The notes beneath the pieces are model-generated. The model was not told the origin of the DNA, did no database searches, and was given only the letters and a program-made list of their open reading frames with translations. From a virus, in the IMG/VR virus record IMGVR_UViG_3300027797_000001, positions 1 to 64,000 of that record: a DNA stretch of 64,000 nucleotides, one strand, 5' to 3'. Below are positions 1-64,000 of this stretch, in pieces. Each line of letters opens with the position of its first letter. Within the stretch, counting starts at the first letter, position 1. The position numbers and the translations under genes are program-made.

Positions 1-64
1 AATAAAAAGTTTATAGACTTAAAATTTGTAAAGTTTTTTAAGTTTATAAGCCTATAACCTGATA

Positions 65-295
65 TTATTCAGGTAATTCTTCTCCATCTTTACCAGTAAC
101 TATACCCATTAGCTGTTGCATAATGGCTTCAGCATTCTCTCCCCAGAACATATTACATTCAAATACCTTATCTGTAATAGTATATGGTGGATTTAGGAAG
201 TATGCTTGCCAATGTTCACTAGGCTTTGCAGTAAATCTTTTACACTTTTCTTTTACAGGACATTCAAATCCATGGCATAAAGTTATATCTGGCAT
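65..295 (-). CDS. small Cys-containing phage protein
   Basis: 76 aa ORF in the co-oriented minus-strand operon; C-x4-C-x5-C N-terminus (DITLCHGFECPVKEKCKRF). Confidence 0.7.
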   Translation of the reverse strand: MPDITLCHGFECPVKEKCKRFTAKPSEHWQAYFLNPPYTITDKVFECNMFWGENAEAIMQQLMGIVTGKDGEELPE

Positions 296-298
296 ATC

Positions 299-661
299 TT
301 ATTTATTTATTGCTACTGTATCAACAATCTCTAAAGTTACAGATATTACTCCAGACTTTACAAAATTTAATTTCTTGGCACATCCATAACTTAAATCTGC
401 AATAAAGTGTGATGACTTTGGAAGTCTATCATTAACCTTTACAAATATTATGGAATCATTCTTTAGATTTGTCACCTTTAATAAAGTTCCAAACTTATAG
501 GTCTTGTGTGCACATGTTAAACTATCTGCATAAAATGTTTCTCCTGATGCTGTTTTCCTACCTGTCCAATGCTGTCCATAATAGCTGACAGTACCTTTAA
601 CAATAATTGGAATTGGATCAGCAAAACTAAATAGCATTGCTAATAATAAAATTGTTTTCAT
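299..661 (-). CDS. rlpA: RlpA-like double-psi beta-barrel (lytic transglycosylase family) protein with signal peptide
   Basis: G.VSYYG...GRKTASGE...LTCAHKTYKFGT.LKVTNL.N..IFVKVNDR...IADLSYGCAKKL is the DPBB_1/RlpA signature. Confidence 0.9.
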   Translation of the reverse strand: MKTILLLAMLFSFADPIPIIVKGTVSYYGQHWTGRKTASGETFYADSLTCAHKTYKFGTLLKVTNLKNDSIIFVKVNDRLPKSSHFIADLSYGCAKKLNFVKSGVISVTLEIVDTVAINK

Positions 662-852
662 TTCTGTTTTTTTTGTTCTAAGTAATCTATAGTAAATCCT
701 ATAGCTACTATGATGTTCATACCTAAAGACATTAATATCTCATGGATGTCTTTATATACATTCACGGATAAATGTATATGCCCTACCATCCAAAAAGGTA
801 TGGACAAGTTTTGGCTTATCCATACCATAAGATATTTAACAAAGTGCTTCAC
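658..852 (-). CDS. small membrane protein
   Basis: 64 aa, two hydrophobic segments, stop overlaps next start. Confidence 0.65.
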   Translation of the reverse strand: MKHFVKYLMVWISQNLSIPFWMVGHIHLSVNVYKDIHEILMSLGMNIIVAIGFTIDYLEQKKQK

Positions 853-854
853 AA

Positions 855-1313
855 TTACTTTTGATTAAACACTGTATTAAAGGCTGCTGTACTGCCTGTC
901 ATTTTAAATTCATAAATTTCTGTATCACATGTAGTATCATTAACTCTAATTCTTATAGAACTTGCAGCTTTAAAATCAGCAAGAAACTCTGAGTCTGAAT
1001 TAAGATCATCTACCATAAACAAAGTTTTCCGATTATCAGATACATTACCTTTTATATTATATTTTTGATACTCATTATTTACTAAGAATGAAATATCTAC
1101 ACTAACAGATTCATCGCAGATATATACTCCACCCATATAGAAAGCAATTCCTTTATAATTCTCTAATTTAAGATATTCATTTTGACCATCTTGTGTATAT
1201 GCTATATAATATGGAGTATCAAATCCATTCTCAATCTTTTTACTTATCCATTGAGAAAAAGATGTAGTTGTAAATAATGTAACTGTAGCTAAGGCTAATA
1301 ATAATTTTTTCAT
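855..1313 (-). CDS. secreted/periplasmic hypothetical protein
   Basis: Sec-type signal peptide MKKLLLALATVTLFTTTSFSQW. Confidence 0.75.
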   Translation of the reverse strand: MKKLLLALATVTLFTTTSFSQWISKKIENGFDTPYYIAYTQDGQNEYLKLENYKGIAFYMGGVYICDESVSVDISFLVNNEYQKYNIKGNVSDNRKTLFMVDDLNSDSEFLADFKAASSIRIRVNDTTCDTEIYEFKMTGSTAAFNTVFNQK

Positions 1314-1334
1314 TTTTTTGGTTTTTTAATTGTT

Positions 1335-1556
1335 TTACTTTCTTCTGACGGACTTTCCTTCAGAATCTTTTGCAGTCTCTCCCAGATCTGTTTGTTTATT
1401 AGATTGTAATCTGGTTCTTTCTTGCGCTCTTTCATACTCTTGCCAATTATAGATGTTTAACTCTCTCATTTTCAAGAAATCAGCCAAAGTCATATCCTCT
1501 GGTATACCATTGTTATTATTCATTATTTGAATGTATGCTTCTTTCATTCTTCCCAT
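1335..1556 (-). CDS. hypothetical protein
   Basis: 73 aa ORF in operon. Confidence 0.6.
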   Translation of the reverse strand: MGRMKEAYIQIMNNNNGIPEDMTLADFLKMRELNIYNWQEYERAQERTRLQSNKQTDLGETAKDSEGKSVRRK

Positions 1557-2004
1557 GTTCTTTAAACATTTTAGTTAACTCTTCTTTTGTCATTTTACTT
1601 GGAAGTTTTTCTAATATTCTCCAATCAAAGTTACCTGTTATGATAACCTTGGTTTCCTCTTCACCAAGATGTTTTATCTCAATATTATACTTACCATCAT
1701 CAATTTTTTCATTTTTTAATGCTTCATGTATTATATTTACTTGAGAAAGATATCCTTTATCCTTTATCTTCCACCAAAATTCATGTTGTTTAAGTCCATG
1801 AATAACAGATGAATGGTCTTTTCCAAAAAACTTACCAGTCATACTAGTTGTAAGATATCTCCTCCTTGTTAAAACATTATATAAATAGTATCTTTTATAT
1901 ACTGTTCCTCTTTCCCTTGTAGTAGATGTAAGATTAAACTCTTCAATGATATCTACAATATCTTTATTAGCAACTTTATAAAGTGCCAACACATCATCTC
2001 CCAT
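1516..2004 (-). CDS. DnaA C-terminal (domain IV)-like HTH DNA-binding protein
   Basis: TGKFFGKDHSSVIHG resembles the DnaA IG..F..RDHSTV.H helix-turn-helix signature. Confidence 0.7.
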   Translation of the reverse strand: MGDDVLALYKVANKDIVDIIEEFNLTSTTRERGTVYKRYYLYNVLTRRRYLTTSMTGKFFGKDHSSVIHGLKQHEFWWKIKDKGYLSQVNIIHEALKNEKIDDGKYNIEIKHLGEEETKVIITGNFDWRILEKLPSKMTKEELTKMFKEHGKNERSIHSNNE

Positions 2005-2009
2005 AAATT

Positions 2010-2285
2010 TTAAATTAGTTCTAAGTCAGCTTCTTTAACTGTTTCTTTTGTTTCTTCAAGTGCCTGTGATAGTAAGTCAATAGGTAAGAATCTTTCTGCA
2101 TCATATAGCTCATAAGGAAAAGATTCAGCTGATAGCTTAACTTCCTTTAATAATACTCCAAATTTATTGTCCTGTAATCCCATTCTAACAACTCTGGTAA
2201 TAGTATATACTTCACCTTCTATAACCCATTCACTCTCAGGCACTTTACTTGGTCTATTTGAAGCATCAATACATATTGCTCTCAT
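2010..2285 (-). CDS. hypothetical protein
   Basis: 91 aa ORF in operon. Confidence 0.7.
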   Translation of the reverse strand: MRAICIDASNRPSKVPESEWVIEGEVYTITRVVRMGLQDNKFGVLLKEVKLSAESFPYELYDAERFLPIDLLSQALEETKETVKEADLELI

Positions 2286-2520
2286 ATTGTTCTACTGTTG
2301 TTTTGAGATCTAAGTTACGCAAACTCTCTGAAATTTCCAACATGGTAAGAAAATCTCCATGTTTTACTGTGCACTTTCCCATCTCATGTACAAGCAAAGC
2401 ACACTGCTCTGCCTGTGTTGGATGGTGTTCACAAAATCTTATAAGACAAGCCATTACATATCCAAATGTGTTCTGGTCATCATTATGTAGAATAATCTTA
2501 TGTGTTACATTTTCTTCCAT
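2266..2520 (-). CDS. clpS: ATP-dependent Clp protease adaptor ClpS
   Basis: IILHNDDQNTF.YV..CL...C......AEQCALLVH..GKC.VK.G, Bacteroidota-type ClpS pattern. Confidence 0.9.
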   Translation of the reverse strand: MEENVTHKIILHNDDQNTFGYVMACLIRFCEHHPTQAEQCALLVHEMGKCTVKHGDFLTMLEISESLRNLDLKTTVEQYESNMY

Positions 2521-2535
2521 ATAATAATATAGTAA

Positions 2536-3630
2536 TTATACTGGTTGTAAATTATAGTTCCGCCATGCTATCTTGCTCTGGTCAAAATCTTCTAGAGCAT
2601 CTTTAACCCATTTCTCATCTACAGTTCCTATATAGCATAGTATGTGAACAATAGCCTTATCATCTGGATTTAAGCGCAAAAGTCTTCCTATTCTTTGACT
2701 AGCCTTACGCTCATTCCCATATGCATGCATAATAATGCCTTGTTTTAAACCTGGTATGTTTACACCTTCATTTAATTGCAATACACATGAGAGCTTTGTA
2801 ATATTACCAGCCTTAAATTCTTGCAAATTTGTTTCAGAATCAGGATTATTACTATGATAACTATGTGTACACATTCTATCAGCTTGATCTTGAGTATTAG
2901 CAAATACAATACACTTGCTTGTTATACTGTTTAACAAGACTTTTGCATATTTCTCTTTGCTTGGATACTCCATCATTGCTTTCATTCTCATTACTCTAAG
3001 TATGTGAGGTTGCCCTGATGCTGTATCAATCCTTGTACCCCAATAACCATAGTTTTGCAACTCAGATGTAAGGAAACTTCCTTTCTGTGTTGAGACTTTA
3101 TAGTTTTTTGTAGTATCAAGATTAATCTCATGCACAATTACTTGATAATCATTAATAATACCCGATTCTATTGCATCATCTGCCTTAAATGTAAAAGCAA
3201 CTGGACAATATTCAGATACTATTCTACCTTTCTCAGAGTTTTTATGTTTAGGTGGAGTGCCGGTTAAACCCAGCACTCTTCCTGTAAAACTATTTAGAAA
3301 TGGTCTATGACTATCTAATAAACTATGTACTTCATCAAAATAAACTGCATCAAAGTCATTAGGATTATGTTTATTTAAGCTGAGATAAGTAGAGAAAGTA
3401 GCATTTTCTAATACTTTACTTAATCCAAATTTCTCAGCTTCATATCTCCATGAACTAATGATAGACAGTTTGGGAGCAACAATCAGAATACTTTGCAATG
3501 GAGAGTAATGTTTCTCCATATGCTTTAAGCCCACAAGAGTTTTACCTACACCTGTACCCAGTACAATAGTGCATTTCTGTTTACCCTCAGTAGCTTTTAA
3601 AGCTTCATCTTGTATTTCCTGTCTTTCCAT
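2536..3630 (-). CDS. SF2 DExH-box helicase
   Basis: Walker A GTGVGKT, motif II DEVH, motif III TGT, motif VI QRIGRLLR. Confidence 0.92.
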   Translation of the reverse strand: MERQEIQDEALKATEGKQKCTIVLGTGVGKTLVGLKHMEKHYSPLQSILIVAPKLSIISSWRYEAEKFGLSKVLENATFSTYLSLNKHNPNDFDAVYFDEVHSLLDSHRPFLNSFTGRVLGLTGTPPKHKNSEKGRIVSEYCPVAFTFKADDAIESGIINDYQVIVHEINLDTTKNYKVSTQKGSFLTSELQNYGYWGTRIDTASGQPHILRVMRMKAMMEYPSKEKYAKVLLNSITSKCIVFANTQDQADRMCTHSYHSNNPDSETNLQEFKAGNITKLSCVLQLNEGVNIPGLKQGIIMHAYGNERKASQRIGRLLRLNPDDKAIVHILCYIGTVDEKWVKDALEDFDQSKIAWRNYNLQPV

Positions 3631-4373
3631 TATTTTGGTAAATTAAAGATTTTAGTTCTGATGTATGTACCAGTAGAATCTCCATCAGTTAGTAGTTTAA
3701 CTGTCTTCATATGTTTCTCAATATTAGACATAACTTTTGTGTGGTTATATGTTCCATATGCCTGCAAGAATGCTGCAAGAAACTGAAACTTAACACTTCT
3801 GTCTGACATACCAATCTTTAAGAAGATATCATTAAATGCTTTACACATTTCTTCTGCTTTTGGATTAGTAATTTGGAAATTACCAGTTTTAATAGTAGAA
3901 GTAGTATACTTAATTCCTGCATTGTTAACACCAATTGCAGCTAACATAGTTATTTCTATATCATACATGTTTTTCCATTTGAATAACTTCATATAATCTG
4001 GGCGGATCATTTTCCATGCATTGATGTAATTTATCATATCCCAAGACTTGCTTGAGTTATTTAAACAAGCCATTTTTGCAATTAAATCTTCTTCAGATTC
4101 AACAGCAATATCAATATGTGGTATTGGCAAACCTTCTCTTTCTAGTGCTGTAGCAAGATGCTGACCATCAATAATATAAGTTTTTACTTCTCCTTCAATA
4201 ACATTAGTAGTAGCTGTTACAACTGGTCTTACTACTCCCATTAATCTAATAGATGAAATCATCTTTTGTACATGTTTGCTATCAATTCCCCTATTCATAG
4301 GAAGTGTTGCAAACTTTGAATAATCATTAGTTAATTTTACTTTTAGTTCTTTTCCAATCAAATTCATAATCAT
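3630..4373 (-). CDS. ParB/Srx-like N-terminal domain protein
   Basis: NR.I...HV..M..SI...G...PV.....YIIDGQHL motif. Confidence 0.7.
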   Translation of the reverse strand: MIMNLIGKELKVKLTNDYSKFATLPMNRGIDSKHVQKMISSIRLMGVVRPVVTATTNVIEGEVKTYIIDGQHLATALEREGLPIPHIDIAVESEEDLIAKMACLNNSSKSWDMINYINAWKMIRPDYMKLFKWKNMYDIEITMLAAIGVNNAGIKYTTSTIKTGNFQITNPKAEEMCKAFNDIFLKIGMSDRSVKFQFLAAFLQAYGTYNHTKVMSNIEKHMKTVKLLTDGDSTGTYIRTKIFNLPK

Positions 4374-4383
4374 ATTTTTTAAA

Positions 4384-4794
4384 TTATTTTAAATAGCCAA
4401 GAGCCCTAGACTCTTTTGGATGTGCATGAACCCAGTCATGACAATTTCTACAAACGGCAAGCCATGTGGACTGTACCAAATAAAAAGCATCTCTATTAGC
4501 ACCAGCATATGTATGATGTACATCTGTGGCATTAATACTACAATCTTTCACTGCTATCTGACATAGACTGAAATCTGTAAGATATCTTTGTCTAAGTTTA
4601 AGATACTCTGCATCTTTCTTCTTTCGCTTAGAAGAAACCTGGGGAATTTTATAGTCAGTTGGTTTCTGTACACTGTCACTATCAATGGCTTTTTGGCAAC
4701 TCCAACAATATTTACAGTATTTAAATCCCCCATGGTTCTTCCATATAACGGTTTCTTTTCCACAACCGTCACATTCTTTAAGCTTTTGCTTCAT
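4384..4794 (-). CDS. HNH-type endonuclease with N-terminal Zn ribbon
   Basis: CxxC...CxxC N-terminus; ATDVHH...WLAVCRNCHDWVH C-terminus. Confidence 0.8.
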   Translation of the reverse strand: MKQKLKECDGCGKETVIWKNHGGFKYCKYCWSCQKAIDSDSVQKPTDYKIPQVSSKRKKKDAEYLKLRQRYLTDFSLCQIAVKDCSINATDVHHTYAGANRDAFYLVQSTWLAVCRNCHDWVHAHPKESRALGYLK

Positions 4795-5278
4795 TCTTTA
4801 GTCTTGGTAAAGTGACCGGTGCTTCCTGTAAACTTAAAAAGTTTTTAGGAAGTATACCTTCAGACATAAAGATACTGATAATATCACTCTTTCCAATGTT
4901 TAAATCTTTAAAAGTTAAAGTATTAGTATACTTCTCATCTACTTCAGAATAAGTTACCATAGCTTCTGTCCATGGACTTTTGGGAAATAAAGTTTGGAAT
5001 ATATAATTGCTGTATTGATTAGTAACTTGCTGTTTAAAAACATTAAGTACTTTCTGAGCACGCTTATATACATTTAGTATTCTTTGTTTCTTTTTGCTAC
5101 ACATTGTGTCTAGCTCTTCTTTTGTCAGCGCATTTAGGCCATACAATGCTCTTTTATACAGATAGTTTTGGTATTGAGAATACCCATCTGATTCATACTG
5201 CATATATGTTTTACCACTTTGCAACTGATAATTTCTAATTTCCTGCTTTAATTTTTCCATTTTATACATTTTTTTCAT
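4778..5278 (-). CDS. hypothetical protein
   Basis: 166 aa ORF in operon. Confidence 0.75.
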   Translation of the reverse strand: MKKMYKMEKLKQEIRNYQLQSGKTYMQYESDGYSQYQNYLYKRALYGLNALTKEELDTMCSKKKQRILNVYKRAQKVLNVFKQQVTNQYSNYIFQTLFPKSPWTEAMVTYSEVDEKYTNTLTFKDLNIGKSDIISIFMSEGILPKNFLSLQEAPVTLPRLKNEAKA

Positions 5279-5294
5279 AAATTAATAATCATAC

Positions 5295-5322
5295 AAATAA
5301 AAGGGGGCAGTTGCCCGCCCCC
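5295..5322 (-). terminator. intrinsic terminator
   Basis: GGGGGC/GCCCCC stem followed on the minus strand by TTTTATTT, just after ORF 5346-5825. Confidence 0.75.
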
Positions 5323-5345
5323 ATTTACCTAATCAACTTTATATC

Positions 5346-5825
5346 TTATAGATTAAAGTCTTGTCCTGCTGCATTTTTCAATGCTTCAGTATTTGCTCTT
5401 TGAGAATTTGCATAAGCTGCACGTAATTCTTCAACATTATCATGTTTAATAAGCATATCTTGCATACTACCATCTAAAGAAAATTTAGTTCTTCTGTAGA
5501 TAGGTAATCCACCATATGTACACACAATACCAGTTTCACCTGCTACTTTCAAATCACGCTCTGGTGTTTTCTTGTTAAATGGCTCAAGTGATTCTTCAAC
5601 CACAATTTTACCATCTAATTGCTGGCCTGCAAAGAAACCTGAAGCTTGTAAATCTGATAATAATCCAGGTACAATAGCAGATACTGATTTTCTTTTCAAG
5701 AAACCATTATCATCAATCATTGTTCTAATTTGTTCTACACGTAGATATCCCCATTCTGGATTTTCAGATACATTTACTACAGAATTTGTTGTTGCATCAG
5801 CTGTTACGATTACTTTAGAGTTCAT
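5346..5825 (-). CDS. hypothetical protein, possibly ssDNA-binding (beta-rich, tail ending DFNL)
   Basis: 159 aa; own leader and terminator; function is inference only. Confidence 0.7.
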   Translation of the reverse strand: MNSKVIVTADATTNSVVNVSENPEWGYLRVEQIRTMIDDNGFLKRKSVSAIVPGLLSDLQASGFFAGQQLDGKIVVEESLEPFNKKTPERDLKVAGETGIVCTYGGLPIYRRTKFSLDGSMQDMLIKHDNVEELRAAYANSQRANTEALKNAAGQDFNL

Positions 5826-5947
5826 CTTTCTTAATTTTAAGAGTTAATAAATAAATAAATAGATTGTTTGAGTGTAAATTTTACTATACCATTAGTTACT
5901 CAAGCTAAGTGATAAGTGTTTAGTATTGCATATCGCGATTAGCAATA

Positions 5948-6220
5948 CTAGTTATCCATTGGATCCTCTAAGTCAATGATATCATCAAATGGTAAATCAT
6001 CTGATGGTATATCATTAAGGTCATAATCTTCAAGTGGAAGAAAATCTGTATCAATATACTTTTCTCTGGTGTTTTTCTCAACAGCAGAACCGGTAAAAGG
6101 GTCTAAGATATGTTCACCATAATCTATAGACATTAAGAACTGTATATCAAGATCTGTAAGTTCTAGATATTCCTCTATGCTTAGATGCACAACCTTCCCG
6201 TTTGGTAACTGATATAACAT
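5948..6220 (-). CDS. small acidic protein
   Basis: 90 aa, very Asp/Glu-rich C-terminus. Confidence 0.75.
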   Translation of the reverse strand: MLYQLPNGKVVHLSIEEYLELTDLDIQFLMSIDYGEHILDPFTGSAVEKNTREKYIDTDFLPLEDYDLNDIPSDDLPFDDIIDLEDPMDN

Positions 6221-6301
6221 TATTTATTCTGTAGTAAAAATACGTGATAAAATCAAGTATAATTGCTTGTGCAAAATAAAATAATGTAGTATATAGCTAA
6301 C

Positions 6302-6327
6302 AATAAAAGGGGGCACTTCTACCCCCT
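6302..6327 (-). terminator. intrinsic terminator
   Basis: AGGGGG/CCCCCT stem, TTTTATT on the minus strand. Confidence 0.65.
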
Positions 6328-6377
6328 ATTATTTGGTCAGGAAAAGCATATTCGCAGGAATACACTGTCTTAAGTAT

Positions 6378-6605
6378 CTAGTCATTGTTTTTTCTATAGT
6401 CTAATATTTTGTTATATAGACCATCATTGAAATGTGTAAACCATTTTTTATTAGTAATTCTATTAATAGCTCTAGGTTTTTCATTTTTTGATATGTTAAT
6501 AGTATATTTTATACCCTGTTTAACCAATTGGTTATATTCATCTTTAACTGAAACAGCAAAGTTAAATCCCATAACAGATGTTATAAGTTTCTCATTGTAA
6601 TCCAT
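6378..6605 (-). CDS. hypothetical protein
   Basis: 75 aa ORF with TATTTATTAAC leader. Confidence 0.65.
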   Translation of the reverse strand: MDYNEKLITSVMGFNFAVSVKDEYNQLVKQGIKYTINISKNEKPRAINRITNKKWFTHFNDGLYNKILDYRKNND

Positions 6606-6630
6606 ATAAGTGATTTTAGTTAATAAATAG

Positions 6631-6704
<74 letters not shown>

Positions 6705-6711
6705 AAGAGTA

Positions 6712-6903
6712 TTACTTTTTGAGCTCTAATGTCTCATCATACTCAAAAGTTCCGGACTTAATATATTCCAGTATCTCAGCTTTATAGGCATAGTCTACAA
6801 CTTTGCCATCTTTAAAGAATAGAGCATACTGTTTATGTCCGTCCATTGTTTGTTGGTATTTGACAGTTCCTGTCATTAAGTACCATAAAAATACTATTTT
6901 CAT
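6712..6903 (-). CDS. hypothetical protein
   Basis: 63 aa ORF, overlapping start/stop with upstream gene. Confidence 0.65.
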   Translation of the reverse strand: MKIVFLWYLMTGTVKYQQTMDGHKQYALFFKDGKVVDYAYKAEILEYIKSGTFEYDETLELKK

Positions 6904-7151
6904 TTAGATAATATTAATCCGTAAATAACAAATGATACAGATGCAAATAAAAACAATGCAAGACCCCATTTGAAACCTAAGAAAATTTTCTCTTCTTCTA
7001 TTTCTCTGTCTAGTATGTCTATATCCCATATTAGATCACTTACTCTAATTATAACCACATCAGGATCTGCTCCGGACTGGTATGCAGCAATAATGAGGGA
7101 CTGTATGTCCCTCTTTTGCTCTTCTAGTTTTCTTAATTTTCTGTAAATCAT
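6900..7151 (-). CDS. small protein with C-terminal transmembrane helix
   Basis: 83 aa; coiled-coil N-terminus, hydrophobic C-terminus. Confidence 0.7.
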   Translation of the reverse strand: MIYRKLRKLEEQKRDIQSLIIAAYQSGADPDVVIIRVSDLIWDIDILDREIEEEKIFLGFKWGLALFLFASVSFVIYGLILSK

Positions 7152-7285
7152 TTGCTTACAGTTTTAGTTTCCACTTGCTTTGTCTGACCATAAGCGTCAC
7201 AGTGGTGACCGCTGGCACAACTAACAAAAGTTGCTAGTACACCAATAAATACAAACCATAATACTACAATTGCAATTGTTTTCAT
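7148..7285 (-). CDS. 45-aa lipoprotein (C-x5-CDAY), not in ORF track
   Basis: Translated by hand: MKTIAIVVLWFVFIGVLATFVSCASGHHCDAYGQTKQVETKTVSK*; lipobox-like FVSC; ATGA overlap with next gene. Confidence 0.75.
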   Translation of the reverse strand: MKTIAIVVLWFVFIGVLATFVSCASGHHCDAYGQTKQVETKTVSK

Positions 7286-7296
7286 AATCATAAATT

Positions 7297-7641
7297 TTAA
7301 AAAGGTAAATCTAAATCAACAGGCTGGATATAATTTTCCATACCTAATACACTATCTAATAGTGCTTGTTTCTGACATGCAAGTTTATGCATCTTAGCAT
7401 TAACTTGATATATTTTGAGTTTTTCAAACCATATCATGTACTTTTCACTTCCTGTTTTATTCCAACCTACAACACCTTCTATTCTATAGAGGTATGGATT
7501 CTTTCTGCTATTGCAGTACATGACATTGAAATCATATTCTTTCCTGATTTCAGCAGCATCTTCAGGTGTAAGGTTCATGTTAAGTTTAATCAGAGTGTGA
7601 CTACCAAATGAATGGTAACCAAAAGGGACAGTTTTATTCAT
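7297..7641 (-). CDS. hypothetical protein (C-terminal DLPF)
   Basis: 114 aa; ends in SSB-like acidic DLPF tail. Confidence 0.7.
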   Translation of the reverse strand: MNKTVPFGYHSFGSHTLIKLNMNLTPEDAAEIRKEYDFNVMYCNSRKNPYLYRIEGVVGWNKTGSEKYMIWFEKLKIYQVNAKMHKLACQKQALLDSVLGMENYIQPVDLDLPF

Positions 7642-7686
7642 AAGTTTATTTTTAAATTGTTAATCATAATATAAAATCATAGTCAC

Positions 7687-7969
7687 CCAGTGACAAGAAT
7701 ATATAGCTAAAGTCAAATTCAAATACTAAGTCAAAGGCCTTCTCTTCTTCAAAGGCAAATACAAATACTAAGTCTCAATGTTAGCCAATTGCATATAATG
7801 CATAACCTGTCTAACGTGGGAGTTCTATCTCAGTTTTTATAGTTTGAAGAGAAGCGGTAATTATTAGTAATTTTAATTTTATAAGTGGTATCACCACAAA
7901 CTTTATTAAAAAAATTCTTGTCACTAGATATAAAGAGTAGAGGAATCAGCTTGTGCCTATCCCCTACTC
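7687..7969 (-). ncRNA. candidate structured RNA downstream of coiled-coil gene
   Basis: Nested inverted repeats 7689-7700/7914-7925 (12 bp perfect), 7739-7747/7846-7854 (9 bp), 7935-7944/7960-7969; duplicated 13-mer CAAATACTAAGTC (7720, 7762) within 6-nt periodic tracts. Confidence 0.6.
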
Positions 7970-7985
7970 ACCTAGTATCAGTACA

Positions 7986-8897
7986 CTATTTTTCAGGTGT
8001 CATGAACAAGTCAATAACTTTCTGAAATCTAGGATCAACATTGATTCTCAATGCTGCAGCAGCTTTAACATCCAACTCTCGTTGAGCATTAAATTCCATA
8101 GTAAGTCTAAGCAACTCACCCTTGTATGCATCCATAGCAAGTCTATATTCTCTGTTAAGAGTTTCTTCAAGACTTAAGAAAGCAGCAGCCATGTCTGCAT
8201 TCTCACGCTGGATCCGTGCATTCTCATCACTAACCAAGTTTTTAACCTTAGCTTTGAAATAGTTTACACGTTGTTCATACTGACGGTGTTGCTCAGCAAT
8301 ATCCTCATGGATTTCTAATAAATCCTGAGAATTATGATGCTTAGTAATCTTAACCGGAGTCTTCTTACCATCCTCTACATTGAACCATTCAATGCTAGGC
8401 ATGTTAGATAACTCTTTTCTAAGACTAGACAACTTACCATTCTTATGGATAAATTGACCCAAGTGAGCTGCCATAGCTTCTGCTTGCAAATATTCTGAGT
8501 ATTCTGCATCAGTAAGCTTAGACCATCCCCATGATTCATCCACAGTATGAATAACATCATAGTCAGGTGCATACTCTCTCTGTGGTTCCACAAGATGAGA
8601 GAAATCAGGACGTGTGTTCTGTATTCTCTCTATCTCAGCATCTTTACCCTTGATAGCTTCCATAAGGAATGCTTGGCAAGCATGGAGATCACCCTTGAAC
8701 TTTAATTTCTCAAGGATATTATCCGGAATCACAGATGGCTCTTGCATCACATAAGACTGCTTGTCTATAACAATAGATTTACTGCAGTTGTTGTAAGATT
8801 CCAACTCACGCTGAATCTCTAAAGCATTTTGATTGCACAAGTTACTAATTGATTGTGCTTGGGACATGCTTAAACCCTTGGTAGATAAATTTCTCAT
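7986..8897 (-). CDS. 303-aa helical/coiled-coil protein of unknown function
   Basis: Long ORF with strong leader; heptad-like Glu/Ala/Leu-rich C-terminal half. Confidence 0.85.
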   Translation of the reverse strand: MRNLSTKGLSMSQAQSISNLCNQNALEIQRELESYNNCSKSIVIDKQSYVMQEPSVIPDNILEKLKFKGDLHACQAFLMEAIKGKDAEIERIQNTRPDFSHLVEPQREYAPDYDVIHTVDESWGWSKLTDAEYSEYLQAEAMAAHLGQFIHKNGKLSSLRKELSNMPSIEWFNVEDGKKTPVKITKHHNSQDLLEIHEDIAEQHRQYEQRVNYFKAKVKNLVSDENARIQRENADMAAAFLSLEETLNREYRLAMDAYKGELLRLTMEFNAQRELDVKAAAALRINVDPRFQKVIDLFMTPEK

Positions 8898-8949
8898 TGT
8901 TTTTGTTTTTGAGAGTTAATAAATAAATTGATTTTTAAGTTGATAAAGT

Positions 8950-8976
8950 GAGTAGTTTAATATCATACTCAGGATA
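8950..8976 (-). repeat. 27-nt repeat copy 1, predicted H-type pseudoknot
   Basis: Minus strand TATCCTGAGTATGATATTAAACTACTC; stems TATC/GATA and GAGTA/TACTC. Confidence 0.7.
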
Positions 8977-8991
8977 AATTTACTTGGAATA

Positions 8992-9411
8992 TTATCTATC
9001 TTCTTCAGTAAATCCTGCTGAATCAGTTTCAGGTCCATTATCAATGATAGCTTCATTAATAATTTTACCATCAACTAATCTAGAGATAGAACAAAATTCT
9101 ACATCATCATTATTTGATAAATGTTGTAGTAATTCTGCATATTCAGATTCTGTTTCTAATGAACCACATTGAGTAACAGTAGTATGGTATAATTTTAATT
9201 TATAAGCACCATAAGGATTTTTGATTTCAGATATTTCCCAATCTTGTTGTGTTAACTCAGATAATTTCTTGTCTCTGTTAACAATAGTAGCTGAATAATG
9301 ATAACCACAATTACTGCAGTTAATATATTCTTCACCTGTCTTGTAATAGAAGTCACTATATGCTTCTTGTTTGCAGTTAGGACATTCAATGTAATCAATT
9401 ACGCTTGCCAT
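8992..9411 (-). CDS. Zn-ribbon protein
   Basis: CPNC...CSNCGY at N-terminus. Confidence 0.8.
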   Translation of the reverse strand: MASVIDYIECPNCKQEAYSDFYYKTGEEYINCSNCGYHYSATIVNRDKKLSELTQQDWEISEIKNPYGAYKLKLYHTTVTQCGSLETESEYAELLQHLSNNDDVEFCSISRLVDGKIINEAIIDNGPETDSAGFTEEDR

Positions 9412-9465
9412 AATTTTAGTTTTAAGTTTAGTTTTAAGTTGATTAATAAAGTTTCTATAAGTTGT

Positions 9466-9857
9466 TTACCCCTCTGCACTCAGTTATAATATCCAATTAC
9501 ATCAATTAGTAATACTCAAAAGTATTATCTATATCAGATTTCTGGCTTATTACAACTGTCTAGCCTTGGGAAGTAGAAATGGTACATTACAAAGGCTTTA
9601 GACTAGTTAGGTCTCACTTACTTACCTTATTTCGAGGTAGCCTTATAAGCAAAGTTGTACTGTCCCCGTTACAGTTCTTTTGCAAGAGAACTGACAAGAT
9701 GACTATTCTTGTAGGAGCTTGGGCAACACGTATTTTAATTTGTACTCTCACAAGGTTGCAATCCTTGGTCATCGGTTTGTATTATCAGGAATCTAAACCC
9801 AATACCTAAGTATTATTAGTTTATCTATCTGTCTGTACCTGCTTGGATGAGAGTATA
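9466..9857 (-). ncRNA. cluster of candidate structured RNAs including a tRNA-like element
   Basis: Stems 9743-9750/9848-9855 plus 5-bp/7-nt T-like arm 9751-9767; 9672-9678/9687-9693; 9481-9490/9549-9558; no convincing minus-strand ORF. Confidence 0.5.
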
Positions 9858-9861
9858 TAAA

Positions 9862-9888
9862 GAGCAGTTTTATATCATGCTTAGGATA
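9862..9888 (-). repeat. 27-nt repeat copy 2 (variant), predicted pseudoknot
   Basis: TATCCTAAGCATGATATAAAACTGCTC; compensatory AGTA/TACT to AGCA/TGCT change. Confidence 0.7.
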
Positions 9889-9893
9889 GTTGG

Positions 9894-10016
9894 TTATCCC
9901 AACTGCTCAACAGCAATCGGGATGCCTTGCTTGTCTAATACTCTTTTAACAGTTTTACCATTAGAGTATTTAACATACTGTACAAGGTGTAAGTTACCTT
10001 GAAACATCTGAATCAT
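9894..10016 (-). CDS. 40-aa hypothetical protein, not in ORF track
   Basis: MIQMFQGNLHLVQYVKYSNGKTVKRVLDKQGIPIAVEQLG*; A-rich leader; flanked by pseudoknot copies 3 and 2. Confidence 0.55.
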   Translation of the reverse strand: MIQMFQGNLHLVQYVKYSNGKTVKRVLDKQGIPIAVEQLG

Positions 10017-10089
10017 AGTTTTAAAAATCATAGTAAATAGATTTAAGAATTAATAAATAAGTATATGATGAGTTGTTATTTTAAAACAA

Positions 10090-10116
10090 GAGTAGTTTAA
10101 TATCATACTCAGGATA
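10090..10116 (-). repeat. 27-nt repeat copy 3, predicted pseudoknot
   Basis: Identical to 8950-8976. Confidence 0.7.
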
Positions 10117-10679
10117 TGTAGCCATGCCTACCTGTTATACATGGAAGCAGAAATCTTACTGCATATCTGATTCGGTTTCCGTATGTGGTCAATCAGCTAA
10201 CCATAGGACATTAGTCCCGTAAATAAATAGACTACCCTGCAAGAGAGTAGTCTTGTTCCATAACTACCACTAATCCAACTGCCGGATGGTGGTATCTATA
10301 CACTTCCCGGAATCCCTCTTTAGTCTTTTCTTCTACAAGAGAACATAGAGGTTTATCTATAGAGAGACAATAGTCTTCTGTAAGGGTAATAGTATCTAAC
10401 ATATATATAGTTTTAGTTGGTTACTTAATAAATAGTTAGCTATATATATTTTTTATTTAATATAAATATTAAATCTAAATAATACATAGTAACTATAGTA
10501 GATAGATAGAAGAGGTGTTTAATTATCAGTTAGTTACATACACTTAATTAAACTAAAGTATACGCGCGCGTAGATAGTTATCACAGGAAAAAATATAAAA
10601 ATATAGTCTTTCAAGTGTCAATAACTATTAACTATTAACTAATTCACATAATCCTATGACCCAACCGCACTCTTATCTT

Positions 10680-10697
10680 TTTTAAATTTAGGGTTAG
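10680..10697. repeat. 18-bp direct repeat copy 1 (TTTTAAATTTAGGGTTAG)
   Basis: Identical copy at 11238-11255; both preceded by TTATC. Confidence 0.7.
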
Positions 10698-10710
10698 AAA
10701 AAAATGGGAG

Positions 10711-10750
10711 AAAGAAAAAAAAGAGAGAGTCATAAACTCTCTCTTATTTT
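10711..10750 (-). terminator. intrinsic terminator (possibly bidirectional)
   Basis: AAGAGAGAG/CTCTCTCTT stem with long T tract on the minus strand after ORF 10760-11203. Confidence 0.8.
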
Positions 10751-10759
10751 TTGCTATTC

Positions 10760-11203
10760 TTAAGAACCTACTGGATTCTTAAGATTAGCCTTTGCTTTTG
10801 GTGCAGACTCCTGTGGAGTCTCAGCATCAAATGCAGATGCCGCGGCAGAGGAAATGCCACTGCCCATTAGTTGACGAGCCTGTAGCTCCGCTACCTTGTC
10901 AGCTAATCTGGCAGAGCCTTTGCTCTCCGCAGTTTCAATAGATCCTGCAGCAGCAGTGATCTCATTGAAATCTACAAAATAACCAATACCATCGGTGAAG
11001 GTTATATTGTAGAGCCTTCCTTGGTCAAGCGGGCAAACCGCGAAGATTAAGGAAGTAGTGCCATCATCAGCAAAGCGGTGATTGGCACCTTGATAAGTTT
11101 TATACTTATCAAGTTCGGCAGGTGCACCGGTAACGGTAAACCTGGCACGGATCTTACCAGTAGCCTTGCTACGGTAAGAGTTAAGAAATTTTGCTTGTAG
11201 CAT
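10760..11203 (-). CDS. hypothetical protein, first gene of the left arm
   Basis: 147 aa, visibly higher GC than neighbours, own terminator. Confidence 0.8.
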   Translation of the reverse strand: MLQAKFLNSYRSKATGKIRARFTVTGAPAELDKYKTYQGANHRFADDGTTSLIFAVCPLDQGRLYNITFTDGIGYFVDFNEITAAAGSIETAESKGSARLADKVAELQARQLMGSGISSAAASAFDAETPQESAPKAKANLKNPVGS

Positions 11204-11237
11204 AATTTTTTAATTTAAAAGGTTAATATTATTATCC

Positions 11238-11255
11238 TTTTAAATTTAGGGTTAG
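11238..11255. repeat. 18-bp direct repeat copy 2
   Basis: TTTTAAATTTAGGGTTAG. Confidence 0.7.
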
Positions 11256-11463
11256 CAGAAGATGGAGAGTGCAGAGGCAATGACAAAGCTTTTTTCCCTA
11301 GAAAAAAATTTGTCTGAGCCTGTTAGAAGAAGGACACGTGCTGTGGAAAGACAAGGGGGGTCCCCCTCCTTGGCTTGGCCCGGGGGGTGTCTGCATAGGG
11401 GATCCATCACATCCTCTAAAATAAAATAATTTTATCCCCGTTTGGAATTTAAAAATTTAATTT

Positions 11464-11471
11464 TATATTTG
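11464..11471 (+). promoter_or_regulatory. Bacteroidota sigma-A-type -7 element (TAnnTTTG)
   Basis: TATATTTG; same element at 11538 (TACATTTG), 12942, 19866, 42794, all intergenic. Confidence 0.6.
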
Positions 11472-11472
11472 T

Positions 11473-11538
11473 CATGTTATTTTAAGGGTTAATAAATAGC
11501 ACAAAGGTCTGGAGTTGAAAGCCCAGGCCTTTGTTATT
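11473..11538 (+). ncRNA. candidate antisense sRNA
   Basis: Between TATATTTG and a 12-bp hairpin (11501-11534); body CATGTTATTTTAAGGGTTAATAAATAG is complementary to left-arm mRNA leaders. Confidence 0.4.
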
Positions 11539-11549
11539 ACATTTGTCTT

Positions 11550-11666
11550 ATGGAAAAATGGAAACTATTCTTCCTATATGTAATTAGTATATGTATAGGG
11601 TTTGCTATTGTGTCTGGGTGTAAGTCTTCCCAGAAATGTGATGCCTATAGTAAGTGTGCTAAATAA
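11550..11666 (+). CDS. 38-aa lipoprotein (C-x5-CDAY), not in ORF track
   Basis: MEKWKLFFLYVISICIGFAIVSGCKSSQKCDAYSKCAK*; lipobox-like VSGC; TACATTTG 4 nt upstream of ATG. Confidence 0.7.
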   Translation: MEKWKLFFLYVISICIGFAIVSGCKSSQKCDAYSKCAK

Positions 11667-11681
11667 TTTGTATATTAGTAT

Positions 11682-12128
11682 ATGAAGAAGATAGACATGG
11701 GCAAGTATGTCCTGCTTATTGGTAATGATGCTACTGAGATATTTGACTATTACAGGGTCCCGGAAATGCATGGTCTAAATAGAGCGGATGCTCAAGCTGA
11801 AGAAGTAGACAAGACTAAGGGCAATGGAGTTTACATATATGGGCTTACTAACTATGATCCCGCTGATAAGAAGTTAACAGGTAAAGCTCCAAACAAACCA
11901 TTCTTGTTTTTGAACATGGGTACTTTCAAGAAGTATAATCCTACAGAGAAAGCAACAGCTGTTATGCATGAAACTATGCACATGAGTATTTTACTAAACA
12001 ACTGGAATATCAAAGACAAGGAAGAAGAGGCTATTCAGTTTGCCGAAGATGAAGCAAATAAAATTATAGAGAAACTAAAGACTACCAAGGTGGAAGCACC
12101 TAAGAAAAACTTCTTCTCAAGAAAATAA
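11682..12128 (+). CDS. putative zincin metallopeptidase
   Basis: AVMHETMH (HExxH) with downstream EEE. Confidence 0.7.
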   Translation: MKKIDMGKYVLLIGNDATEIFDYYRVPEMHGLNRADAQAEEVDKTKGNGVYIYGLTNYDPADKKLTGKAPNKPFLFLNMGTFKKYNPTEKATAVMHETMHMSILLNNWNIKDKEEEAIQFAEDEANKIIEKLKTTKVEAPKKNFFSRK

Positions 12129-12760
12129 TGGCATATATTGAACACAACTTTTTTCCTCTTAAGGTATTTGTTAGGAATGAGTACATGTACCAACATACTA
12201 AAGGTCATGGAGAATTTACCCCGGGGGTCATTATATCTGTAAGATGTCTACCGGGACAAGCTGCATTGTTCCAGGTATTGTTAGAGAATGGCGTGCTACG
12301 AGATAAGTTACCATCACATGCCCTACTGACAGAGCCAAAGCTACCAGAGATTGATTTGCCATTTCACTTCTTACAGATATGGAATTGTTTCTCATATAAT
12401 TTCACTTTGATACAACTGAACTATTTAAAAGATGCTCCAGTAGAAGTATACATGAAAGACCATGAGTTCTATCCAGGTAAATACTATGCCACAATAAACT
12501 GGGGATCTAATGATATAAATACAGATATCACACTTTCAGAAGATCCAATGGAACATAAGTCACATCATATTATTCTTCTTGATAATGGGCAGATAGCTTT
12601 ACAACCAAACAATAGAATCAAATGGTCAGAGCCTAGCTTTGTTACTAAGCCTTTTCCTGAGAGACCAGATTATTTGGTGAACAAAGATTATTATAATTGC
12701 GAGGGGTTTGATAAGTGGCATACAGAAGATTCAGAAAGAATGTTTTATGATAACGAATAA
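12128..12760 (+). CDS. phage protein of unknown function
   Basis: 210 aa, translationally coupled (TAATG). Confidence 0.85.
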   Translation: MAYIEHNFFPLKVFVRNEYMYQHTKGHGEFTPGVIISVRCLPGQAALFQVLLENGVLRDKLPSHALLTEPKLPEIDLPFHFLQIWNCFSYNFTLIQLNYLKDAPVEVYMKDHEFYPGKYYATINWGSNDINTDITLSEDPMEHKSHHIILLDNGQIALQPNNRIKWSEPSFVTKPFPERPDYLVNKDYYNCEGFDKWHTEDSERMFYDNE

Positions 12761-12765
12761 TTGAG

Positions 12766-12772
12766 TATATTA
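12766..12772 (+). promoter_or_regulatory. candidate phage middle/late promoter core TATATTA
   Basis: Recurs in intergenic gaps at 11671, 14119, 27568, 35738, 40736, 42822 and on the minus strand at 2525-2531. Confidence 0.55.
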
Positions 12773-12795
12773 TATAGTACTTAATAATTTATATC

Positions 12796-12933
12796 ATGGC
12801 AAAAATAAAAGAAATATCAACTAAGATTGAAAGTCCAAAAGTATCCCGTCCAGGTGTACATGCTAAATCTAAAACTAGTAATCTAAAGTCTAGCAAAAAC
12901 TATAAAAAGTTATATAGAGGACAAGGTAAATAA
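12796..12933 (+). CDS. 45-aa basic protein ending YRGQGK, not in ORF track
   Basis: MAKIKEISTKIESPKVSRPGVHAKSKTSNLKSSKNYKKLYRGQGK*. Confidence 0.8.
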   Translation: MAKIKEISTKIESPKVSRPGVHAKSKTSNLKSSKNYKKLYRGQGK

Positions 12934-12971
12934 ATTTTGTTTATATTTGTCTATAATTAAAAATCAATACA

Positions 12972-13247
12972 ATGCAATTAAAAGGAAAAAGGATTTTGTT
13001 AAACAAACCAGAAGTAAAAGAATCTCCATTTGAATTAAGTGAATCTGACAAGATGGCTATTGAGATGGACATGAGAAAGACATGGACTAAGTTAGAAGTT
13101 TATGCTATAGGGGATGATGTAGAATCAGTAAAGGTGGGGGATAAAGTGTACATGGGAATCACTGGGCTACAAGCATCTGAAGCAGTAGAACTAGAAGATG
13201 GAGTTAAGTTAATGGTTGCTGAAAGAGACATTGCAATAATATGGTAA
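12972..13247 (+). CDS. groES: GroES/Cpn10-like co-chaperonin
   Basis: KRILL...V.AIGDDVESVKVGDKV......L.VAERDI; Cpn10 pattern with divergent mobile loop. Confidence 0.75.
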   Translation: MQLKGKRILLNKPEVKESPFELSESDKMAIEMDMRKTWTKLEVYAIGDDVESVKVGDKVYMGITGLQASEAVELEDGVKLMVAERDIAIIW

Positions 13248-13549
13248 ACTTTACAGAAGAATCAGAAGAACTGTATAGCAGTAGAATGTATACACCGTTT
13301 GATAAGATAGTATCTAAAGAGATACCATTAACAGATAGACTTGTAAATCTTGATAGGCCAGAGTATTATGGTGGAGCAGGAAATACTTATGAAGTATTTA
13401 ATGTACTAGAAGCTTGGGGATTAGATGAAGACTTTTATCTTGGTAATGTTATCAAGTATATTGTAAGAGCTGGTAAAAAAACTTCTACTAAAAAAGAAGA
13501 TTTACAAAAAGCTTTAGTATATTTACAACGAAGAATAGATAAACTATGA
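13241..13549 (+). CDS. DUF3310-like phage protein
   Basis: P.YYGG...EV......FYLGNVIKYIVRAGKK....EDLQKA.VYL. Confidence 0.85.
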   Translation: MVNFTEESEELYSSRMYTPFDKIVSKEIPLTDRLVNLDRPEYYGGAGNTYEVFNVLEAWGLDEDFYLGNVIKYIVRAGKKTSTKKEDLQKALVYLQRRIDKL

Positions 13550-13800
13550 GCGAAGAAGTAGCTTTTAAAGAAACTAAGATTTATTCTTTCGGGGATATCT
13601 TAGTTGGTTTAGACTCAGAAGAGATCACTGAGTCTGCAGAAATTATTGAACTTAAAGAAAAATTTTCTAAGATAGCTGAAGATCTTAAAGAGAATTATAA
13701 TCTTAACAGGTCTCCAGTAAAAAGTTTATTATTTGATCAGACTATAGGTGACTTGACAAGAGCTTTGCTTATGTCTGAGAAACTATTAAAAATGAAGTAA
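13546..13800 (+). CDS. small helical protein, possible Acb2/Tad1-like family
   Basis: SFGD.LVG...I..LK..F......L...  helical-hairpin pattern recalled from that family; divergent. Confidence 0.45.
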   Translation: MSEEVAFKETKIYSFGDILVGLDSEEITESAEIIELKEKFSKIAEDLKENYNLNRSPVKSLLFDQTIGDLTRALLMSEKLLKMK

Positions 13801-13991
13801 TGAGACTAGTTGCAGTTATTATTTTATTTACTGTTATTGCTATGTTATGGGCAATAGCACATATATTATACAAACCTGTGTTTGATAGAATCTCACAGAA
13901 ATATGTAATTAATGAAGATGATTTTAAACTTGCAAATATTTGTATTGCAATTATGTTAGGTCTTGCACTAGCAATTGGCCTAATACTCTAG
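13800..13991 (+). CDS. small two-TM membrane protein
   Basis: Two hydrophobic segments. Confidence 0.7.
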   Translation: MRLVAVIILFTVIAMLWAIAHILYKPVFDRISQKYVINEDDFKLANICIAIMLGLALAIGLIL

Positions 13992-14028
13992 CCTGTTTCC
14001 TTGTTTCTAGCGTACATATTACAGGTTG

Positions 14029-14059
14029 AATCCCCGGTTGCAAAGCTGGGGATTTTTTA
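14029..14059 (+). terminator. intrinsic terminator
   Basis: AATCCCCGG-TTGCAAAG-CTGGGGATT followed by T tract. Confidence 0.8.
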
Positions 14060-14166
14060 TATATTGGGATAAAGTATAAATACTTTTCTTATAAGTTTGC
14101 TATCTGAATAATTTTTATTATATTATAGATATAGTGTATACAAATTATTTATAAAAACAAAACGTC

Positions 14167-16548
14167 ATGGATATTTTAAATTTTATTTCTTGGATTAGAG
14201 GGAGACGCATAGTTACTACAGTTGACCCTAATAAAACATTATTACCAGTAGCTCTTCAAGATGAAGGAAGAGACGATGGTTATTTAACAGGTGCAATTAC
14301 AGTACAAGATTTCGCTAACCAAATTGGACAAGGTGCCCAAGGGCCACAAGGACCGACAGGACCTCAAGGGCCACAAGGCGTACAGGGTGTTCAAGGTGTT
14401 ACTGGTGTACAAGGTGCAGCTGGATCTCAAGGTCCTTTTGGACCACAAGGTGTTCAAGGCGTTCAAGGAATTCAAGGTATTGTAGGACCACTTGGTTCTA
14501 CTGGAGCCACAGGTGCTACTGGTCCTCAAGGTGTAGCAGGACCTCAAGGAATTCAAGGAGTTGCAGGTGCAGTAGGACCTGCTGGACTTAATTGGCAAAG
14601 TACATGGTCTGCATTAGGAACATATGTTATTGATGATGCAGTAGCATACGGAGGAGCATCATATTTTTGTATTACTAATGTTGGTCCAAATCCAACAACA
14701 CCAGATCTAGATCCTACAAACTGGGCTTTATTAGCTTCTCAAGGAGCAATAGGTCCTCAAGGCCCTGCAGGTATTCAAGGTCCTATAGGATTAACTGGTG
14801 CAATTGGACCTATTGGTTTGACTGGCCCTCAAGGTATACAAGGTATTACAGGATTAACAGGACCTCAAGGAGTACCTGGAACTACAGGAGCAACTGGTCT
14901 ACAAGGACCAATTGGATTAACGGGCTCAACAGGAATACAAGGACCTATTGGACCATCAGGTCCAACGGGACCACTGGGACCACAAGGAATTCAAGGCCCA
15001 GTAGGACCAGCAGGTTTAAACTGGCAGGGTGTTTGGAGTTCAGCTACAGGATATGGATTAAATGATGCGGTATCATTTGGAGGTTCATCATATTTTTGTA
15101 CTAATCCATTAGGGGTAGGTCCTTCTATCTCAGATCCATCAGTAGATACAGCTAACTGGGCTTTATTAACATCAATAGGTGCTACTGGTCCAGCAGGACC
15201 TGCGGGAGCAACAGGCCCAACAGGTTTACAAGGAGTTCCAGGTCCAACTGGTCCTACAGGTCCACTAGGAGCTACTGGAACTGCGGGAGCTATTGGCGCA
15301 ACTGGACCACAAGGTCCAGCTGGAGTGGCTGGTCCTCAAGGTCCAATCGGTCCTGCAGGATTAACATGGCAAGGAATTTGGAGCTCAGGAACACAATATT
15401 TTTTAAATGATGCTGTTTCTTTTGGTGGAGCATCTTATTTCTGTTATGTGCCAACAGTAGGACCATCTCTAAGTGATCCAACTGTAGACACTCTATCTTG
15501 GGCATTACTTGCTGCAGTTGGAGCAACAGGTCCGGCAGGCCCAGCAGGTGCTACAGGTGCTACAGGGGCACCAGGTGCAGTGGGTCCACAAGGTCTAGTA
15601 GGCCCAGTAGGTCCTGCAGGAGTAGCTGGTTCAGTAGGTCCAGCGGGTCCAACAGGTCCAACAGGTCCATCAGGTATTTCAATTTTAACTACAACTGGAA
15701 CAACTGGAGCTGCAACTTTAGTTGGATCAACTTTAAATGTACCTAACTATAGTTTACCACCACAATTTGAGTATAATAATACTAATAAAACTGTATGGTG
15801 TAATGGGTCGGGTAATAATGCAACTAATACACAGTTTGGAGAGACTGCATTATCAGCTGTAACATCTGGAAGTAATAATTCAGCTTTTGGTGAAGGTGCG
15901 TTGTCAAGTACTACAAGTGGTGCAAATAATAGTGCTATGGGTAGATTTGCTTTAAAAAATAATAACACTGGAAGTCAAAATACTGCTGTAGGAACTTTTG
16001 CGTTGGGAAGTAATACTACTGGTTTGGGTAATACAGCATTTGGTTTTCAAACCATGTCTAATAGTACAACAGCTAGTAATAACCTAGCTATGGGTTCAGC
16101 TCAAGTATTAAATTCATCATCATTAAGTGGATCATATAATATTGCAATTGGTAATAGTACTTACCAGAATCTTACAACTGGAGGTAACAACACAAGCGTT
16201 GGACATTTATCAGGTCAAATTATGACAACTGCAACCAATAATACATCTTTAGGATATACTACATTAGCTAGTAATGTTACAGGTTTAAAGAATACTGCAA
16301 TTGGATCTAGAGCAATGGCTTTTGCAACAGGTTCTAATAACACAACAATTGGTGCTGATACTGAAACTACTGTATTTAATAACTGTATTGTAATTGGTCA
16401 AGGAGCTTCTGCTACTGCAAGTGGTCAACTTGTAATTGGTAGCTCATCAACTCCAGTTGGTCCTGTAACAAATGCACCAGCAGCTCAAACTCATTACTTA
16501 CCAGTAACTATAAACGGTGTAGTATATAAATTATTATTATCAGTTTAA
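14167..16548 (+). CDS. collagen-like fibre protein with three Trp-rich modules and a YadA-head-like C-terminus
   Basis: Four Gly-X-Y tracts separated by 3x GL.WQ..WS...Y...DAV.(Y/F)GG.SYFC...WALL; C-terminal N(T/S)A.G..AL repeats. Confidence 0.88.
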
Positions 16549-16569
16549 TAACTAAATAAAACTATAATC

Positions 16570-17040
16570 ATGGATGTTTTAAATTTTATATCGTGGATTA
16601 AAGCTGGAAACTATAGAGCTCTTTTACCAATTGATGCAACTAATCTAATTGCTGTTGGATCTAAAGATCCTAATAGAGATGATAGTTACTTGCCAATGGC
16701 AATAAATGCTGCACCTTTGCAATCATTATATGATACGGATACTGTAACACAATTAACAAGTATTACAACACCAGTTACAGTAAATTCGCACAATGGAATA
16801 ATTACTACAGTATCTTCTACTCTTGCAGCAAATGCAAAAACAAGTTTCACTGTGTTTAATGATAAAGTTACTGCAACATCAAAAGTACTTCTTACAGTAC
16901 AATATGGAGGGGCAGCTGCTGGAATACCTTCTTTAATTTTAGGAGTTGTGCAAGCAGGATCTTTTGGTGTTACTATTGGAAATGGTGGAAATGCTGCATT
17001 AAACACAGCAGTAAGAATTCACTTTATGATCCTTAATTAA
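16570..17040 (+). CDS. virion protein sharing its N-terminal anchor with the collagen fibre
   Basis: MDVLNFISWIK...D..RDD.YL vs [11 protein letters not shown]...D..RDD.YL. Confidence 0.8.
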   Translation: MDVLNFISWIKAGNYRALLPIDATNLIAVGSKDPNRDDSYLPMAINAAPLQSLYDTDTVTQLTSITTPVTVNSHNGIITTVSSTLAANAKTSFTVFNDKVTATSKVLLTVQYGGAAAGIPSLILGVVQAGSFGVTIGNGGNAALNTAVRIHFMILN

Positions 17041-17050
17041 ATAAGAAACT

Positions 17051-17395
17051 ATGTCAATAGGAAATTTAAAAGACTACGGAAACAAGGGAAACAACTTTCC
17101 TTTTCAATTAAAAGTACTTGAGGGTATTCAAGCTGTTTTTAATGCATTAACTGGAACAACTAATGGTCAACAAAGAACACCTCAAATTTTATATTCTGTA
17201 GGAGTTGATAGTACACCCCTAGGAGTTTATAGCTTTTCTATTGCTAATGTAGGGGCTGCTGCCGGTTTTGTAGATGGCCAATTGTTACCAGCAGGAACAA
17301 CTATAAATTATGACGCTGGAGCTTTAAATAATACATTGGGCTCTATAGCATTTGATGCAACAGGTACAGCATTTTTAATTACTTGGATATCATAA
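17051..17395 (+). CDS. putative virion/fibre-associated protein
   Basis: 114 aa beta-rich, in structural operon. Confidence 0.75.
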   Translation: MSIGNLKDYGNKGNNFPFQLKVLEGIQAVFNALTGTTNGQQRTPQILYSVGVDSTPLGVYSFSIANVGAAAGFVDGQLLPAGTTINYDAGALNNTLGSIAFDATGTAFLITWIS

Positions 17396-17398
17396 ATA

Positions 17399-17599
17399 AT
17401 GAGTACTGAAATTTATTTACGTGGATCTGCAGCAACCACTAATGGTGTATTTGCTCAAACAGCAAACAGCACTATAATTACTAACACTACTGTTGATACA
17501 ACCATTTCTAATACATTAGATGTAACAGCGCAATGGGGCGCTGCCTCTGCAGGAAACAACATCTACTCTGACATTTTTATCTTAAATAAGACATACTAA
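17399..17599 (+). CDS. 66-aa Thr/Asn-rich protein, possibly an internally deleted structural protein
   Basis: Short beta-rich ORF between structural and lysis genes. Confidence 0.55.
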   Translation: MSTEIYLRGSAATTNGVFAQTANSTIITNTTVDTTISNTLDVTAQWGAASAGNNIYSDIFILNKTY

Positions 17600-17600
17600 A

Positions 17601-18089
17601 ATGAAAAGATTATTCTTATATTCTTTATTACTAGTATTTGTTACTTCTTGTTCATTAGAAAAAAGACTTGCTAAATACTGTCCATTGTGTACACAAAAAG
17701 ATAGTACAGTAATTATAACTCAAATTAGAGATACTACAATTAATATTCCGGGAGAAACTGTATATATAGAAGATACATTATTCTGTGATTCATTAGGTAA
17801 TGTATATGCTTCTAGACTTGCTGAAAAAGATGGAACTATTATTAAGTTACAATCAAGAGTAAGAGATAACAAATACAAAGTAATTGCTACTACAGATACT
17901 ATCTACAGAACTATAAAAGGTAACACTGTTTATAAAACTCAACTGATTACTAAAACTCAAAAGCCACAAAAAATAAAATACATCCCCGGTTGGGTCAATT
18001 TCCTAGCATGGTTGGGTGGTATATGGTTAATAATCATTATATTATATATTATATACCGTCTGATTAAAGCTCAAATACCTACAATATGA
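17601..18089 (+). CDS. putative unimolecular spanin
   Basis: Lipobox VTSC, beta-rich DT-repeat middle, C-terminal TM helix; next to holin and endolysin. Confidence 0.7.
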   Translation: MKRLFLYSLLLVFVTSCSLEKRLAKYCPLCTQKDSTVIITQIRDTTINIPGETVYIEDTLFCDSLGNVYASRLAEKDGTIIKLQSRVRDNKYKVIATTDTIYRTIKGNTVYKTQLITKTQKPQKIKYIPGWVNFLAWLGGIWLIIIILYIIYRLIKAQIPTI

Positions 18090-18583
18090 AAACAAAAATA
18101 ACATTGGCAGTTTTGACAATATCATCTTTCTTTGCACCCATTGAAATTATGGCTATAGTTTTAATGTTTATAATTTTTGTAGACACTGTAGTTAAACTGA
18201 TAGCCCTTAGAAAAATTGCTAAAGAATCTAAGAGAAACTACAGAGACGTATTTAAATCTAGAATCCTTAGACAAGGCTATATATACAAATCTCTAGGATA
18301 CTATATTACAGCTGGTGTAGTATTTCCTTTAGACTATTATGCATTAACCCCATTTATCAATGGATTACTAAAGTTTTTAAACTTTGATTTTGTTATAGCA
18401 GTACCTGCAATACTTACAAACATTCTACTTGGTATATTCTCAATTATAGAACTAGCTTCAATTAATGAAAACTGGTTTGATATTACAGGAAACAATGTAC
18501 TTAGAAAAACTTGTAATACTGTAAAGAAACTAAGAAAAGGTTTAAAAGACGTATCTGACACTTATAAAGACATCAAGAACTAA
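18086..18583 (+). CDS. holin
   Basis: 2-3 TM helices, IELASINEN motif of phage holin 4-like proteins, basic tail; upstream of amidase. Confidence 0.75.
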   Translation: MKTKITLAVLTISSFFAPIEIMAIVLMFIIFVDTVVKLIALRKIAKESKRNYRDVFKSRILRQGYIYKSLGYYITAGVVFPLDYYALTPFINGLLKFLNFDFVIAVPAILTNILLGIFSIIELASINENWFDITGNNVLRKTCNTVKKLRKGLKDVSDTYKDIKN

Positions 18584-19230
18584 TGAAACTAGATATTAGT
18601 AAAATAGTACAAGCCAGATTAGATTCAGATCAGTTTTATGCTGAGGAGTCTAAGAAGACACAAATCTATCTGCATCATACAGCAGGTGGAGGCAATGCAG
18701 TAGCTGTATCAAGATACTGGAATAGTAATGATACAAGAATAGCAACTGCATTTGTTATTGGTGAGAATGGAGACATTGTACAATGTTTCTCATCTAAACA
18801 CTGGGCATGGCATTTAGGTGTTGATTCAGAAGACTTTACTAAGAATGGTGCAAAGTATCAGAACCTTAATAAACTTTCTGTAGGTATAGAAGTTTGCAAC
18901 TGGGGGCCATTAAAACTCCGCAATGGCAAATACTATAACTATGTAAATGGTGTAGTTAAACCTGAGAATGTAACAACTCTTGAGACACCATTTAAAGGTA
19001 CCAAATATTGGTACAAATATTCAGATGCACAGATAGAATCTTTAAGACAACTAGTAGAGTACTTATGTGATACATATGATATTCCTAAGACTTATAGATC
19101 AGAAATCTGGGCTATTGACAAAGAAGCATTTAAAGGAGTACCTGGAATCTACACTCACAACTCTGTAAGAAGAGACAAGAGTGATATGTATCCAGATCCT
19201 AAAGTAATAGAAATATTAAAAAACCTATAA
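18583..19230 (+). CDS. endolysin, N-acetylmuramoyl-L-alanine amidase (Amidase_2)
   Basis: IYLHHTAG, AWHLG, SVGIEVCN, THNSVR.DKSD.YP. Confidence 0.92.
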   Translation: MKLDISKIVQARLDSDQFYAEESKKTQIYLHHTAGGGNAVAVSRYWNSNDTRIATAFVIGENGDIVQCFSSKHWAWHLGVDSEDFTKNGAKYQNLNKLSVGIEVCNWGPLKLRNGKYYNYVNGVVKPENVTTLETPFKGTKYWYKYSDAQIESLRQLVEYLCDTYDIPKTYRSEIWAIDKEAFKGVPGIYTHNSVRRDKSDMYPDPKVIEILKNL

Positions 19231-19231
19231 T

Positions 19232-19390
19232 ATGAAATTTAGAAACTCTTGGAAATCATCCACAAAACAATGGGATAAAATAATGATTAGAATTAGATTC
19301 TCATCATTAGACTTCTTCACATTTGAAATGGATATATCAAGAAACTTTTATCTACTAACTATATTTAATCTCACAATAAAAAATCGTTAA
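19232..19390 (+). CDS. 52-aa hypothetical protein, not in ORF track
   Basis: MKFRNSWKSSTKQWDKIMIRIRFSSLDFFTFEMDISRNFYLLTIFNLTIKNR* fills the gap exactly. Confidence 0.7.
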   Translation: MKFRNSWKSSTKQWDKIMIRIRFSSLDFFTFEMDISRNFYLLTIFNLTIKNR

Positions 19391-19392
19391 TC

Positions 19393-19779
19393 ATGAAAAA
19401 GATAACTAAAAAAATGCCTAAAGCACAAGCAGGCAAAATTGTAAAAGCAGTTAAAGCTGTGAAACCTGCAACAACTATTGCAAAAGATCTTCCAATAGTT
19501 TTAAACAGAATGAATAGAGCTGAATTAAAAAATATTCTAAAAGGAATAGAAAAAGATCTTCCAAAACCTAAAGGTATGGCTAAAGGTGGACCAATTAAAA
19601 AACTTAAAAAAGCTGAATTGGGAATGGCAACAGATGACTCATGTTGGCCAGGAAAACCAGGATGTGGTAAAACTAAAACAATAAGAGGTGCTAGAACTAA
19701 AAGAGTTAAAACAGGACCCTCTCCTGGTAGAACTTGGATGTCAAGTATGGCAAAAGGTGGAATGACAAAGAAAAAATAA
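19393..19779 (+). CDS. Lys-rich protein with MAKGG motifs
   Basis: AQAG, MAKGG x2, AELG. Confidence 0.8.
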   Translation: MKKITKKMPKAQAGKIVKAVKAVKPATTIAKDLPIVLNRMNRAELKNILKGIEKDLPKPKGMAKGGPIKKLKKAELGMATDDSCWPGKPGCGKTKTIRGARTKRVKTGPSPGRTWMSSMAKGGMTKKK

Positions 19780-19801
19780 ATTGTCCTTCTCTAAGTAATG
19801 T

Positions 19802-19836
19802 AATCCAGGTATATACTATGCCTGGATTTTTTATTT
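19802..19836 (+). terminator. intrinsic terminator
   Basis: AATCCAGGTAT/ATGCCTGGATT stem followed by TTTT. Confidence 0.85.
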
Positions 19837-19899
19837 AAACTTGTTTGATTTAAACTTATTTTATATATATTTGTGTAAACTAATATAAATTAATATCTT

Positions 19900-20202
19900 A
19901 TGGAAACAAACCAACAACCAGAAATGGAGATGACCCCAGATCAGTTAGCTGAGCAAAAAGAAAAAATGCTAGAGTTCTATAGAGAATCAATGCCTTATTT
20001 AAAATCTCAATTGGATTATGAAAAATTGTTATTAGAAATTGATGAAACAAGATTTAAAAGATCAAATATTCAATATCAGTATGCAATGATGATGAACCCT
20101 GCACAAGAAGAGGATGATGATGAAGATATGGGTTCAGATCATGATATTGATAATAATCCTAATATATCAGAACAGGGTAAAAGAAAACTTAAAAGAGGTT
20201 AA
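19900..20202 (+). CDS. hypothetical coiled-coil protein
   Basis: 100 aa, downstream of TATATTTG. Confidence 0.8.
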   Translation: METNQQPEMEMTPDQLAEQKEKMLEFYRESMPYLKSQLDYEKLLLEIDETRFKRSNIQYQYAMMMNPAQEEDDDEDMGSDHDIDNNPNISEQGKRKLKRG

Positions 20203-20204
20203 TC

Positions 20205-20573
20205 ATGGCATTAGTAAACCAAGTACAGAAGCGTGTAAAAATGCCTAAGTGGGAGGTTGTAAAATTTCAGATACTAGCTCATTGTTATATTAATCGGATA
20301 ACAATGAGTGAATCTGATCTTAATTGCTTGACTCTTTTAAGTTTTAATCAACCTATTGAACTTACTAATTTTTGCTATGATGCATCTTCAGAAGAAGATC
20401 CAATATTTAAATCAGCTCAAACTGTAAGGAACTGTATTAATAAAGCTGAAAAAATAGGTTTGGTAATAAAAGATGCTGATAATAAAAAGCAAATTTTAAT
20501 TAATCCAAATTTAAAAATACAAACAGAAGGTATGATACTTTTAGATTACAAGTTTTTAAGCAATGAATCCTAA
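20205..20573 (+). CDS. hypothetical protein, possible winged HTH
   Basis: QTVRNCINKAEKIGLV.K resembles a wHTH recognition helix and wing. Confidence 0.7.
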   Translation: MALVNQVQKRVKMPKWEVVKFQILAHCYINRITMSESDLNCLTLLSFNQPIELTNFCYDASSEEDPIFKSAQTVRNCINKAEKIGLVIKDADNKKQILINPNLKIQTEGMILLDYKFLSNES

Positions 20574-20937
20574 AAAGGCTAATAAATTTTATAAACAATT
20601 TGCTGAAGAAAATTCACATGAAGAGAATTTAGTTGAGAGTATAATTGAATTTTATTATAAAAACGTAAGAAGTTTACTTACAGATTTATCTTATCCAAGA
20701 ATAAACATAGATGGTTTAGGTCATATAACTGCAAAACCAATGATTGTAAAAAAAGGAATAGATAAATTATGTAAAATTTTAGATGGTCATGATACTTCAA
20801 CATTTAAGGCTTACCATAATAAAAAAGCAATGGAAATTAAACTAGATAATTTAATAAAACTTCAAGAGAAAATTCTAAAGGAAAAAGATAAAAAAACTAA
20901 TTTTTTTAAAACCAAAAACAATGAAGAACGTACTTAA
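20563..20937 (+). CDS. IHF/HU-like protein
   Basis: VESII..YY..V...L......INIDGLGHI resembles the HU/IHF core; such proteins are typical of crAss-like phages. Confidence 0.6.
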   Translation: MNPKKANKFYKQFAEENSHEENLVESIIEFYYKNVRSLLTDLSYPRINIDGLGHITAKPMIVKKGIDKLCKILDGHDTSTFKAYHNKKAMEIKLDNLIKLQEKILKEKDKKTNFFKTKNNEERT

Positions 20938-21214
20938 TCTTATTTGGCAAAACAGATCTCAAATTCTTGAGGGAATTAAGAACTCTGTAATTAGAGATGA
21001 AACTGTAGAAGAAATCTCTAGACTCAGATATGACATCTGTGATGAGTGTCCAGAAAAAGGTAAGAAGTGTGCAGTAAAAGGCACAGCTCCATGCTGTAAT
21101 GAATGTGGTTGCTCTCTTGCTTTTAAAACTAGATCTCTATCAGCATCATGCCCATTGGGTAAATGGGATGCTTTAATTACTGAAGAACAAGAAGAAGAAT
21201 TAGAAAAACTATGA
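20921..21214 (+). CDS. Cys-rich small protein
   Basis: R..IC..C...C..CGC....K.......CP.GKW. Confidence 0.75.
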   Translation: MKNVLNLIWQNRSQILEGIKNSVIRDETVEEISRLRYDICDECPEKGKKCAVKGTAPCCNECGCSLAFKTRSLSASCPLGKWDALITEEQEEELEKL

Positions 21215-22044
21215 GTATAGTATTTAATGCCAAAGATCATAGCTATAAAAGCAATGATGGGTCAGAAATTAATTGGGTAAGTGTTACTACACTAGTATCT
21301 CATTTTAAAAAATCTTTTGATGCTGAGAAGATAGCAAAGAAGGTTTGTAAGAATAAGAGATCTAAGTGGTATGGATTTGAACCAAAAGATATTATATCTA
21401 TTTGGAATGCAGAATCTCAAAGAGCAATTACTCTTGGTACATATTATCATAATCAAAGAGAAGCTGACTTATGTTCTTTAGCTTCAATAGAAAGAGAAGG
21501 TGTTACAGTTCCAGTGTTTAAACCTAATGATTTAACAAATGGAATTAAGACAGCTCCTTTACAAAAATTAGAACCAGGCGTGTATCCAGAGCATATGGTT
21601 TATCTTAAATCAGTAGGCATCTGTGGTCAATCAGATCTCGTAGAAGTAGTTAATGGTAAAGTAAACATTATTGACTATAAAACTAATAAAGAGATTAAGA
21701 CTGAATCTTACAAAGATTGGGAGGGAGTTTCTGAAAAACTACTCTCTCCTGTATCTAGTTTAGATGATTGTAATTTTAATCACTATGCTTTACAGTTAAG
21801 CATTTACATGTATATGATATTAAAACACAATCCTAAATTACAACCTGGGAAAATGTTTATTCATCATATCATTTTTGAGACAGAAGGACAAGATAGATAT
21901 GGGTATCCTTTAACAAGTTATGATCACAATGAAGATCCTATTGTTAAAGATGTATCACAAATTGAGATACCCTATTTAAAAGATGAAGTAGCAGCTATTA
22001 TGCATTACTTGCATGATAATAGAAATAAAATTAAAAAGAAATGA
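21211..22044 (+). CDS. PD-(D/E)XK (Cas4/RecB-like) nuclease
   Basis: SVTT, GT.YH, GQSDL, IIDYKT, Y.LQLSIY. Confidence 0.9.
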   Translation: MSIVFNAKDHSYKSNDGSEINWVSVTTLVSHFKKSFDAEKIAKKVCKNKRSKWYGFEPKDIISIWNAESQRAITLGTYYHNQREADLCSLASIEREGVTVPVFKPNDLTNGIKTAPLQKLEPGVYPEHMVYLKSVGICGQSDLVEVVNGKVNIIDYKTNKEIKTESYKDWEGVSEKLLSPVSSLDDCNFNHYALQLSIYMYMILKHNPKLQPGKMFIHHIIFETEGQDRYGYPLTSYDHNEDPIVKDVSQIEIPYLKDEVAAIMHYLHDNRNKIKKK

Positions 22045-22556
22045 TTGTAAAACTATTTGACATACAGAATGGTAAAGTAATTCCCACAGAGCATTGCTAT
22101 ACTTTAAAAGCACTTAAGATAGTGATGGATAACTATCCTGATAATTACATTAAAATCTATCAGTACTTATTTTATATGACATGTCCTAACCCAGACTTAA
22201 ATCCATTCTTCTATACACCGGAAGTAGATAAAGAGTCTCTTATTCTTGAGCAGATAGAAGCAGACTTCTCTACTGAAAATGAAGATGTGTTTATAGCATT
22301 ACAATTTTGCCAGAGGATGTTTGAAACACCTACATATAGAGCTTATAAAGGTATGGCATCTATGTTAGATAGATTGGCTAGATATATGGAGACTACAACA
22401 ATAACTGCAGGAAGAGATGGTAATATAAACTCACTAGTAGCTGCAGCCAAAAACTTTGATCAGATTAGAGCTTCATTTAAAGGAGTATATAAAGATCTAC
22501 AAGAAGAACAATCTAGTAGAGTAAGAGGTGGTATTGGAATGGCATATGATCAATAA
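22041..22556 (+). CDS. putative terminase small subunit
   Basis: Immediately upstream of and coupled to TerL; helical; positional inference. Confidence 0.55.
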   Translation: MIVKLFDIQNGKVIPTEHCYTLKALKIVMDNYPDNYIKIYQYLFYMTCPNPDLNPFFYTPEVDKESLILEQIEADFSTENEDVFIALQFCQRMFETPTYRAYKGMASMLDRLARYMETTTITAGRDGNINSLVAAAKNFDQIRASFKGVYKDLQEEQSSRVRGGIGMAYDQ

Positions 22557-24757
22557 TGGAGATATTTGAAAACATACCAACCTATGATAATGGAACTTGG
22601 ACTATTACAGATTTTTCCTCAAGAGAAGAGTTTACCAAGTTTGTAAGAAATATTTTTGATGAACCAGGTAAATATAAATTTGATGAAACTAGCTTATTAT
22701 TTAATTCTGAATCAAGAAAGTTCAGAAACAATGGATATTACTGCGACTCTCCATTTAAATCCAAAGATTTTGTCAATTACTGGGATGAACAAAAACTCAG
22801 ATGTAGGAGAGGAGTTATCTATAAATCAGGAGACAACATATGGTACCTTACTAGAGACTACTACATGTGGCTTAACTTCCTACCAATATTTGATAAAGAA
22901 CAGCAAATTTTTGACTTTGCCAAAATACGGGATGCACAGTATCACATGGCCCTCTATGAATTATTGGCAGAACTCAACTTTAAGCATGTAGCTATTCTTA
23001 AAAAACGTCAGATAGCTTCTTCTTATTTTCACATGGCCAAGCTATTAAATCAGATTTGGTTTGAATCTGGGGTTACACTAAAGATAGGAGCAAGTCTTAA
23101 AGACTATATAAATGAGAAAGGCTCATGGAAGTTCTTAGATGAATATGCTGCATTCTTAAATGAGCATACTGCATGGTATAGACCAATGACTCCTCATAAA
23201 GTAATGATGTGGCAGCAGAAGATAGAAGTTAGAAAAGGAGATAGAAAGAATGAGGTTGGTCTCAAAGGTACTATGCAAGGCATGTCATTTGAGAAAGATC
23301 CAACAAATGGTGTAGGGGGTCCGGTAAAGTTCTTCTTCCATGAGGAGGCAGGCATTGCTCCTAAGATGGATCAGACATATGAGTATATGAGACCAGCAAT
23401 GAGATCTGGTTTAATGACAACAGGTATGTTTATAGCTGCAGGATCTGTGGGGGATTTATCTCAGTGTAATCCACTTAAAGATATGATCCTAAATCCCACA
23501 TCTAAAGATATCTATGCAGTAGAAACAAATCTTCTTGATAAGAATGGTACAGAAGGTCTCTCAGGTTTGTTTATTCCTGAGCAATGGTCTATGCCACCAC
23601 ATATAGATCAATATGGTAATTCACTTGTAGAAGATGCATTAGAAGCTTTAGATAGACAATTTGAAGAATGGAAAAAAGATCTATCTCCAGAAGACTATCA
23701 GTTAAGAATATCTCAGCATCCTAGAAATATTGAAGAAGCATTTGCACATAGATCAGTATCTGTATTTCCACCACATCTTGTAACAGCACAACAGAGAAGA
23801 ATAAATGAAAAAGAATATGCATATGAATTCCTAGATATTTCCTATGATGAGAATGGAAAACCTGCAGTAAAGGAAACTAGTAAATTACCTATTATGCAGT
23901 TCCCTGTATCTAAGAAGTTAGAAGATAAAACAGGAACTCTTGTTGTATGGGAAAGACCAATTAAAGATCCTACATTTGGACAGTATTATGCATCTATTGA
24001 CCCGGTATCAGAGGGAAAGACGACTACCTCAGAATCACTGTGTTCTATATATGTAATGAAAGCTCCAATTCAAGTAACTAAACATTCAGGTACTGAATCA
24101 GAGACATATATAGAACAAGATAAGATAGTAGCTGCATGGTGTGGTAGATTTGATGATATTAATAAAACCCACCAAAGATTAGAACTAATAATAGAATGGT
24201 ATAACGCATGGGCACTTATAGAAAGTAACGTGTCTTTATTTATACAATATATGATATCTAGAAAGAAACAAAGATATCTTGTACCTAAAAGTCAAATCAT
24301 GTTTTTAAAAGATCTTGGTTCAAATACCAATGTTTATCAGGAATATGGATGGAGAAATACCGGTAGTTTATTTAAGGCTCACTTATTAAGTTATGTGATA
24401 GAGTATTGTAAAGAAGAACTAGATACAGAAACAAAACCTGATGGTACAATTGTAAGAACAAAATATGGAATAGAGAGAATTCCAGACCCCATGTTGATCA
24501 AAGAGATGCAAGAATATGCAGATGGAGTTAACGTAGATAGACTTGTAGCATTTACAGCATTAGTTGCATTCATGAGAGTTCAGCAATCAAATAGAGGATA
24601 TGCTAAAAGAGTGATAATGGATGATGCTGCTAAAAACTTGCAAAAGTCAGAAAATTTGTTTAAATTAAATAGTAGTCCATTTAGGCATATAGGTAACAAT
24701 GGTAGATTAACAAATGGTAATGTATTTAAAAAATCACCATTTAAAAATATAAAGTAA
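22556..24757 (+). CDS. terL: terminase large subunit
   Basis: Walker A-like LKKRQIASS, Walker B FFHEEAG, nuclease ASIDP...IESN...DRL; precedes portal. Confidence 0.92.
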   Translation: MEIFENIPTYDNGTWTITDFSSREEFTKFVRNIFDEPGKYKFDETSLLFNSESRKFRNNGYYCDSPFKSKDFVNYWDEQKLRCRRGVIYKSGDNIWYLTRDYYMWLNFLPIFDKEQQIFDFAKIRDAQYHMALYELLAELNFKHVAILKKRQIASSYFHMAKLLNQIWFESGVTLKIGASLKDYINEKGSWKFLDEYAAFLNEHTAWYRPMTPHKVMMWQQKIEVRKGDRKNEVGLKGTMQGMSFEKDPTNGVGGPVKFFFHEEAGIAPKMDQTYEYMRPAMRSGLMTTGMFIAAGSVGDLSQCNPLKDMILNPTSKDIYAVETNLLDKNGTEGLSGLFIPEQWSMPPHIDQYGNSLVEDALEALDRQFEEWKKDLSPEDYQLRISQHPRNIEEAFAHRSVSVFPPHLVTAQQRRINEKEYAYEFLDISYDENGKPAVKETSKLPIMQFPVSKKLEDKTGTLVVWERPIKDPTFGQYYASIDPVSEGKTTTSESLCSIYVMKAPIQVTKHSGTESETYIEQDKIVAAWCGRFDDINKTHQRLELIIEWYNAWALIESNVSLFIQYMISRKKQRYLVPKSQIMFLKDLGSNTNVYQEYGWRNTGSLFKAHLLSYVIEYCKEELDTETKPDGTIVRTKYGIERIPDPMLIKEMQEYADGVNVDRLVAFTALVAFMRVQQSNRGYAKRVIMDDAAKNLQKSENLFKLNSSPFRHIGNNGRLTNGNVFKKSPFKNIK

Positions 24758-24759
24758 CT

Positions 24760-27504
24760 ATGCAAGTATATAACGCATTACAGTTAAAGAAAGGTGCTAA
24801 GGTTGAGCAAAATAGGATGGGTAGTATTACCCAGCCTTTACAGTTTTTATCTAAAGTTGATAAAGATGAGGAATGGGCTGCCTGGAATTTAGACTGGTTG
24901 GAATGGAATGGTCTTAAGCAAATCAGAAGAAATGCTAGAAGATTAATGAAAAACTATAAACTTGCAAAAGGTATTATTGATAGATCAGATTATATAATTG
25001 AAGAAAATAATGAATATAAAGACATTGTAGAATTACTTACAAGAGAAGAAGCAACAGCATTAGAATTAAAGTTCTATCCTATTATTCCAAATGTTATTAA
25101 TGTCTTAGTAGCTGAATTTGCTAAAAGATCTACCAAGCTTACATATAAAACTGTTGATGAGTATTCTTATAATGAGATGATGGAGCAAAAGAGAAAGATG
25201 TTGGAAGAAACTCTTCTTTCTCAAGCGCAAGTAAAAATTTCAGCAGCATTATTAGAGCAGGGATTAGATCCTCAATCAGAAGAAGCACAACAACAATTAA
25301 ATCCAGAACAATTAAAATCTCTTCCTGAAATTGAGAGCTTCTTTAAAAAAGATTATAGATCTCTTGTTGAACAATGGGCTTCTCATCAACATAAAGTAGA
25401 TGTAGAAAGATTTAGAATAGAAGAATTAGAAGAAAGAGCATTTAGAGATATGCTCATTACTGATAGAGAGTTCTGGCATTTTCATATGATGGAAGATGAT
25501 TATGAAGTAGAACTTTGGAATCCAGTAGTTACTTTCTATCATAAATCTCCAGATATAAGATATATTTCTCAAGGTAACTGGGTAGGTAAAATAGACATGT
25601 TAACGGTATCAGATGTAATAGACAAGTATGGTTACATTATGACTGAAGAACAGTTAAAAGCTTGTGAGGCTATTTATCCAATTAGATCTGGTGGTTATAT
25701 TGTTGGAGGATATCAAAATGATGGTACATATTATGATGGAACAAAATCTCATGAATGGAATACTAATATGCCTTCTCTTGCATATAGACAATATACTACA
25801 GCTAGAGCAAATTCAATTACTGACGGTGGTGATATTATAAACCAGATATTATCTCAGGGAGAAGATTATTTTGACCAAGGTACTGCATACTTACTTAGAG
25901 TAACTCAAGCATACTGGAAGTCTCAAAGAAAAGTTGGGCATTTGACTAAAATAACTGAGAATGGTGAAGTAACTAATGAAGTAGTTACTGAAGATTACAA
26001 AGTTATTGATAAACCAATGTATGATACTAGATTATTTAAAAATAAAACAAGAGATAATTTACTCTTTGGTGAACACATAGATTGGATCTGGATTAATGAA
26101 GTTTGGGGTGGTATAAAAATTGGACCAAATATTCCTTCATTCTGGGGTATGAATAATCCTGGAGGATTCTCACCTATTTATATTGGCATACAAAAAAATA
26201 AAATAGGTCCACTTAAGTTTCAATTTAAAGGGGATCAAAGTCTTTATGGTTGTAAACTTCCTGTAGAAGGATCTGTATTCTCTGATAGAAATACTAAGTC
26301 TACAGCACTTATTGATTTAATGAAGCCATATCAGATTGGATATAACATTGTAAACAATCAGATTGCAGACATCTTAGTAGATGAACTTGGTACAGTAATT
26401 CTTTTAGATCAAAATGCTTTACCTAAACATTCACTTGGTGAAGACTGGGGTAAAGGAAACTATGCTAAGGCATATGTAGCCATGAAGAATTTCCAGATGT
26501 TACCTTTAGATACATCTATTACAAATACTGAGAATGCATTAAACTTTAACCATTTCCAAAAACTAGATCTAGAACAAACAAATAGATTAATGTCTAGGAT
26601 ACAATTAGCCAATTACTTTAAACAACAGGCATATGAGGTTATAGGGGTAAATCCTCAAAGAATGGGGCAGCAATTATCTCAGACAACAGCTACTGGAGTG
26701 GAACAAGCAGTAAGTGCGTCATATGCTCAAACAGAAGTATTCTTTATTCAGCACTGTGACTATTTAATGCCAAGAGTACATCAAATGAGAACTGACTTAG
26801 CTCAGTATTATAATTCTACTAAACCATCTACAAGATTAACTTATATTACAGCGGCTGATGAGAAAGTTAATTTTGAAATTAATGGTACAGATCTTTTAAT
26901 GAGAGATCTAAATATATTCTGTTCTACTACTGCAAACCATAGAGCTATTCTTGAACAATTAAAACAAATGTCTATTCAAAATAATACTACTGGTGCTAGT
27001 ATTTATGATCTTGGTAAAATTGTTCAAGCAGATTCTATTGCTGAAGTAAATACAGTTCTAAAAGCTTCTGATCAAAAACAACAGCAGATGAAGCAACAAG
27101 AAATGCAGAATCAGCAGCAAATGCAAGAACAACAACTTCAAAAACAACAGGAGATTGAGCAAATGAAAATTGATTCTCAAGCTGCTGAGAAAGAGAAAGA
27201 TAGACAAAGAGATATCTTAGTTGCAGAAATCAGAGCTGCTGGTTATGGGTCTATGGCTGACGTAAATAAAAATGAGATGTCAGATTATGCAGATCAAATG
27301 AAAGAGATTAGATCTTCTGAACAATATCAGCAACAAACTGATTTACAGAGAGAAAAGGAAGTAAATAGAATGTCTATTGAATCTCAAAAGTCTCAGATTG
27401 AAAGAGAAAAGATTCAAGCTCAAAGAGATATAGCTGATAAACAACTTCAGATAGCTCAAGAAAATAAAAATAAATATGATAATAAAAACAACAAAAATAA
27501 ATAA
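24760..27504 (+). CDS. portal protein
   Basis: 914 aa after TerL; YPIIPN.IN.L..E, MKPYQ..YN, G..PQR.G motifs; Gln-rich coiled-coil C-terminal barrel. Confidence 0.9.
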   Translation: MQVYNALQLKKGAKVEQNRMGSITQPLQFLSKVDKDEEWAAWNLDWLEWNGLKQIRRNARRLMKNYKLAKGIIDRSDYIIEENNEYKDIVELLTREEATALELKFYPIIPNVINVLVAEFAKRSTKLTYKTVDEYSYNEMMEQKRKMLEETLLSQAQVKISAALLEQGLDPQSEEAQQQLNPEQLKSLPEIESFFKKDYRSLVEQWASHQHKVDVERFRIEELEERAFRDMLITDREFWHFHMMEDDYEVELWNPVVTFYHKSPDIRYISQGNWVGKIDMLTVSDVIDKYGYIMTEEQLKACEAIYPIRSGGYIVGGYQNDGTYYDGTKSHEWNTNMPSLAYRQYTTARANSITDGGDIINQILSQGEDYFDQGTAYLLRVTQAYWKSQRKVGHLTKITENGEVTNEVVTEDYKVIDKPMYDTRLFKNKTRDNLLFGEHIDWIWINEVWGGIKIGPNIPSFWGMNNPGGFSPIYIGIQKNKIGPLKFQFKGDQSLYGCKLPVEGSVFSDRNTKSTALIDLMKPYQIGYNIVNNQIADILVDELGTVILLDQNALPKHSLGEDWGKGNYAKAYVAMKNFQMLPLDTSITNTENALNFNHFQKLDLEQTNRLMSRIQLANYFKQQAYEVIGVNPQRMGQQLSQTTATGVEQAVSASYAQTEVFFIQHCDYLMPRVHQMRTDLAQYYNSTKPSTRLTYITAADEKVNFEINGTDLLMRDLNIFCSTTANHRAILEQLKQMSIQNNTTGASIYDLGKIVQADSIAEVNTVLKASDQKQQQMKQQEMQNQQQMQEQQLQKQQEIEQMKIDSQAAEKEKDRQRDILVAEIRAAGYGSMADVNKNEMSDYADQMKEIRSSEQYQQQTDLQREKEVNRMSIESQKSQIEREKIQAQRDIADKQLQIAQENKNKYDNKNNKNK

Positions 27505-27597
27505 GCTATTTAGCTATATAGTGAGAAAAAAGTTTTTTAGCATTATAAATTTTTGAAGTTTATTTCTTATATTAAATTATAAACAAAACCAACACAT

Positions 27598-28842
27598 ATG
27601 GATGAATTAAATAAAGCACTAGGTGAAGACCAAGTGCAAGATTCTACAAAGGTAGAACAAGTAGATGTAAACATTGATGAGATGTTTGGAATGCCAGGAG
27701 CAGAAAATGTAATGCTTCCAGCAGATGAAGAAAAACCCAAGTCCATGTTCTCTAAAGAAAATGTAGACACAACGTTCCTTGACAAGCCTACTTCTAAAGA
27801 AGAAGTAGCAAAGAAAGAAGAAGTAGAAGAAACTATTGCTGAGTTAGACAATCTAATTACTCAGGAAGAGGATGCTGGTAATAAAGGCAGACCAAAGGTT
27901 GATAAATCAGGTCTTGCTGAACTAGCATCTAAAATGATTGAGGAAGGAGCTTTAGTACCTTTTGATGATGATAAGCCATTAGAAGAATATACTACAAAAG
28001 ATTTCCGTGAACTGTTTGAAGCTAACTTCCAAGAAAGAGAAAATGCAGTAAGAGAAAATACTCCAAAAGAGTTTTTCCAAGCATTGCCTGAAGAACTTCA
28101 AGTTGCAGCTAAATATGTAGCTGATGGTGGGCAAGATTTAAAAGGTTTATTTAGAACTCTTGCACAAGTAGAAGAGATGTATGATCTTGACACATCAAAT
28201 GAATATGATCAAGCAGAAATTGCAAGACAATATTTATATGCTACACAATTTGGAACACCAGAAGAAATTGAATCAGAGGTTCAAGAATGGCATGAAATGG
28301 GAAGACTTCAACAAAAGGCTGAACAATTTAAGCCAAAGTTGGATAGAATGCAAGAGGAGATTGTAGCAAGAAAGCTTGCAGAACAAGAATACAAAAAAGA
28401 ACAACAGGCTTCACAAGCTAAAGCTTATCAAGATAGTGTTTATAATACACTTTCTGTAGGTGAATTAGGAGGTTTGAAGTTAGATAGAAAAGTTCAAAGT
28501 CTTTTATTCTCAGGATTAGTTCAACCTAACTACCCTTCTATTTCTGGTAAACCTACAAACTTACTTGGACACTTATTAGAGAAGTATCAGTTTGTAGAAC
28601 CAAGACACGATCTTATTGCAGAAGCACTTTGGTTACTTGCAGATCCAGATGGATACAAAACCAAAATTAAAGATCAAGGTGGAAAACAAGCTGTAGAAAA
28701 AACAGTAAGGCAATTGAAAACAGAACAATCTAGAAAATTAACTTCTTCAGTTAATGATGATAGAGAGTATGATAATAAAACAAAAACTAGTAAACCACAA
28801 AAAACAATATCTAGACAAAATAATATGTTTAGACGATTTTAA
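27598..28842 (+). CDS. putative scaffolding/head assembly protein
   Basis: Acidic N-terminus, helical, between portal and MCP. Confidence 0.7.
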   Translation: MDELNKALGEDQVQDSTKVEQVDVNIDEMFGMPGAENVMLPADEEKPKSMFSKENVDTTFLDKPTSKEEVAKKEEVEETIAELDNLITQEEDAGNKGRPKVDKSGLAELASKMIEEGALVPFDDDKPLEEYTTKDFRELFEANFQERENAVRENTPKEFFQALPEELQVAAKYVADGGQDLKGLFRTLAQVEEMYDLDTSNEYDQAEIARQYLYATQFGTPEEIESEVQEWHEMGRLQQKAEQFKPKLDRMQEEIVARKLAEQEYKKEQQASQAKAYQDSVYNTLSVGELGGLKLDRKVQSLLFSGLVQPNYPSISGKPTNLLGHLLEKYQFVEPRHDLIAEALWLLADPDGYKTKIKDQGGKQAVEKTVRQLKTEQSRKLTSSVNDDREYDNKTKTSKPQKTISRQNNMFRRF

Positions 28843-28870
28843 TTAAGTAACAAATAAAACAAATATAAAA

Positions 28871-30490
28871 ATGGCAACTCCAATTTTAAACAATGGGATA
28901 TTCCTAAGAGACACAGCCTACCAAGCGTCATCGCATGTAGACTCTTATCACTTAGTGAATATGCTAAAAGATGCTGAACCTATGGATTTAGGTCCAGTTG
29001 ACCTTTGGGCTATGGCTCAAAAAGTAGAAATGCCGCTTTACCAGCTTTCTAGCTTTGGTGGCAAAAATGTAATTATGGTTGATAATGCTCGTGGAGAGTA
29101 TAAGTGGCAGACTCCTGTCTCTACAGATCTTCCATATGTAATTGAAGACATTGAGCCAATGAATGACTTCAAAGGAGTAGATGGTTCTACTTTTAGAATT
29201 AAATTAAGCCGCAGAGAATTTGGACATGGTGATATCATCACTTATGACAAATACAATGGGGTTGAGATGTACATTACAGATGAGGATATCCTTACAATAG
29301 GTGATGGTTATATTTACACAGTTCAACTTGTAAACAATGACAACACAAGATTCTTGGATAACAGATTCTTAGCTAATGGAACAAGAATGTTCAGAAAAGG
29401 TTCTGCAAGAGGTGAGTATGGTGAAAGATTCTCTGACATCATTACACAAGCTGGTTTCCGTGAATACTATAACTTTGTTGGTGGTGCAGAAGCTCACGTA
29501 CATTATTCTATCTCTTCTAGAGCAGACTTAATGATCAAAGGTGGTATGAATGCAGATGGTACAGTTCCTGTAACTGAGATCTGGAGAACATTTGACAAAA
29601 ACACTTTAGACCCATCAATCACATCTTTAGAAGATATGGTTAAAGTTATGGGTAAAGATGCTGTTAAGAAAGCATTTGATAACGGAGATTTGTCTAGAAC
29701 TTTCTTGACAAACATGGAAGCAGCTCACCTTTCTAAAATTGCAACTGACATTGAGACTTACTTAATGTGGGGACAAGGAGGTAGAGTTAAGCAAGATGGT
29801 CCAGATGATATTAGATTATCTGTTGGACTTTGGCAACAGTTGAACAATGCGTTCAAAAGAGTATACAATAAGAATAACTTTACTCTTGACTTATTCCGTG
29901 GAGAAATCTATAACTTTTTCAATGGTAAAGTTGAGTTCCAAGGACCAGATCCAAAAAGAGCTCTTATTGTACAAACTGGTATGGGTGGTATGCGTATGGT
30001 TAATGAAGCCATTAGACAAGAAGCTATTGCATCAGGTTTGTTAATTCAGGCTGCTGATATTGGTGCTATCACTGGTAAAGGTATGGACTTGAACTTTGGA
30101 TTTGCTTATACTTCATATGTAATTCCATTCTTGGCAAATGTTAAGTTTGTTCTTAACCCAGCATTTGACAATGTTCATACAAATGATATTGAGAACCCAA
30201 TCATTGATGGTTTCCCATTATCTTCTTATAGCTATATCATCTTTGATATCACTGATAACACTAATGATAACATCTTTATGTTGAAACTTTCTTGGGATAA
30301 CCAATTGAAGTGGTGGTATCAAAATGGTACTATGGACTACATGGGTAGAACTCAAGGGTTCCAGTCTTCTGGACAATTCAACGGGTACCGTGTGATGATG
30401 TCTCAAACAATGCCAGCTATTTGGGTAAAAGACCCAACTAAAGTCTTGAAAATTGTTATGAGAAACCCAATCACCGGAGGCTCTCTATAA
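28871..30490 (+). CDS. major capsid protein (crAss-like HK97 fold)
   Basis: 539 aa, position after portal/scaffold, followed by strong terminator; ETYLMWG..G, GL..Q, V.TG.GG motifs. Confidence 0.88.
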   Translation: MATPILNNGIFLRDTAYQASSHVDSYHLVNMLKDAEPMDLGPVDLWAMAQKVEMPLYQLSSFGGKNVIMVDNARGEYKWQTPVSTDLPYVIEDIEPMNDFKGVDGSTFRIKLSRREFGHGDIITYDKYNGVEMYITDEDILTIGDGYIYTVQLVNNDNTRFLDNRFLANGTRMFRKGSARGEYGERFSDIITQAGFREYYNFVGGAEAHVHYSISSRADLMIKGGMNADGTVPVTEIWRTFDKNTLDPSITSLEDMVKVMGKDAVKKAFDNGDLSRTFLTNMEAAHLSKIATDIETYLMWGQGGRVKQDGPDDIRLSVGLWQQLNNAFKRVYNKNNFTLDLFRGEIYNFFNGKVEFQGPDPKRALIVQTGMGGMRMVNEAIRQEAIASGLLIQAADIGAITGKGMDLNFGFAYTSYVIPFLANVKFVLNPAFDNVHTNDIENPIIDGFPLSSYSYIIFDITDNTNDNIFMLKLSWDNQLKWWYQNGTMDYMGRTQGFQSSGQFNGYRVMMSQTMPAIWVKDPTKVLKIVMRNPITGGSL

Positions 30491-30503
30491 TAGATCAGAG
30501 TAT

Positions 30504-30532
30504 GAGAGGGAGTGTAAAAGCTCCCTCTTTTT
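30504..30532 (+). terminator. intrinsic terminator after MCP
   Basis: AGAGGGAG/CTCCCTCT followed by TTTT. Confidence 0.85.
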
Positions 30533-30565
30533 ACTTATTTTTTAAAATTTAAAACCAACAAAAAA

Positions 30566-31591
30566 ATGGAAAGTACAGGATTTACAATGGTGGAAATTAA
30601 TAAAGCTGCCACCGCAAGAAAAACAGCTATTGCTATTAGACCGTTCTTTGATAAAAATGCTTCTAACATGGGGCTAGAAATTTATGATCAAGTATTGTTT
30701 GATGGTGTAAAACATCAAGAACAATTATGTTGCTTAGAGGTTAATGGAGTAATTAGATATGTAACAGGTTTAAATGAATTTGCACCTGAGATTAAACTAC
30801 TACCAGCTGATCAAAGAGAAGCTAAGATTAGAGAAATCAGAACTGCTATTGCTGAACTAGAAAGAGAATTAGCAGCAAATGTTATTGATGTTGAAGATAA
30901 AGATTTTTGGAATAAAGTAAAGTTACTTACTCCAAATAATAAAGATTTCTGGAATAAGATAGAATTAAAATGTGGTAATGAGCCAGTTTATCTTGATCCA
31001 AAAGATCCTTTTGATAGAATTAAACTTTATGCTATTGAGGCTGGAGGATTTTCAATTGTTGCAAAAAGTTTTGAAGATGCACGATCAAAATCTAAACCAC
31101 CAAAGTTTTATTTAGATAAAGAAGAAGAAACTGTAATGGTCAGAACTGAGTATAAGAAAATGCGTAATAAAGCACTTTCTGAATTACAGAAGTTATTTGA
31201 CAAGAACAGTACAAAACTATTCTATGTTGCTAAAGTAGTAGATATTAATAGCACACAGTATAGAAAATCCACTCCAAATGATGTCATTTATGAAAATATG
31301 GACATGTACATAAATGGTGAAGGAGGAGAAAGCAACAAGGAAAGAGCAGCTAAATCTTTCATGGATGCAGTAAATATGGATATGGAAACACTAAAAATTA
31401 AATCAGTTGTTCGTGATTCCGTATTTTTTAAGTATATTATTAGTAAGGCAGATGGATACATTTACCATGCTAAGTCTAATAGTTTACTTGGTAGAAATGT
31501 ATCAGATGTTGTAGAGTATTTTAAGAACCCTTTAAATGAGGATATTCTTAAAGATGTTACAGCTTCTGTTGAAAAACTATGGAACTCGTAA
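30566..31591 (+). CDS. conserved crAss-like morphogenesis-module protein
   Basis: 341 aa directly after MCP; C-terminal LG.......YF.NP.N..I. Confidence 0.75.
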   Translation: MESTGFTMVEINKAATARKTAIAIRPFFDKNASNMGLEIYDQVLFDGVKHQEQLCCLEVNGVIRYVTGLNEFAPEIKLLPADQREAKIREIRTAIAELERELAANVIDVEDKDFWNKVKLLTPNNKDFWNKIELKCGNEPVYLDPKDPFDRIKLYAIEAGGFSIVAKSFEDARSKSKPPKFYLDKEEETVMVRTEYKKMRNKALSELQKLFDKNSTKLFYVAKVVDINSTQYRKSTPNDVIYENMDMYINGEGGESNKERAAKSFMDAVNMDMETLKIKSVVRDSVFFKYIISKADGYIYHAKSNSLLGRNVSDVVEYFKNPLNEDILKDVTASVEKLWNS

Positions 31592-31604
31592 ATATTAAAA
31601 TAAA

Positions 31605-32105
31605 ATGAAAACAAAAAAAATGCAAGATGGTGGACCTATTGATGCAATGCGTAAACAGATGGGACAAAAAAAACCATCTTTAAAGAAAACACTTAAATAT
31701 GTGAAAAAACATGGTTCAGGTTATAATCCACCAAGTGAAGCACCTAAAATGCAAGATGGTGGACGCACAATTAGTGAAAAAGCTGCTGCAAGAAAAGTTG
31801 CAAAAGGTAAAGGAACAATTAGTAAATCATACCCATCTGGACCAGAAGAAAAAGGATCATATATTGGATATAGCAAAGAAGCTAAAAAATCTGATAGTCC
31901 TTTTAAATCTATGAAAGATTCTAAACCTGCAAGACCAATTATGAAGACAGGTGGTATGGTTAATTCTAATGCAAAAGTTTCTGCATTAAAAGTTGCTGGT
32001 ACTAAAGGTACAAAGTCTGGAGTTAACTCTAAAGTCTCTGCATCTAAAGTAGCTAAAGGGCGTTCAGGTGGTGTATCTAAAGCTCCTAAAAAAGCAAACC
32101 CATAA
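31605..32105 (+). CDS. Lys-rich protein with MxxGG motifs
   Basis: MQDGG x2, MKTGG. Confidence 0.8.
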   Translation: MKTKKMQDGGPIDAMRKQMGQKKPSLKKTLKYVKKHGSGYNPPSEAPKMQDGGRTISEKAAARKVAKGKGTISKSYPSGPEEKGSYIGYSKEAKKSDSPFKSMKDSKPARPIMKTGGMVNSNAKVSALKVAGTKGTKSGVNSKVSASKVAKGRSGGVSKAPKKANP

Positions 32106-32443
32106 TGCCAAAGGATTCTTGCTATCATAGTGTAAAAGCACGGTATGCTGTGTTCCCTTCTGCAAGAGCTTCACAAGCTATTGCTAAATGTAGGAAAGGT
32201 TCTGGTACTGTTAGAAAAACTAAAGCTGGAACAGACTTAAAAAGATGGCAAGCAGAAAAATGGCAAGATACTAAATCAGGAAAAGCTTGTGGTGCCGGTG
32301 GTAAGAATGAATACTGCCGGCCTACAAAAAGAGTATCTAAGGATACACCAAAAACGAAGTATGAACTAACTCCTTCTAAACTAGCTGCTAAGAAAGCTGA
32401 GAAGTCAAGAGTAGGTATGGGAAGTAGAGTTAAAAAAGCATAG
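32105..32443 (+). CDS. small basic phage protein
   Basis: FPSARAS..IAKCR, LKRWQAEKW, YCRP.KRVS..TPKT. Confidence 0.8.
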   Translation: MPKDSCYHSVKARYAVFPSARASQAIAKCRKGSGTVRKTKAGTDLKRWQAEKWQDTKSGKACGAGGKNEYCRPTKRVSKDTPKTKYELTPSKLAAKKAEKSRVGMGSRVKKA

Positions 32444-32445
32444 TT

Positions 32446-32688
32446 ATGGCAATTAGAAAAACAACTACAAAAAAAGCACCAGCTAAGAAGTCAACTTCTT
32501 CAGTTGGTATTTCTATTTTAGGTGGTAATAAAGCAGACATGAGAAAATGGGAAATTGAATCTGCTATGTCTACATTACAAAGAGCTTCTGAGATTCAGAA
32601 GAATGCTAAGCTCATGAATGATGTTAAGAAGATGGCTGCTGAAAAAGCAAAAGAATTCAATAGCATTGCCGCTGGTAAAAAGTTTTAA
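32446..32688 (+). CDS. small basic protein
   Basis: KWEIESAMSTL.RA.EI.K helical motif. Confidence 0.8.
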   Translation: MAIRKTTTKKAPAKKSTSSVGISILGGNKADMRKWEIESAMSTLQRASEIQKNAKLMNDVKKMAAEKAKEFNSIAAGKKF

Positions 32689-32690
32689 TC

Positions 32691-32951
32691 ATGGCACAGG
32701 CAAAAGCAAAGAAAGTAAAAGTTACTGCCGGTGGAGAAAAACATGTAGTCTATAAAAAGACTACAAAAAAAGGTGAAGGAAAGGTTGGCAATATAATGGT
32801 TAACCATCCCACAAAAGATAAAGGTCAGTGGGATACAATAGATCTTACTGCAAAAGGTAGAGCTAAGACAATTAAACAAGGAGTGGCAGCTACAAAGAAA
32901 TGGCATAAGGACAACCCTTATCCTAAAAATAAAAAGAATGGCAAAAAGTAA
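32691..32951 (+). CDS. small basic protein
   Basis: 86 aa, Lys-rich. Confidence 0.8.
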   Translation: MAQAKAKKVKVTAGGEKHVVYKKTTKKGEGKVGNIMVNHPTKDKGQWDTIDLTAKGRAKTIKQGVAATKKWHKDNPYPKNKKNGKK

Positions 32952-33288
32952 AGCACAACAAGCAGCAATTGCTATCTCTATGAAGAAAGCTGGTAAAACT
33001 CCTAAGATGAAATCTGGTGGTTCTACTCCTGCTTGGACACGTAAAGAAGGTAAGAATCCAGAAGGAGGTCTTAATGCTAAAGGAGTAGCTTCTTATAGAG
33101 CAGCTAATCCTGGAAGTAAACTTCAGACAGCTGTAACTACTAAGCCGTCAAAGCTTAAGCCTGGTAGCAAAGATGCAAAGAGACGTAAAAGTTTCTGTGC
33201 TAGAATGTCTGGAATGCCTGGACCAATGAAAGATGAAAAAGGAAGACCAACTAGAAAAGCTCTTTCTTTAAGAAAATGGAATTGTTAA
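32938..33288 (+). CDS. small basic phage protein (DUF6321-like)
   Basis: MKSGG then PAWTRKEGKNPEGGLN.KG...RRKSFCARM...LRKWNC. Confidence 0.8.
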   Translation: MAKSKAQQAAIAISMKKAGKTPKMKSGGSTPAWTRKEGKNPEGGLNAKGVASYRAANPGSKLQTAVTTKPSKLKPGSKDAKRRKSFCARMSGMPGPMKDEKGRPTRKALSLRKWNC

Positions 33289-33304
33289 CTTATTATATAT
33301 AATT

Positions 33305-34159
33305 ATGAAAACTTGTAAAGTAGGTTGTGGTAAGATGAAATCTGGGGGCACAATCAAGAAAGTAAAAAAGATGGCTAAAGGTGGTGCCGCAGACTATAAT
33401 TATGGTATTCCATTAAATGGTTTACCAATGCGCCCTACTAATGGTAACACAGATATTTCTAAAAATCAAATGGGAACTAACCCTACCATGAAAAAAGGTG
33501 GCACCATGAAAAAAATGCAAAATGGTGGTCCTAATAACCTAAAAAAAAAAATAGGAAGATTAGAAAATAAAAAAGAAAGACTTGCAAATAAACGTTCAAG
33601 AGCCAGCTCTATAAGTAGGAACTTTCAAGGGGATCCTGATACTTTAAGTAAAGTTGTTGATAATGCTCTTCAGAAAAGAGCTATTAATGTAATGGAAAAA
33701 GTTTCAAATAAACGAGAAATGATTAATAAAAAAATTAAAGAACTAAAATCTTCAAATGCTTCATCAAGTATGAAAAAAATGGCAAAAGGTGGTGCTAAGA
33801 AAACTTTAATTAAAGCTCAAGCTGGACGTTCAATAGTCAATCCTAAAGAAATGTCTGATAAAATCAGAAGAGGACCAGGAATGCCACCTCCGACACCATT
33901 TGGTAAAGTTGATTCAGGTCCAATGGTAAATACAAGAGTTGATTCAGGTCCAACGATGAACCCATATTCTTCTACAAAAGAAGCTAAACTTCCTATTTCT
34001 GGACCTTCTTTTAAGAAGGGTGGTTCTACTTCCTTTGGTATGTTATCAGTTAAAGCTGGTGTAGATAAAAATCCTAAAGCAACTGCAGCAGATAGAATTG
34101 CTGGTGCAAAGATGAGTAAGAAACAAATGGGTGGTATGACAAAATCTAAAAAGAAGTAA
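33305..34159 (+). CDS. Lys-rich multi-xxGG-motif protein
   Basis: MKSGG, MAKGG, MKKGG, MQNGG, MAKGG, FKKGG, KQMGG. Confidence 0.8.
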   Translation: MKTCKVGCGKMKSGGTIKKVKKMAKGGAADYNYGIPLNGLPMRPTNGNTDISKNQMGTNPTMKKGGTMKKMQNGGPNNLKKKIGRLENKKERLANKRSRASSISRNFQGDPDTLSKVVDNALQKRAINVMEKVSNKREMINKKIKELKSSNASSSMKKMAKGGAKKTLIKAQAGRSIVNPKEMSDKIRRGPGMPPPTPFGKVDSGPMVNTRVDSGPTMNPYSSTKEAKLPISGPSFKKGGSTSFGMLSVKAGVDKNPKATAADRIAGAKMSKKQMGGMTKSKKK

Positions 34160-34203
34160 TCATGTGTAGCTGCAGAAATAAAGGTAAAGTTAAAAAGTAA
34201 GTC

Positions 34204-34488
34204 ATGGCAACTAAGAAGGCTACTGCAAAATTTGGTGCATCTGTAAAAGTGCAAAGAGGATATCCTGGAAAAATTAGATCTGCTAAAGATCAGGGATATA
34301 CTCCTGTGGGAGAAAGAGAACCTGACAGAACTAAGTTTAAAAAAGGTGGATCAACTGATAAAAAGTGGATTCAAAAAGCAATTAATCCTGCACATAAAGG
34401 ATATTGTACTCCTATGACTAAAGCTACTTGCACTCCTAAAAGAAAAGCTCTTGCTAAGACCTTAAAGAAAATTGCTAAAAATAAATAG
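34204..34488 (+). CDS. small basic protein
   Basis: FKKGG then KKWIQKAINPAHKG...LAKTLKK. Confidence 0.8.
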   Translation: MATKKATAKFGASVKVQRGYPGKIRSAKDQGYTPVGEREPDRTKFKKGGSTDKKWIQKAINPAHKGYCTPMTKATCTPKRKALAKTLKKIAKNK

Positions 34489-34490
34489 TA

Positions 34491-35192
34491 ATGTTAAATA
34501 GTACTATAACTGTAAAGATTAAACAAAGGCTAAATAAATTAGATAGTCAAGACTATGACAACTTAGAATGTTGGCAGATAGTTGAGGCATTTAATAAAGC
34601 CCAAGTAGAGTGGTCTAGAAGACAGTTGCATGGTATTAATATAACTAAAGAAGGTGATGAGCAATCAACCCGGAGAAAAGATGACCTACAAGTTCTTCTT
34701 AATAAAACTGCCATAACTAATTTAACGGATAAAGGAGACTATTCTTTCTTAGCTATTCCTAATAACTATTTACAATGGAAAAGAGTAGATGTATTTGCAC
34801 AAAGAGACTGTTGCGATAAAAGAAGAATGGTAATCTATCTTGCAGAAGAAGGTAATGTATCCATACTGCTGAGAGATAAATTAAAACAACCCAGTTTTGA
34901 ATGGGCAGAAACATTTGCAACATTAATTGATGATGGTATAAATATTTATACAAATAATCAATTTAATATTCCTGAAGTTGAATTAACCTATTACAGACAA
35001 CCTATTAAGATTCAAATCCAGGGTTGTGTAGATCCCTATACAAATTTACAATCTCAAGTAAATGTGGAATGTGAATTTAAAGATGATATAATTGAAGTAA
35101 TAATTGATGAAGCAGTTAGTATTATAGCTGGGGATATTGAGTCTGGAAACCAATTCTCTAGAGGTACAGAAACTGCAGAACGTAACAACTAA
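34491..35192 (+). CDS. tail ring/adaptor (tubular) protein
   Basis: FNKAQ..W, LTYYRQP, CEF....E.IIDEAV pattern of crAss-like ring proteins. Confidence 0.7.
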   Translation: MLNSTITVKIKQRLNKLDSQDYDNLECWQIVEAFNKAQVEWSRRQLHGINITKEGDEQSTRRKDDLQVLLNKTAITNLTDKGDYSFLAIPNNYLQWKRVDVFAQRDCCDKRRMVIYLAEEGNVSILLRDKLKQPSFEWAETFATLIDDGINIYTNNQFNIPEVELTYYRQPIKIQIQGCVDPYTNLQSQVNVECEFKDDIIEVIIDEAVSIIAGDIESGNQFSRGTETAERNN

Positions 35193-35194
35193 TA

Positions 35195-35713
35195 ATGGAA
35201 ACAAAATCTAGACTTTTAAAAAGAAATCCTGAGCCTACTAGAACATTGAGTAGACCACAGGTAACAGTAACTCAACCTAAATCAGAACCTTCAAAACCAC
35301 AACCAACTCCTGACACTGGGGTGGGTGGTAGCTCATTAGATAACATGGTATCTTCTTGTGCTAGTGAATTAATGAATGCAAGAACAAGTTTTCATAAACT
35401 TCATTTAAAAGTAACAGGAGAAGGATCTTATGCGGCACATAAAGCATTAAATGAATTATATGATGCATTACCTGATCATGCAGACACTCTTGTAGAAGGA
35501 TATCAAGGAGCGGCAGAGAAAATTCTTTCATACAAAGAAGTGTCACCAAGAACTCTTGATACTGTAGCAGATGGTGTAAATTATCTTAGAGATATTTATG
35601 CAATGATAAATAAACTACAAGGTATGCTACCTTATTCTGAAATTGTAAACAACTTAGATTTAGTAAAAGATTCAATTAATTCTACTAAGTATAAATTACT
35701 TTTCCTAAAATAA
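35195..35713 (+). CDS. ferritin/Dps-like protein (DUF5856-like)
   Basis: H.LHL....SYAAHKALNELYD......D.LVE.YQG, KYKL.FLK. Confidence 0.8.
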   Translation: METKSRLLKRNPEPTRTLSRPQVTVTQPKSEPSKPQPTPDTGVGGSSLDNMVSSCASELMNARTSFHKLHLKVTGEGSYAAHKALNELYDALPDHADTLVEGYQGAAEKILSYKEVSPRTLDTVADGVNYLRDIYAMINKLQGMLPYSEIVNNLDLVKDSINSTKYKLLFLK

Positions 35714-35777
35714 TTTTGATATTGTAAATATTTTTACTATATTATACTATATATATGTTTAACTAAAATTTAAAAAA

Positions 35778-37445
35778 ATGGCTTATTTTAATCACGCGTT
35801 TAAGAAAACGTTTCTTGCTACAGGAGCTACAATTGCTTCTGTTCCAATCACAAATCCTGCAGGTGGGTCTTTAGGTAATGCTGCTGCAACTGGTGGTTAC
35901 ATGACTACTGCTAGTTTACCTACTTATGCATTAAATCAAATTGCTGCAGCATCTACTCTAGTTAATGGTAGTTACGAAAACAACTATGTTGCTTTTTTTG
36001 ATCCTAGAACTAGTTTATCTGTTAATCCTTCTACATTAACTGACTGTTGTCCTCTTTATCTTGCAGGTTCTGCTATCTATTGTAAAGATAAAATTAGTCC
36101 TTTCTTAGGTGGGTACCAAGAGACAAACAAGTCTAAAGTTATCAATCCTAAATATGTTTCTAGATATTATAGTGTAGGTTCTTGCCCTCCATCTAATAAC
36201 GTAGTACACGTTGGTTCAACTTACTGGACTGCAGGTACTGCTGTTGCTACATTGGATGCTACAACTTTAGTTGGTGGTACTACTTATACTAATGGTACTA
36301 TTTGTTCTGTAACAGGTGGTACAGGTGAAGGTCTTGTAGTTCAAGTAACTACAGCTGGTGTACCTGGTCCTGTAGTTGCTGTAACAATTGTTTCTCCAGG
36401 GAAAGGATATTCTATTGGTGATACAGTAACTATTGCATGTGGAACTGGTGATGCTACTATTGATGTAGATACATTAATTCCTGCTGGAGTTGATCCATTA
36501 ACAGGAGCTGGTGGTGCATCTTGTTGCAAAGAGTTCTTATGTGGTGAGACTTACAGTCTACGTTTAGATGTTAAAGGTTCTCCTGCTTTAAGATTCTTAG
36601 ATCACAATGCTTACTATATTGCTACAGCTTATACTGGATGTTGTCCTGCAGGAGCTATTGCTCCAGTTGCAGTTGATTCAACTGAAGTTATGATCCTTTG
36701 GGCTAATGATTTATTAAATTCTCCAATTGTATCTCCATTTATTCAGATTGCAGTACAAGATGAGATGGGTGTTATCTGGTATGCTCCAGGAACAAATGCT
36801 ACTTTCTTAGCTTCAGTAGGTGCTGATACTTGGAATAACTATGTATCTCCGGGACATACAGCTAATGCTTGTGCTGGTTTAATCATCAATGGTGCTTATG
36901 TAGATACTAGATTTGGAGATTGTACTTTCCAAATTTCTGACTTCTATGAAAAACAACCAGTTAATTTATATCCAAGTGAAGTAGATTTAAATGGTGATCC
37001 ATGTGAGTTTACAGGAGTTTGTATTGTTAATGAGTGTTTAGGATCTCAAGCAATGGGTCTTGGAGAAACTGTTCTTAGAGATATCATTCTTTCTGAGTCT
37101 TACAGACAAAACTTCTTCTCTTCTGACTTCAGAATCCGGGAGATTACTCAAGGTAACCAAATTGTAAATGCTGTTAACAGACAAGCACTTTACTATAGAA
37201 ACTATATTCAACACAGCGTACCTAGATTTAACAATCCATCTGGAACATTTGATAATGATCAATACTTGTTAGAAGTTATCTTTACTAATGCTGGTACTGC
37301 AGCTGCATTTGAATTTAATACTACAACGTGGTTAAATAACTGTGGAGTATGTGAAATTGAAGTTGGTGCTATTGACGGATTTAACTGCTTGTCTACTTGT
37401 ACAGCAATTGAATTCCCTGTTCTTCCAGCTCAGTGTGGATTCTAA
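35778..37445 (+). CDS. virion structural protein (auxiliary capsid-type)
   Basis: 555 aa, own promoter and terminator; H...R.NNP...FD.DQY C-terminus; Cys pairs. Confidence 0.7.
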   Translation: MAYFNHAFKKTFLATGATIASVPITNPAGGSLGNAAATGGYMTTASLPTYALNQIAAASTLVNGSYENNYVAFFDPRTSLSVNPSTLTDCCPLYLAGSAIYCKDKISPFLGGYQETNKSKVINPKYVSRYYSVGSCPPSNNVVHVGSTYWTAGTAVATLDATTLVGGTTYTNGTICSVTGGTGEGLVVQVTTAGVPGPVVAVTIVSPGKGYSIGDTVTIACGTGDATIDVDTLIPAGVDPLTGAGGASCCKEFLCGETYSLRLDVKGSPALRFLDHNAYYIATAYTGCCPAGAIAPVAVDSTEVMILWANDLLNSPIVSPFIQIAVQDEMGVIWYAPGTNATFLASVGADTWNNYVSPGHTANACAGLIINGAYVDTRFGDCTFQISDFYEKQPVNLYPSEVDLNGDPCEFTGVCIVNECLGSQAMGLGETVLRDIILSESYRQNFFSSDFRIREITQGNQIVNAVNRQALYYRNYIQHSVPRFNNPSGTFDNDQYLLEVIFTNAGTAAAFEFNTTTWLNNCGVCEIEVGAIDGFNCLSTCTAIEFPVLPAQCGF

Positions 37446-37469
37446 GGATTAAACGTTAATAAATAAATA

Positions 37470-37508
37470 AAGGGGAGAGAGAGTTTATACTCCTCTCCTT
37501 TTTTATTA
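37470..37508 (+). terminator. intrinsic terminator
   Basis: AAGGGGAGAG/CTCCTCTCCTT imperfect stem followed by TTTT. Confidence 0.75.
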
Positions 37509-37520
37509 AAATAAAGCTAT

Positions 37521-38090
37521 ATGGCAAATCATGTATTAAGTTTAGAGGTGCCTCAAGTAATGAATGAATGCATTCTTAAGATACTTGACACAAGTGTATA
37601 TCAAACGGCAAATCCTGCTATTCCAATAGTATGCCCTACACTAAATGTTACAGTACCTGGATTTGGTTATTCTAACCAGATAGAAGGAACTGCTATGACT
37701 AATTTTGTTAATACAGGTCACATAACTTTAACTGCTTGTGATTTACAATTACAGACTGTAAATTGCGGAACTAAGTATTTTAATTTACCTGATGGCATAT
37801 ATATTATAAAATACAGTGTATCTCCAAATGATACTGTATATGTAGAGTATAATCATTTAAGATTTACAGCAGCATTAAATAAATATTACAAGATTCTTTG
37901 TGATGTAGATGTAGCTGCATGTGAGCCTCCATTTAAAATACAACAAAGATTAGAAGAACTTAGATTAATTTTTATGTATCTTCAAGCAGCAAAGTCTAAA
38001 GTAGAGTTTTGTCATGAGCCACAGAAAGGTATGAGCTTATACAACTATGCTGTTAAACTTTTGAATAAAATGGAATGTAGAAATTGTTAA
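37521..38090 (+). CDS. putative tail/structural protein
   Basis: LPDGIYIIKYSV motif; in structural block. Confidence 0.7.
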   Translation: MANHVLSLEVPQVMNECILKILDTSVYQTANPAIPIVCPTLNVTVPGFGYSNQIEGTAMTNFVNTGHITLTACDLQLQTVNCGTKYFNLPDGIYIIKYSVSPNDTVYVEYNHLRFTAALNKYYKILCDVDVAACEPPFKIQQRLEELRLIFMYLQAAKSKVEFCHEPQKGMSLYNYAVKLLNKMECRNC

Positions 38091-38111
38091 ACCAAATAAA
38101 AACCAATAATT

Positions 38112-38255
38112 ATGTCAACATGTTCTAATTGCAAAGCAAAATTATCTTGTGGATGTCAGAAAAGAAAAGCATCTGATGGACAACAAGTATGTTCTAATTG
38201 TATAACAAAATATGAAGCAGGGTTAAAAGCTAATTTACAAAAGAAGAAAATTTAA
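38112..38255 (+). CDS. 47-aa Cys-rich protein, not in ORF track
   Basis: MSTCSNCKAKLSCGCQKRKASDGQQVCSNCITKYEAGLKANLQKKKI*. Confidence 0.75.
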   Translation: MSTCSNCKAKLSCGCQKRKASDGQQVCSNCITKYEAGLKANLQKKKI

Positions 38256-38277
38256 AGAAATTTATAAAATAAATAAA

Positions 38278-40728
38278 ATGTCAGTACCTGTTCCTTATTA
38301 TTTAATAACTAGTTGTTGTTCTCAAGAAACAATGTCTGGTTTATATAGAATACCAGGTTTAGGAACAGTTCCAGATGGAGTATATGAATATACCGGACCT
38401 ACTTTTATAGAATCTGTAACAGGTATGGTATTTAATTCTAATTTTTGTTATACAGTAGTATTTCAAGGAACAGTTAATACAGCATATCCGTCAGCTTTTA
38501 ATTCATCTACTATAATATTAACTGCAAGCAATGACTGTGATGATCCAGTATGTGCACCATGTGGTTCTAAATTTCCAGCATATTCTATTTTTAATTGTTG
38601 TGATACTGCCAATGTTATTAGTTTAAATATTGATACAGATACCTGTTTACCAATAGATGGTGTCTGGGTATATAATGGTCCTGGTTATATAGTACCTATT
38701 AGTGGATTTATTTTTACTCCAGGAGAGTGTTATAATTTTACTGAGTTACCTGATGGAATATTTGAACAAGGTCCAGATTGTACAGATTTTGATATAACAA
38801 TTTATGACACATGTCAAGAAGCACAAGCTGATGCTGAATGTCCTGCTTGCGCATTAGCTTTAGAATTTTTAATATTCACAAGCTGTTGTGATGATACTCA
38901 AATTTTATTTAAAGGTCCTTTTCCTACATCAACTTATTATGGTGTAAAAGAATATTTAGGACTTCCAATAAATGGATTAGAAAATGTATGTTATTCAATT
39001 GAAACTGGTGTTGTAGGAGATCCATTAGTTCCAGATATTACAGCATATAATCTTTTACCAGATCCTCCAGTATATGTTGAAGGTCTTACTTTTAGTAGCT
39101 TATCGTCAATAAATACTGATTGTGCAATTTATGTTGATGAATGTCCAAGCTGCATTAAACAATGTTATACACTATATGATTGTGATGGTAACTCCTTTAA
39201 TACTGAGATAGATTTATCAGCATATTTAAATACTTTTATAACAATAATTCAATTAGGAGTTCCTTCAGGACCCTGGTATGTTATAGAAAATAATACTGGA
39301 TCTTGTAACAATGCTGTAACTGGATTTACAGTAAGTCCTACAGTTCCAGAGCCATGTGATTGTAATTGTTATATAGTTATTGCATCAGCTCAAAATTGTA
39401 TTTACCTAGATTGTGATGGAAATTTACAAAGCACAGGTTTTTTAAGTAATAATACTGCTGTACAATTTTGCTCATTAATATATCCTTCTATAATAGGTAA
39501 TGCTCAACTTCCTACTGGTGGACCTAGTCCCATATACATACAGAATGAAGGTCTTTGTATTGATGGGGAATGTCCACTTATATGTTACGTATTAGAAGAT
39601 TGTGCAGGTATTCAAGATCCTATTTATGCCACTAAACCTTCATTAAGTCCATATGCAATTTTAGGTCAAGTTGTAGTATTAGATAATTATCCAGGTACTT
39701 GTTGGGAGGTAATAGATACTGCAGAATGTGATTGTGCAATAGATGTTGTTGTAATACAATCATATGAAGATTGCCCTACATGTCAAAATGCACCAAAATA
39801 TAAACTAACTAATTGTGATGATAAAACATTAATAGTTTATACTAGTACAGATTTAAGTGCATATGTTGGACAAGTAATTATTAGATTAGACTGTCCAGGT
39901 TGTTGGTATGTAGAAGAAATAGAAGACATACCATCTGATGTACCTATCACTGTAGATGTAGCATATATAGATTGTATAGAGTGTGCTAGAGATTATTATT
40001 TACTTACAGATTGTACAGGATATAAAGATCCAATTATTACATATACTGATCTTAGTCAATATGTAGGTTCTGTAATTAAAATCAAATATTGTCCAGAAAC
40101 TTGTTGGACCGTAACTACTACACTATTAGCTACAAATGCTGGTATAGTAATTCCAGAAGTAGAATATGAAGATTGTCCAGAGTGTTTACTAACATTCCCA
40201 TGTATTTGTACTACAGTAAGAAATGACAGTGCTACATCAAAAGAATATAGATACTATGACTGCAATCTAGATATTCAGTTATTTACACTTGCACCGGGAG
40301 AAAAATCAGAAAGATTCTGTATCCGTGTATGGGCAATATATTTTCCAGAAACTGATTACATAGAAACATATGGTAATTGCTCAGAAACTACACCTGATAT
40401 TTGGGAATGCCCAGATATTATTTATCCAAGAAGAAGTGTGCAACCTGGATATAATACACCAGCATGTACTATAGTAAAGTATGAAAAAATTTCATGTAAA
40501 TCTGCAGAGGTATATTATAAGCAAGTACTTTATTTAAGATATGGTATATCAGATTGCTGTCCAGATGAAAATGATAAGTGGTTAATCAAAAAGGAATTAA
40601 TAGACTTAGATGCACTAAGAGATCCAGACTACGAATGTTCAGTAGTAAATTCATGTTGTCCAAGCACACCATCATGTGGACAATCTTCTTGTGGATGTAC
40701 TTCATCTATTCCTTGTAATTCTCATTAA
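38278..40728 (+). CDS. Cys-rich repeat structural protein
   Basis: Tandem ~65-95 aa repeats Y.L.DC...DLS.YVG.V....C..CW.V...CxxC. Confidence 0.8.
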   Translation: MSVPVPYYLITSCCSQETMSGLYRIPGLGTVPDGVYEYTGPTFIESVTGMVFNSNFCYTVVFQGTVNTAYPSAFNSSTIILTASNDCDDPVCAPCGSKFPAYSIFNCCDTANVISLNIDTDTCLPIDGVWVYNGPGYIVPISGFIFTPGECYNFTELPDGIFEQGPDCTDFDITIYDTCQEAQADAECPACALALEFLIFTSCCDDTQILFKGPFPTSTYYGVKEYLGLPINGLENVCYSIETGVVGDPLVPDITAYNLLPDPPVYVEGLTFSSLSSINTDCAIYVDECPSCIKQCYTLYDCDGNSFNTEIDLSAYLNTFITIIQLGVPSGPWYVIENNTGSCNNAVTGFTVSPTVPEPCDCNCYIVIASAQNCIYLDCDGNLQSTGFLSNNTAVQFCSLIYPSIIGNAQLPTGGPSPIYIQNEGLCIDGECPLICYVLEDCAGIQDPIYATKPSLSPYAILGQVVVLDNYPGTCWEVIDTAECDCAIDVVVIQSYEDCPTCQNAPKYKLTNCDDKTLIVYTSTDLSAYVGQVIIRLDCPGCWYVEEIEDIPSDVPITVDVAYIDCIECARDYYLLTDCTGYKDPIITYTDLSQYVGSVIKIKYCPETCWTVTTTLLATNAGIVIPEVEYEDCPECLLTFPCICTTVRNDSATSKEYRYYDCNLDIQLFTLAPGEKSERFCIRVWAIYFPETDYIETYGNCSETTPDIWECPDIIYPRRSVQPGYNTPACTIVKYEKISCKSAEVYYKQVLYLRYGISDCCPDENDKWLIKKELIDLDALRDPDYECSVVNSCCPSTPSCGQSSCGCTSSIPCNSH

Positions 40729-40747
40729 TAATTAGTATATTATAGAT

Positions 40748-42457
40748 ATGAAACCTATAAATTTAGATAACAGTCCATGTAGTCCAATATCAAGTAATTG
40801 TGTGATTTGGCAAGGTCCAGATATTCCATGCATTAAACTTTGTAATGGTGACACAGTATCTGATGTAGTTTACAAGCTAGGAATGGAGCTTTGTAATATT
40901 ATGGATCTTTTGGATGTTAATGGTTATGACTTATCTTGTTTTGATTTAGCAAGTTGTAAGCCTCAAAATATTCAAGAGTTAATTCAATTTTTAATTGGAA
41001 GAATCTGTGATCTTGAAGCAGTGAATGCAGCAGAAGCTGCAATACCAACTACAACAGGAAGTGCAGCAAGATCTTCAGGTGCAGATACATTAGTTACTGT
41101 AGCATCTTGTTTTGTTGTAGGAACAACTACAGTAATGACTATTGCTGAGTATGCTCAAGCAATGGGAACTAGAATCTGTGGAATTATAGACCAGATTGCT
41201 ATCATAAATAATCAGATTAGTAATTTAAATACTAGAGTTACAGTTTTAGAAGGAGCCACTACTCCAGTATTTACAATGCCTTCAATTTCTGTTGACTGTA
41301 CTTTAAGTACCATTATTGTTTCTCCAGGAACATATACTATTACCGAAGTATTAGATGCATTAGTTAATGACAATACTTATGGTTATTGTGCTCTTACGTC
41401 AACTACAGGATTACCATCTGCTATTTTAGCAGCAGTGCAGTCACAATGTATAGTTGATACAGATACATCATTGGTATATGGAACTCCTTTCTCAATTGCT
41501 TATTTGGGACAGTGGGTGCCAATTGCATCTACAGATACTGTAGCAGATGCAATAAATAATATTTGGATAGCATTGTGTGATGTATATCAGTATGTAAGTT
41601 CACTTACATTTACTGGAAGCACAACATCTACAATTGCACTTTCTGTATCAACTGGTCCAGCTTATTCATTCTCTGCAAAAATTCTTGACACAGGTTGGGT
41701 AGATCTTAATGGATTTGGATATTATTCAGGAACTACAGGATCAACATTAGTACCACAAGCAAGAAGAATTGGTAATGTTGTATATTTTAGAGGACTATTA
41801 GTTGTTCCAATTGATGATGGAACAGGTTCTGTTTTAGGATGGAATTATAGCTTTGGACCTGCTGTAGATACGTATTATCTTTCTACTACTGTTACTCCAG
41901 CTTCTGTTGGAGCAGGATCAGTAGTTACATCAGCTGCTGGTTCAATTACATTTAACCAAGGTGTTTCAGTTATACCAACATCAATTATGGCTACTGGTGA
42001 ATTATTTGATAATGGATATTCAACTAATTTTTTAATTGGCGCAAGACCTGTAGAAATTGATGCTGCTCCAGTTACTAGTACAATTTTATCTGGATTATTT
42101 AATATTTCAATTTCTGAAAATAAACTATTAACAATTTCTCTTCCAAAAAATGCAGAACAAAATGCATTTTCAGGAACTGGAGCATTTGATACATCTCATT
42201 TAAATTACATTGTTTCTCATGTAATTGCAGGAGACAATGTACCTAAATTTGATAATGCTAATACTAATGTAAATAGTAATACTGGAGCTGGTACAATTGC
42301 ACTTGATTTAGAATATGATGCAACATTAGTATATCCTTTTACATGTAATGCAAATAATGAACAACAAGTAGCTGGATTTAGAATGCAACTTGACGGATTA
42401 GTTGCTTATATAGATCCTTGTACTACTGATATACCAACACCAATTGTTTGTCCTTAA
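40748..42457 (+). CDS. putative tail fibre/spike protein
   Basis: N-terminal C.P.SSNCV.WQGPD..C, short coiled coil, DTGW..L / R.IGNVVY.RG receptor-binding-like module. Confidence 0.7.
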   Translation: MKPINLDNSPCSPISSNCVIWQGPDIPCIKLCNGDTVSDVVYKLGMELCNIMDLLDVNGYDLSCFDLASCKPQNIQELIQFLIGRICDLEAVNAAEAAIPTTTGSAARSSGADTLVTVASCFVVGTTTVMTIAEYAQAMGTRICGIIDQIAIINNQISNLNTRVTVLEGATTPVFTMPSISVDCTLSTIIVSPGTYTITEVLDALVNDNTYGYCALTSTTGLPSAILAAVQSQCIVDTDTSLVYGTPFSIAYLGQWVPIASTDTVADAINNIWIALCDVYQYVSSLTFTGSTTSTIALSVSTGPAYSFSAKILDTGWVDLNGFGYYSGTTGSTLVPQARRIGNVVYFRGLLVVPIDDGTGSVLGWNYSFGPAVDTYYLSTTVTPASVGAGSVVTSAAGSITFNQGVSVIPTSIMATGELFDNGYSTNFLIGARPVEIDAAPVTSTILSGLFNISISENKLLTISLPKNAEQNAFSGTGAFDTSHLNYIVSHVIAGDNVPKFDNANTNVNSNTGAGTIALDLEYDATLVYPFTCNANNEQQVAGFRMQLDGLVAYIDPCTTDIPTPIVCP

Positions 42458-42468
42458 TAAATTAAACT

Positions 42469-42723
42469 ATGCCTACTAATACTTGTACAACTTGCGGATG
42501 TAGAAAATGTGGATGTTCAGATAATGCTCTGATATCTCCTGCACCATGTCCAACTCCAGAAGGTTGCCCAGACCCAATACTTTGTTCAGAAGTTTTTAAT
42601 GCAGAATGCGTGGTATATACTGGAGAACCAATTCTTTGTAATAATGATATTGTCGTTCCCACAGATACAAATATGGCAGAAGCTTTGCAATTAATTGTTG
42701 CATATTTCTGCCCAAACCTATGA
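42469..42723 (+). CDS. small Cys-rich protein related to the N-terminus of 40748-42457
   Basis: C.E...AECVVYTG..I.C motif. Confidence 0.75.
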   Translation: MPTNTCTTCGCRKCGCSDNALISPAPCPTPEGCPDPILCSEVFNAECVVYTGEPILCNNDIVVPTDTNMAEALQLIVAYFCPNL

Positions 42724-42758
42724 AGTTGCAGTTTGTTGGTTTCTGTAACAACTGGTAG

Positions 42759-42789
42759 AACCCCTGCACTTGCGGGGGTTTTGCTTTTA
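42759..42789 (+). terminator. intrinsic terminator
   Basis: AACCCCTGC-ACTT-GCGGGGGTT followed by TTGCTTTT. Confidence 0.8.
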
Positions 42790-42839
42790 TTCCTATATTT
42801 GTTAAAGTCATTTATTTTTAGTATATTAAATAGTATAGC

Positions 42840-43421
42840 ATGAGGGATTTTAAAAAACCAAACTTAAATGCTTCAAGGTATAGACCTGAAGTTTATAGCG
42901 TAATGAACAAAGAGTTCTTTGACAGTTTTAAAAAAAAGTATCCAAAGTATAAAAATTTGGATAATAAAGACATAAGAAAGATAGTTAAATCCTTTAATGA
43001 ATTTTTATGTGAAAAAATAATTGACACTAGAGATGGTATACAATTACCAGAAGCAGTGGGTTGGTTATTTATTGGTACATGTCAAAGTCCTATTAAGGAA
43101 AATATTGACTATGCAAAATCAAATAAATATGGTGTTGCTGTATCAAATAAAAATTGGGAGACAGACGGCAAACTTGCTAAAATATTTTTTACAAATTATG
43201 CGTTAAAACACAAAATGAAGAATAGAGAATTTTGGAGTTTTACAGCTTGTAGAGAATTTAAAAGAAATGTTTCAAAAGCATATTCTGAAAATTGGAATAT
43301 GTATGTTGTAGTAAACCCAAATAAAAAATTAAAATTAGAGCATAAAAGAATATCTTTAAAAGAAAGTCTTATAAATAAAACTGCACAAGAACTAAAACAA
43401 TATAATGAATTTGAACTATGA
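42840..43421 (+). CDS. IHF/HU-like protein
   Basis: IVKSFN......I....GIQLPE.VG.LFI ... W.F.ACR.FKR.V. Confidence 0.65.
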   Translation: MRDFKKPNLNASRYRPEVYSVMNKEFFDSFKKKYPKYKNLDNKDIRKIVKSFNEFLCEKIIDTRDGIQLPEAVGWLFIGTCQSPIKENIDYAKSNKYGVAVSNKNWETDGKLAKIFFTNYALKHKMKNREFWSFTACREFKRNVSKAYSENWNMYVVVNPNKKLKLEHKRISLKESLINKTAQELKQYNEFEL

Positions 43422-44083
43422 CAAGCATTGGTGAAGCTATATCAAGAGTTAGAAATACTTTAAAAGCAGTTAAGGAAGATCCATTCTTAACTGATAGAGT
43501 AATCTATAGTTCATTAATTAAATATGGCCAGACTCTTTTAAAGAGAGAGGATAACCAGTTTAGATTAATGAAGATAAGCTCTATCTTTCAGGTATTGCCT
43601 TACATTGAACTTATAGATGTAGATAAAGTAGAAGCTGGTTGTGTAGGCGTTTATTCTGGATGTTACTTTAAAAGATCTAAAGACAAACTTCCAACAATCC
43701 TTGAAGGAGCAATGGGTCCTATTATACGTACTACATCTTCAATAGATGGTACAATAGAAATGTTTAGAACAGATCCTGGTACTTGGGTATCCATGGTTAG
43801 AACAACAACTTTTAAATATAATACAAGAAAATATTTCTGGTACCTTAATGGATACTTATATGCACCAAACATTGATTGGGAAGCTGTAAGAATGGAAGCT
43901 ATATTTCAAGGAGTTACAGATCCATGTGATCCAAAACAAGAATGTGAAATAGCCCAAGATAAACCATTAACTATTCCAGAATATTTATTTTCTGAAGTAG
44001 AGCAATTTGTAATCAAAGAACTATCTATGTCTATGCAAATTCCAACGGATGGACAAGATGATGGTCAAAACTCACTTAGATAA
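43418..44083 (+). CDS. tail ring protein
   Basis: Y.WYLNGYLY motif; position before muzzle gene. Confidence 0.7.
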   Translation: MTSIGEAISRVRNTLKAVKEDPFLTDRVIYSSLIKYGQTLLKREDNQFRLMKISSIFQVLPYIELIDVDKVEAGCVGVYSGCYFKRSKDKLPTILEGAMGPIIRTTSSIDGTIEMFRTDPGTWVSMVRTTTFKYNTRKYFWYLNGYLYAPNIDWEAVRMEAIFQGVTDPCDPKQECEIAQDKPLTIPEYLFSEVEQFVIKELSMSMQIPTDGQDDGQNSLR

Positions 44084-45141
44084 TGGATTTTAATTATACT
44101 CTTAAATACAGAACATTTGATCAATTGTTAGAAGATGTAACAGTTGACTTAAGTACTTTTGCTCTAGAAAACATGATAGAGCCTCAACAACTTATTAAAG
44201 TTGCTAAAAGAGTTAATTATGATTTGGGCTTAAGATTGAATCAGCAAAAAGAAATTATATTAGAAGTATGTCATGGAAGAGTAAAGCTTCCTGATGATTT
44301 TTATACATTTAATTTTGCATTCATCTGTGGAAACTTTGTACAGCAACTTGGTTATGGAGCACACGCTTCAGGAACTCATATTGTAGAAGTACCTTATCAA
44401 GAAGTACCAGCTAATGTAGATATATGCGCTCCGCCAACTGTAAACTGTAGAACATGTAATTCTAATCCATGTAATCAAACTGCAGGGTGTGATCTTAATT
44501 TCCCCATAGTAGATCCAATACCTACAGAGTATGATCCATTAAATCCTTATGGTAATACATGTATTGCTCCAAGAGTATTTATGAACTGTAAAGGTGAGAA
44601 GTGGGAACTTGTTCAAGTTTTAAATAACTCAGGTGCAACAAGAGTTTATACTGAACTTATTCCATTAAGAATGAAAGCCAGTCAAGAAATAGAATGTGAC
44701 TGTCCAAATCTTTATTGGAATACTGCAAACCAAGGATGGATTAAAGGAGGATTTTTATTTACAACATTTGAAACTGGAAAAGTATATTTAAACTATCAGG
44801 GACAATTGGAAGATGATAATGGAAACCTATTAGTTCCAGATCATGATCTTTTAAATGACTATTATGAATATGCATTTAAATCAAGAATTTTTGAAAACCT
44901 ATATCTTAATGGAGAGGATGTAGCACAAAGAATGCAGCTTATAGAACAAAGACTTAAGACAGCAAGAAATAATGCATTGAGCCTTGTAAACACTCCAAAC
45001 TTTAGAGAGCTTGAAGATATGTGGTGGACAAATAGAAAAGCCATGTATGGTAAATACTATTCTATGTTCCAAAGTCATTCACCTAATCAAGCATATCTTA
45101 GAAATAGAAATTATACTGGAAGCGCAAATAGAATAGTATAA
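44083..45141 (+). CDS. tail ring protein
   Basis: KLPDDF, G.VYLNY.G...D..G.L.VPD motifs. Confidence 0.7.
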   Translation: MDFNYTLKYRTFDQLLEDVTVDLSTFALENMIEPQQLIKVAKRVNYDLGLRLNQQKEIILEVCHGRVKLPDDFYTFNFAFICGNFVQQLGYGAHASGTHIVEVPYQEVPANVDICAPPTVNCRTCNSNPCNQTAGCDLNFPIVDPIPTEYDPLNPYGNTCIAPRVFMNCKGEKWELVQVLNNSGATRVYTELIPLRMKASQEIECDCPNLYWNTANQGWIKGGFLFTTFETGKVYLNYQGQLEDDNGNLLVPDHDLLNDYYEYAFKSRIFENLYLNGEDVAQRMQLIEQRLKTARNNALSLVNTPNFRELEDMWWTNRKAMYGKYYSMFQSHSPNQAYLRNRNYTGSANRIV

Positions 45142-45142
45142 C

Positions 45143-48100
45143 ATGGCAAAGCAAAGTGGTGAAAATAGTGCACAGTTAATTAGTAATAGTTTTACTAAAG
45201 GTCTCAACAAAGATTCAGATCCAACATATATCTCAGAAGGTATGTGGACGCATGCAAGAAATGCGTCTAATAATACTTGGGAGGGAGATGTTGGTACAAT
45301 ATCAAATGAGTCCTCAAATTATTTATGTGCTACAGCAGGTGCAACTATGCCATCTTCTGGACAATATCTTGCACCAAATAAATATATAATAGGTGCTATT
45401 CAATTATATAGTGATAGATGGATAATCTATACCGCAGCACATAATCAAATTGGTGTTCCTATTTTATCTGAGATAGGTTTATTAATTGAAGATAGATGTA
45501 TCTATATGCCTATTGTTCAAGATACATGTTTAGGTTTTGATAAAAGATATTTGATTACAGGATCTGCTAGAGAAAAAGAAGATTGTACATGGCAAGTATA
45601 TTGGGCAGATGGTTTAAATCCAGATAGATTTTTAAATATTGGAGATCCACAGACTTGGCCAGATCCATCTGTTTATACAACCTTTGGACAATATGGTACA
45701 GTTAATCAAAATACTTATTTGTCTGCAACCGGAAATACTTTACAATGGCCTGGTGTAACTTGGACTCAAATATGTTGTGCAAGTACAACCTGTTGTCAAA
45801 CTGCACCTGGAGTTTGGCCTACTAATATTCCAAACTGTCCACCAGATAATGCATGTATTACTTGTACAGATACTAAAGATCTTGACTGTAATGCATTAAG
45901 ACTTGCAAGATTAATGGAGACACCATGTCTTAATTTAGAACTTGGTGTATCAGGTGGAACATTATTAAATGGAACTTATTTTGCAGTTATAGCCTATAGC
46001 ATTAAAGGACAAAGAGTAACTGATTATTTTTCACCAAGTAATACTCAACCTATTTGGTATCCATCAGATAGTCAAGGATCTCTTACACTTAATCTAGAAG
46101 TTGATAGTGATAATTTTGATGAGTTTATTTTAGTAATGGTTCAAAATGTAAATCAAGGAACTGTTGCTAAACAAATTGGAATTTACTCTACTAGAACTAC
46201 TAGAATTGAATTAGATAGAATTAAGGAAGATTTAATAACTGTTCCTATTGAACAATTACCAATTCTTAATCCGGTATATGAAACATCTGATCAAATAACA
46301 GAAGCAAATAATTATCTATTAAGAATAGGACCAAGATCTAAATTTGATTTTAACTATCAACCACTAGCTAATTTAATTAGAGCTAAATGGGTTTCAGTAG
46401 AATATCCTGCAGACTATTATATAAAGGGAGGAAATAAAGGAAGTTATTATAGAGATGAAGTTTATGCTTTCTTTATCAGATGGGTATACGATACAGGAGA
46501 CAAATCTTCTTCTTATCACATACCAGGAAGACCTCCTGGAAATTATATTTATCAACCACCAAATGGTGGACCTTTACAGATTATTCCTGAAACTACAGAT
46601 GGTATAAATGATATAAATACACTTGATGATTCAGATAGAATTTTTGAGATGTATAATACAGCAACAGTACAACCTATTCCTGCAACATTAAATACTACTA
46701 TTAATGATGGTGGAGTTGTAATAGGTTATGGTGATATGGGATATTGGGAATCAACAGAAAGATATCCAGATGATAAACCTGAGATATGGAATTCAAGTTC
46801 ACATTGTTGGACGGGTCCATTAGGTAATTCACCTATTATTGTTAATGGATCTCAATGGTATCCAAATGACTTATGTGCTCAACAAATTAGACATCATAAA
46901 TTTCCAGACAATAGTTTAGTTGATAGTAATGGTAACCCAGTTGGTTTACATTATAGGCCAAATCCTGGTATTAATACTCAAGAACTTAAGATAAGAATAA
47001 TGGGGGTAACCTTTGAAGACATTATTCTTCCTGTAGATAATGATGGTAATTTAATTCCAAATATTGTAGGGTTTGAAATATTAAGGGGGTCAAGAGAAGG
47101 TAGTAGAACAATACTTGCAAAAGGTATGATTAATAACTTTAGAAGTTATGCATTACCTGAATATCCTCTTGGTCTTTCTGGAACATCAATACAACAAGGT
47201 CTTTATGCGAATTACCCTTTTAATACAATAACACCAGTACAAGCAGTTAATATTCCTGGAGGACCATATTCAGATCCATACGTTAAATCTAATTTGTTTC
47301 AACAAGTTCCACAGGATATAGTAAGTATACATTCACCTGACTTAATGTTTTCAACCCCATATCTTTCAGCAACAGAATTAAAGATATATGGTGAGTTAAG
47401 AGGAAATTCACAGCAGTTTTTTAAGTATCCTGATAATCATCCTAGGCACAAGTTGCTTAGTGATGTTGTTCCTATTACGGCATTTGTTGCTGGAGTAGCA
47501 GAAGCTATAATTGCAATGATTGGTAAGAGAACAACTAATCAACCAGAAATATCTTCATATGCTACAAACTACAGTGGTTCTGTTTTTACTGTACCAGGTG
47601 CTTCAACTCTTGTAACAGCTCCTCTTCAAACAACAGCTTTAACAGCAATAGGTACAGCAGTAACAGGTTGGAATGGTTTTATAAGTAGTTATTATACTGG
47701 TACCGCAATACTAGATGCACTAGCACCATTACTAAGTTTACCAACAACATATGAAACAACATTAAATGCATTTCTTACAACTGTAAATACTGCAGCAAAT
47801 AGTGCTAGAATTCCAAAATTAACAATAGCAGGAAGTATTGAATTACCTCCACATGCGTACTTACCAGTTGGTTTAAGATCTCTTGGTGCATTAAATGTTT
47901 TTTCTTACTATTGGTCAGAAGGTGCAAATGTTGCAATTGATGCTGTATACACATTTGTTAAATATGAACAATATGCATTACAATCAATTGCACATGGGTT
48001 TTATCCTAAGTGGGGACAAGCAAGAATTAATGAAGCAAAAAGATTTAAAATAGATGACTCATTTTATATTAGAGATAATATACAACAAATGAGTGCTTAT

Positions 48101-50653
48101 CAAAATAATACTACAGGTATTTACAAAAGATACACAATTAATAATTTACAAAGAGGAGATACTGCAGTCATAAGAACTTTATCTGGTCCATATTTTAATC
48201 CGGCAAATCCAAATGGTACAAGTACAGGACCATATTTTATTACGGGTGCTAATAGAGATGTTTCACTAGTAACAATGTCTGGTTTAAATGGAAACACAAG
48301 TATTAATAATAACGTTACAATTAACACTTTAAATAATCAAACTCCAAATTGGACAGATGTTGACCAACCATTTAGTTTACCAATTGCCAGTCATTATGCA
48401 GCATTAAAGTATAGAATAAGAAATCAATATGGACAATTAGAAAGTATTAAACAAATTCAAATTACTCCATGTGAGCAAAAACTTTCAGATTATTCTATTG
48501 TGACAGCAGGTAATGTTTTTTGTCCAGGTAATCAAAGTGTTCTTACTGGAATTGCAAGAACTAATATTTTCTTTGGCGGGGATGTATTTATAAATAGATA
48601 CACAGAAAAGAATACTATGTTATTCTTTTATAATTGGTTATATGGTCAACCAGATGGTTTTGAGTTTAATTATTATTTATACTCAATGATTCCAAAATCT
48701 AGATTCTGGGCTAATACTCTCGAGTATGAAGCTCAAAATATGGCAATCTCAAACTGGAATGCATCAATCACTAGTGTTACAGGGGTATTCCCTACTGCAT
48801 TTTATAAATTAGATAATACTAATTATAATTTTAATAATGATTCAGTATCTAATTATCCAGGTTTTTGGAGAGCAAAAGAATCTTATTTTTATTTAGCTAA
48901 TTCTGGAGTAAGAGATTTCTTTGTAGAAAGTGAAGTACTTGTAGATTTTAGAATTTCTGGAGACCTTGAATTTGAAAAACATTATGACCCATACAGATAT
49001 ACAGATTTATACTCTATGTTTAATATGGACCCTCAAGTTATTACAAGAGGTAACATATGGAGATATGATTATTCTTTTAGCATAACTAAATTATACAATC
49101 AATATTTTTCATCAGGTAATTTACAAAGTAGATACTATGATCCATTTGTTGCTCAGTTATGTTATACATATCTTCCAGATAGAATTATATATTCATTACC
49201 GCAGCAAGAAGCAGCATTTAAAGATAGTTGGTTTATATACTTAGTGAATAACTATAAGGATTTTATATCTCAAGTTTCTGGAGTTAAGTCAATTAATAAG
49301 AGTGGTATATTCATTACATTTAAAAATGATAGTCCAACAATGTACCAGGGTGTTGATACATTACAAACAGATTTAGGTACTAAGATTACTATAGGTGACG
49401 GAGGTTTGTTTAGTCAACCTGGACAGTTTGCATCTAATGCAGATAAGCCATATGAGTATGGATCTTCACAAGATAAGTTTTCAATTATAGGTACACCTGC
49501 AGGTATTTATTATATCTCACAAAATCAAGGTAAGATATTTTTATATTCTGGAAATTTAAAAGAGATTTCTCAAGCAGGTATGAAGTGGTGGTTTAATTAC
49601 TTTTTACCTTATAAACTTACAGAAGATTTTCCTGACTATCCTTGGCAAGATAATCCTGTAGCAGGTATCGGGTGCCAATCTACATATGATAACCAAAACT
49701 CTATAGTATATTTTTCTAAAAAAGATTATCAATTAAAACCTGAGTTTAAAGATAAAGTAAACTATATTCCTTTGATAACTTATGGTAAACGAAAAGGACA
49801 AGGTGACTACTTTACTCATGTTGATTATCCAGGATCTCATTTTTTATTGGGTGATGAAACTTTATTTTTACCAGCATCTTGGACTATTAGTTTTGACCCT
49901 AAGAATCAGTTCTTTATTTCATTCCATGATTGGCATCCTGATTTAGCAATACCTACTAAGAAAACATTCTTAACAACTAAGTTTGCTGGAATGTGGAAGC
50001 ATAATGATTTATGTGATAACTTCTGTAATTACTATGGATCTAATTACCCATTTGAAATTGAGTTGCCTGTAAATACTGGTCAAACAGTAACAACTTTAAA
50101 ATCAATTGAGTATATGCTTGAATCATATAGAAGAAAGAATAATTGTTATGATCAATTCCATGTATTAGACTTTAACTTTGATAGAGCTATTATATTTAAT
50201 TCAGAACAAGTTTCCGGATATTTAAATTTAAACTTATTTCCTAAAAACAATATTACATTAAGTTTGGACTACCCAAACCTAAATGCAAACAATAATTCAT
50301 TTGATGTATTATTTTCAAAAGAAGAAAATAAATATAGAATAAATCAATTCTGGGATATTACAAAAGATAGAGGTGAATTCCCTATAGGATCAAATTATCC
50401 TCCTACTGGACCAGTAATTCCAGGAAGTACAATTTTATTAGGTAACTATGATCAAGAAGCTATTTGGAGTACTGAGCCAAACGGATATATTAAAACACTA
50501 AATCCTATTAATCTTAATTACGCTAAACCTGAAATGCAAAGAAAAAAGTTTAGACATTACTTAAACTTTATTACATTTATTAAAGATATCTCAGGTGACA
50601 CAAATATGTTATTGAAAATAACTAATACTAAAAATCAAATTTCTCCAAGATAA
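45143..50653 (+). CDS. tail muzzle/stabilisation protein (P22 gp10-like)
   Basis: 1836 aa; F.KGL.KD..P, YRDEVYAFFI, IRHHKFP, FGGD.FI.RY, WTISF......ISFHDW.P. Confidence 0.85.
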   Translation: MAKQSGENSAQLISNSFTKGLNKDSDPTYISEGMWTHARNASNNTWEGDVGTISNESSNYLCATAGATMPSSGQYLAPNKYIIGAIQLYSDRWIIYTAAHNQIGVPILSEIGLLIEDRCIYMPIVQDTCLGFDKRYLITGSAREKEDCTWQVYWADGLNPDRFLNIGDPQTWPDPSVYTTFGQYGTVNQNTYLSATGNTLQWPGVTWTQICCASTTCCQTAPGVWPTNIPNCPPDNACITCTDTKDLDCNALRLARLMETPCLNLELGVSGGTLLNGTYFAVIAYSIKGQRVTDYFSPSNTQPIWYPSDSQGSLTLNLEVDSDNFDEFILVMVQNVNQGTVAKQIGIYSTRTTRIELDRIKEDLITVPIEQLPILNPVYETSDQITEANNYLLRIGPRSKFDFNYQPLANLIRAKWVSVEYPADYYIKGGNKGSYYRDEVYAFFIRWVYDTGDKSSSYHIPGRPPGNYIYQPPNGGPLQIIPETTDGINDINTLDDSDRIFEMYNTATVQPIPATLNTTINDGGVVIGYGDMGYWESTERYPDDKPEIWNSSSHCWTGPLGNSPIIVNGSQWYPNDLCAQQIRHHKFPDNSLVDSNGNPVGLHYRPNPGINTQELKIRIMGVTFEDIILPVDNDGNLIPNIVGFEILRGSREGSRTILAKGMINNFRSYALPEYPLGLSGTSIQQGLYANYPFNTITPVQAVNIPGGPYSDPYVKSNLFQQVPQDIVSIHSPDLMFSTPYLSATELKIYGELRGNSQQFFKYPDNHPRHKLLSDVVPITAFVAGVAEAIIAMIGKRTTNQPEISSYATNYSGSVFTVPGASTLVTAPLQTTALTAIGTAVTGWNGFISSYYTGTAILDALAPLLSLPTTYETTLNAFLTTVNTAANSARIPKLTIAGSIELPPHAYLPVGLRSLGALNVFSYYWSEGANVAIDAVYTFVKYEQYALQSIAHGFYPKWGQARINEAKRFKIDDSFYIRDNIQQMSAYQNNTTGIYKRYTINNLQRGDTAVIRTLSGPYFNPANPNGTSTGPYFITGANRDVSLVTMSGLNGNTSINNNVTINTLNNQTPNWTDVDQPFSLPIASHYAALKYRIRNQYGQLESIKQIQITPCEQKLSDYSIVTAGNVFCPGNQSVLTGIARTNIFFGGDVFINRYTEKNTMLFFYNWLYGQPDGFEFNYYLYSMIPKSRFWANTLEYEAQNMAISNWNASITSVTGVFPTAFYKLDNTNYNFNNDSVSNYPGFWRAKESYFYLANSGVRDFFVESEVLVDFRISGDLEFEKHYDPYRYTDLYSMFNMDPQVITRGNIWRYDYSFSITKLYNQYFSSGNLQSRYYDPFVAQLCYTYLPDRIIYSLPQQEAAFKDSWFIYLVNNYKDFISQVSGVKSINKSGIFITFKNDSPTMYQGVDTLQTDLGTKITIGDGGLFSQPGQFASNADKPYEYGSSQDKFSIIGTPAGIYYISQNQGKIFLYSGNLKEISQAGMKWWFNYFLPYKLTEDFPDYPWQDNPVAGIGCQSTYDNQNSIVYFSKKDYQLKPEFKDKVNYIPLITYGKRKGQGDYFTHVDYPGSHFLLGDETLFLPASWTISFDPKNQFFISFHDWHPDLAIPTKKTFLTTKFAGMWKHNDLCDNFCNYYGSNYPFEIELPVNTGQTVTTLKSIEYMLESYRRKNNCYDQFHVLDFNFDRAIIFNSEQVSGYLNLNLFPKNNITLSLDYPNLNANNNSFDVLFSKEENKYRINQFWDITKDRGEFPIGSNYPPTGPVIPGSTILLGNYDQEAIWSTEPNGYIKTLNPINLNYAKPEMQRKKFRHYLNFITFIKDISGDTNMLLKITNTKNQISPR

Positions 50654-53600
50654 TGTTTAATAAGAAGCTCCTTTCAAGTATAGATTTAGGGAAGTATAAA
50701 AAAAAGAATCCCTATAAGAAAGATATGATTTTAGATCCTATGGGTCAATGGAAACATCCTGGGAAAAATACTAGAATACCCTCTGACCGGATTACAATGA
50801 AAGGAGTTAATTATCCTGTCTTGGGTGTATCAAATACTGGACAAAAACAAATGATGCAACCCGGAAGAGAATATAATTTTCCTGGAGCAGATTATGTTGA
50901 TGAATATCCACAGATGAAAAACGGTGGTTTACCTAAAGCTCAAAAAGGTGCAGCTACATACCAAGATAGTTTAGATGTATATAATAATGCTTTAAAACTA
51001 AAAGCTTTTTATGATTCAAAAAAACAATTATATAATATATCTACTAGACCATGGTATGGTACAAGCAATTTAAAAAAGGAAGAAAAAGAAACATATGATT
51101 ATGATAAAAATCCGGCTAACAATCCGGATGTAAAAACTTGGACACCTCAACAAAAAAGAAATTTTCAAAAAACAAAAGATTTAATTAAAGCAAATAAAGA
51201 TCCAAACATTGCTTATATTACAGATCTAATAACAGGTGCTTTAGATCCAGATGCTCCTGCTTCAAGATATGATAATAGAATTAAACCTCAATCAGAAATA
51301 GCATATTCGCCTTATAAAGCTCAATATTCAAAAACAGAAGACTCACTTTATGACAAACTTCAGAAAAACTATGATGGTATGAGTAGTTATGGTGATCCAA
51401 GATTTCCTACCTTAACTCCAAGTAAAAAAGATCTTTTAGATTATGCTAAAAAACTTGGTTATAGTCAAAAAGATGCTATAAGTCTTTTATATAAACTTAA
51501 AAGAGAAAATCTTGCTATGGCAAACACACCTGGAGTTAATACTATCTTACCATATTATGATCCTCTTGCAGTAAAACCTGGGAAACTCCTTACAGATGAT
51601 GAAATAAGAATTAGAGTTAAGAAATATGGTACAACTGGTATTCCTCAAAATAGATTAGACAAACTTGGTTTAAATAGTTCAAACCCACCAAAAAGTTCAA
51701 ACCCACCGAAAAAAAGTACATCTTCTACAGTTACTAAATCACCATGTTCAAATCCAACAACTACTGTTATAAATAATGTACCAGATAAAATTCCTTTTGG
51801 AAAAAAGTTAGTTGGTACAGATGAAGAAACATTACCAGTAACTGGGAAAAAATGTGAGTATGTTAAAACTATAAATCCAATTTATGAGGATGTTACAATA
51901 GATCCTATTAAACCCCCAGCAATTGCATTAAGAGTAGACAATGGTATTTTACCACCATTGCAACAATCAACTTATGTTCCACAAGAACCTATTGAAGCTC
52001 CACAATATGCATTAGGCCCTTATACTGCTGATAGATTACGTTTATCAGTAACACCTGGAAAAACAAAAAAAGTAACAAAACGTGGAAGATTGTTTGATGG
52101 TAAAGGTCAAGGATATAAACATACAGAATATAAATCAACTAAAGATTTGGAGTTTGGAAAAAAAGAAGTTACTAGATTAATACCAAGAATTGTTCAGAAG
52201 ATTACTGGTTATGATCCAGAATACTTTGAAGGTTCTTATGATGAAGAAGGTAACTATATTCCTGGAGAATTAGACTTTGGTAATGAGGTTGGTGGTAGAA
52301 TGGAATTTAGAGGAGCTGCATCTTTACAAGATTTAATAAATCAACAGAAGTATGCAAAAGACTGGGAAGAGTATGAAAGAAAGATTGATGAGAGAGAAGA
52401 ACAATCAAAGAAAAAACAAGAAGAGGGTAGAGCATTTAAAAAAGGTGGAACAAAGAAAAGAATATATAACCCTAATGCAAAGTATTATGCGGATGGTGGA
52501 GAAAATTTACAAGAAGAATGTCCACCATATCACTATTGGAATGGAGAAACTTGTGTTCCAGTTAGTAGAGAGCTTGCTCCTCTTGATCCACAATACTTAT
52601 CAGAAAATCCAGATGTTGCAACAAACATGCAAATTGAACCAGAAGTAAGTGTTAGTCCATTAGGTTCGGATTTTTCCAAGGCAAAGTCATGGATTGATAA
52701 ATGGCATGATTCTCCAATGCATGATAAAATGCTTATGAAATCATTACAGGGTAATAAAAAACTTTTTAAAGAATATAAGGATAAAAGAAAAAAAAATATA
52801 CAAACTATTCCAGCACTAAATATTAGTTTAGATAAAAGTGATCCTTTATATAAAGAAATAAAAGATTATTATGGGTTTGCTCCATGGGGAGCATCGGATA
52901 GTAATACAGGTGCTGTTTCAATATATAATTCTCATCCTGGAAATAAACAAATGTTAATTCATGAGGTTACTCATTCTTCTGATAGACCAGATGATAAATT
53001 AGGTAGACTTATTCCACCTAATGACCAATTAACAATACAATATAGAATCCCATTAAATTGGAAATATAGTCAATATGGTAAAGATATGATGAAAGAATAT
53101 AAAGAAAAAGGGTGGCGGTTAGATGATGAATATATGGGTGAAGAAGAAATACCAAGAGATATATATGAACAACAACAATTTAATGATTGGAATAAATATT
53201 TATTAAGTGACCAAGGAACTGAGGTTAGAGCAAGATTAAGTGAGATAAGACAGGATGCACAAGAACAAAATATTTATGACCCTTTTAATAAAAAAATAAC
53301 AAGAAGGCAATTTAAAAATTTAAAAAATATAAAATATCCTGATTCATTAGATGACCTTAAAAAAACTTTTTCTGATAAAGATATAAAGTGGATGTTAAAT
53401 AACATTTCTAAAAACAATAATGAAACTGAAGATGCTATTCAATATGGTAAAAAAGGTGGGGCAAAGAAAAAATACACAAGTGATATAATTAATAGTACTA
53501 ATTATCTTTTTGCGGAACATCCTTTATTTAAAAAGAAGAAACAATCTAAGAAAAGAATATATAACCCTAATGCAAAGTATTATCAATTAGGTGGATTAAC

Positions 53601-56463
53601 ACGATTTGTACCACAAGCTGGTAGAATGTTTGCTTTACCACCTATTACTAATACAATTGCAAATACTGCACCAGGTATTTTAAATTCTATAAAGACTATA
53701 TCGCAAAAACTTCCTACTAATTTATTAGATGAAGGTGCAAGAGATTTATTACATTATCCTAGTTTTGATGTTACACTTGGAGAATCAAATTTAACAGGAG
53801 TTGATGCTGCAAAGTATTTGGGAGACTTTGGCTTTAAACCATATTCAGAAGGTTGGACAGCTCTAAGTGACATGAAAAATGCATTTGAAGGAAAACAATG
53901 GAATCCTAGTAAAGAAGATTATTATACTCTTGATGAAATTTATAATTTAATAAATAAGCAAACAAATTATTTAAATGATCTTGCTAAGTTTAATGAAACA
54001 AATCCTGATGAATTAGGTGAGTATGGAAATTTATTAAGATGGATGCAAAATGATTTTAGTAGAGATGAATTATTTTCATTGTTATTTCCAAATTCTAGTA
54101 GACCAAATTTTAAAGAAAAATTTTATCGCCCAGAACATATAAATTTATTAAAACAAACTACACCCAATCCTGAAACTGGTATAAATTTATATGATAATTT
54201 AATTAAAAATACCAATTTTGGAGATAAAGGTTTAGTAGATAAGTATACATTAAGAAGATCAATAACAGAACCTAATACTGAAATATTACCGGGATCTGAA
54301 GATCTAATGTTATATAGACAAAGATATGAACCCTACAGAGGTTTAGATGCTGGTAATTTAAGTGAACGTAAAGATGTAATAGAGTTTCTTAAAGATCATG
54401 ATGGCATTTTAGGTTTTGAATTTAAAGATCTTAATAATGAATATTCCAATAATTTAAATTATTGGAAAGAACAAATATTTGAAAAGTTTGATAATCGACA
54501 ATATAAAAAATTTCAAAAGAAGTTTAAAGAACAATCTAAACCTGGAACTAGCTCTAAACTTAAAGGATTAGATGCTTATAATCAAATAATTAATAGAACT
54601 GGTTCTAGAAATAAATACGGAGGAGAACTACCTAAAGGTAAATACGGATACTCTGTTGGTAATCTTATAAGAAAACAATTTGGTGGTTTAGGTAGAGATC
54701 AAAGTTTATCAGTTTCACCATATGATCTTGATACTTACATTGGAGCTTCTGGAAATCAAATATATAATCCAGGATATAGTCTTACATATAATAAGCCAAA
54801 CCTTTTTAAAAAATTAGATGTAGTTGGAACTCCTTTTCAAGTATCAATAGGAAGACCTTATAATACTGATCCAAATAGTTTAACTAATCAATCTTTAAAT
54901 TTTGGAACATCATATGACTATGAATATATGGATCCAGGAGTACAACAAGGTCCACAACAAGAAGCTATAAATAATGCAGCTGCACAATATTTAGGAAAGG
55001 ATGTTCAAGATTTAAACCAATCTGATTTAAATAAATTTTCAGCATTTAAATCATTAGGGGAAATTAAAAATGCTTATGCTCCAGGAAAACCAATTAATTT
55101 ATCTACAAAACTTTCATTTTTAGGTAAAGCATTTAGTGACCAACCTGTTAGAGGTTTTGGATCAATATCTGGTGGTTATAATCCTGAAGCAGGTTTTTGG
55201 GCAGGAGCTGATCTTGGAGGTTTTGGAGTAATCTCAAATAAAAAACCAAAAACATATTTTGATAGAGGTTTATCTAGAAAAGGAGATTGGGCGGTTATTC
55301 CTAGTCTTTCTTTATTCTCTCCAGCAATTAGACAAAAAGGAATTGCAAATCTAGAACAATCTGCAGAGTATAAACGCTTATTAGAAAAAGATATACAAGA
55401 GGGTACTGATTCAGCACAAAATTATTATGATAATCAATTAGATGATCAGGGTAAGTCAACAATGACATTTAATGCAAGACCGGAAATTAAAGCGCAACTT
55501 AAACCATTTAAAAAGTTTCCCGGAATCTTAGAAGGGGTAGTTGGAGCTAATATAGATTTTATAAGTGGTGGTAAGGATTCTATGGATAAAATTACAACTA
55601 ATATAAACCCATACGGCAAAATATCATATGCTGTTTCTATTCAAGATGAGTTAGATAGAATGAAACGTAAGATGAAAAATGTAGAATTTCCTGATAAAAA
55701 ACACTATGAAGATTACGTAGAAGAATATGAAAATCAAACTACAGAAGAAACTCCTACAGAAACTGATAATCAAATTAATCCACCGGAGGTTGAATTAAAT
55801 TTTGATGGTCAAGGAGTAGGAAAAGCAGACTGCCCTAAAGGCTATGAAAGACCATGTGAAAAATGCAGATGTCAAAAAATAAAAATGCCTCAAATGTATA
55901 CAGACAAAAGAGGTAAACAGTTATTTGGCAATGAGCCTATTAGATTTCAAGATGGTGGAGAACAGGATGCAATGAATGCTATGATGAAAGCAAGACTTGC
56001 TTATGCTAATATGTTTGGTAATCCCTCAGCACAAAGAATGATTAATCTTCCAGATCAACCTTATGAATTTGATAATGGGAATACAGGCACACACTACATG
56101 GCAAGTATGGATAACTATGCTGTACCTCAAATTCAAGATGAGAATGGAGTATTACAGATTGGAAACTATGGTCCAGAATCTACTGAGGCAATGAGATTTG
56201 ACTCAGATGAAGATGCTAATTATTTTGCAGAAAACTATAAAGATGTTTCACCAGGATTTATGGATCTAGAACTTGATGATAATGAGATAGAAGAATACAG
56301 AAAAGGTGGTTATATAATAGAAGATATTTCTGTGCCTTCACTAACTAGAATGCAGCCTGTTGGTAAATATCAAGATGGTGGAGAATATCAATTGGGTGAT
56401 GAAGTAGATGAAGCTACTATGAAACAATTAAAAAAATTAGGTTTTACATTTGAACAAATTTAG
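50653..56463 (+). CDS. giant modular cargo/ejection-type protein with a zincin (HEVTH) module
   Basis: 1936 aa; about 10 xxGG motifs separating unrelated segments; LIHEVTH...TEVRARL. Confidence 0.8.
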   Translation: MFNKKLLSSIDLGKYKKKNPYKKDMILDPMGQWKHPGKNTRIPSDRITMKGVNYPVLGVSNTGQKQMMQPGREYNFPGADYVDEYPQMKNGGLPKAQKGAATYQDSLDVYNNALKLKAFYDSKKQLYNISTRPWYGTSNLKKEEKETYDYDKNPANNPDVKTWTPQQKRNFQKTKDLIKANKDPNIAYITDLITGALDPDAPASRYDNRIKPQSEIAYSPYKAQYSKTEDSLYDKLQKNYDGMSSYGDPRFPTLTPSKKDLLDYAKKLGYSQKDAISLLYKLKRENLAMANTPGVNTILPYYDPLAVKPGKLLTDDEIRIRVKKYGTTGIPQNRLDKLGLNSSNPPKSSNPPKKSTSSTVTKSPCSNPTTTVINNVPDKIPFGKKLVGTDEETLPVTGKKCEYVKTINPIYEDVTIDPIKPPAIALRVDNGILPPLQQSTYVPQEPIEAPQYALGPYTADRLRLSVTPGKTKKVTKRGRLFDGKGQGYKHTEYKSTKDLEFGKKEVTRLIPRIVQKITGYDPEYFEGSYDEEGNYIPGELDFGNEVGGRMEFRGAASLQDLINQQKYAKDWEEYERKIDEREEQSKKKQEEGRAFKKGGTKKRIYNPNAKYYADGGENLQEECPPYHYWNGETCVPVSRELAPLDPQYLSENPDVATNMQIEPEVSVSPLGSDFSKAKSWIDKWHDSPMHDKMLMKSLQGNKKLFKEYKDKRKKNIQTIPALNISLDKSDPLYKEIKDYYGFAPWGASDSNTGAVSIYNSHPGNKQMLIHEVTHSSDRPDDKLGRLIPPNDQLTIQYRIPLNWKYSQYGKDMMKEYKEKGWRLDDEYMGEEEIPRDIYEQQQFNDWNKYLLSDQGTEVRARLSEIRQDAQEQNIYDPFNKKITRRQFKNLKNIKYPDSLDDLKKTFSDKDIKWMLNNISKNNNETEDAIQYGKKGGAKKKYTSDIINSTNYLFAEHPLFKKKKQSKKRIYNPNAKYYQLGGLTRFVPQAGRMFALPPITNTIANTAPGILNSIKTISQKLPTNLLDEGARDLLHYPSFDVTLGESNLTGVDAAKYLGDFGFKPYSEGWTALSDMKNAFEGKQWNPSKEDYYTLDEIYNLINKQTNYLNDLAKFNETNPDELGEYGNLLRWMQNDFSRDELFSLLFPNSSRPNFKEKFYRPEHINLLKQTTPNPETGINLYDNLIKNTNFGDKGLVDKYTLRRSITEPNTEILPGSEDLMLYRQRYEPYRGLDAGNLSERKDVIEFLKDHDGILGFEFKDLNNEYSNNLNYWKEQIFEKFDNRQYKKFQKKFKEQSKPGTSSKLKGLDAYNQIINRTGSRNKYGGELPKGKYGYSVGNLIRKQFGGLGRDQSLSVSPYDLDTYIGASGNQIYNPGYSLTYNKPNLFKKLDVVGTPFQVSIGRPYNTDPNSLTNQSLNFGTSYDYEYMDPGVQQGPQQEAINNAAAQYLGKDVQDLNQSDLNKFSAFKSLGEIKNAYAPGKPINLSTKLSFLGKAFSDQPVRGFGSISGGYNPEAGFWAGADLGGFGVISNKKPKTYFDRGLSRKGDWAVIPSLSLFSPAIRQKGIANLEQSAEYKRLLEKDIQEGTDSAQNYYDNQLDDQGKSTMTFNARPEIKAQLKPFKKFPGILEGVVGANIDFISGGKDSMDKITTNINPYGKISYAVSIQDELDRMKRKMKNVEFPDKKHYEDYVEEYENQTTEETPTETDNQINPPEVELNFDGQGVGKADCPKGYERPCEKCRCQKIKMPQMYTDKRGKQLFGNEPIRFQDGGEQDAMNAMMKARLAYANMFGNPSAQRMINLPDQPYEFDNGNTGTHYMASMDNYAVPQIQDENGVLQIGNYGPESTEAMRFDSDEDANYFAENYKDVSPGFMDLELDDNEIEEYRKGGYIIEDISVPSLTRMQPVGKYQDGGEYQLGDEVDEATMKQLKKLGFTFEQI
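52453..52488 (+). repeat. 36-bp perfect direct repeat copy 1 (KKRIYNPNAKYY)
   Basis: AAGAAAAGAATATATAACCCTAATGCAAAGTATTAT; copy 2 at 53548-53583. Confidence 0.9.
53548..53583 (+). repeat. 36-bp perfect direct repeat copy 2
   Basis: Identical to 52453-52488. Confidence 0.9.
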
Positions 56464-59400
56464 TGATGGCAAAGTATAGAATTACAAGTTTACCGCAGTC
56501 TTTACCTAAAGCACAAAAAGGATTATTTAATAAAAGAAATAAAATATCTGTTAGAAACGGTGAAGTTAAATTGTTTCCAAATTTATTTGGTGATAAAAAA
56601 AGAAACAATATAGATACTCAAGATCAATCAGATGATACACAATATAACTGGTCTGGCACAACTCCAGAATTAATGCAACCTGATCAAGAGTCTTTTGAAT
56701 TAAAACCTACATATGCACCAACACCAGAGTTTACTCAAGCAGATGTTAATTTAAGTTCTACTCTTAGTAAAATACAAGAGGAGAGAGACAGATTAGCTCA
56801 AGAAAAAGAAAACAAGGATTGGGAAGAGATGATGAAAAAAAGAGATGAGAAATTTAAAACTTCTAAAAAATATGATAAAATAGAACCTTTGCTTACAATT
56901 GATTCTGAAGGATATGCAGATGAGGATCTTGCTTATTTTCAAGAGGCTGGATATTTTCCAGTAAAAGATTCAAAAACAAATAAAATAAATTTATATCCAT
57001 CAAATGAAATAAATTCAAAAATTATTAATAATGGTTTAAGAACAGATGAGATTGTTAAAAAACTTGGAATAGGTGATGCTGAATCTGTGAAGTCTGCTTT
57101 TGGAGATTTAATGACTGCTGCAGATCAACAGTATTCGGCTACTGTTCAAAACAAATTATTACAAAAATCACTAGATGAAGGTATTAGTTTAGAAGACGCA
57201 GTTAAAAAATTATCTGGTAAACTTGGAACTGAAAAAGGTCTTCAAAAATATGTTGCGCCTACTACTGATTTAATAAATAATTATATTGATGAAATTAAAA
57301 AAAATGTAAACCAACCTGCGGAGAAAGAACTTCAGTCAATGTACTATGATAATAGAAATCCTAATCAAGGTTATTCTCCAAAGATTGATTATAATTCATA
57401 TGATCCAGGGTTAAAATATAACACGGATTATTATAATACTACAAATAATTGGGGACAATTTCTTAAAGACTATTCTGATTATAATAAAGAGTATGATAAA
57501 GAATATGCAGATTCATTTTATAATAAACAAAATCAAACTGCTGATAAATTAAATTTACCTGTGTCAGATAGAACAGGAAATTTAAAAAATCAACAAGATG
57601 TGATTAATCAAAATATATCATTAACTAAACAAGTTGGAGATGTTTCTACAGAAGCAGGAAATAAAACAATAAATAAGAAGTATATAGAACAACTACAGGC
57701 AGACATGGCAAGAGTTTCTGATCCTTTAGTTAAATATGAACTAAGTAAAAAACTTGATGCAGTAAAAAATAATCCAGAAGCTTTTTCTAAACTCTTAAAA
57801 GGTTTTGAATCTGGAGAAGTCTTTACAAAAGAAGATGAAGATAATATCAATGCTTTAACTTTTAGTATCCTTCAAAAAGAATCAAATCCAGATACTATAA
57901 AAGCTGGTGTAGATAGACCTAAACTTACAACATCAGATAAAGTATTTGATGTATTAACTAATCCATTTGACGCATTTAAATATTCAAACCAAGGAGGTTT
58001 AGATAATATGTGGACTAGCGGTATGGGTTATAATGAAAGAAAACTTTTAGAAAGAGCTAATCCAGAATTAAATCTTGGAACACAAGATAATCTAGTTGGT
58101 AATGCTTTGAATACATGGAATCCAATGAGATTTGCAAGAGATGTAGATTCTGATCTAGATAGAGAAGACTATGCTTCTGCTGGTTTAGAGGCACTTGAGT
58201 TTGCTACTCCTGCAATGTTTTCAAAAGCTGCAAGAGCTGGTAGATTAGCTAGAGACGCAAGTAAGTTTTTTCCAACTGGTTCAATCACACCAGGATTAAA
58301 AGGATTTACCGGATCTGCTTTTGAATCATTAAATCCCTATTTTGCATATGAGGCAATAAGACCAGGGGGAGAATTAAATAGATCATACGATTTACTTAAA
58401 GAAGGAAATATTAAAGAAGGACTTCAAGAAGGTGCTTTTGGTCTATTAAATCTTTTACCTGCAGCTGGTACTTTTAAAAGTTTAAAAAGTGCTGAAAACA
58501 TAGGTGGTGCTAAACCATTTGTATCACAACAATTAAGTTTTAAGAAAGGAGGAGAGTTACCTACTTATCAAGGGCCAATAAGATCAATTGTAAAAAGTAT
58601 TCCTTCTAAACTTGGTAATTTAGCAATGAAGACTGGAATAAAAACATTGCAACTTCCCGGAGTTAAACCTTTTTTTAGAAGTAACTATAATCCAATTAGT
58701 TATCCAATTAGTTATCCAATAAAACTTTTAGGTGAAAAAATAGCTAGACAATCTCTTAGTCCAAGTAGAAATAAAGAACAAGTTATTGCTGCACTTACTA
58801 AAAAAGCAGCCCCAGAAGAAAACCTTTATTTTGGTAATGTAACTGCTGTGGATCCAGAATATGGTTATGGTAAAAGAGATTTAATTGCTAATTATTTTAG
58901 AGGTATAGATACTGGTTTTAAACCAATTGACTATGATATTTATTCAGATCCTGGTTTAAAAAAATATATAGATAGATATGGACCTTTAAAAACATATGAA
59001 CTTAATTCATCTGTTAAACATGGTCAACCTTTAGACATTGCTGATTTTACTAGGCTGCTAAATATAGATGATACTAAATTAAGTAATTTTGATCAAGATC
59101 TTTATGAAGATGAAGTTTTTCAAAATATGCCTGGTTTAGAAGATTATTACTATAATGAGTATATGAATAATCTTCCTGGAACTAGTACTCCTAGTCCATA
59201 TAAAGCACAAAGACAATACTATAAAAAAATGTTACATCAATATTTTGATAAACGCGGTATAGAAGTTCTCCCTCTAGTTGTTGATCCAGATTTGAATACA
59301 TTAGGTAATGTTAAAAATTATTTAAGCCGTAATCCCGCTATATCATATGATGATCTTGCTGGTCATATGGGTTATTTAAAAAGATTGCCAAACAAAGAAG

Positions 59401-59654
59401 ATTTTGAATTTACTACAAGAGATATATGGAAATTTACACCTGATGACTATCATTCTAAATGGGCAGGATCTTCAAATAAAGATGAACTGTTTAAACAATT
59501 ACAAGTTGAGGCTATGGATGCATTTGGAAAACCATTTGTTTTAACCCAAACAAATCCAATGAAATTTAAAAACGGTGGTTCAATGGAATTAGAATTAACA
59601 CCAAAACAAATTAAAGAGTATATAAAAGCTGGATATATCATTGAAGATATCTAA
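56463..59654 (+). CDS. large putative cargo/ejection protein
   Basis: 1063 aa; AQKG, FKKGG, FKNGG; C-terminal MELELT..QIKEY.KAGYIIEDI. Confidence 0.8.
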   Translation: MMAKYRITSLPQSLPKAQKGLFNKRNKISVRNGEVKLFPNLFGDKKRNNIDTQDQSDDTQYNWSGTTPELMQPDQESFELKPTYAPTPEFTQADVNLSSTLSKIQEERDRLAQEKENKDWEEMMKKRDEKFKTSKKYDKIEPLLTIDSEGYADEDLAYFQEAGYFPVKDSKTNKINLYPSNEINSKIINNGLRTDEIVKKLGIGDAESVKSAFGDLMTAADQQYSATVQNKLLQKSLDEGISLEDAVKKLSGKLGTEKGLQKYVAPTTDLINNYIDEIKKNVNQPAEKELQSMYYDNRNPNQGYSPKIDYNSYDPGLKYNTDYYNTTNNWGQFLKDYSDYNKEYDKEYADSFYNKQNQTADKLNLPVSDRTGNLKNQQDVINQNISLTKQVGDVSTEAGNKTINKKYIEQLQADMARVSDPLVKYELSKKLDAVKNNPEAFSKLLKGFESGEVFTKEDEDNINALTFSILQKESNPDTIKAGVDRPKLTTSDKVFDVLTNPFDAFKYSNQGGLDNMWTSGMGYNERKLLERANPELNLGTQDNLVGNALNTWNPMRFARDVDSDLDREDYASAGLEALEFATPAMFSKAARAGRLARDASKFFPTGSITPGLKGFTGSAFESLNPYFAYEAIRPGGELNRSYDLLKEGNIKEGLQEGAFGLLNLLPAAGTFKSLKSAENIGGAKPFVSQQLSFKKGGELPTYQGPIRSIVKSIPSKLGNLAMKTGIKTLQLPGVKPFFRSNYNPISYPISYPIKLLGEKIARQSLSPSRNKEQVIAALTKKAAPEENLYFGNVTAVDPEYGYGKRDLIANYFRGIDTGFKPIDYDIYSDPGLKKYIDRYGPLKTYELNSSVKHGQPLDIADFTRLLNIDDTKLSNFDQDLYEDEVFQNMPGLEDYYYNEYMNNLPGTSTPSPYKAQRQYYKKMLHQYFDKRGIEVLPLVVDPDLNTLGNVKNYLSRNPAISYDDLAGHMGYLKRLPNKEDFEFTTRDIWKFTPDDYHSKWAGSSNKDELFKQLQVEAMDAFGKPFVLTQTNPMKFKNGGSMELELTPKQIKEYIKAGYIIEDI

Positions 59655-59712
59655 ACCTTTGAAGTTTACTCATTAAATTTATTTTTAGTATATTTAATAT
59701 ATAACGTGCACA

Positions 59713-62700
59713 ATGACAAAAAAGAAAGTAAGAATATACAAGGCTCCAGATGGTAAAGGTCAGTATATAAATAAAACTGCAAAGTTCTTAAAGAAAGCTG
59801 CATTTGGTGGTCAATCAGATACTCCGCAAGAGGATATGTATTCTCAATTGGCACAAGCTTCATATATGTCTATTAAAAAGGGACAAAGTCCAAAGGCAGT
59901 ATATGACTTTTTAATTAATAATAAAATTAGTAAAGATGTTGCTGAGAAAATTGTGACAAGTGTTATACAGTTCATGATGTCAAAAGGTGAATTAGAACAA
60001 GAAGACCTTGACGAAGATCAGCAAAAAGAGCAACAGATGCAAGCTCAAATGCAACAACAGCAACAAGAAAAAGAACAAATGGCTTCTGAACAAGATGCTG
60101 CTAATGAAGCACAGATGGACATGTACAACAAACAAAGTATGGATGTTGCTAATGACATGTCTCAGTATGATCAAGAAGCAGAAGCTAACTTAGATACAGA
60201 AGATATATTAGGTTTTCAGGCTGGTGGTCAAATGACTACAGATGATTTATTGTCAGAACTTAATAAGCATGATAATGATATTAATTTCCAAGATTTAGAA
60301 TCATTAATTCAGTCTACTCCTGGAACACAAAGTGCATCATTCCCAGGGATTGAAGAATACTACTTACCTTATATTCCACTTTATAGTGAAAGCAATGAGA
60401 TTCCAATTTATAATCCAATACAAAGTGATAATCAATATAAGTTTGGGGGAAAAACAAAAAAGAAATTTATAGGATCAGTACTAGAACTTTTAAAGAAAGA
60501 AGAGGGTGGCGAGGATGAAGTAATTAATAATACTACAGCTACTCCTAAAGATGATCTTACAAATACTGTTAAGAGAAAACAAGATTCATTTGTATCAGCA
60601 TTAAGTGACGAAGCTAAAAAAATAAAAATAGAAGAGTATTATAATCAAATTAAAAATACAAATGATCCAGATACTCAAGAAATTTTAGGTGGAGGCCCTG
60701 ATCAAATGAAAAGGGGTGGCAGAACTAAAAGAAAAGATAATAGACTGCTTAGAAAATTAAATAGAATACTAGGACAAAATGATATGTATGGTATGCAAGG
60801 GTATATGCCATATAATTATTTTAATAAGCGTAGTGGAGATTTTGCAAATCAAAGATTTGATACTTTAGACTATCCATCAATTGCAGAATACTATAAAGCA
60901 TTGTTAGAGAAAATGCCAGTGTTAAATCAAATGTCAAGAGTATTGCCTCAAGTAGATGTTTATGACACAGGTTTATTTGGTAGACCAAAGAAGTATAAGA
61001 TTTCATATAACATTCAACCAGTAGATAAATCTGCAGAAAGACAAGCTATGGAAGCTGTTATTAAGAACAATACTGGATCATCTTTCCCAATGTTATATCC
61101 AAATCCTGGTTATGATGGTTCTCCTGCTCCAGCTGGTACAATGTTAGATGTAGTTAATGACCGCTCTATAGCTCCTATACAATATGATGCATCTGTAAAA
61201 CCTATGGTTCCTACAGGTCCAATGGCTTTTCAGTTTGGAGGTTCAGCTATTTTTGATCCTTCTGCAAGTACATTAGCAAAATATATCTATGGTGGCAATG
61301 ATTTTCCAGAAGATTCTAAGAATGTAAATGATCCATACTTTTCAGATACTACACCATATCCACAAATGCAAAATGGCGGAGATCCCACTGAATATACACA
61401 TTATACTCATGGAGCTAATGATGTATTTCATGATAACATGAATATGATAAATCAAGCTAAGGATGGTTTAGAAACTGGTGGTGATGAATATGCTCTTGAT
61501 TATATAAGACAACTTGCTGGTCAAATGAAGCAGTATAATAAAGCTTCTAGAAAATTAGGAAGGCAGGCAAGAAGAATGACTGGAAATACCATGTTAGATT
61601 ATTTAATTCCTATCAATAGACCTTTTGAGTATGCAGGAAGTTATGGTCAACAAAGGGGAATGCCATTTGATTATGAGACCGGTGAAGAATACACCGGTGA
61701 AATAGACCCATCTAATTTTGTAGCAAGGGATAATTATAAAATAGGAATGTTTGGTAAACCTAAAAAATTTATAGATTATTATTCAGTAGGTAATGAAGGA
61801 CTTAATGTTCCAGATGATTTTTCAGAAATTGAACCATATACAAAGTCAAAACAAAAAGCTCCTGCTCAACAAGATGTTTATAATGAACAAGAAGAGGAAG
61901 ACATTTCTTTTCGTCAAGCAAGAAGGAATGATGGCGTAAGTAATATTAGAGGTGCTTTTGCAAGAATGTTTCCTGAAAGTTCAGGTAGAGAAGATAGAGA
62001 AAGAATGTTTCCTATGCTCAGAGCTCAAGACTCAGATAGAAGTGAAGACAGAAGATTGTTTCCAATGATGAGGGCGGATAAAAAACAAGAAGGTGGAGAA
62101 CCAAACCAGGATGATTATTATAATGATTTATTTTCTAAATTAAACTATAGTAATACCTATAGCAATTATTACAATGAATTAGAATTTAGAAAAGGTGGAA
62201 GAGTATTAAGAAAAGCATTTGCGGGTTTAGAAAATACACCTGTTTCATATAATGACAATCCAGTTACTTCACAAAATATTATTAGTCAAAATACTCCAGA
62301 TCCTATGGAGCAAATGACAGCATTTCAAGGACCTATTATAGAAGATAGTGACTTTAATTTTCCAACTGATCTTCCTGGACCAGTTTCTACAACTAAACCT
62401 TATGTTGAACCTGCAGAAGATGATTGGTCAGGTCCTCAAATGAGTAATCCAGACATAGATTATCCTGCTGGTCCTGAGAAACTTAAAAATAAATTAGTAG
62501 GTGTTAAGAGAAAAAGAAAAGATATGTTTAATATAGATCCAGAAGCAGGTGTTAATGCATTTAATGCTGGAGCTAGAGGAGTTCTTGGTGGTATTGATAG
62601 AATGAGGAATAAGAAACAAGAAGCAAACATGTATGCTAAAAACTTTGACCCTACTAAAATTTATGGACAAAAATCAAGAATAGATAAAGGTGACTATGAT

Positions 62701-63069
62701 GTAAATAAAGGATTGTATAGAGTAAATCAAATGGGTGCTGATAGATTAGGCCGCTCTAAAAAGTATGGAGGTTATATGCAACCAGGAGGATCAGTAGATC
62801 AACAAATGTATTACCCTGAAGACAATATGGTTTATCCTCCAGGAGATAGTCAGTATCCAATGATTCCTTTGAATCAAGATATTATGGATATGATGTATAA
62901 CCAATACTATTCTGATCCTAACTTTGCACCTTATATGGAAGACCCATATATGGAAGAAACTCCAGAGCAAATGGACTACAGAATGGTAAAAGAAGGTGGA
63001 GAAACCTATATGTCAGATGAACAAATAAATGCCTTCTTAGCTGAAGGAGGAGAAATTGAATATTTATAA
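59713..63069 (+). CDS. large low-complexity cargo protein with many xxGG motifs
   Basis: 1118 aa; at least 12 xxGG motifs; Gln/Met/acidic segments. Confidence 0.8.
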   Translation: MTKKKVRIYKAPDGKGQYINKTAKFLKKAAFGGQSDTPQEDMYSQLAQASYMSIKKGQSPKAVYDFLINNKISKDVAEKIVTSVIQFMMSKGELEQEDLDEDQQKEQQMQAQMQQQQQEKEQMASEQDAANEAQMDMYNKQSMDVANDMSQYDQEAEANLDTEDILGFQAGGQMTTDDLLSELNKHDNDINFQDLESLIQSTPGTQSASFPGIEEYYLPYIPLYSESNEIPIYNPIQSDNQYKFGGKTKKKFIGSVLELLKKEEGGEDEVINNTTATPKDDLTNTVKRKQDSFVSALSDEAKKIKIEEYYNQIKNTNDPDTQEILGGGPDQMKRGGRTKRKDNRLLRKLNRILGQNDMYGMQGYMPYNYFNKRSGDFANQRFDTLDYPSIAEYYKALLEKMPVLNQMSRVLPQVDVYDTGLFGRPKKYKISYNIQPVDKSAERQAMEAVIKNNTGSSFPMLYPNPGYDGSPAPAGTMLDVVNDRSIAPIQYDASVKPMVPTGPMAFQFGGSAIFDPSASTLAKYIYGGNDFPEDSKNVNDPYFSDTTPYPQMQNGGDPTEYTHYTHGANDVFHDNMNMINQAKDGLETGGDEYALDYIRQLAGQMKQYNKASRKLGRQARRMTGNTMLDYLIPINRPFEYAGSYGQQRGMPFDYETGEEYTGEIDPSNFVARDNYKIGMFGKPKKFIDYYSVGNEGLNVPDDFSEIEPYTKSKQKAPAQQDVYNEQEEEDISFRQARRNDGVSNIRGAFARMFPESSGREDRERMFPMLRAQDSDRSEDRRLFPMMRADKKQEGGEPNQDDYYNDLFSKLNYSNTYSNYYNELEFRKGGRVLRKAFAGLENTPVSYNDNPVTSQNIISQNTPDPMEQMTAFQGPIIEDSDFNFPTDLPGPVSTTKPYVEPAEDDWSGPQMSNPDIDYPAGPEKLKNKLVGVKRKRKDMFNIDPEAGVNAFNAGARGVLGGIDRMRNKKQEANMYAKNFDPTKIYGQKSRIDKGDYDVNKGLYRVNQMGADRLGRSKKYGGYMQPGGSVDQQMYYPEDNMVYPPGDSQYPMIPLNQDIMDMMYNQYYSDPNFAPYMEDPYMEETPEQMDYRMVKEGGETYMSDEQINAFLAEGGEIEYL

Positions 63070-63078
63070 TTTTGTATT

Positions 63079-64000
63079 ATGTATCATAGAGTAAGAATTA
63101 AAAAATTGCCACAGGCAAGAACAGGTTACCAAGTACAAGGTTCACTAGCTAATGATGTACCAGCTTTTGGTGGAGCAGATTATAATGCATATATAGGAAA
63201 ACCAAATCTTAGACAAAGTAAATATATTACAGCTGTACCAAGAGATGAAGCTAACTTAGAAGCAGAAGGTGGAGAAACTGTATATGGTGACATCAATGGA
63301 GATGGTTTTCCAGAACACAAAGTTATAAAAGGACCAAGACACTCAGCAGGTGGTGTACCATTATCATTACCAGATGATACATTTATTTTTAGTGATACTA
63401 AATCAATGAAGATAAATGATCCTAATGTTTTACAAATGTTTGGTAAAGCACCTAAGAAAGGAAAAGGTCAACATGGCTTTACTCCAGCAGATCTTGCTAA
63501 GCAATATGATATAGATAAGTATAGAAAAATATTACAAGATCCTGACTCAGATCATATTGCTAGAAAAACTGCTGAACTAATGATCCGTAACTATAATATG
63601 AAGTTAGGAGCTTTAGCATTAGCACAAGAAGCTAAAAAAGGATTTCCTCAAGGTATACCAGTAGTAGCTAAACCTTACATGGAAGCTATGGGTCTTACAG
63701 AAGATAAACTTCTACCAGCTGAATATAGAACATTGTCAGCTCCACAAGAAGAAGAAGAAATGCCAGAAGATCAAATGCAAGATCCTTCACAACAATATGC
63801 TTCTGATGATTATGATGTAGAGAATACACCATATGATACAGAAGAAGAAATGGGAATGCAACCTGGTATGGGATTAGATCAAGCAGCCATGGAAGGGCAA
63901 ATGCAAATGCCACCTATGGCTATGTATGGTATGGAGATGGGAGGTTATGATATGCCTTTTGCTGCATATGGTATGCCTATGGGAGCTAATTCTAGTAACT
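63079..64000 (+). CDS. cargo protein with EAEGGE/GPxHxxGG domain (partial, runs off window; not in ORF track)
   Basis: MYHRVRIKKLPQARTG...ANLEAEGGETV...IKGPRHSAGGVPL.LP..TFIFSD; appears open to window end. Confidence 0.85.
   Translation, partial: MYHRVRIKKLPQARTGYQVQGSLANDVPAFGGADYNAYIGKPNLRQSKYITAVPRDEANLEAEGGETVYGDINGDGFPEHKVIKGPRHSAGGVPLSLPDDTFIFSDTKSMKINDPNVLQMFGKAPKKGKGQHGFTPADLAKQYDIDKYRKILQDPDSDHIARKTAELMIRNYNMKLGALALAQEAKKGFPQGIPVVAKPYMEAMGLTEDKLLPAEYRTLSAPQEEEEMPEDQMQDPSQQYASDDYDVENTPYDTEEEMGMQPGMGLDQAAMEGQMQMPPMAMYGMEMGGYDMPFAAYGMPMGANSSN

Follow-up and report, generated by a model that had tools for sequence, protein, structure and literature searches.

The 64-kb window, by which we mean the whole stretch of 64,000 nucleotides analysed here, is the first part of the complete 114.9-kb genome of an uncultured crAss-like phage. 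It holds a virion module of crAss type, with the major capsid protein, tail ring proteins 1 and 2 and the muzzle protein found in order; the Pfam matches in this module are PF23898 (2.6e-29), PF25702 (2.4e-20) and PF24228 (2.1e-9), the capsid being of the Crass_capsid type, and the terminase and portal of the same head module are recognised via PHROGs. Ring proteins 2 and 1 lie immediately upstream of the muzzle gene, and on its 3' side stands a block of four genes, P2 to P5, in a slot equivalent to that which the cargo proteins gp45 and gp46 of crAss001 occupy after the ring and muzzle genes (PMC10172136). P2-P5 are most likely carried inside the phage particle as cargo proteins.

45143..50653, plus strand: muzzle protein gene, 1836 aa (Pfam PF25731 crAss_MUZ, E 4.5e-18), marking the start of the array
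50653..56463, plus strand: P2, first protein of the cargo block, 1936 aa, with two tail modules and no basic head peptide
56466..59654, plus strand: P3, 1062 aa, with conserved ends and a modular body that is swapped among relatives
59652..59712, plus strand: conserved P3-P4 spacer of 57-58 nt, with the palindrome-like TAAAC.T....AAGTTTA including the stop codon, then TTTAGTATATT
59713..63069, plus strand: P4, 1118 aa, well conserved only in its first and last 25 residues
63079..64000 (window edge; the gene ends at genome position 66006), plus strand: P5, 975 aa, last in the block, without a tail module

For P3, the most likely start is the ATG at 56466 and not 56463, because its database homologue P0001 begins MAKYRIT. 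P2 orthologues in the first ten loci range from 952 to 1955 aa and share the N-terminus MYNKK.L. Over 40 loci retain the length and motifs of the spacer between P3 and P4, of which another copy lies after P5, at genome position 66005.

The ends of these proteins carry two kinds of short element. An acidic tail module of ~25 residues ends P2, P3 and P4, with an extra internal copy in P2, and a head peptide of consensus M-x-K-(V/Y)-R-I-x-x-(L/A)-P starts P3, P4 and P5, its basic N-terminal strand being followed by an L-P-x-A-x-x-G linker.

56260..56328, plus strand: internal copy of the tail module in P2, MDLELDDNEIEEYRKGGYIIEDI, sharing 64% identity with the module of P3
56329..56385, plus strand: linker after the P2 internal module, SVPSLTRMQPVGKYQDGGE, a junction peptide of the form S-(V/I)-P-x-L-(T/N)-(K/Q)-(A/M)-x-x-G(G)
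56386..56460, plus strand: C-terminal tail module of P2, type c2, YQLGDEVDEATMKQLKKLGFTFEQI
56466..56522, plus strand: P3 head peptide, MAKYRITSLPQSLPKAQKG, a basic strand and then the junction linker
59574..59651, plus strand: C-terminal tail module of P3, type c3, GGSMELELTPKQIKEYIKAGYIIEDI
59713..59799, plus strand: P4 head peptide, MTKKKVRIYKAPDGKGQYINKTAKFLKKA
62995..63066, plus strand: C-terminal tail module of P4, type c4, GGETYMSDEQINAFLAEGGEIEYL
63079..63141, plus strand: P5 head peptide, MYHRVRIKKLPQARTGYQVQG, within a conserved extension of 41 residues

An earlier note on this DNA had quoted seven such peptides, all of which are present in the sequence in the frames it gave; MDLELDDNEIEEYRKGGYIIEDI, which it took for a C-terminus, is actually the internal copy, with 44 residues of P2 still to follow. 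It had also described the tail as strand-helix-strand. That description comes from the residue pattern: GG, a short strand, a helix capped by S/T-x-x-E, then a G and, within a final strand, an E, both invariant. Of these elements the helix alone appears in a low-confidence AF2 model, at residues 1046-1054 of P3 (pLDDT about 52).

Among the genome's own ORFs of at least 60 aa, a profile HMM of the tail module finds these four places only, with per-domain E-values of 5e-6 to 4e-11 and a next-best genome match at about 0.1 (search set of 401 ORFs, ten related loci included). A profile of the module retrieves 690 protein clusters, and up to 4 modules can occur within one protein at variable positions; 199 internal modules were counted in 149 cluster representatives, and in the first ten loci every P2 orthologue has an internal module, again at a variable position. 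As the module count in P2 usually exceeds the head-peptide count by one, the module has some function that needs no head peptide. The junction linker was found after most of the inspected internal modules, and is similar to those parts of the P3 and P5 head peptides that lie downstream of the basic strand. That strand is missing after all 199 internal modules, where the linker stands alone, as would be expected if the extra strand substitutes for a lost covalent link. The head pattern [KR][VYI][RK]I..[LIVA]P is confined to residues 3-5 of P3, P4, P5 and their orthologues; over 80 further loci it is N-terminal in 139 of its 140 occurrences, and residues 1, 3-8, 10 and 11 of the P3 head are invariant in 18 homologues. 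As a side observation, an LPKAQ-x-G linker is also present in the cargo block.

The earlier note named a lack of conserved termini among the outcomes that would refute its proposal, and the data clearly show the opposite: the ends are the best-conserved parts of P3 and P4. Some 150 related viral contigs retain both tail module and head peptide, and between these conserved ends the protein bodies differ about 2-fold in length. In 19 P3 homologues of 42-100% identity both ends are kept, also in those that diverge in the stretch leading up to the C-terminus; for P4, windowed conservation over 55 orthologues, which span 676 to 1927 aa, is 0.66 in the first 25 residues and 0.72 in the last 25, and at most 0.55 between them. 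The entropy by codon position is 0.58/0.24/0.88 in the P4 tail module and 0.19/0.11/0.74 in the P5 head peptide, so that third positions are the most variable and selection therefore acts at the protein level. These results show that both elements exist, are specific to the cargo block and are under protein-level selection.

How the two elements are distributed follows a simple rule. Among 45 distinct complete arrays, each running from the muzzle gene to P6, the numbers of proteins, modules and head peptides were (4,4,3) in 5, (3,3,2) in 21 and (3,2,2) in 13; these counts mean that a head is found on every protein except the first and a module on every protein except the last, a rule obeyed in nearly all of the 45. 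The pairing of types is constant too, c2 preceding a P3-type head, c3 a P4-type head and c4 a P5-type head, at a spacing that is fixed for each pair: the gene after c2 always begins MAK(Y/F)(R/K)I, and the gap from c4 to the P5 head is 3-11 nt in all loci that have both. This constancy is partly trivial, because all loci share synteny by descent. Partners are also absent together in three lineages. In one (L071-73) the last strand of c4 and the strand of the P5 head are both missing, in another (L039, L045 and L102) P2 is without any module and the P4 head is degenerate (MPLYKA), and in the third (L103 and L113) a single protein replaces P4 and P5, with neither c4 nor a P5 head; as independent events they weigh little, since the junctions are 3-60 nt long and a single deletion or replacement spanning one of them could account for each case. 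Several lineages retain the P4 head though the upstream protein ends without a module, the module there being internal only, so the socket need not be strictly C-terminal. Between partner blocks we found no extra covariation, the distance-matrix correlation being 0.38 for c3 and the P4 head and 0.34 for c4 and the P5 head, against 0.49-0.56 for non-partners.

The last protein of the block has a further feature directly behind its head peptide.

63211..63708, plus strand: folded domain of P5, residues 45-210, whose predicted fold resembles the compact domain of cargo protein 1

Column identity in P5 is 89% over the first 70 aa. In the predicted model the N-terminal extension is not packed on the domain that follows it, with pLDDT 32-53 at residues 1-41 against about 90 at residues 45-210. 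Residues 45-210 are probably a divergent form of the compact, portal-binding domain of cargo protein 1. VIA-align of the P5 domain with 7qog chain M (crAss001 gp45, residues 432-552) gives a middling Z of 4.9 at rmsd 4.7 and covers 99 of 126 residues, with 20% identity; Foldseek against BFVD returns crAss-related phage proteins at E 5e-5 to 7e-3, and its top rows include five proteins named 'Cargo protein 1 compact domain' at E 0.07-0.65. Foldseek against the PDB found nothing for this domain, PF25725 (crAss_CARG1) matches neither P5 nor any frame of the genome, and comparisons of P5 with gp45 by hhalign, hmmsearch and BLASTP were not significant. The crAss001 protein (Bayfield et al. 2023, PMC10172136; PDB 7QOG chain M) shares with the present block the slot directly after the muzzle gene, and its N-terminus is also a basic peptide, MAKKKIKRRGKMPP. 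It lies inside the virion, as P2-P5 most likely do, and it differs in being one chain of 842 aa, whose N-terminal part runs through the portal into the tail, where here there are three or four proteins; its compact domain lies 425 residues from the N-terminus, against 45 in P5, and crAss001, unlike the present phage, is without a tail module.

We tentatively favour, as the best reading of these data, a split C1-like cargo whose parts are coupled head to tail by non-covalent contacts. P2-P5 would fill the slot of crAss001 C1 (gp45) as virion cargo, or ejection, proteins, with exchangeable bodies and with ends that serve as fixed connectors. The head peptide of protein n+1 would dock on the tail module of protein n in a manner akin to donor-strand complementation, and separately encoded proteins would thereby be kept in the order P2, P3, P4, P5, just as fused modules are inside P2. 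P5 could be the anchor, held on the portal via the C1-like compact domain, with P2, P3 and P4 extending from it toward the tail and muzzle, such that the order of the genes would equal that of the proteins in the particle and that of their exit. What we infer is how the module folds, that the two elements touch directly, that P5 is anchored to the portal and that the chain serves ordered ejection. The chaining of cargo from head to tail, as the earlier note had it, draws support from the array rule, the type pairing, the confinement of the basic strand to N-termini and the joint absences, and further from the conserved P5 head that is left unpacked on its own domain and the resemblance of that domain to gp45. 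Counted against it are the surplus modules of P2, the P4 heads without a terminal module upstream and the lack of extra covariation between partners.

These same points suit a tentative alternative that is only slightly less likely than coupling, namely that head and module are independent address tags, each docking its own protein to a symmetric virion component – the portal wing or channel, the tail-barrel rings, the muzzle, the scaffold or DNA – or acting as a packaging or ejection signal, with no mutual contact. The T4 capsid-targeting sequence is an example of such a tag. There is precedent in crAss001, in which short cargo segments, including helices of gp45 on rings R1/R2, are bound to portal, rings and muzzle (PMC10172136). 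Separate addresses would also fit a module that occurs both inside proteins and at their ends and outnumbers the head peptides, and a P5 head that adjoins a probable portal-binding domain. They leave unexplained, however, why the first protein alone is without a head and the last alone without a module, why the basic strand stands exactly where the linker follows the module in fused forms, which themselves do not have it, and why three lineages are without a module and its cognate head at once.

It is less likely still that the elements are inert linkers between exchangeable domains, kept as domain separators and as crossover points for co-infecting phages, although the mosaic bodies, the homologues that share ends and differ before the C-terminus, the several modules of variable position per protein and the enrichment of aromatic-x-x-GG punctuation in the block (22 observed vs 4 expected) would all suit such cassettes. 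Selection acts here on the protein and not the DNA, third positions varying freely, and the residues specific to each of the paralogues c2, c3 and c4 and to the three heads are kept across the clade; nor would cassettes explain a strictly N-terminal basic strand or the free 41-residue extension of P5. Least probable of all, we consider, is that the modules mark processing sites, with giant polyproteins cut at or beside them, perhaps behind ...EDI or at the GG motifs that flank them, in which case the products of internal junctions would share the ends of the separately encoded proteins. The natural C-termini do coincide with the point at which internal copies continue into the S-V-P linker. 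However, proteases of the C39, C48 (Ulp1-like) and C5 (adenain) families (PF03412, PF02902, PF00770) and of the S78 (HK97-type) family have no match in the complete genome in a search for these four families, and there is no protease PHROG among the ten head-module proteins. The T4-type protease cuts at (L/I)-x-E and adenain at (M/L/I)-x-G-G, and the residues around the invariant E of the module fit neither rule; cleavage, moreover, would call for no conserved 25-residue module left on the product.

We found no published description of this tag pattern, and what is distinctive here is the combination of a 25-residue acidic module in three paralogue types, a basic N-terminal strand and the rule that links them. 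The proposed coupling follows the same logic as donor-strand exchange in chaperone-usher pili, where the N-terminal extension strand of subunit n+1 completes or extends a small sheet of subunit n and an ordered head-to-tail chain results. Strand insertion in the phage proteins would be a matter of analogy: the incomplete Ig fold of a pilin comprises about 150 residues against the 25 of the module, and there is no homology, no chaperone and no usher. A short N-terminal peptide shared by several proteins is likewise known from the capsid-targeting sequence of T4, common to several internal proteins that are packed in the head and injected, and removed by the prohead protease gp21. In T4 there is no matching C-terminal module on a neighbouring protein, and in the present genome there is no prohead protease among those tested.

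As a precedent for such coupling, a link between the C-terminus of one ejection protein and the N-terminal region of another has been resolved by cryo-EM in the pre-ejectosome of cyanopodophage A4, a phage of unrelated lineage, in which a C-terminal helix of gp27 inserts into gp26 and is tied there covalently by a Cys1715-Cys5 disulfide (PMC12002296). Cysteine is wholly absent from P3 and P4 and, in P2 and P5, from the regions near the termini; any link at the P3/P4 junctions must therefore be non-covalent. The A4-type feature of cysteines at facing termini, absent at P2-P5, appears in the next block instead. Perhaps, and this is a speculative and rather unlikely extension, a clade of crAss-like phages has split a single C1 cargo into three or four genes and rejoined the products non-covalently by a dedicated, type-specific peptide code in which an acidic tail module pairs with a basic head strand (c2/n3, c3/n4, c4/n5), giving a protein train from muzzle to portal in which gene order, physical order and exit order are one; if the paired terminal cysteines of the polymerase block downstream are added, all the ejected proteins could form one ordered chain. 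The three giant proteins that come next, P7, P8 and P9, carry cysteines only at their facing termini: at residue 2569 of 2571 in P7, at residues 3 and 3506 of 3508 in P8, and at residue 3 in P9, which starts MVC.

The complete virus record spans 114,922 bp with direct terminal repeats, and the window, its first 64 kb, holds a crAss-type virion module comprising the large terminase, portal, Crassvirus capsid protein and tail ring proteins 2 and 1, with portal and ring proteins at 24760-27504 and 43418-45141. Midway through this module, the 172-aa protein at window 35195-35713 matches (E 1.8e-21) a PHROG family labelled 'starvation-inducible transcriptional regulator', of the Dps-like DNA-binding kind. 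Behind the muzzle gene of crAss001 lie those for cargo proteins C1 (gp45) and C2 (gp46) and for polymerase-associated proteins, all detected in the particle (PMC10172136). Here, the muzzle gene is followed by those of four consecutive large putative cargo proteins, P2-P5, and then by P6-P9.

Muzzle gene and the genes that follow it (genome positions)
45143-50653, + strand, muzzle protein, 1836 aa
50653-56463, + strand, P2, 1936 aa
56466-59654, + strand, P3, 1062 aa
59713-63069, + strand, P4, 1118 aa
63079-66006, + strand, P5, 975 aa (extends past the window end)
66066-69308, + strand, P6, 1080 aa
69309-94692, + strand, P7, P8 and P9 (2571, 3508 and 2391 aa)

P2-P5 have no Pfam or PHROG family match (on the P4 tail, a SutA-RBD hit with E 0.0056 fell below the cut-off and was taken as chance), and hydrophobic segments exceeding a Kyte-Doolittle mean of 1.5 are absent from P2-P6. 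P3 and P4 gave essentially no matches in the GenBank phage collection by blastn or tblastn and no related loci as single-protein queries, and an ESM Atlas search with P4 produced no lead. By BLASTP, there is no paralogy among P2-P6, gp45 and gp46 beyond one element, an acidic unit of about 25 residues that we term the tail module. Its profile matches four sites in the genome, namely an internal site in P2 and the ends of P2, P3 and P4, with per-domain E-values of 5e-6 to 4e-11 and a next best match at about 0.1. An earlier note had read such segments as C-terminal tails of strand-helix-strand form, each capturing the basic N-terminal strand of the next protein. Every peptide it quoted is present in the sequence, and the tails are indeed C-termini, save for the one at 56260-56328, which is the internal P2 copy; of the proposed fold, the helix appears in a low-confidence AF2 model and the strands are read from the residue pattern only.

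The module consensus runs (aromatic)-x-x-G-G, 1-6 residues, a short alternating stretch, then (S/T/D)-x-x-(E/Q)-(I/L/M)-x-x-(Y/F/L)-x-x-x-G-(Y/G/F)-x-(I/V/F)-E-x-(I/L), with variation. Three paralogue types can be told apart, across which only G and E are invariant.

Types of tail module
c2 (end of P2): Y-E-L-G-D-E-V-D-E-A-T-M..L.K-L-G-Y-T-F-E
c3 (end of P3): L-(S/T)-x-x-E-I-x-x-Y-x-x-x-G-Y-I-(I/V)-E
c4 (end of P4): V-x-M-T-x-E-E-L-x-x-F-L-A-x-G-G-x-V-E-Y-L

Internal module copies are followed by a linker, S-(V/I)-P-x-L-(T/N)-(K/Q)-(A/M)-x-x-G(G), and P3 (…SLPQSLPKAQKG) and P5 (…KLPQARTG) have the same linker inside their head peptides, where a basic stretch, K-(V/Y)-R-I-x-(K/S), comes before it. 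This basic stretch is N-terminal in 139 of its 140 occurrences and never follows an internal module; in this genome, the head pattern is found solely at residues 3-5 of P3, P4 and P5. Related motifs are scattered through the protein bodies: further internal copies of L-P-K-A-Q-x-G sit at residue 93 of P2 and residue 349 of P5, and aromatic/Met-x-x-G-G occurs 22 times in P2-P5 (window 50653-63999) against 4 expected from shuffles, but not at all in P6-P9 (3.3 expected). The tail module was not found in the crAss001 genome, aromatic-x-x-GG shows no clear enrichment in gp45 (3 observed, 1.3 expected), and a sequence search of PDB chains with the module and with the N-terminal domain of P5 returned chance-level rows only.

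Conservation of these termini, on which the earlier proposal depended, is evident in P3 homologues and in P4 orthologue windows. Nineteen database homologues of P3 (42-100% identity) retain the MAKYRIT-S-x-P-Q start and the K-x-G-Y-I-(I/V)-E tail, even where the stretch ahead of that tail is a different domain. Likewise, P4 ranges from 676 to 1927 aa in length, and in 25-residue windows its conservation scores 0.66 over the first 25 aa and 0.72 over the last, against at most 0.55 in the body. Most of the variation lies in third codon positions, so that the constraint acts on the peptide, and we dropped the idea of a DNA-level signal. A search of 1.84 billion cluster representatives with the module profile recovered 690 proteins at E <= 0.001, of which 189 reached 1e-10; the 149 best-scoring ones carry 2-4 copies each, 134 of them with one copy at the extreme C-terminus. 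In some related contigs a frameshift divides a cargo gene (P3 in L007/L008/L030, P4 in L020 and L038), with the tail module on a separate small ORF, e.g. L007:12567-12914 (115 aa), which may reflect either sequencing error or a real split.

Across the viral contigs fetched for comparison (10 via P3, 80 via the P5 head region and 80 via the P6 N-terminus), the order of genes and end types is identical, and each tail type is paired with one head type at a fixed spacing.

Pairing of tail and head types
c2 with P3 head: -1 or 2 nt
c3 with P4 head: 57-58 nt, containing a conserved palindrome-like element
c4 with P5 head: 3-11 nt

Many relatives are without P3; in these, both c2 and the P3 head are missing, and P2 ends in a c3-type module.

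Composition of 45 distinct arrays complete from muzzle to P6 (proteins, modules, head peptides)
(4,4,3): 5/45
(3,3,2): 21/45
(3,2,2): 13/45
(3,1,1): 2/45
(3,2,1): 2/45
(2,2,2): 1/45
(3,1,2): 1/45, caused by a divergent module missed by the profile

From these counts it follows that, in nearly all arrays, a head peptide is present on all but the first protein and a module on all but the last. Three lineages break this rule, each at both flanks of one junction: in L071-73, c4 is missing its last strand and P5 its basic strand; L039/L045/L102 have a P2 without module and a degenerate P4 head; and L103/L113 encode a single protein of 1769-1862 aa with a P4 head and a P5-like end, without c4 or the P5 head.

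A split C1-like cargo with putative head-to-tail docking accounts for most of these facts, and is the reading we tentatively prefer, at somewhat short of even chances. We posit that P2-P5 could be such a split cargo, in which the head strand of each downstream protein would dock onto a module of the upstream one, restoring a continuity that is covalent within P2, and P5 would tether the chain to the portal. Among ejection proteins, a C-terminus linked to an N-terminus has a solved precedent in cyanopodophage A4 (PMC12002296). Alternatively, the ends could be independent docking or sorting tags, a reading nearly as good as coupling and, in our view, only a little less likely. Several lineages keep the P4 head where the upstream protein ends in another sequence and still has an internal module; such heads count against a strict C-terminal socket, and it is clear that the module also serves some purpose where no head peptide is involved. 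Our confidence in coupling is also limited by partner blocks whose covariation was not above background in a mirror-tree test, itself confounded by linkage. The predicted complex of P4 tail and P5 head (70 aa each) scored 0.14 against a mark of 0.32 and weighs neither way. Full-length P3 in AF2 (18 homologues) reached a mean pLDDT of 43, with termini unmodelled except for one helix, and is silent on cis pairing.

That the ends are inert recombination linkers appears improbable to us. Least probable of all are protease sites, for which no candidate protease was found among the families searched; a sortase-like LPXTG was dropped because the motif sits at the N-terminus, and T4-type (L/I)-x-E cleavage because the cleavage-site position P3 (not the protein) is not conserved.

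Returning to the proposed coupling, the candidate anchor is the N-terminal part of P5, whose first 200 residues are its best conserved. AF2 (51 sequences) predicts a confident domain at residues 45-210 (pLDDT about 90), preceded by residues 1-41, which contain the head peptide and stay at pLDDT 32-53. Compared with structure representatives, this domain aligns with portal-bound residues 432-552 of gp45 (7qog chain M; Z 4.9, 99 residues, 20% identity); of the rows tied at that score, this alignment has the greatest length and identity. A Foldseek search of predicted viral structures placed Cellulophaga and Flavobacterium phage and uncultured crAss phage proteins at the top (5e-5 to 7e-3) and also listed five 'Cargo protein 1 compact domain' proteins (E 0.07-0.65). 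Sequence methods did not detect the relation, and homologues sought with the compact domain of gp45 were all 98-100% identical, useless for a profile. Judging from the predicted fold, the P5 domain is probably related to the portal-bound compact domain of gp45. The two differ in position, as the domain lies at residue 425 in gp45, where the preceding part reaches into the tail (PMC10172136), and has only 41 residues before it in P5. Elsewhere in P5, eight cysteines within 42 residues (649-690; CxC, CxC, CxC, CxxC), directly before a second conserved region (about residues 700-875), may form a metal-binding knot.

Docking elements at the termini of phage cargo or ejection proteins are known as a kind. 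What this analysis adds is a 25-residue module that comes in three types, a basic strand strictly confined to the N-terminus, and the all-but-first/all-but-last rule; full-text searches found no published description of module or head peptide, with the cargo proteins treated only in the crAss001 structure paper and a review. At issue is the way podovirus-like phages package a number of large proteins and let them out in sequence via a narrow tail, and a clade-wide module-and-peptide code at every cargo gene junction offers a concrete handle on ordered release, with peptides amenable to synthesis, cognate-binding tests and mutation. If the code is a coupler, it would explain how effector-like bodies swap freely without disturbing assembly. 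Used as search profiles, module and peptide can also pick out cargo proteins with unrecognisably variable bodies in crAss-like phages that are uncultured.

Beside the cargo genes, an element follows the stop codons of P3 (window 59652-59712) and P5 (genome 66005-66065; L012:3005-3065), consisting of TAAAC.T....AAGTTTA, a palindrome including the stop, then AAATT..TTTAGTATATT. Within the genome it is confined to those two sites; over 40 related phages keep it at the corresponding pair of junctions, and it is probably a terminator/promoter or regulator-binding cassette dividing the cargo array into transcription units. Between P5 and P6, some relatives carry ORFs of about 211-216 aa (L021:8822-9457, L022:10651-, L028, L048, L061, L082, L111, L118, L146, L159) that start MATY(I/L)Q, six residues shared with P6, and continue ..GIYKITN. 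(GIY-YIG-like), which looks like a homing endonuclease inserted at the P6 start codon. Further downstream, P9 (genome 87517-94692; L013:10517-17692) has a LysM domain near its C-terminus (residues 2061-2103, Pfam E 9e-9), which suggests peptidoglycan binding by an ejected protein. Finally, cysteines are absent from P3, P4 and P6, and in P7-P9 (genome 69309-94692; L012, L013) they lie solely at facing ends (P7, one, third from the end; P8, two, at residue 3 and third from the end; P9, which starts MVC, one, at residue 3), a second end-to-end pattern in this genome.
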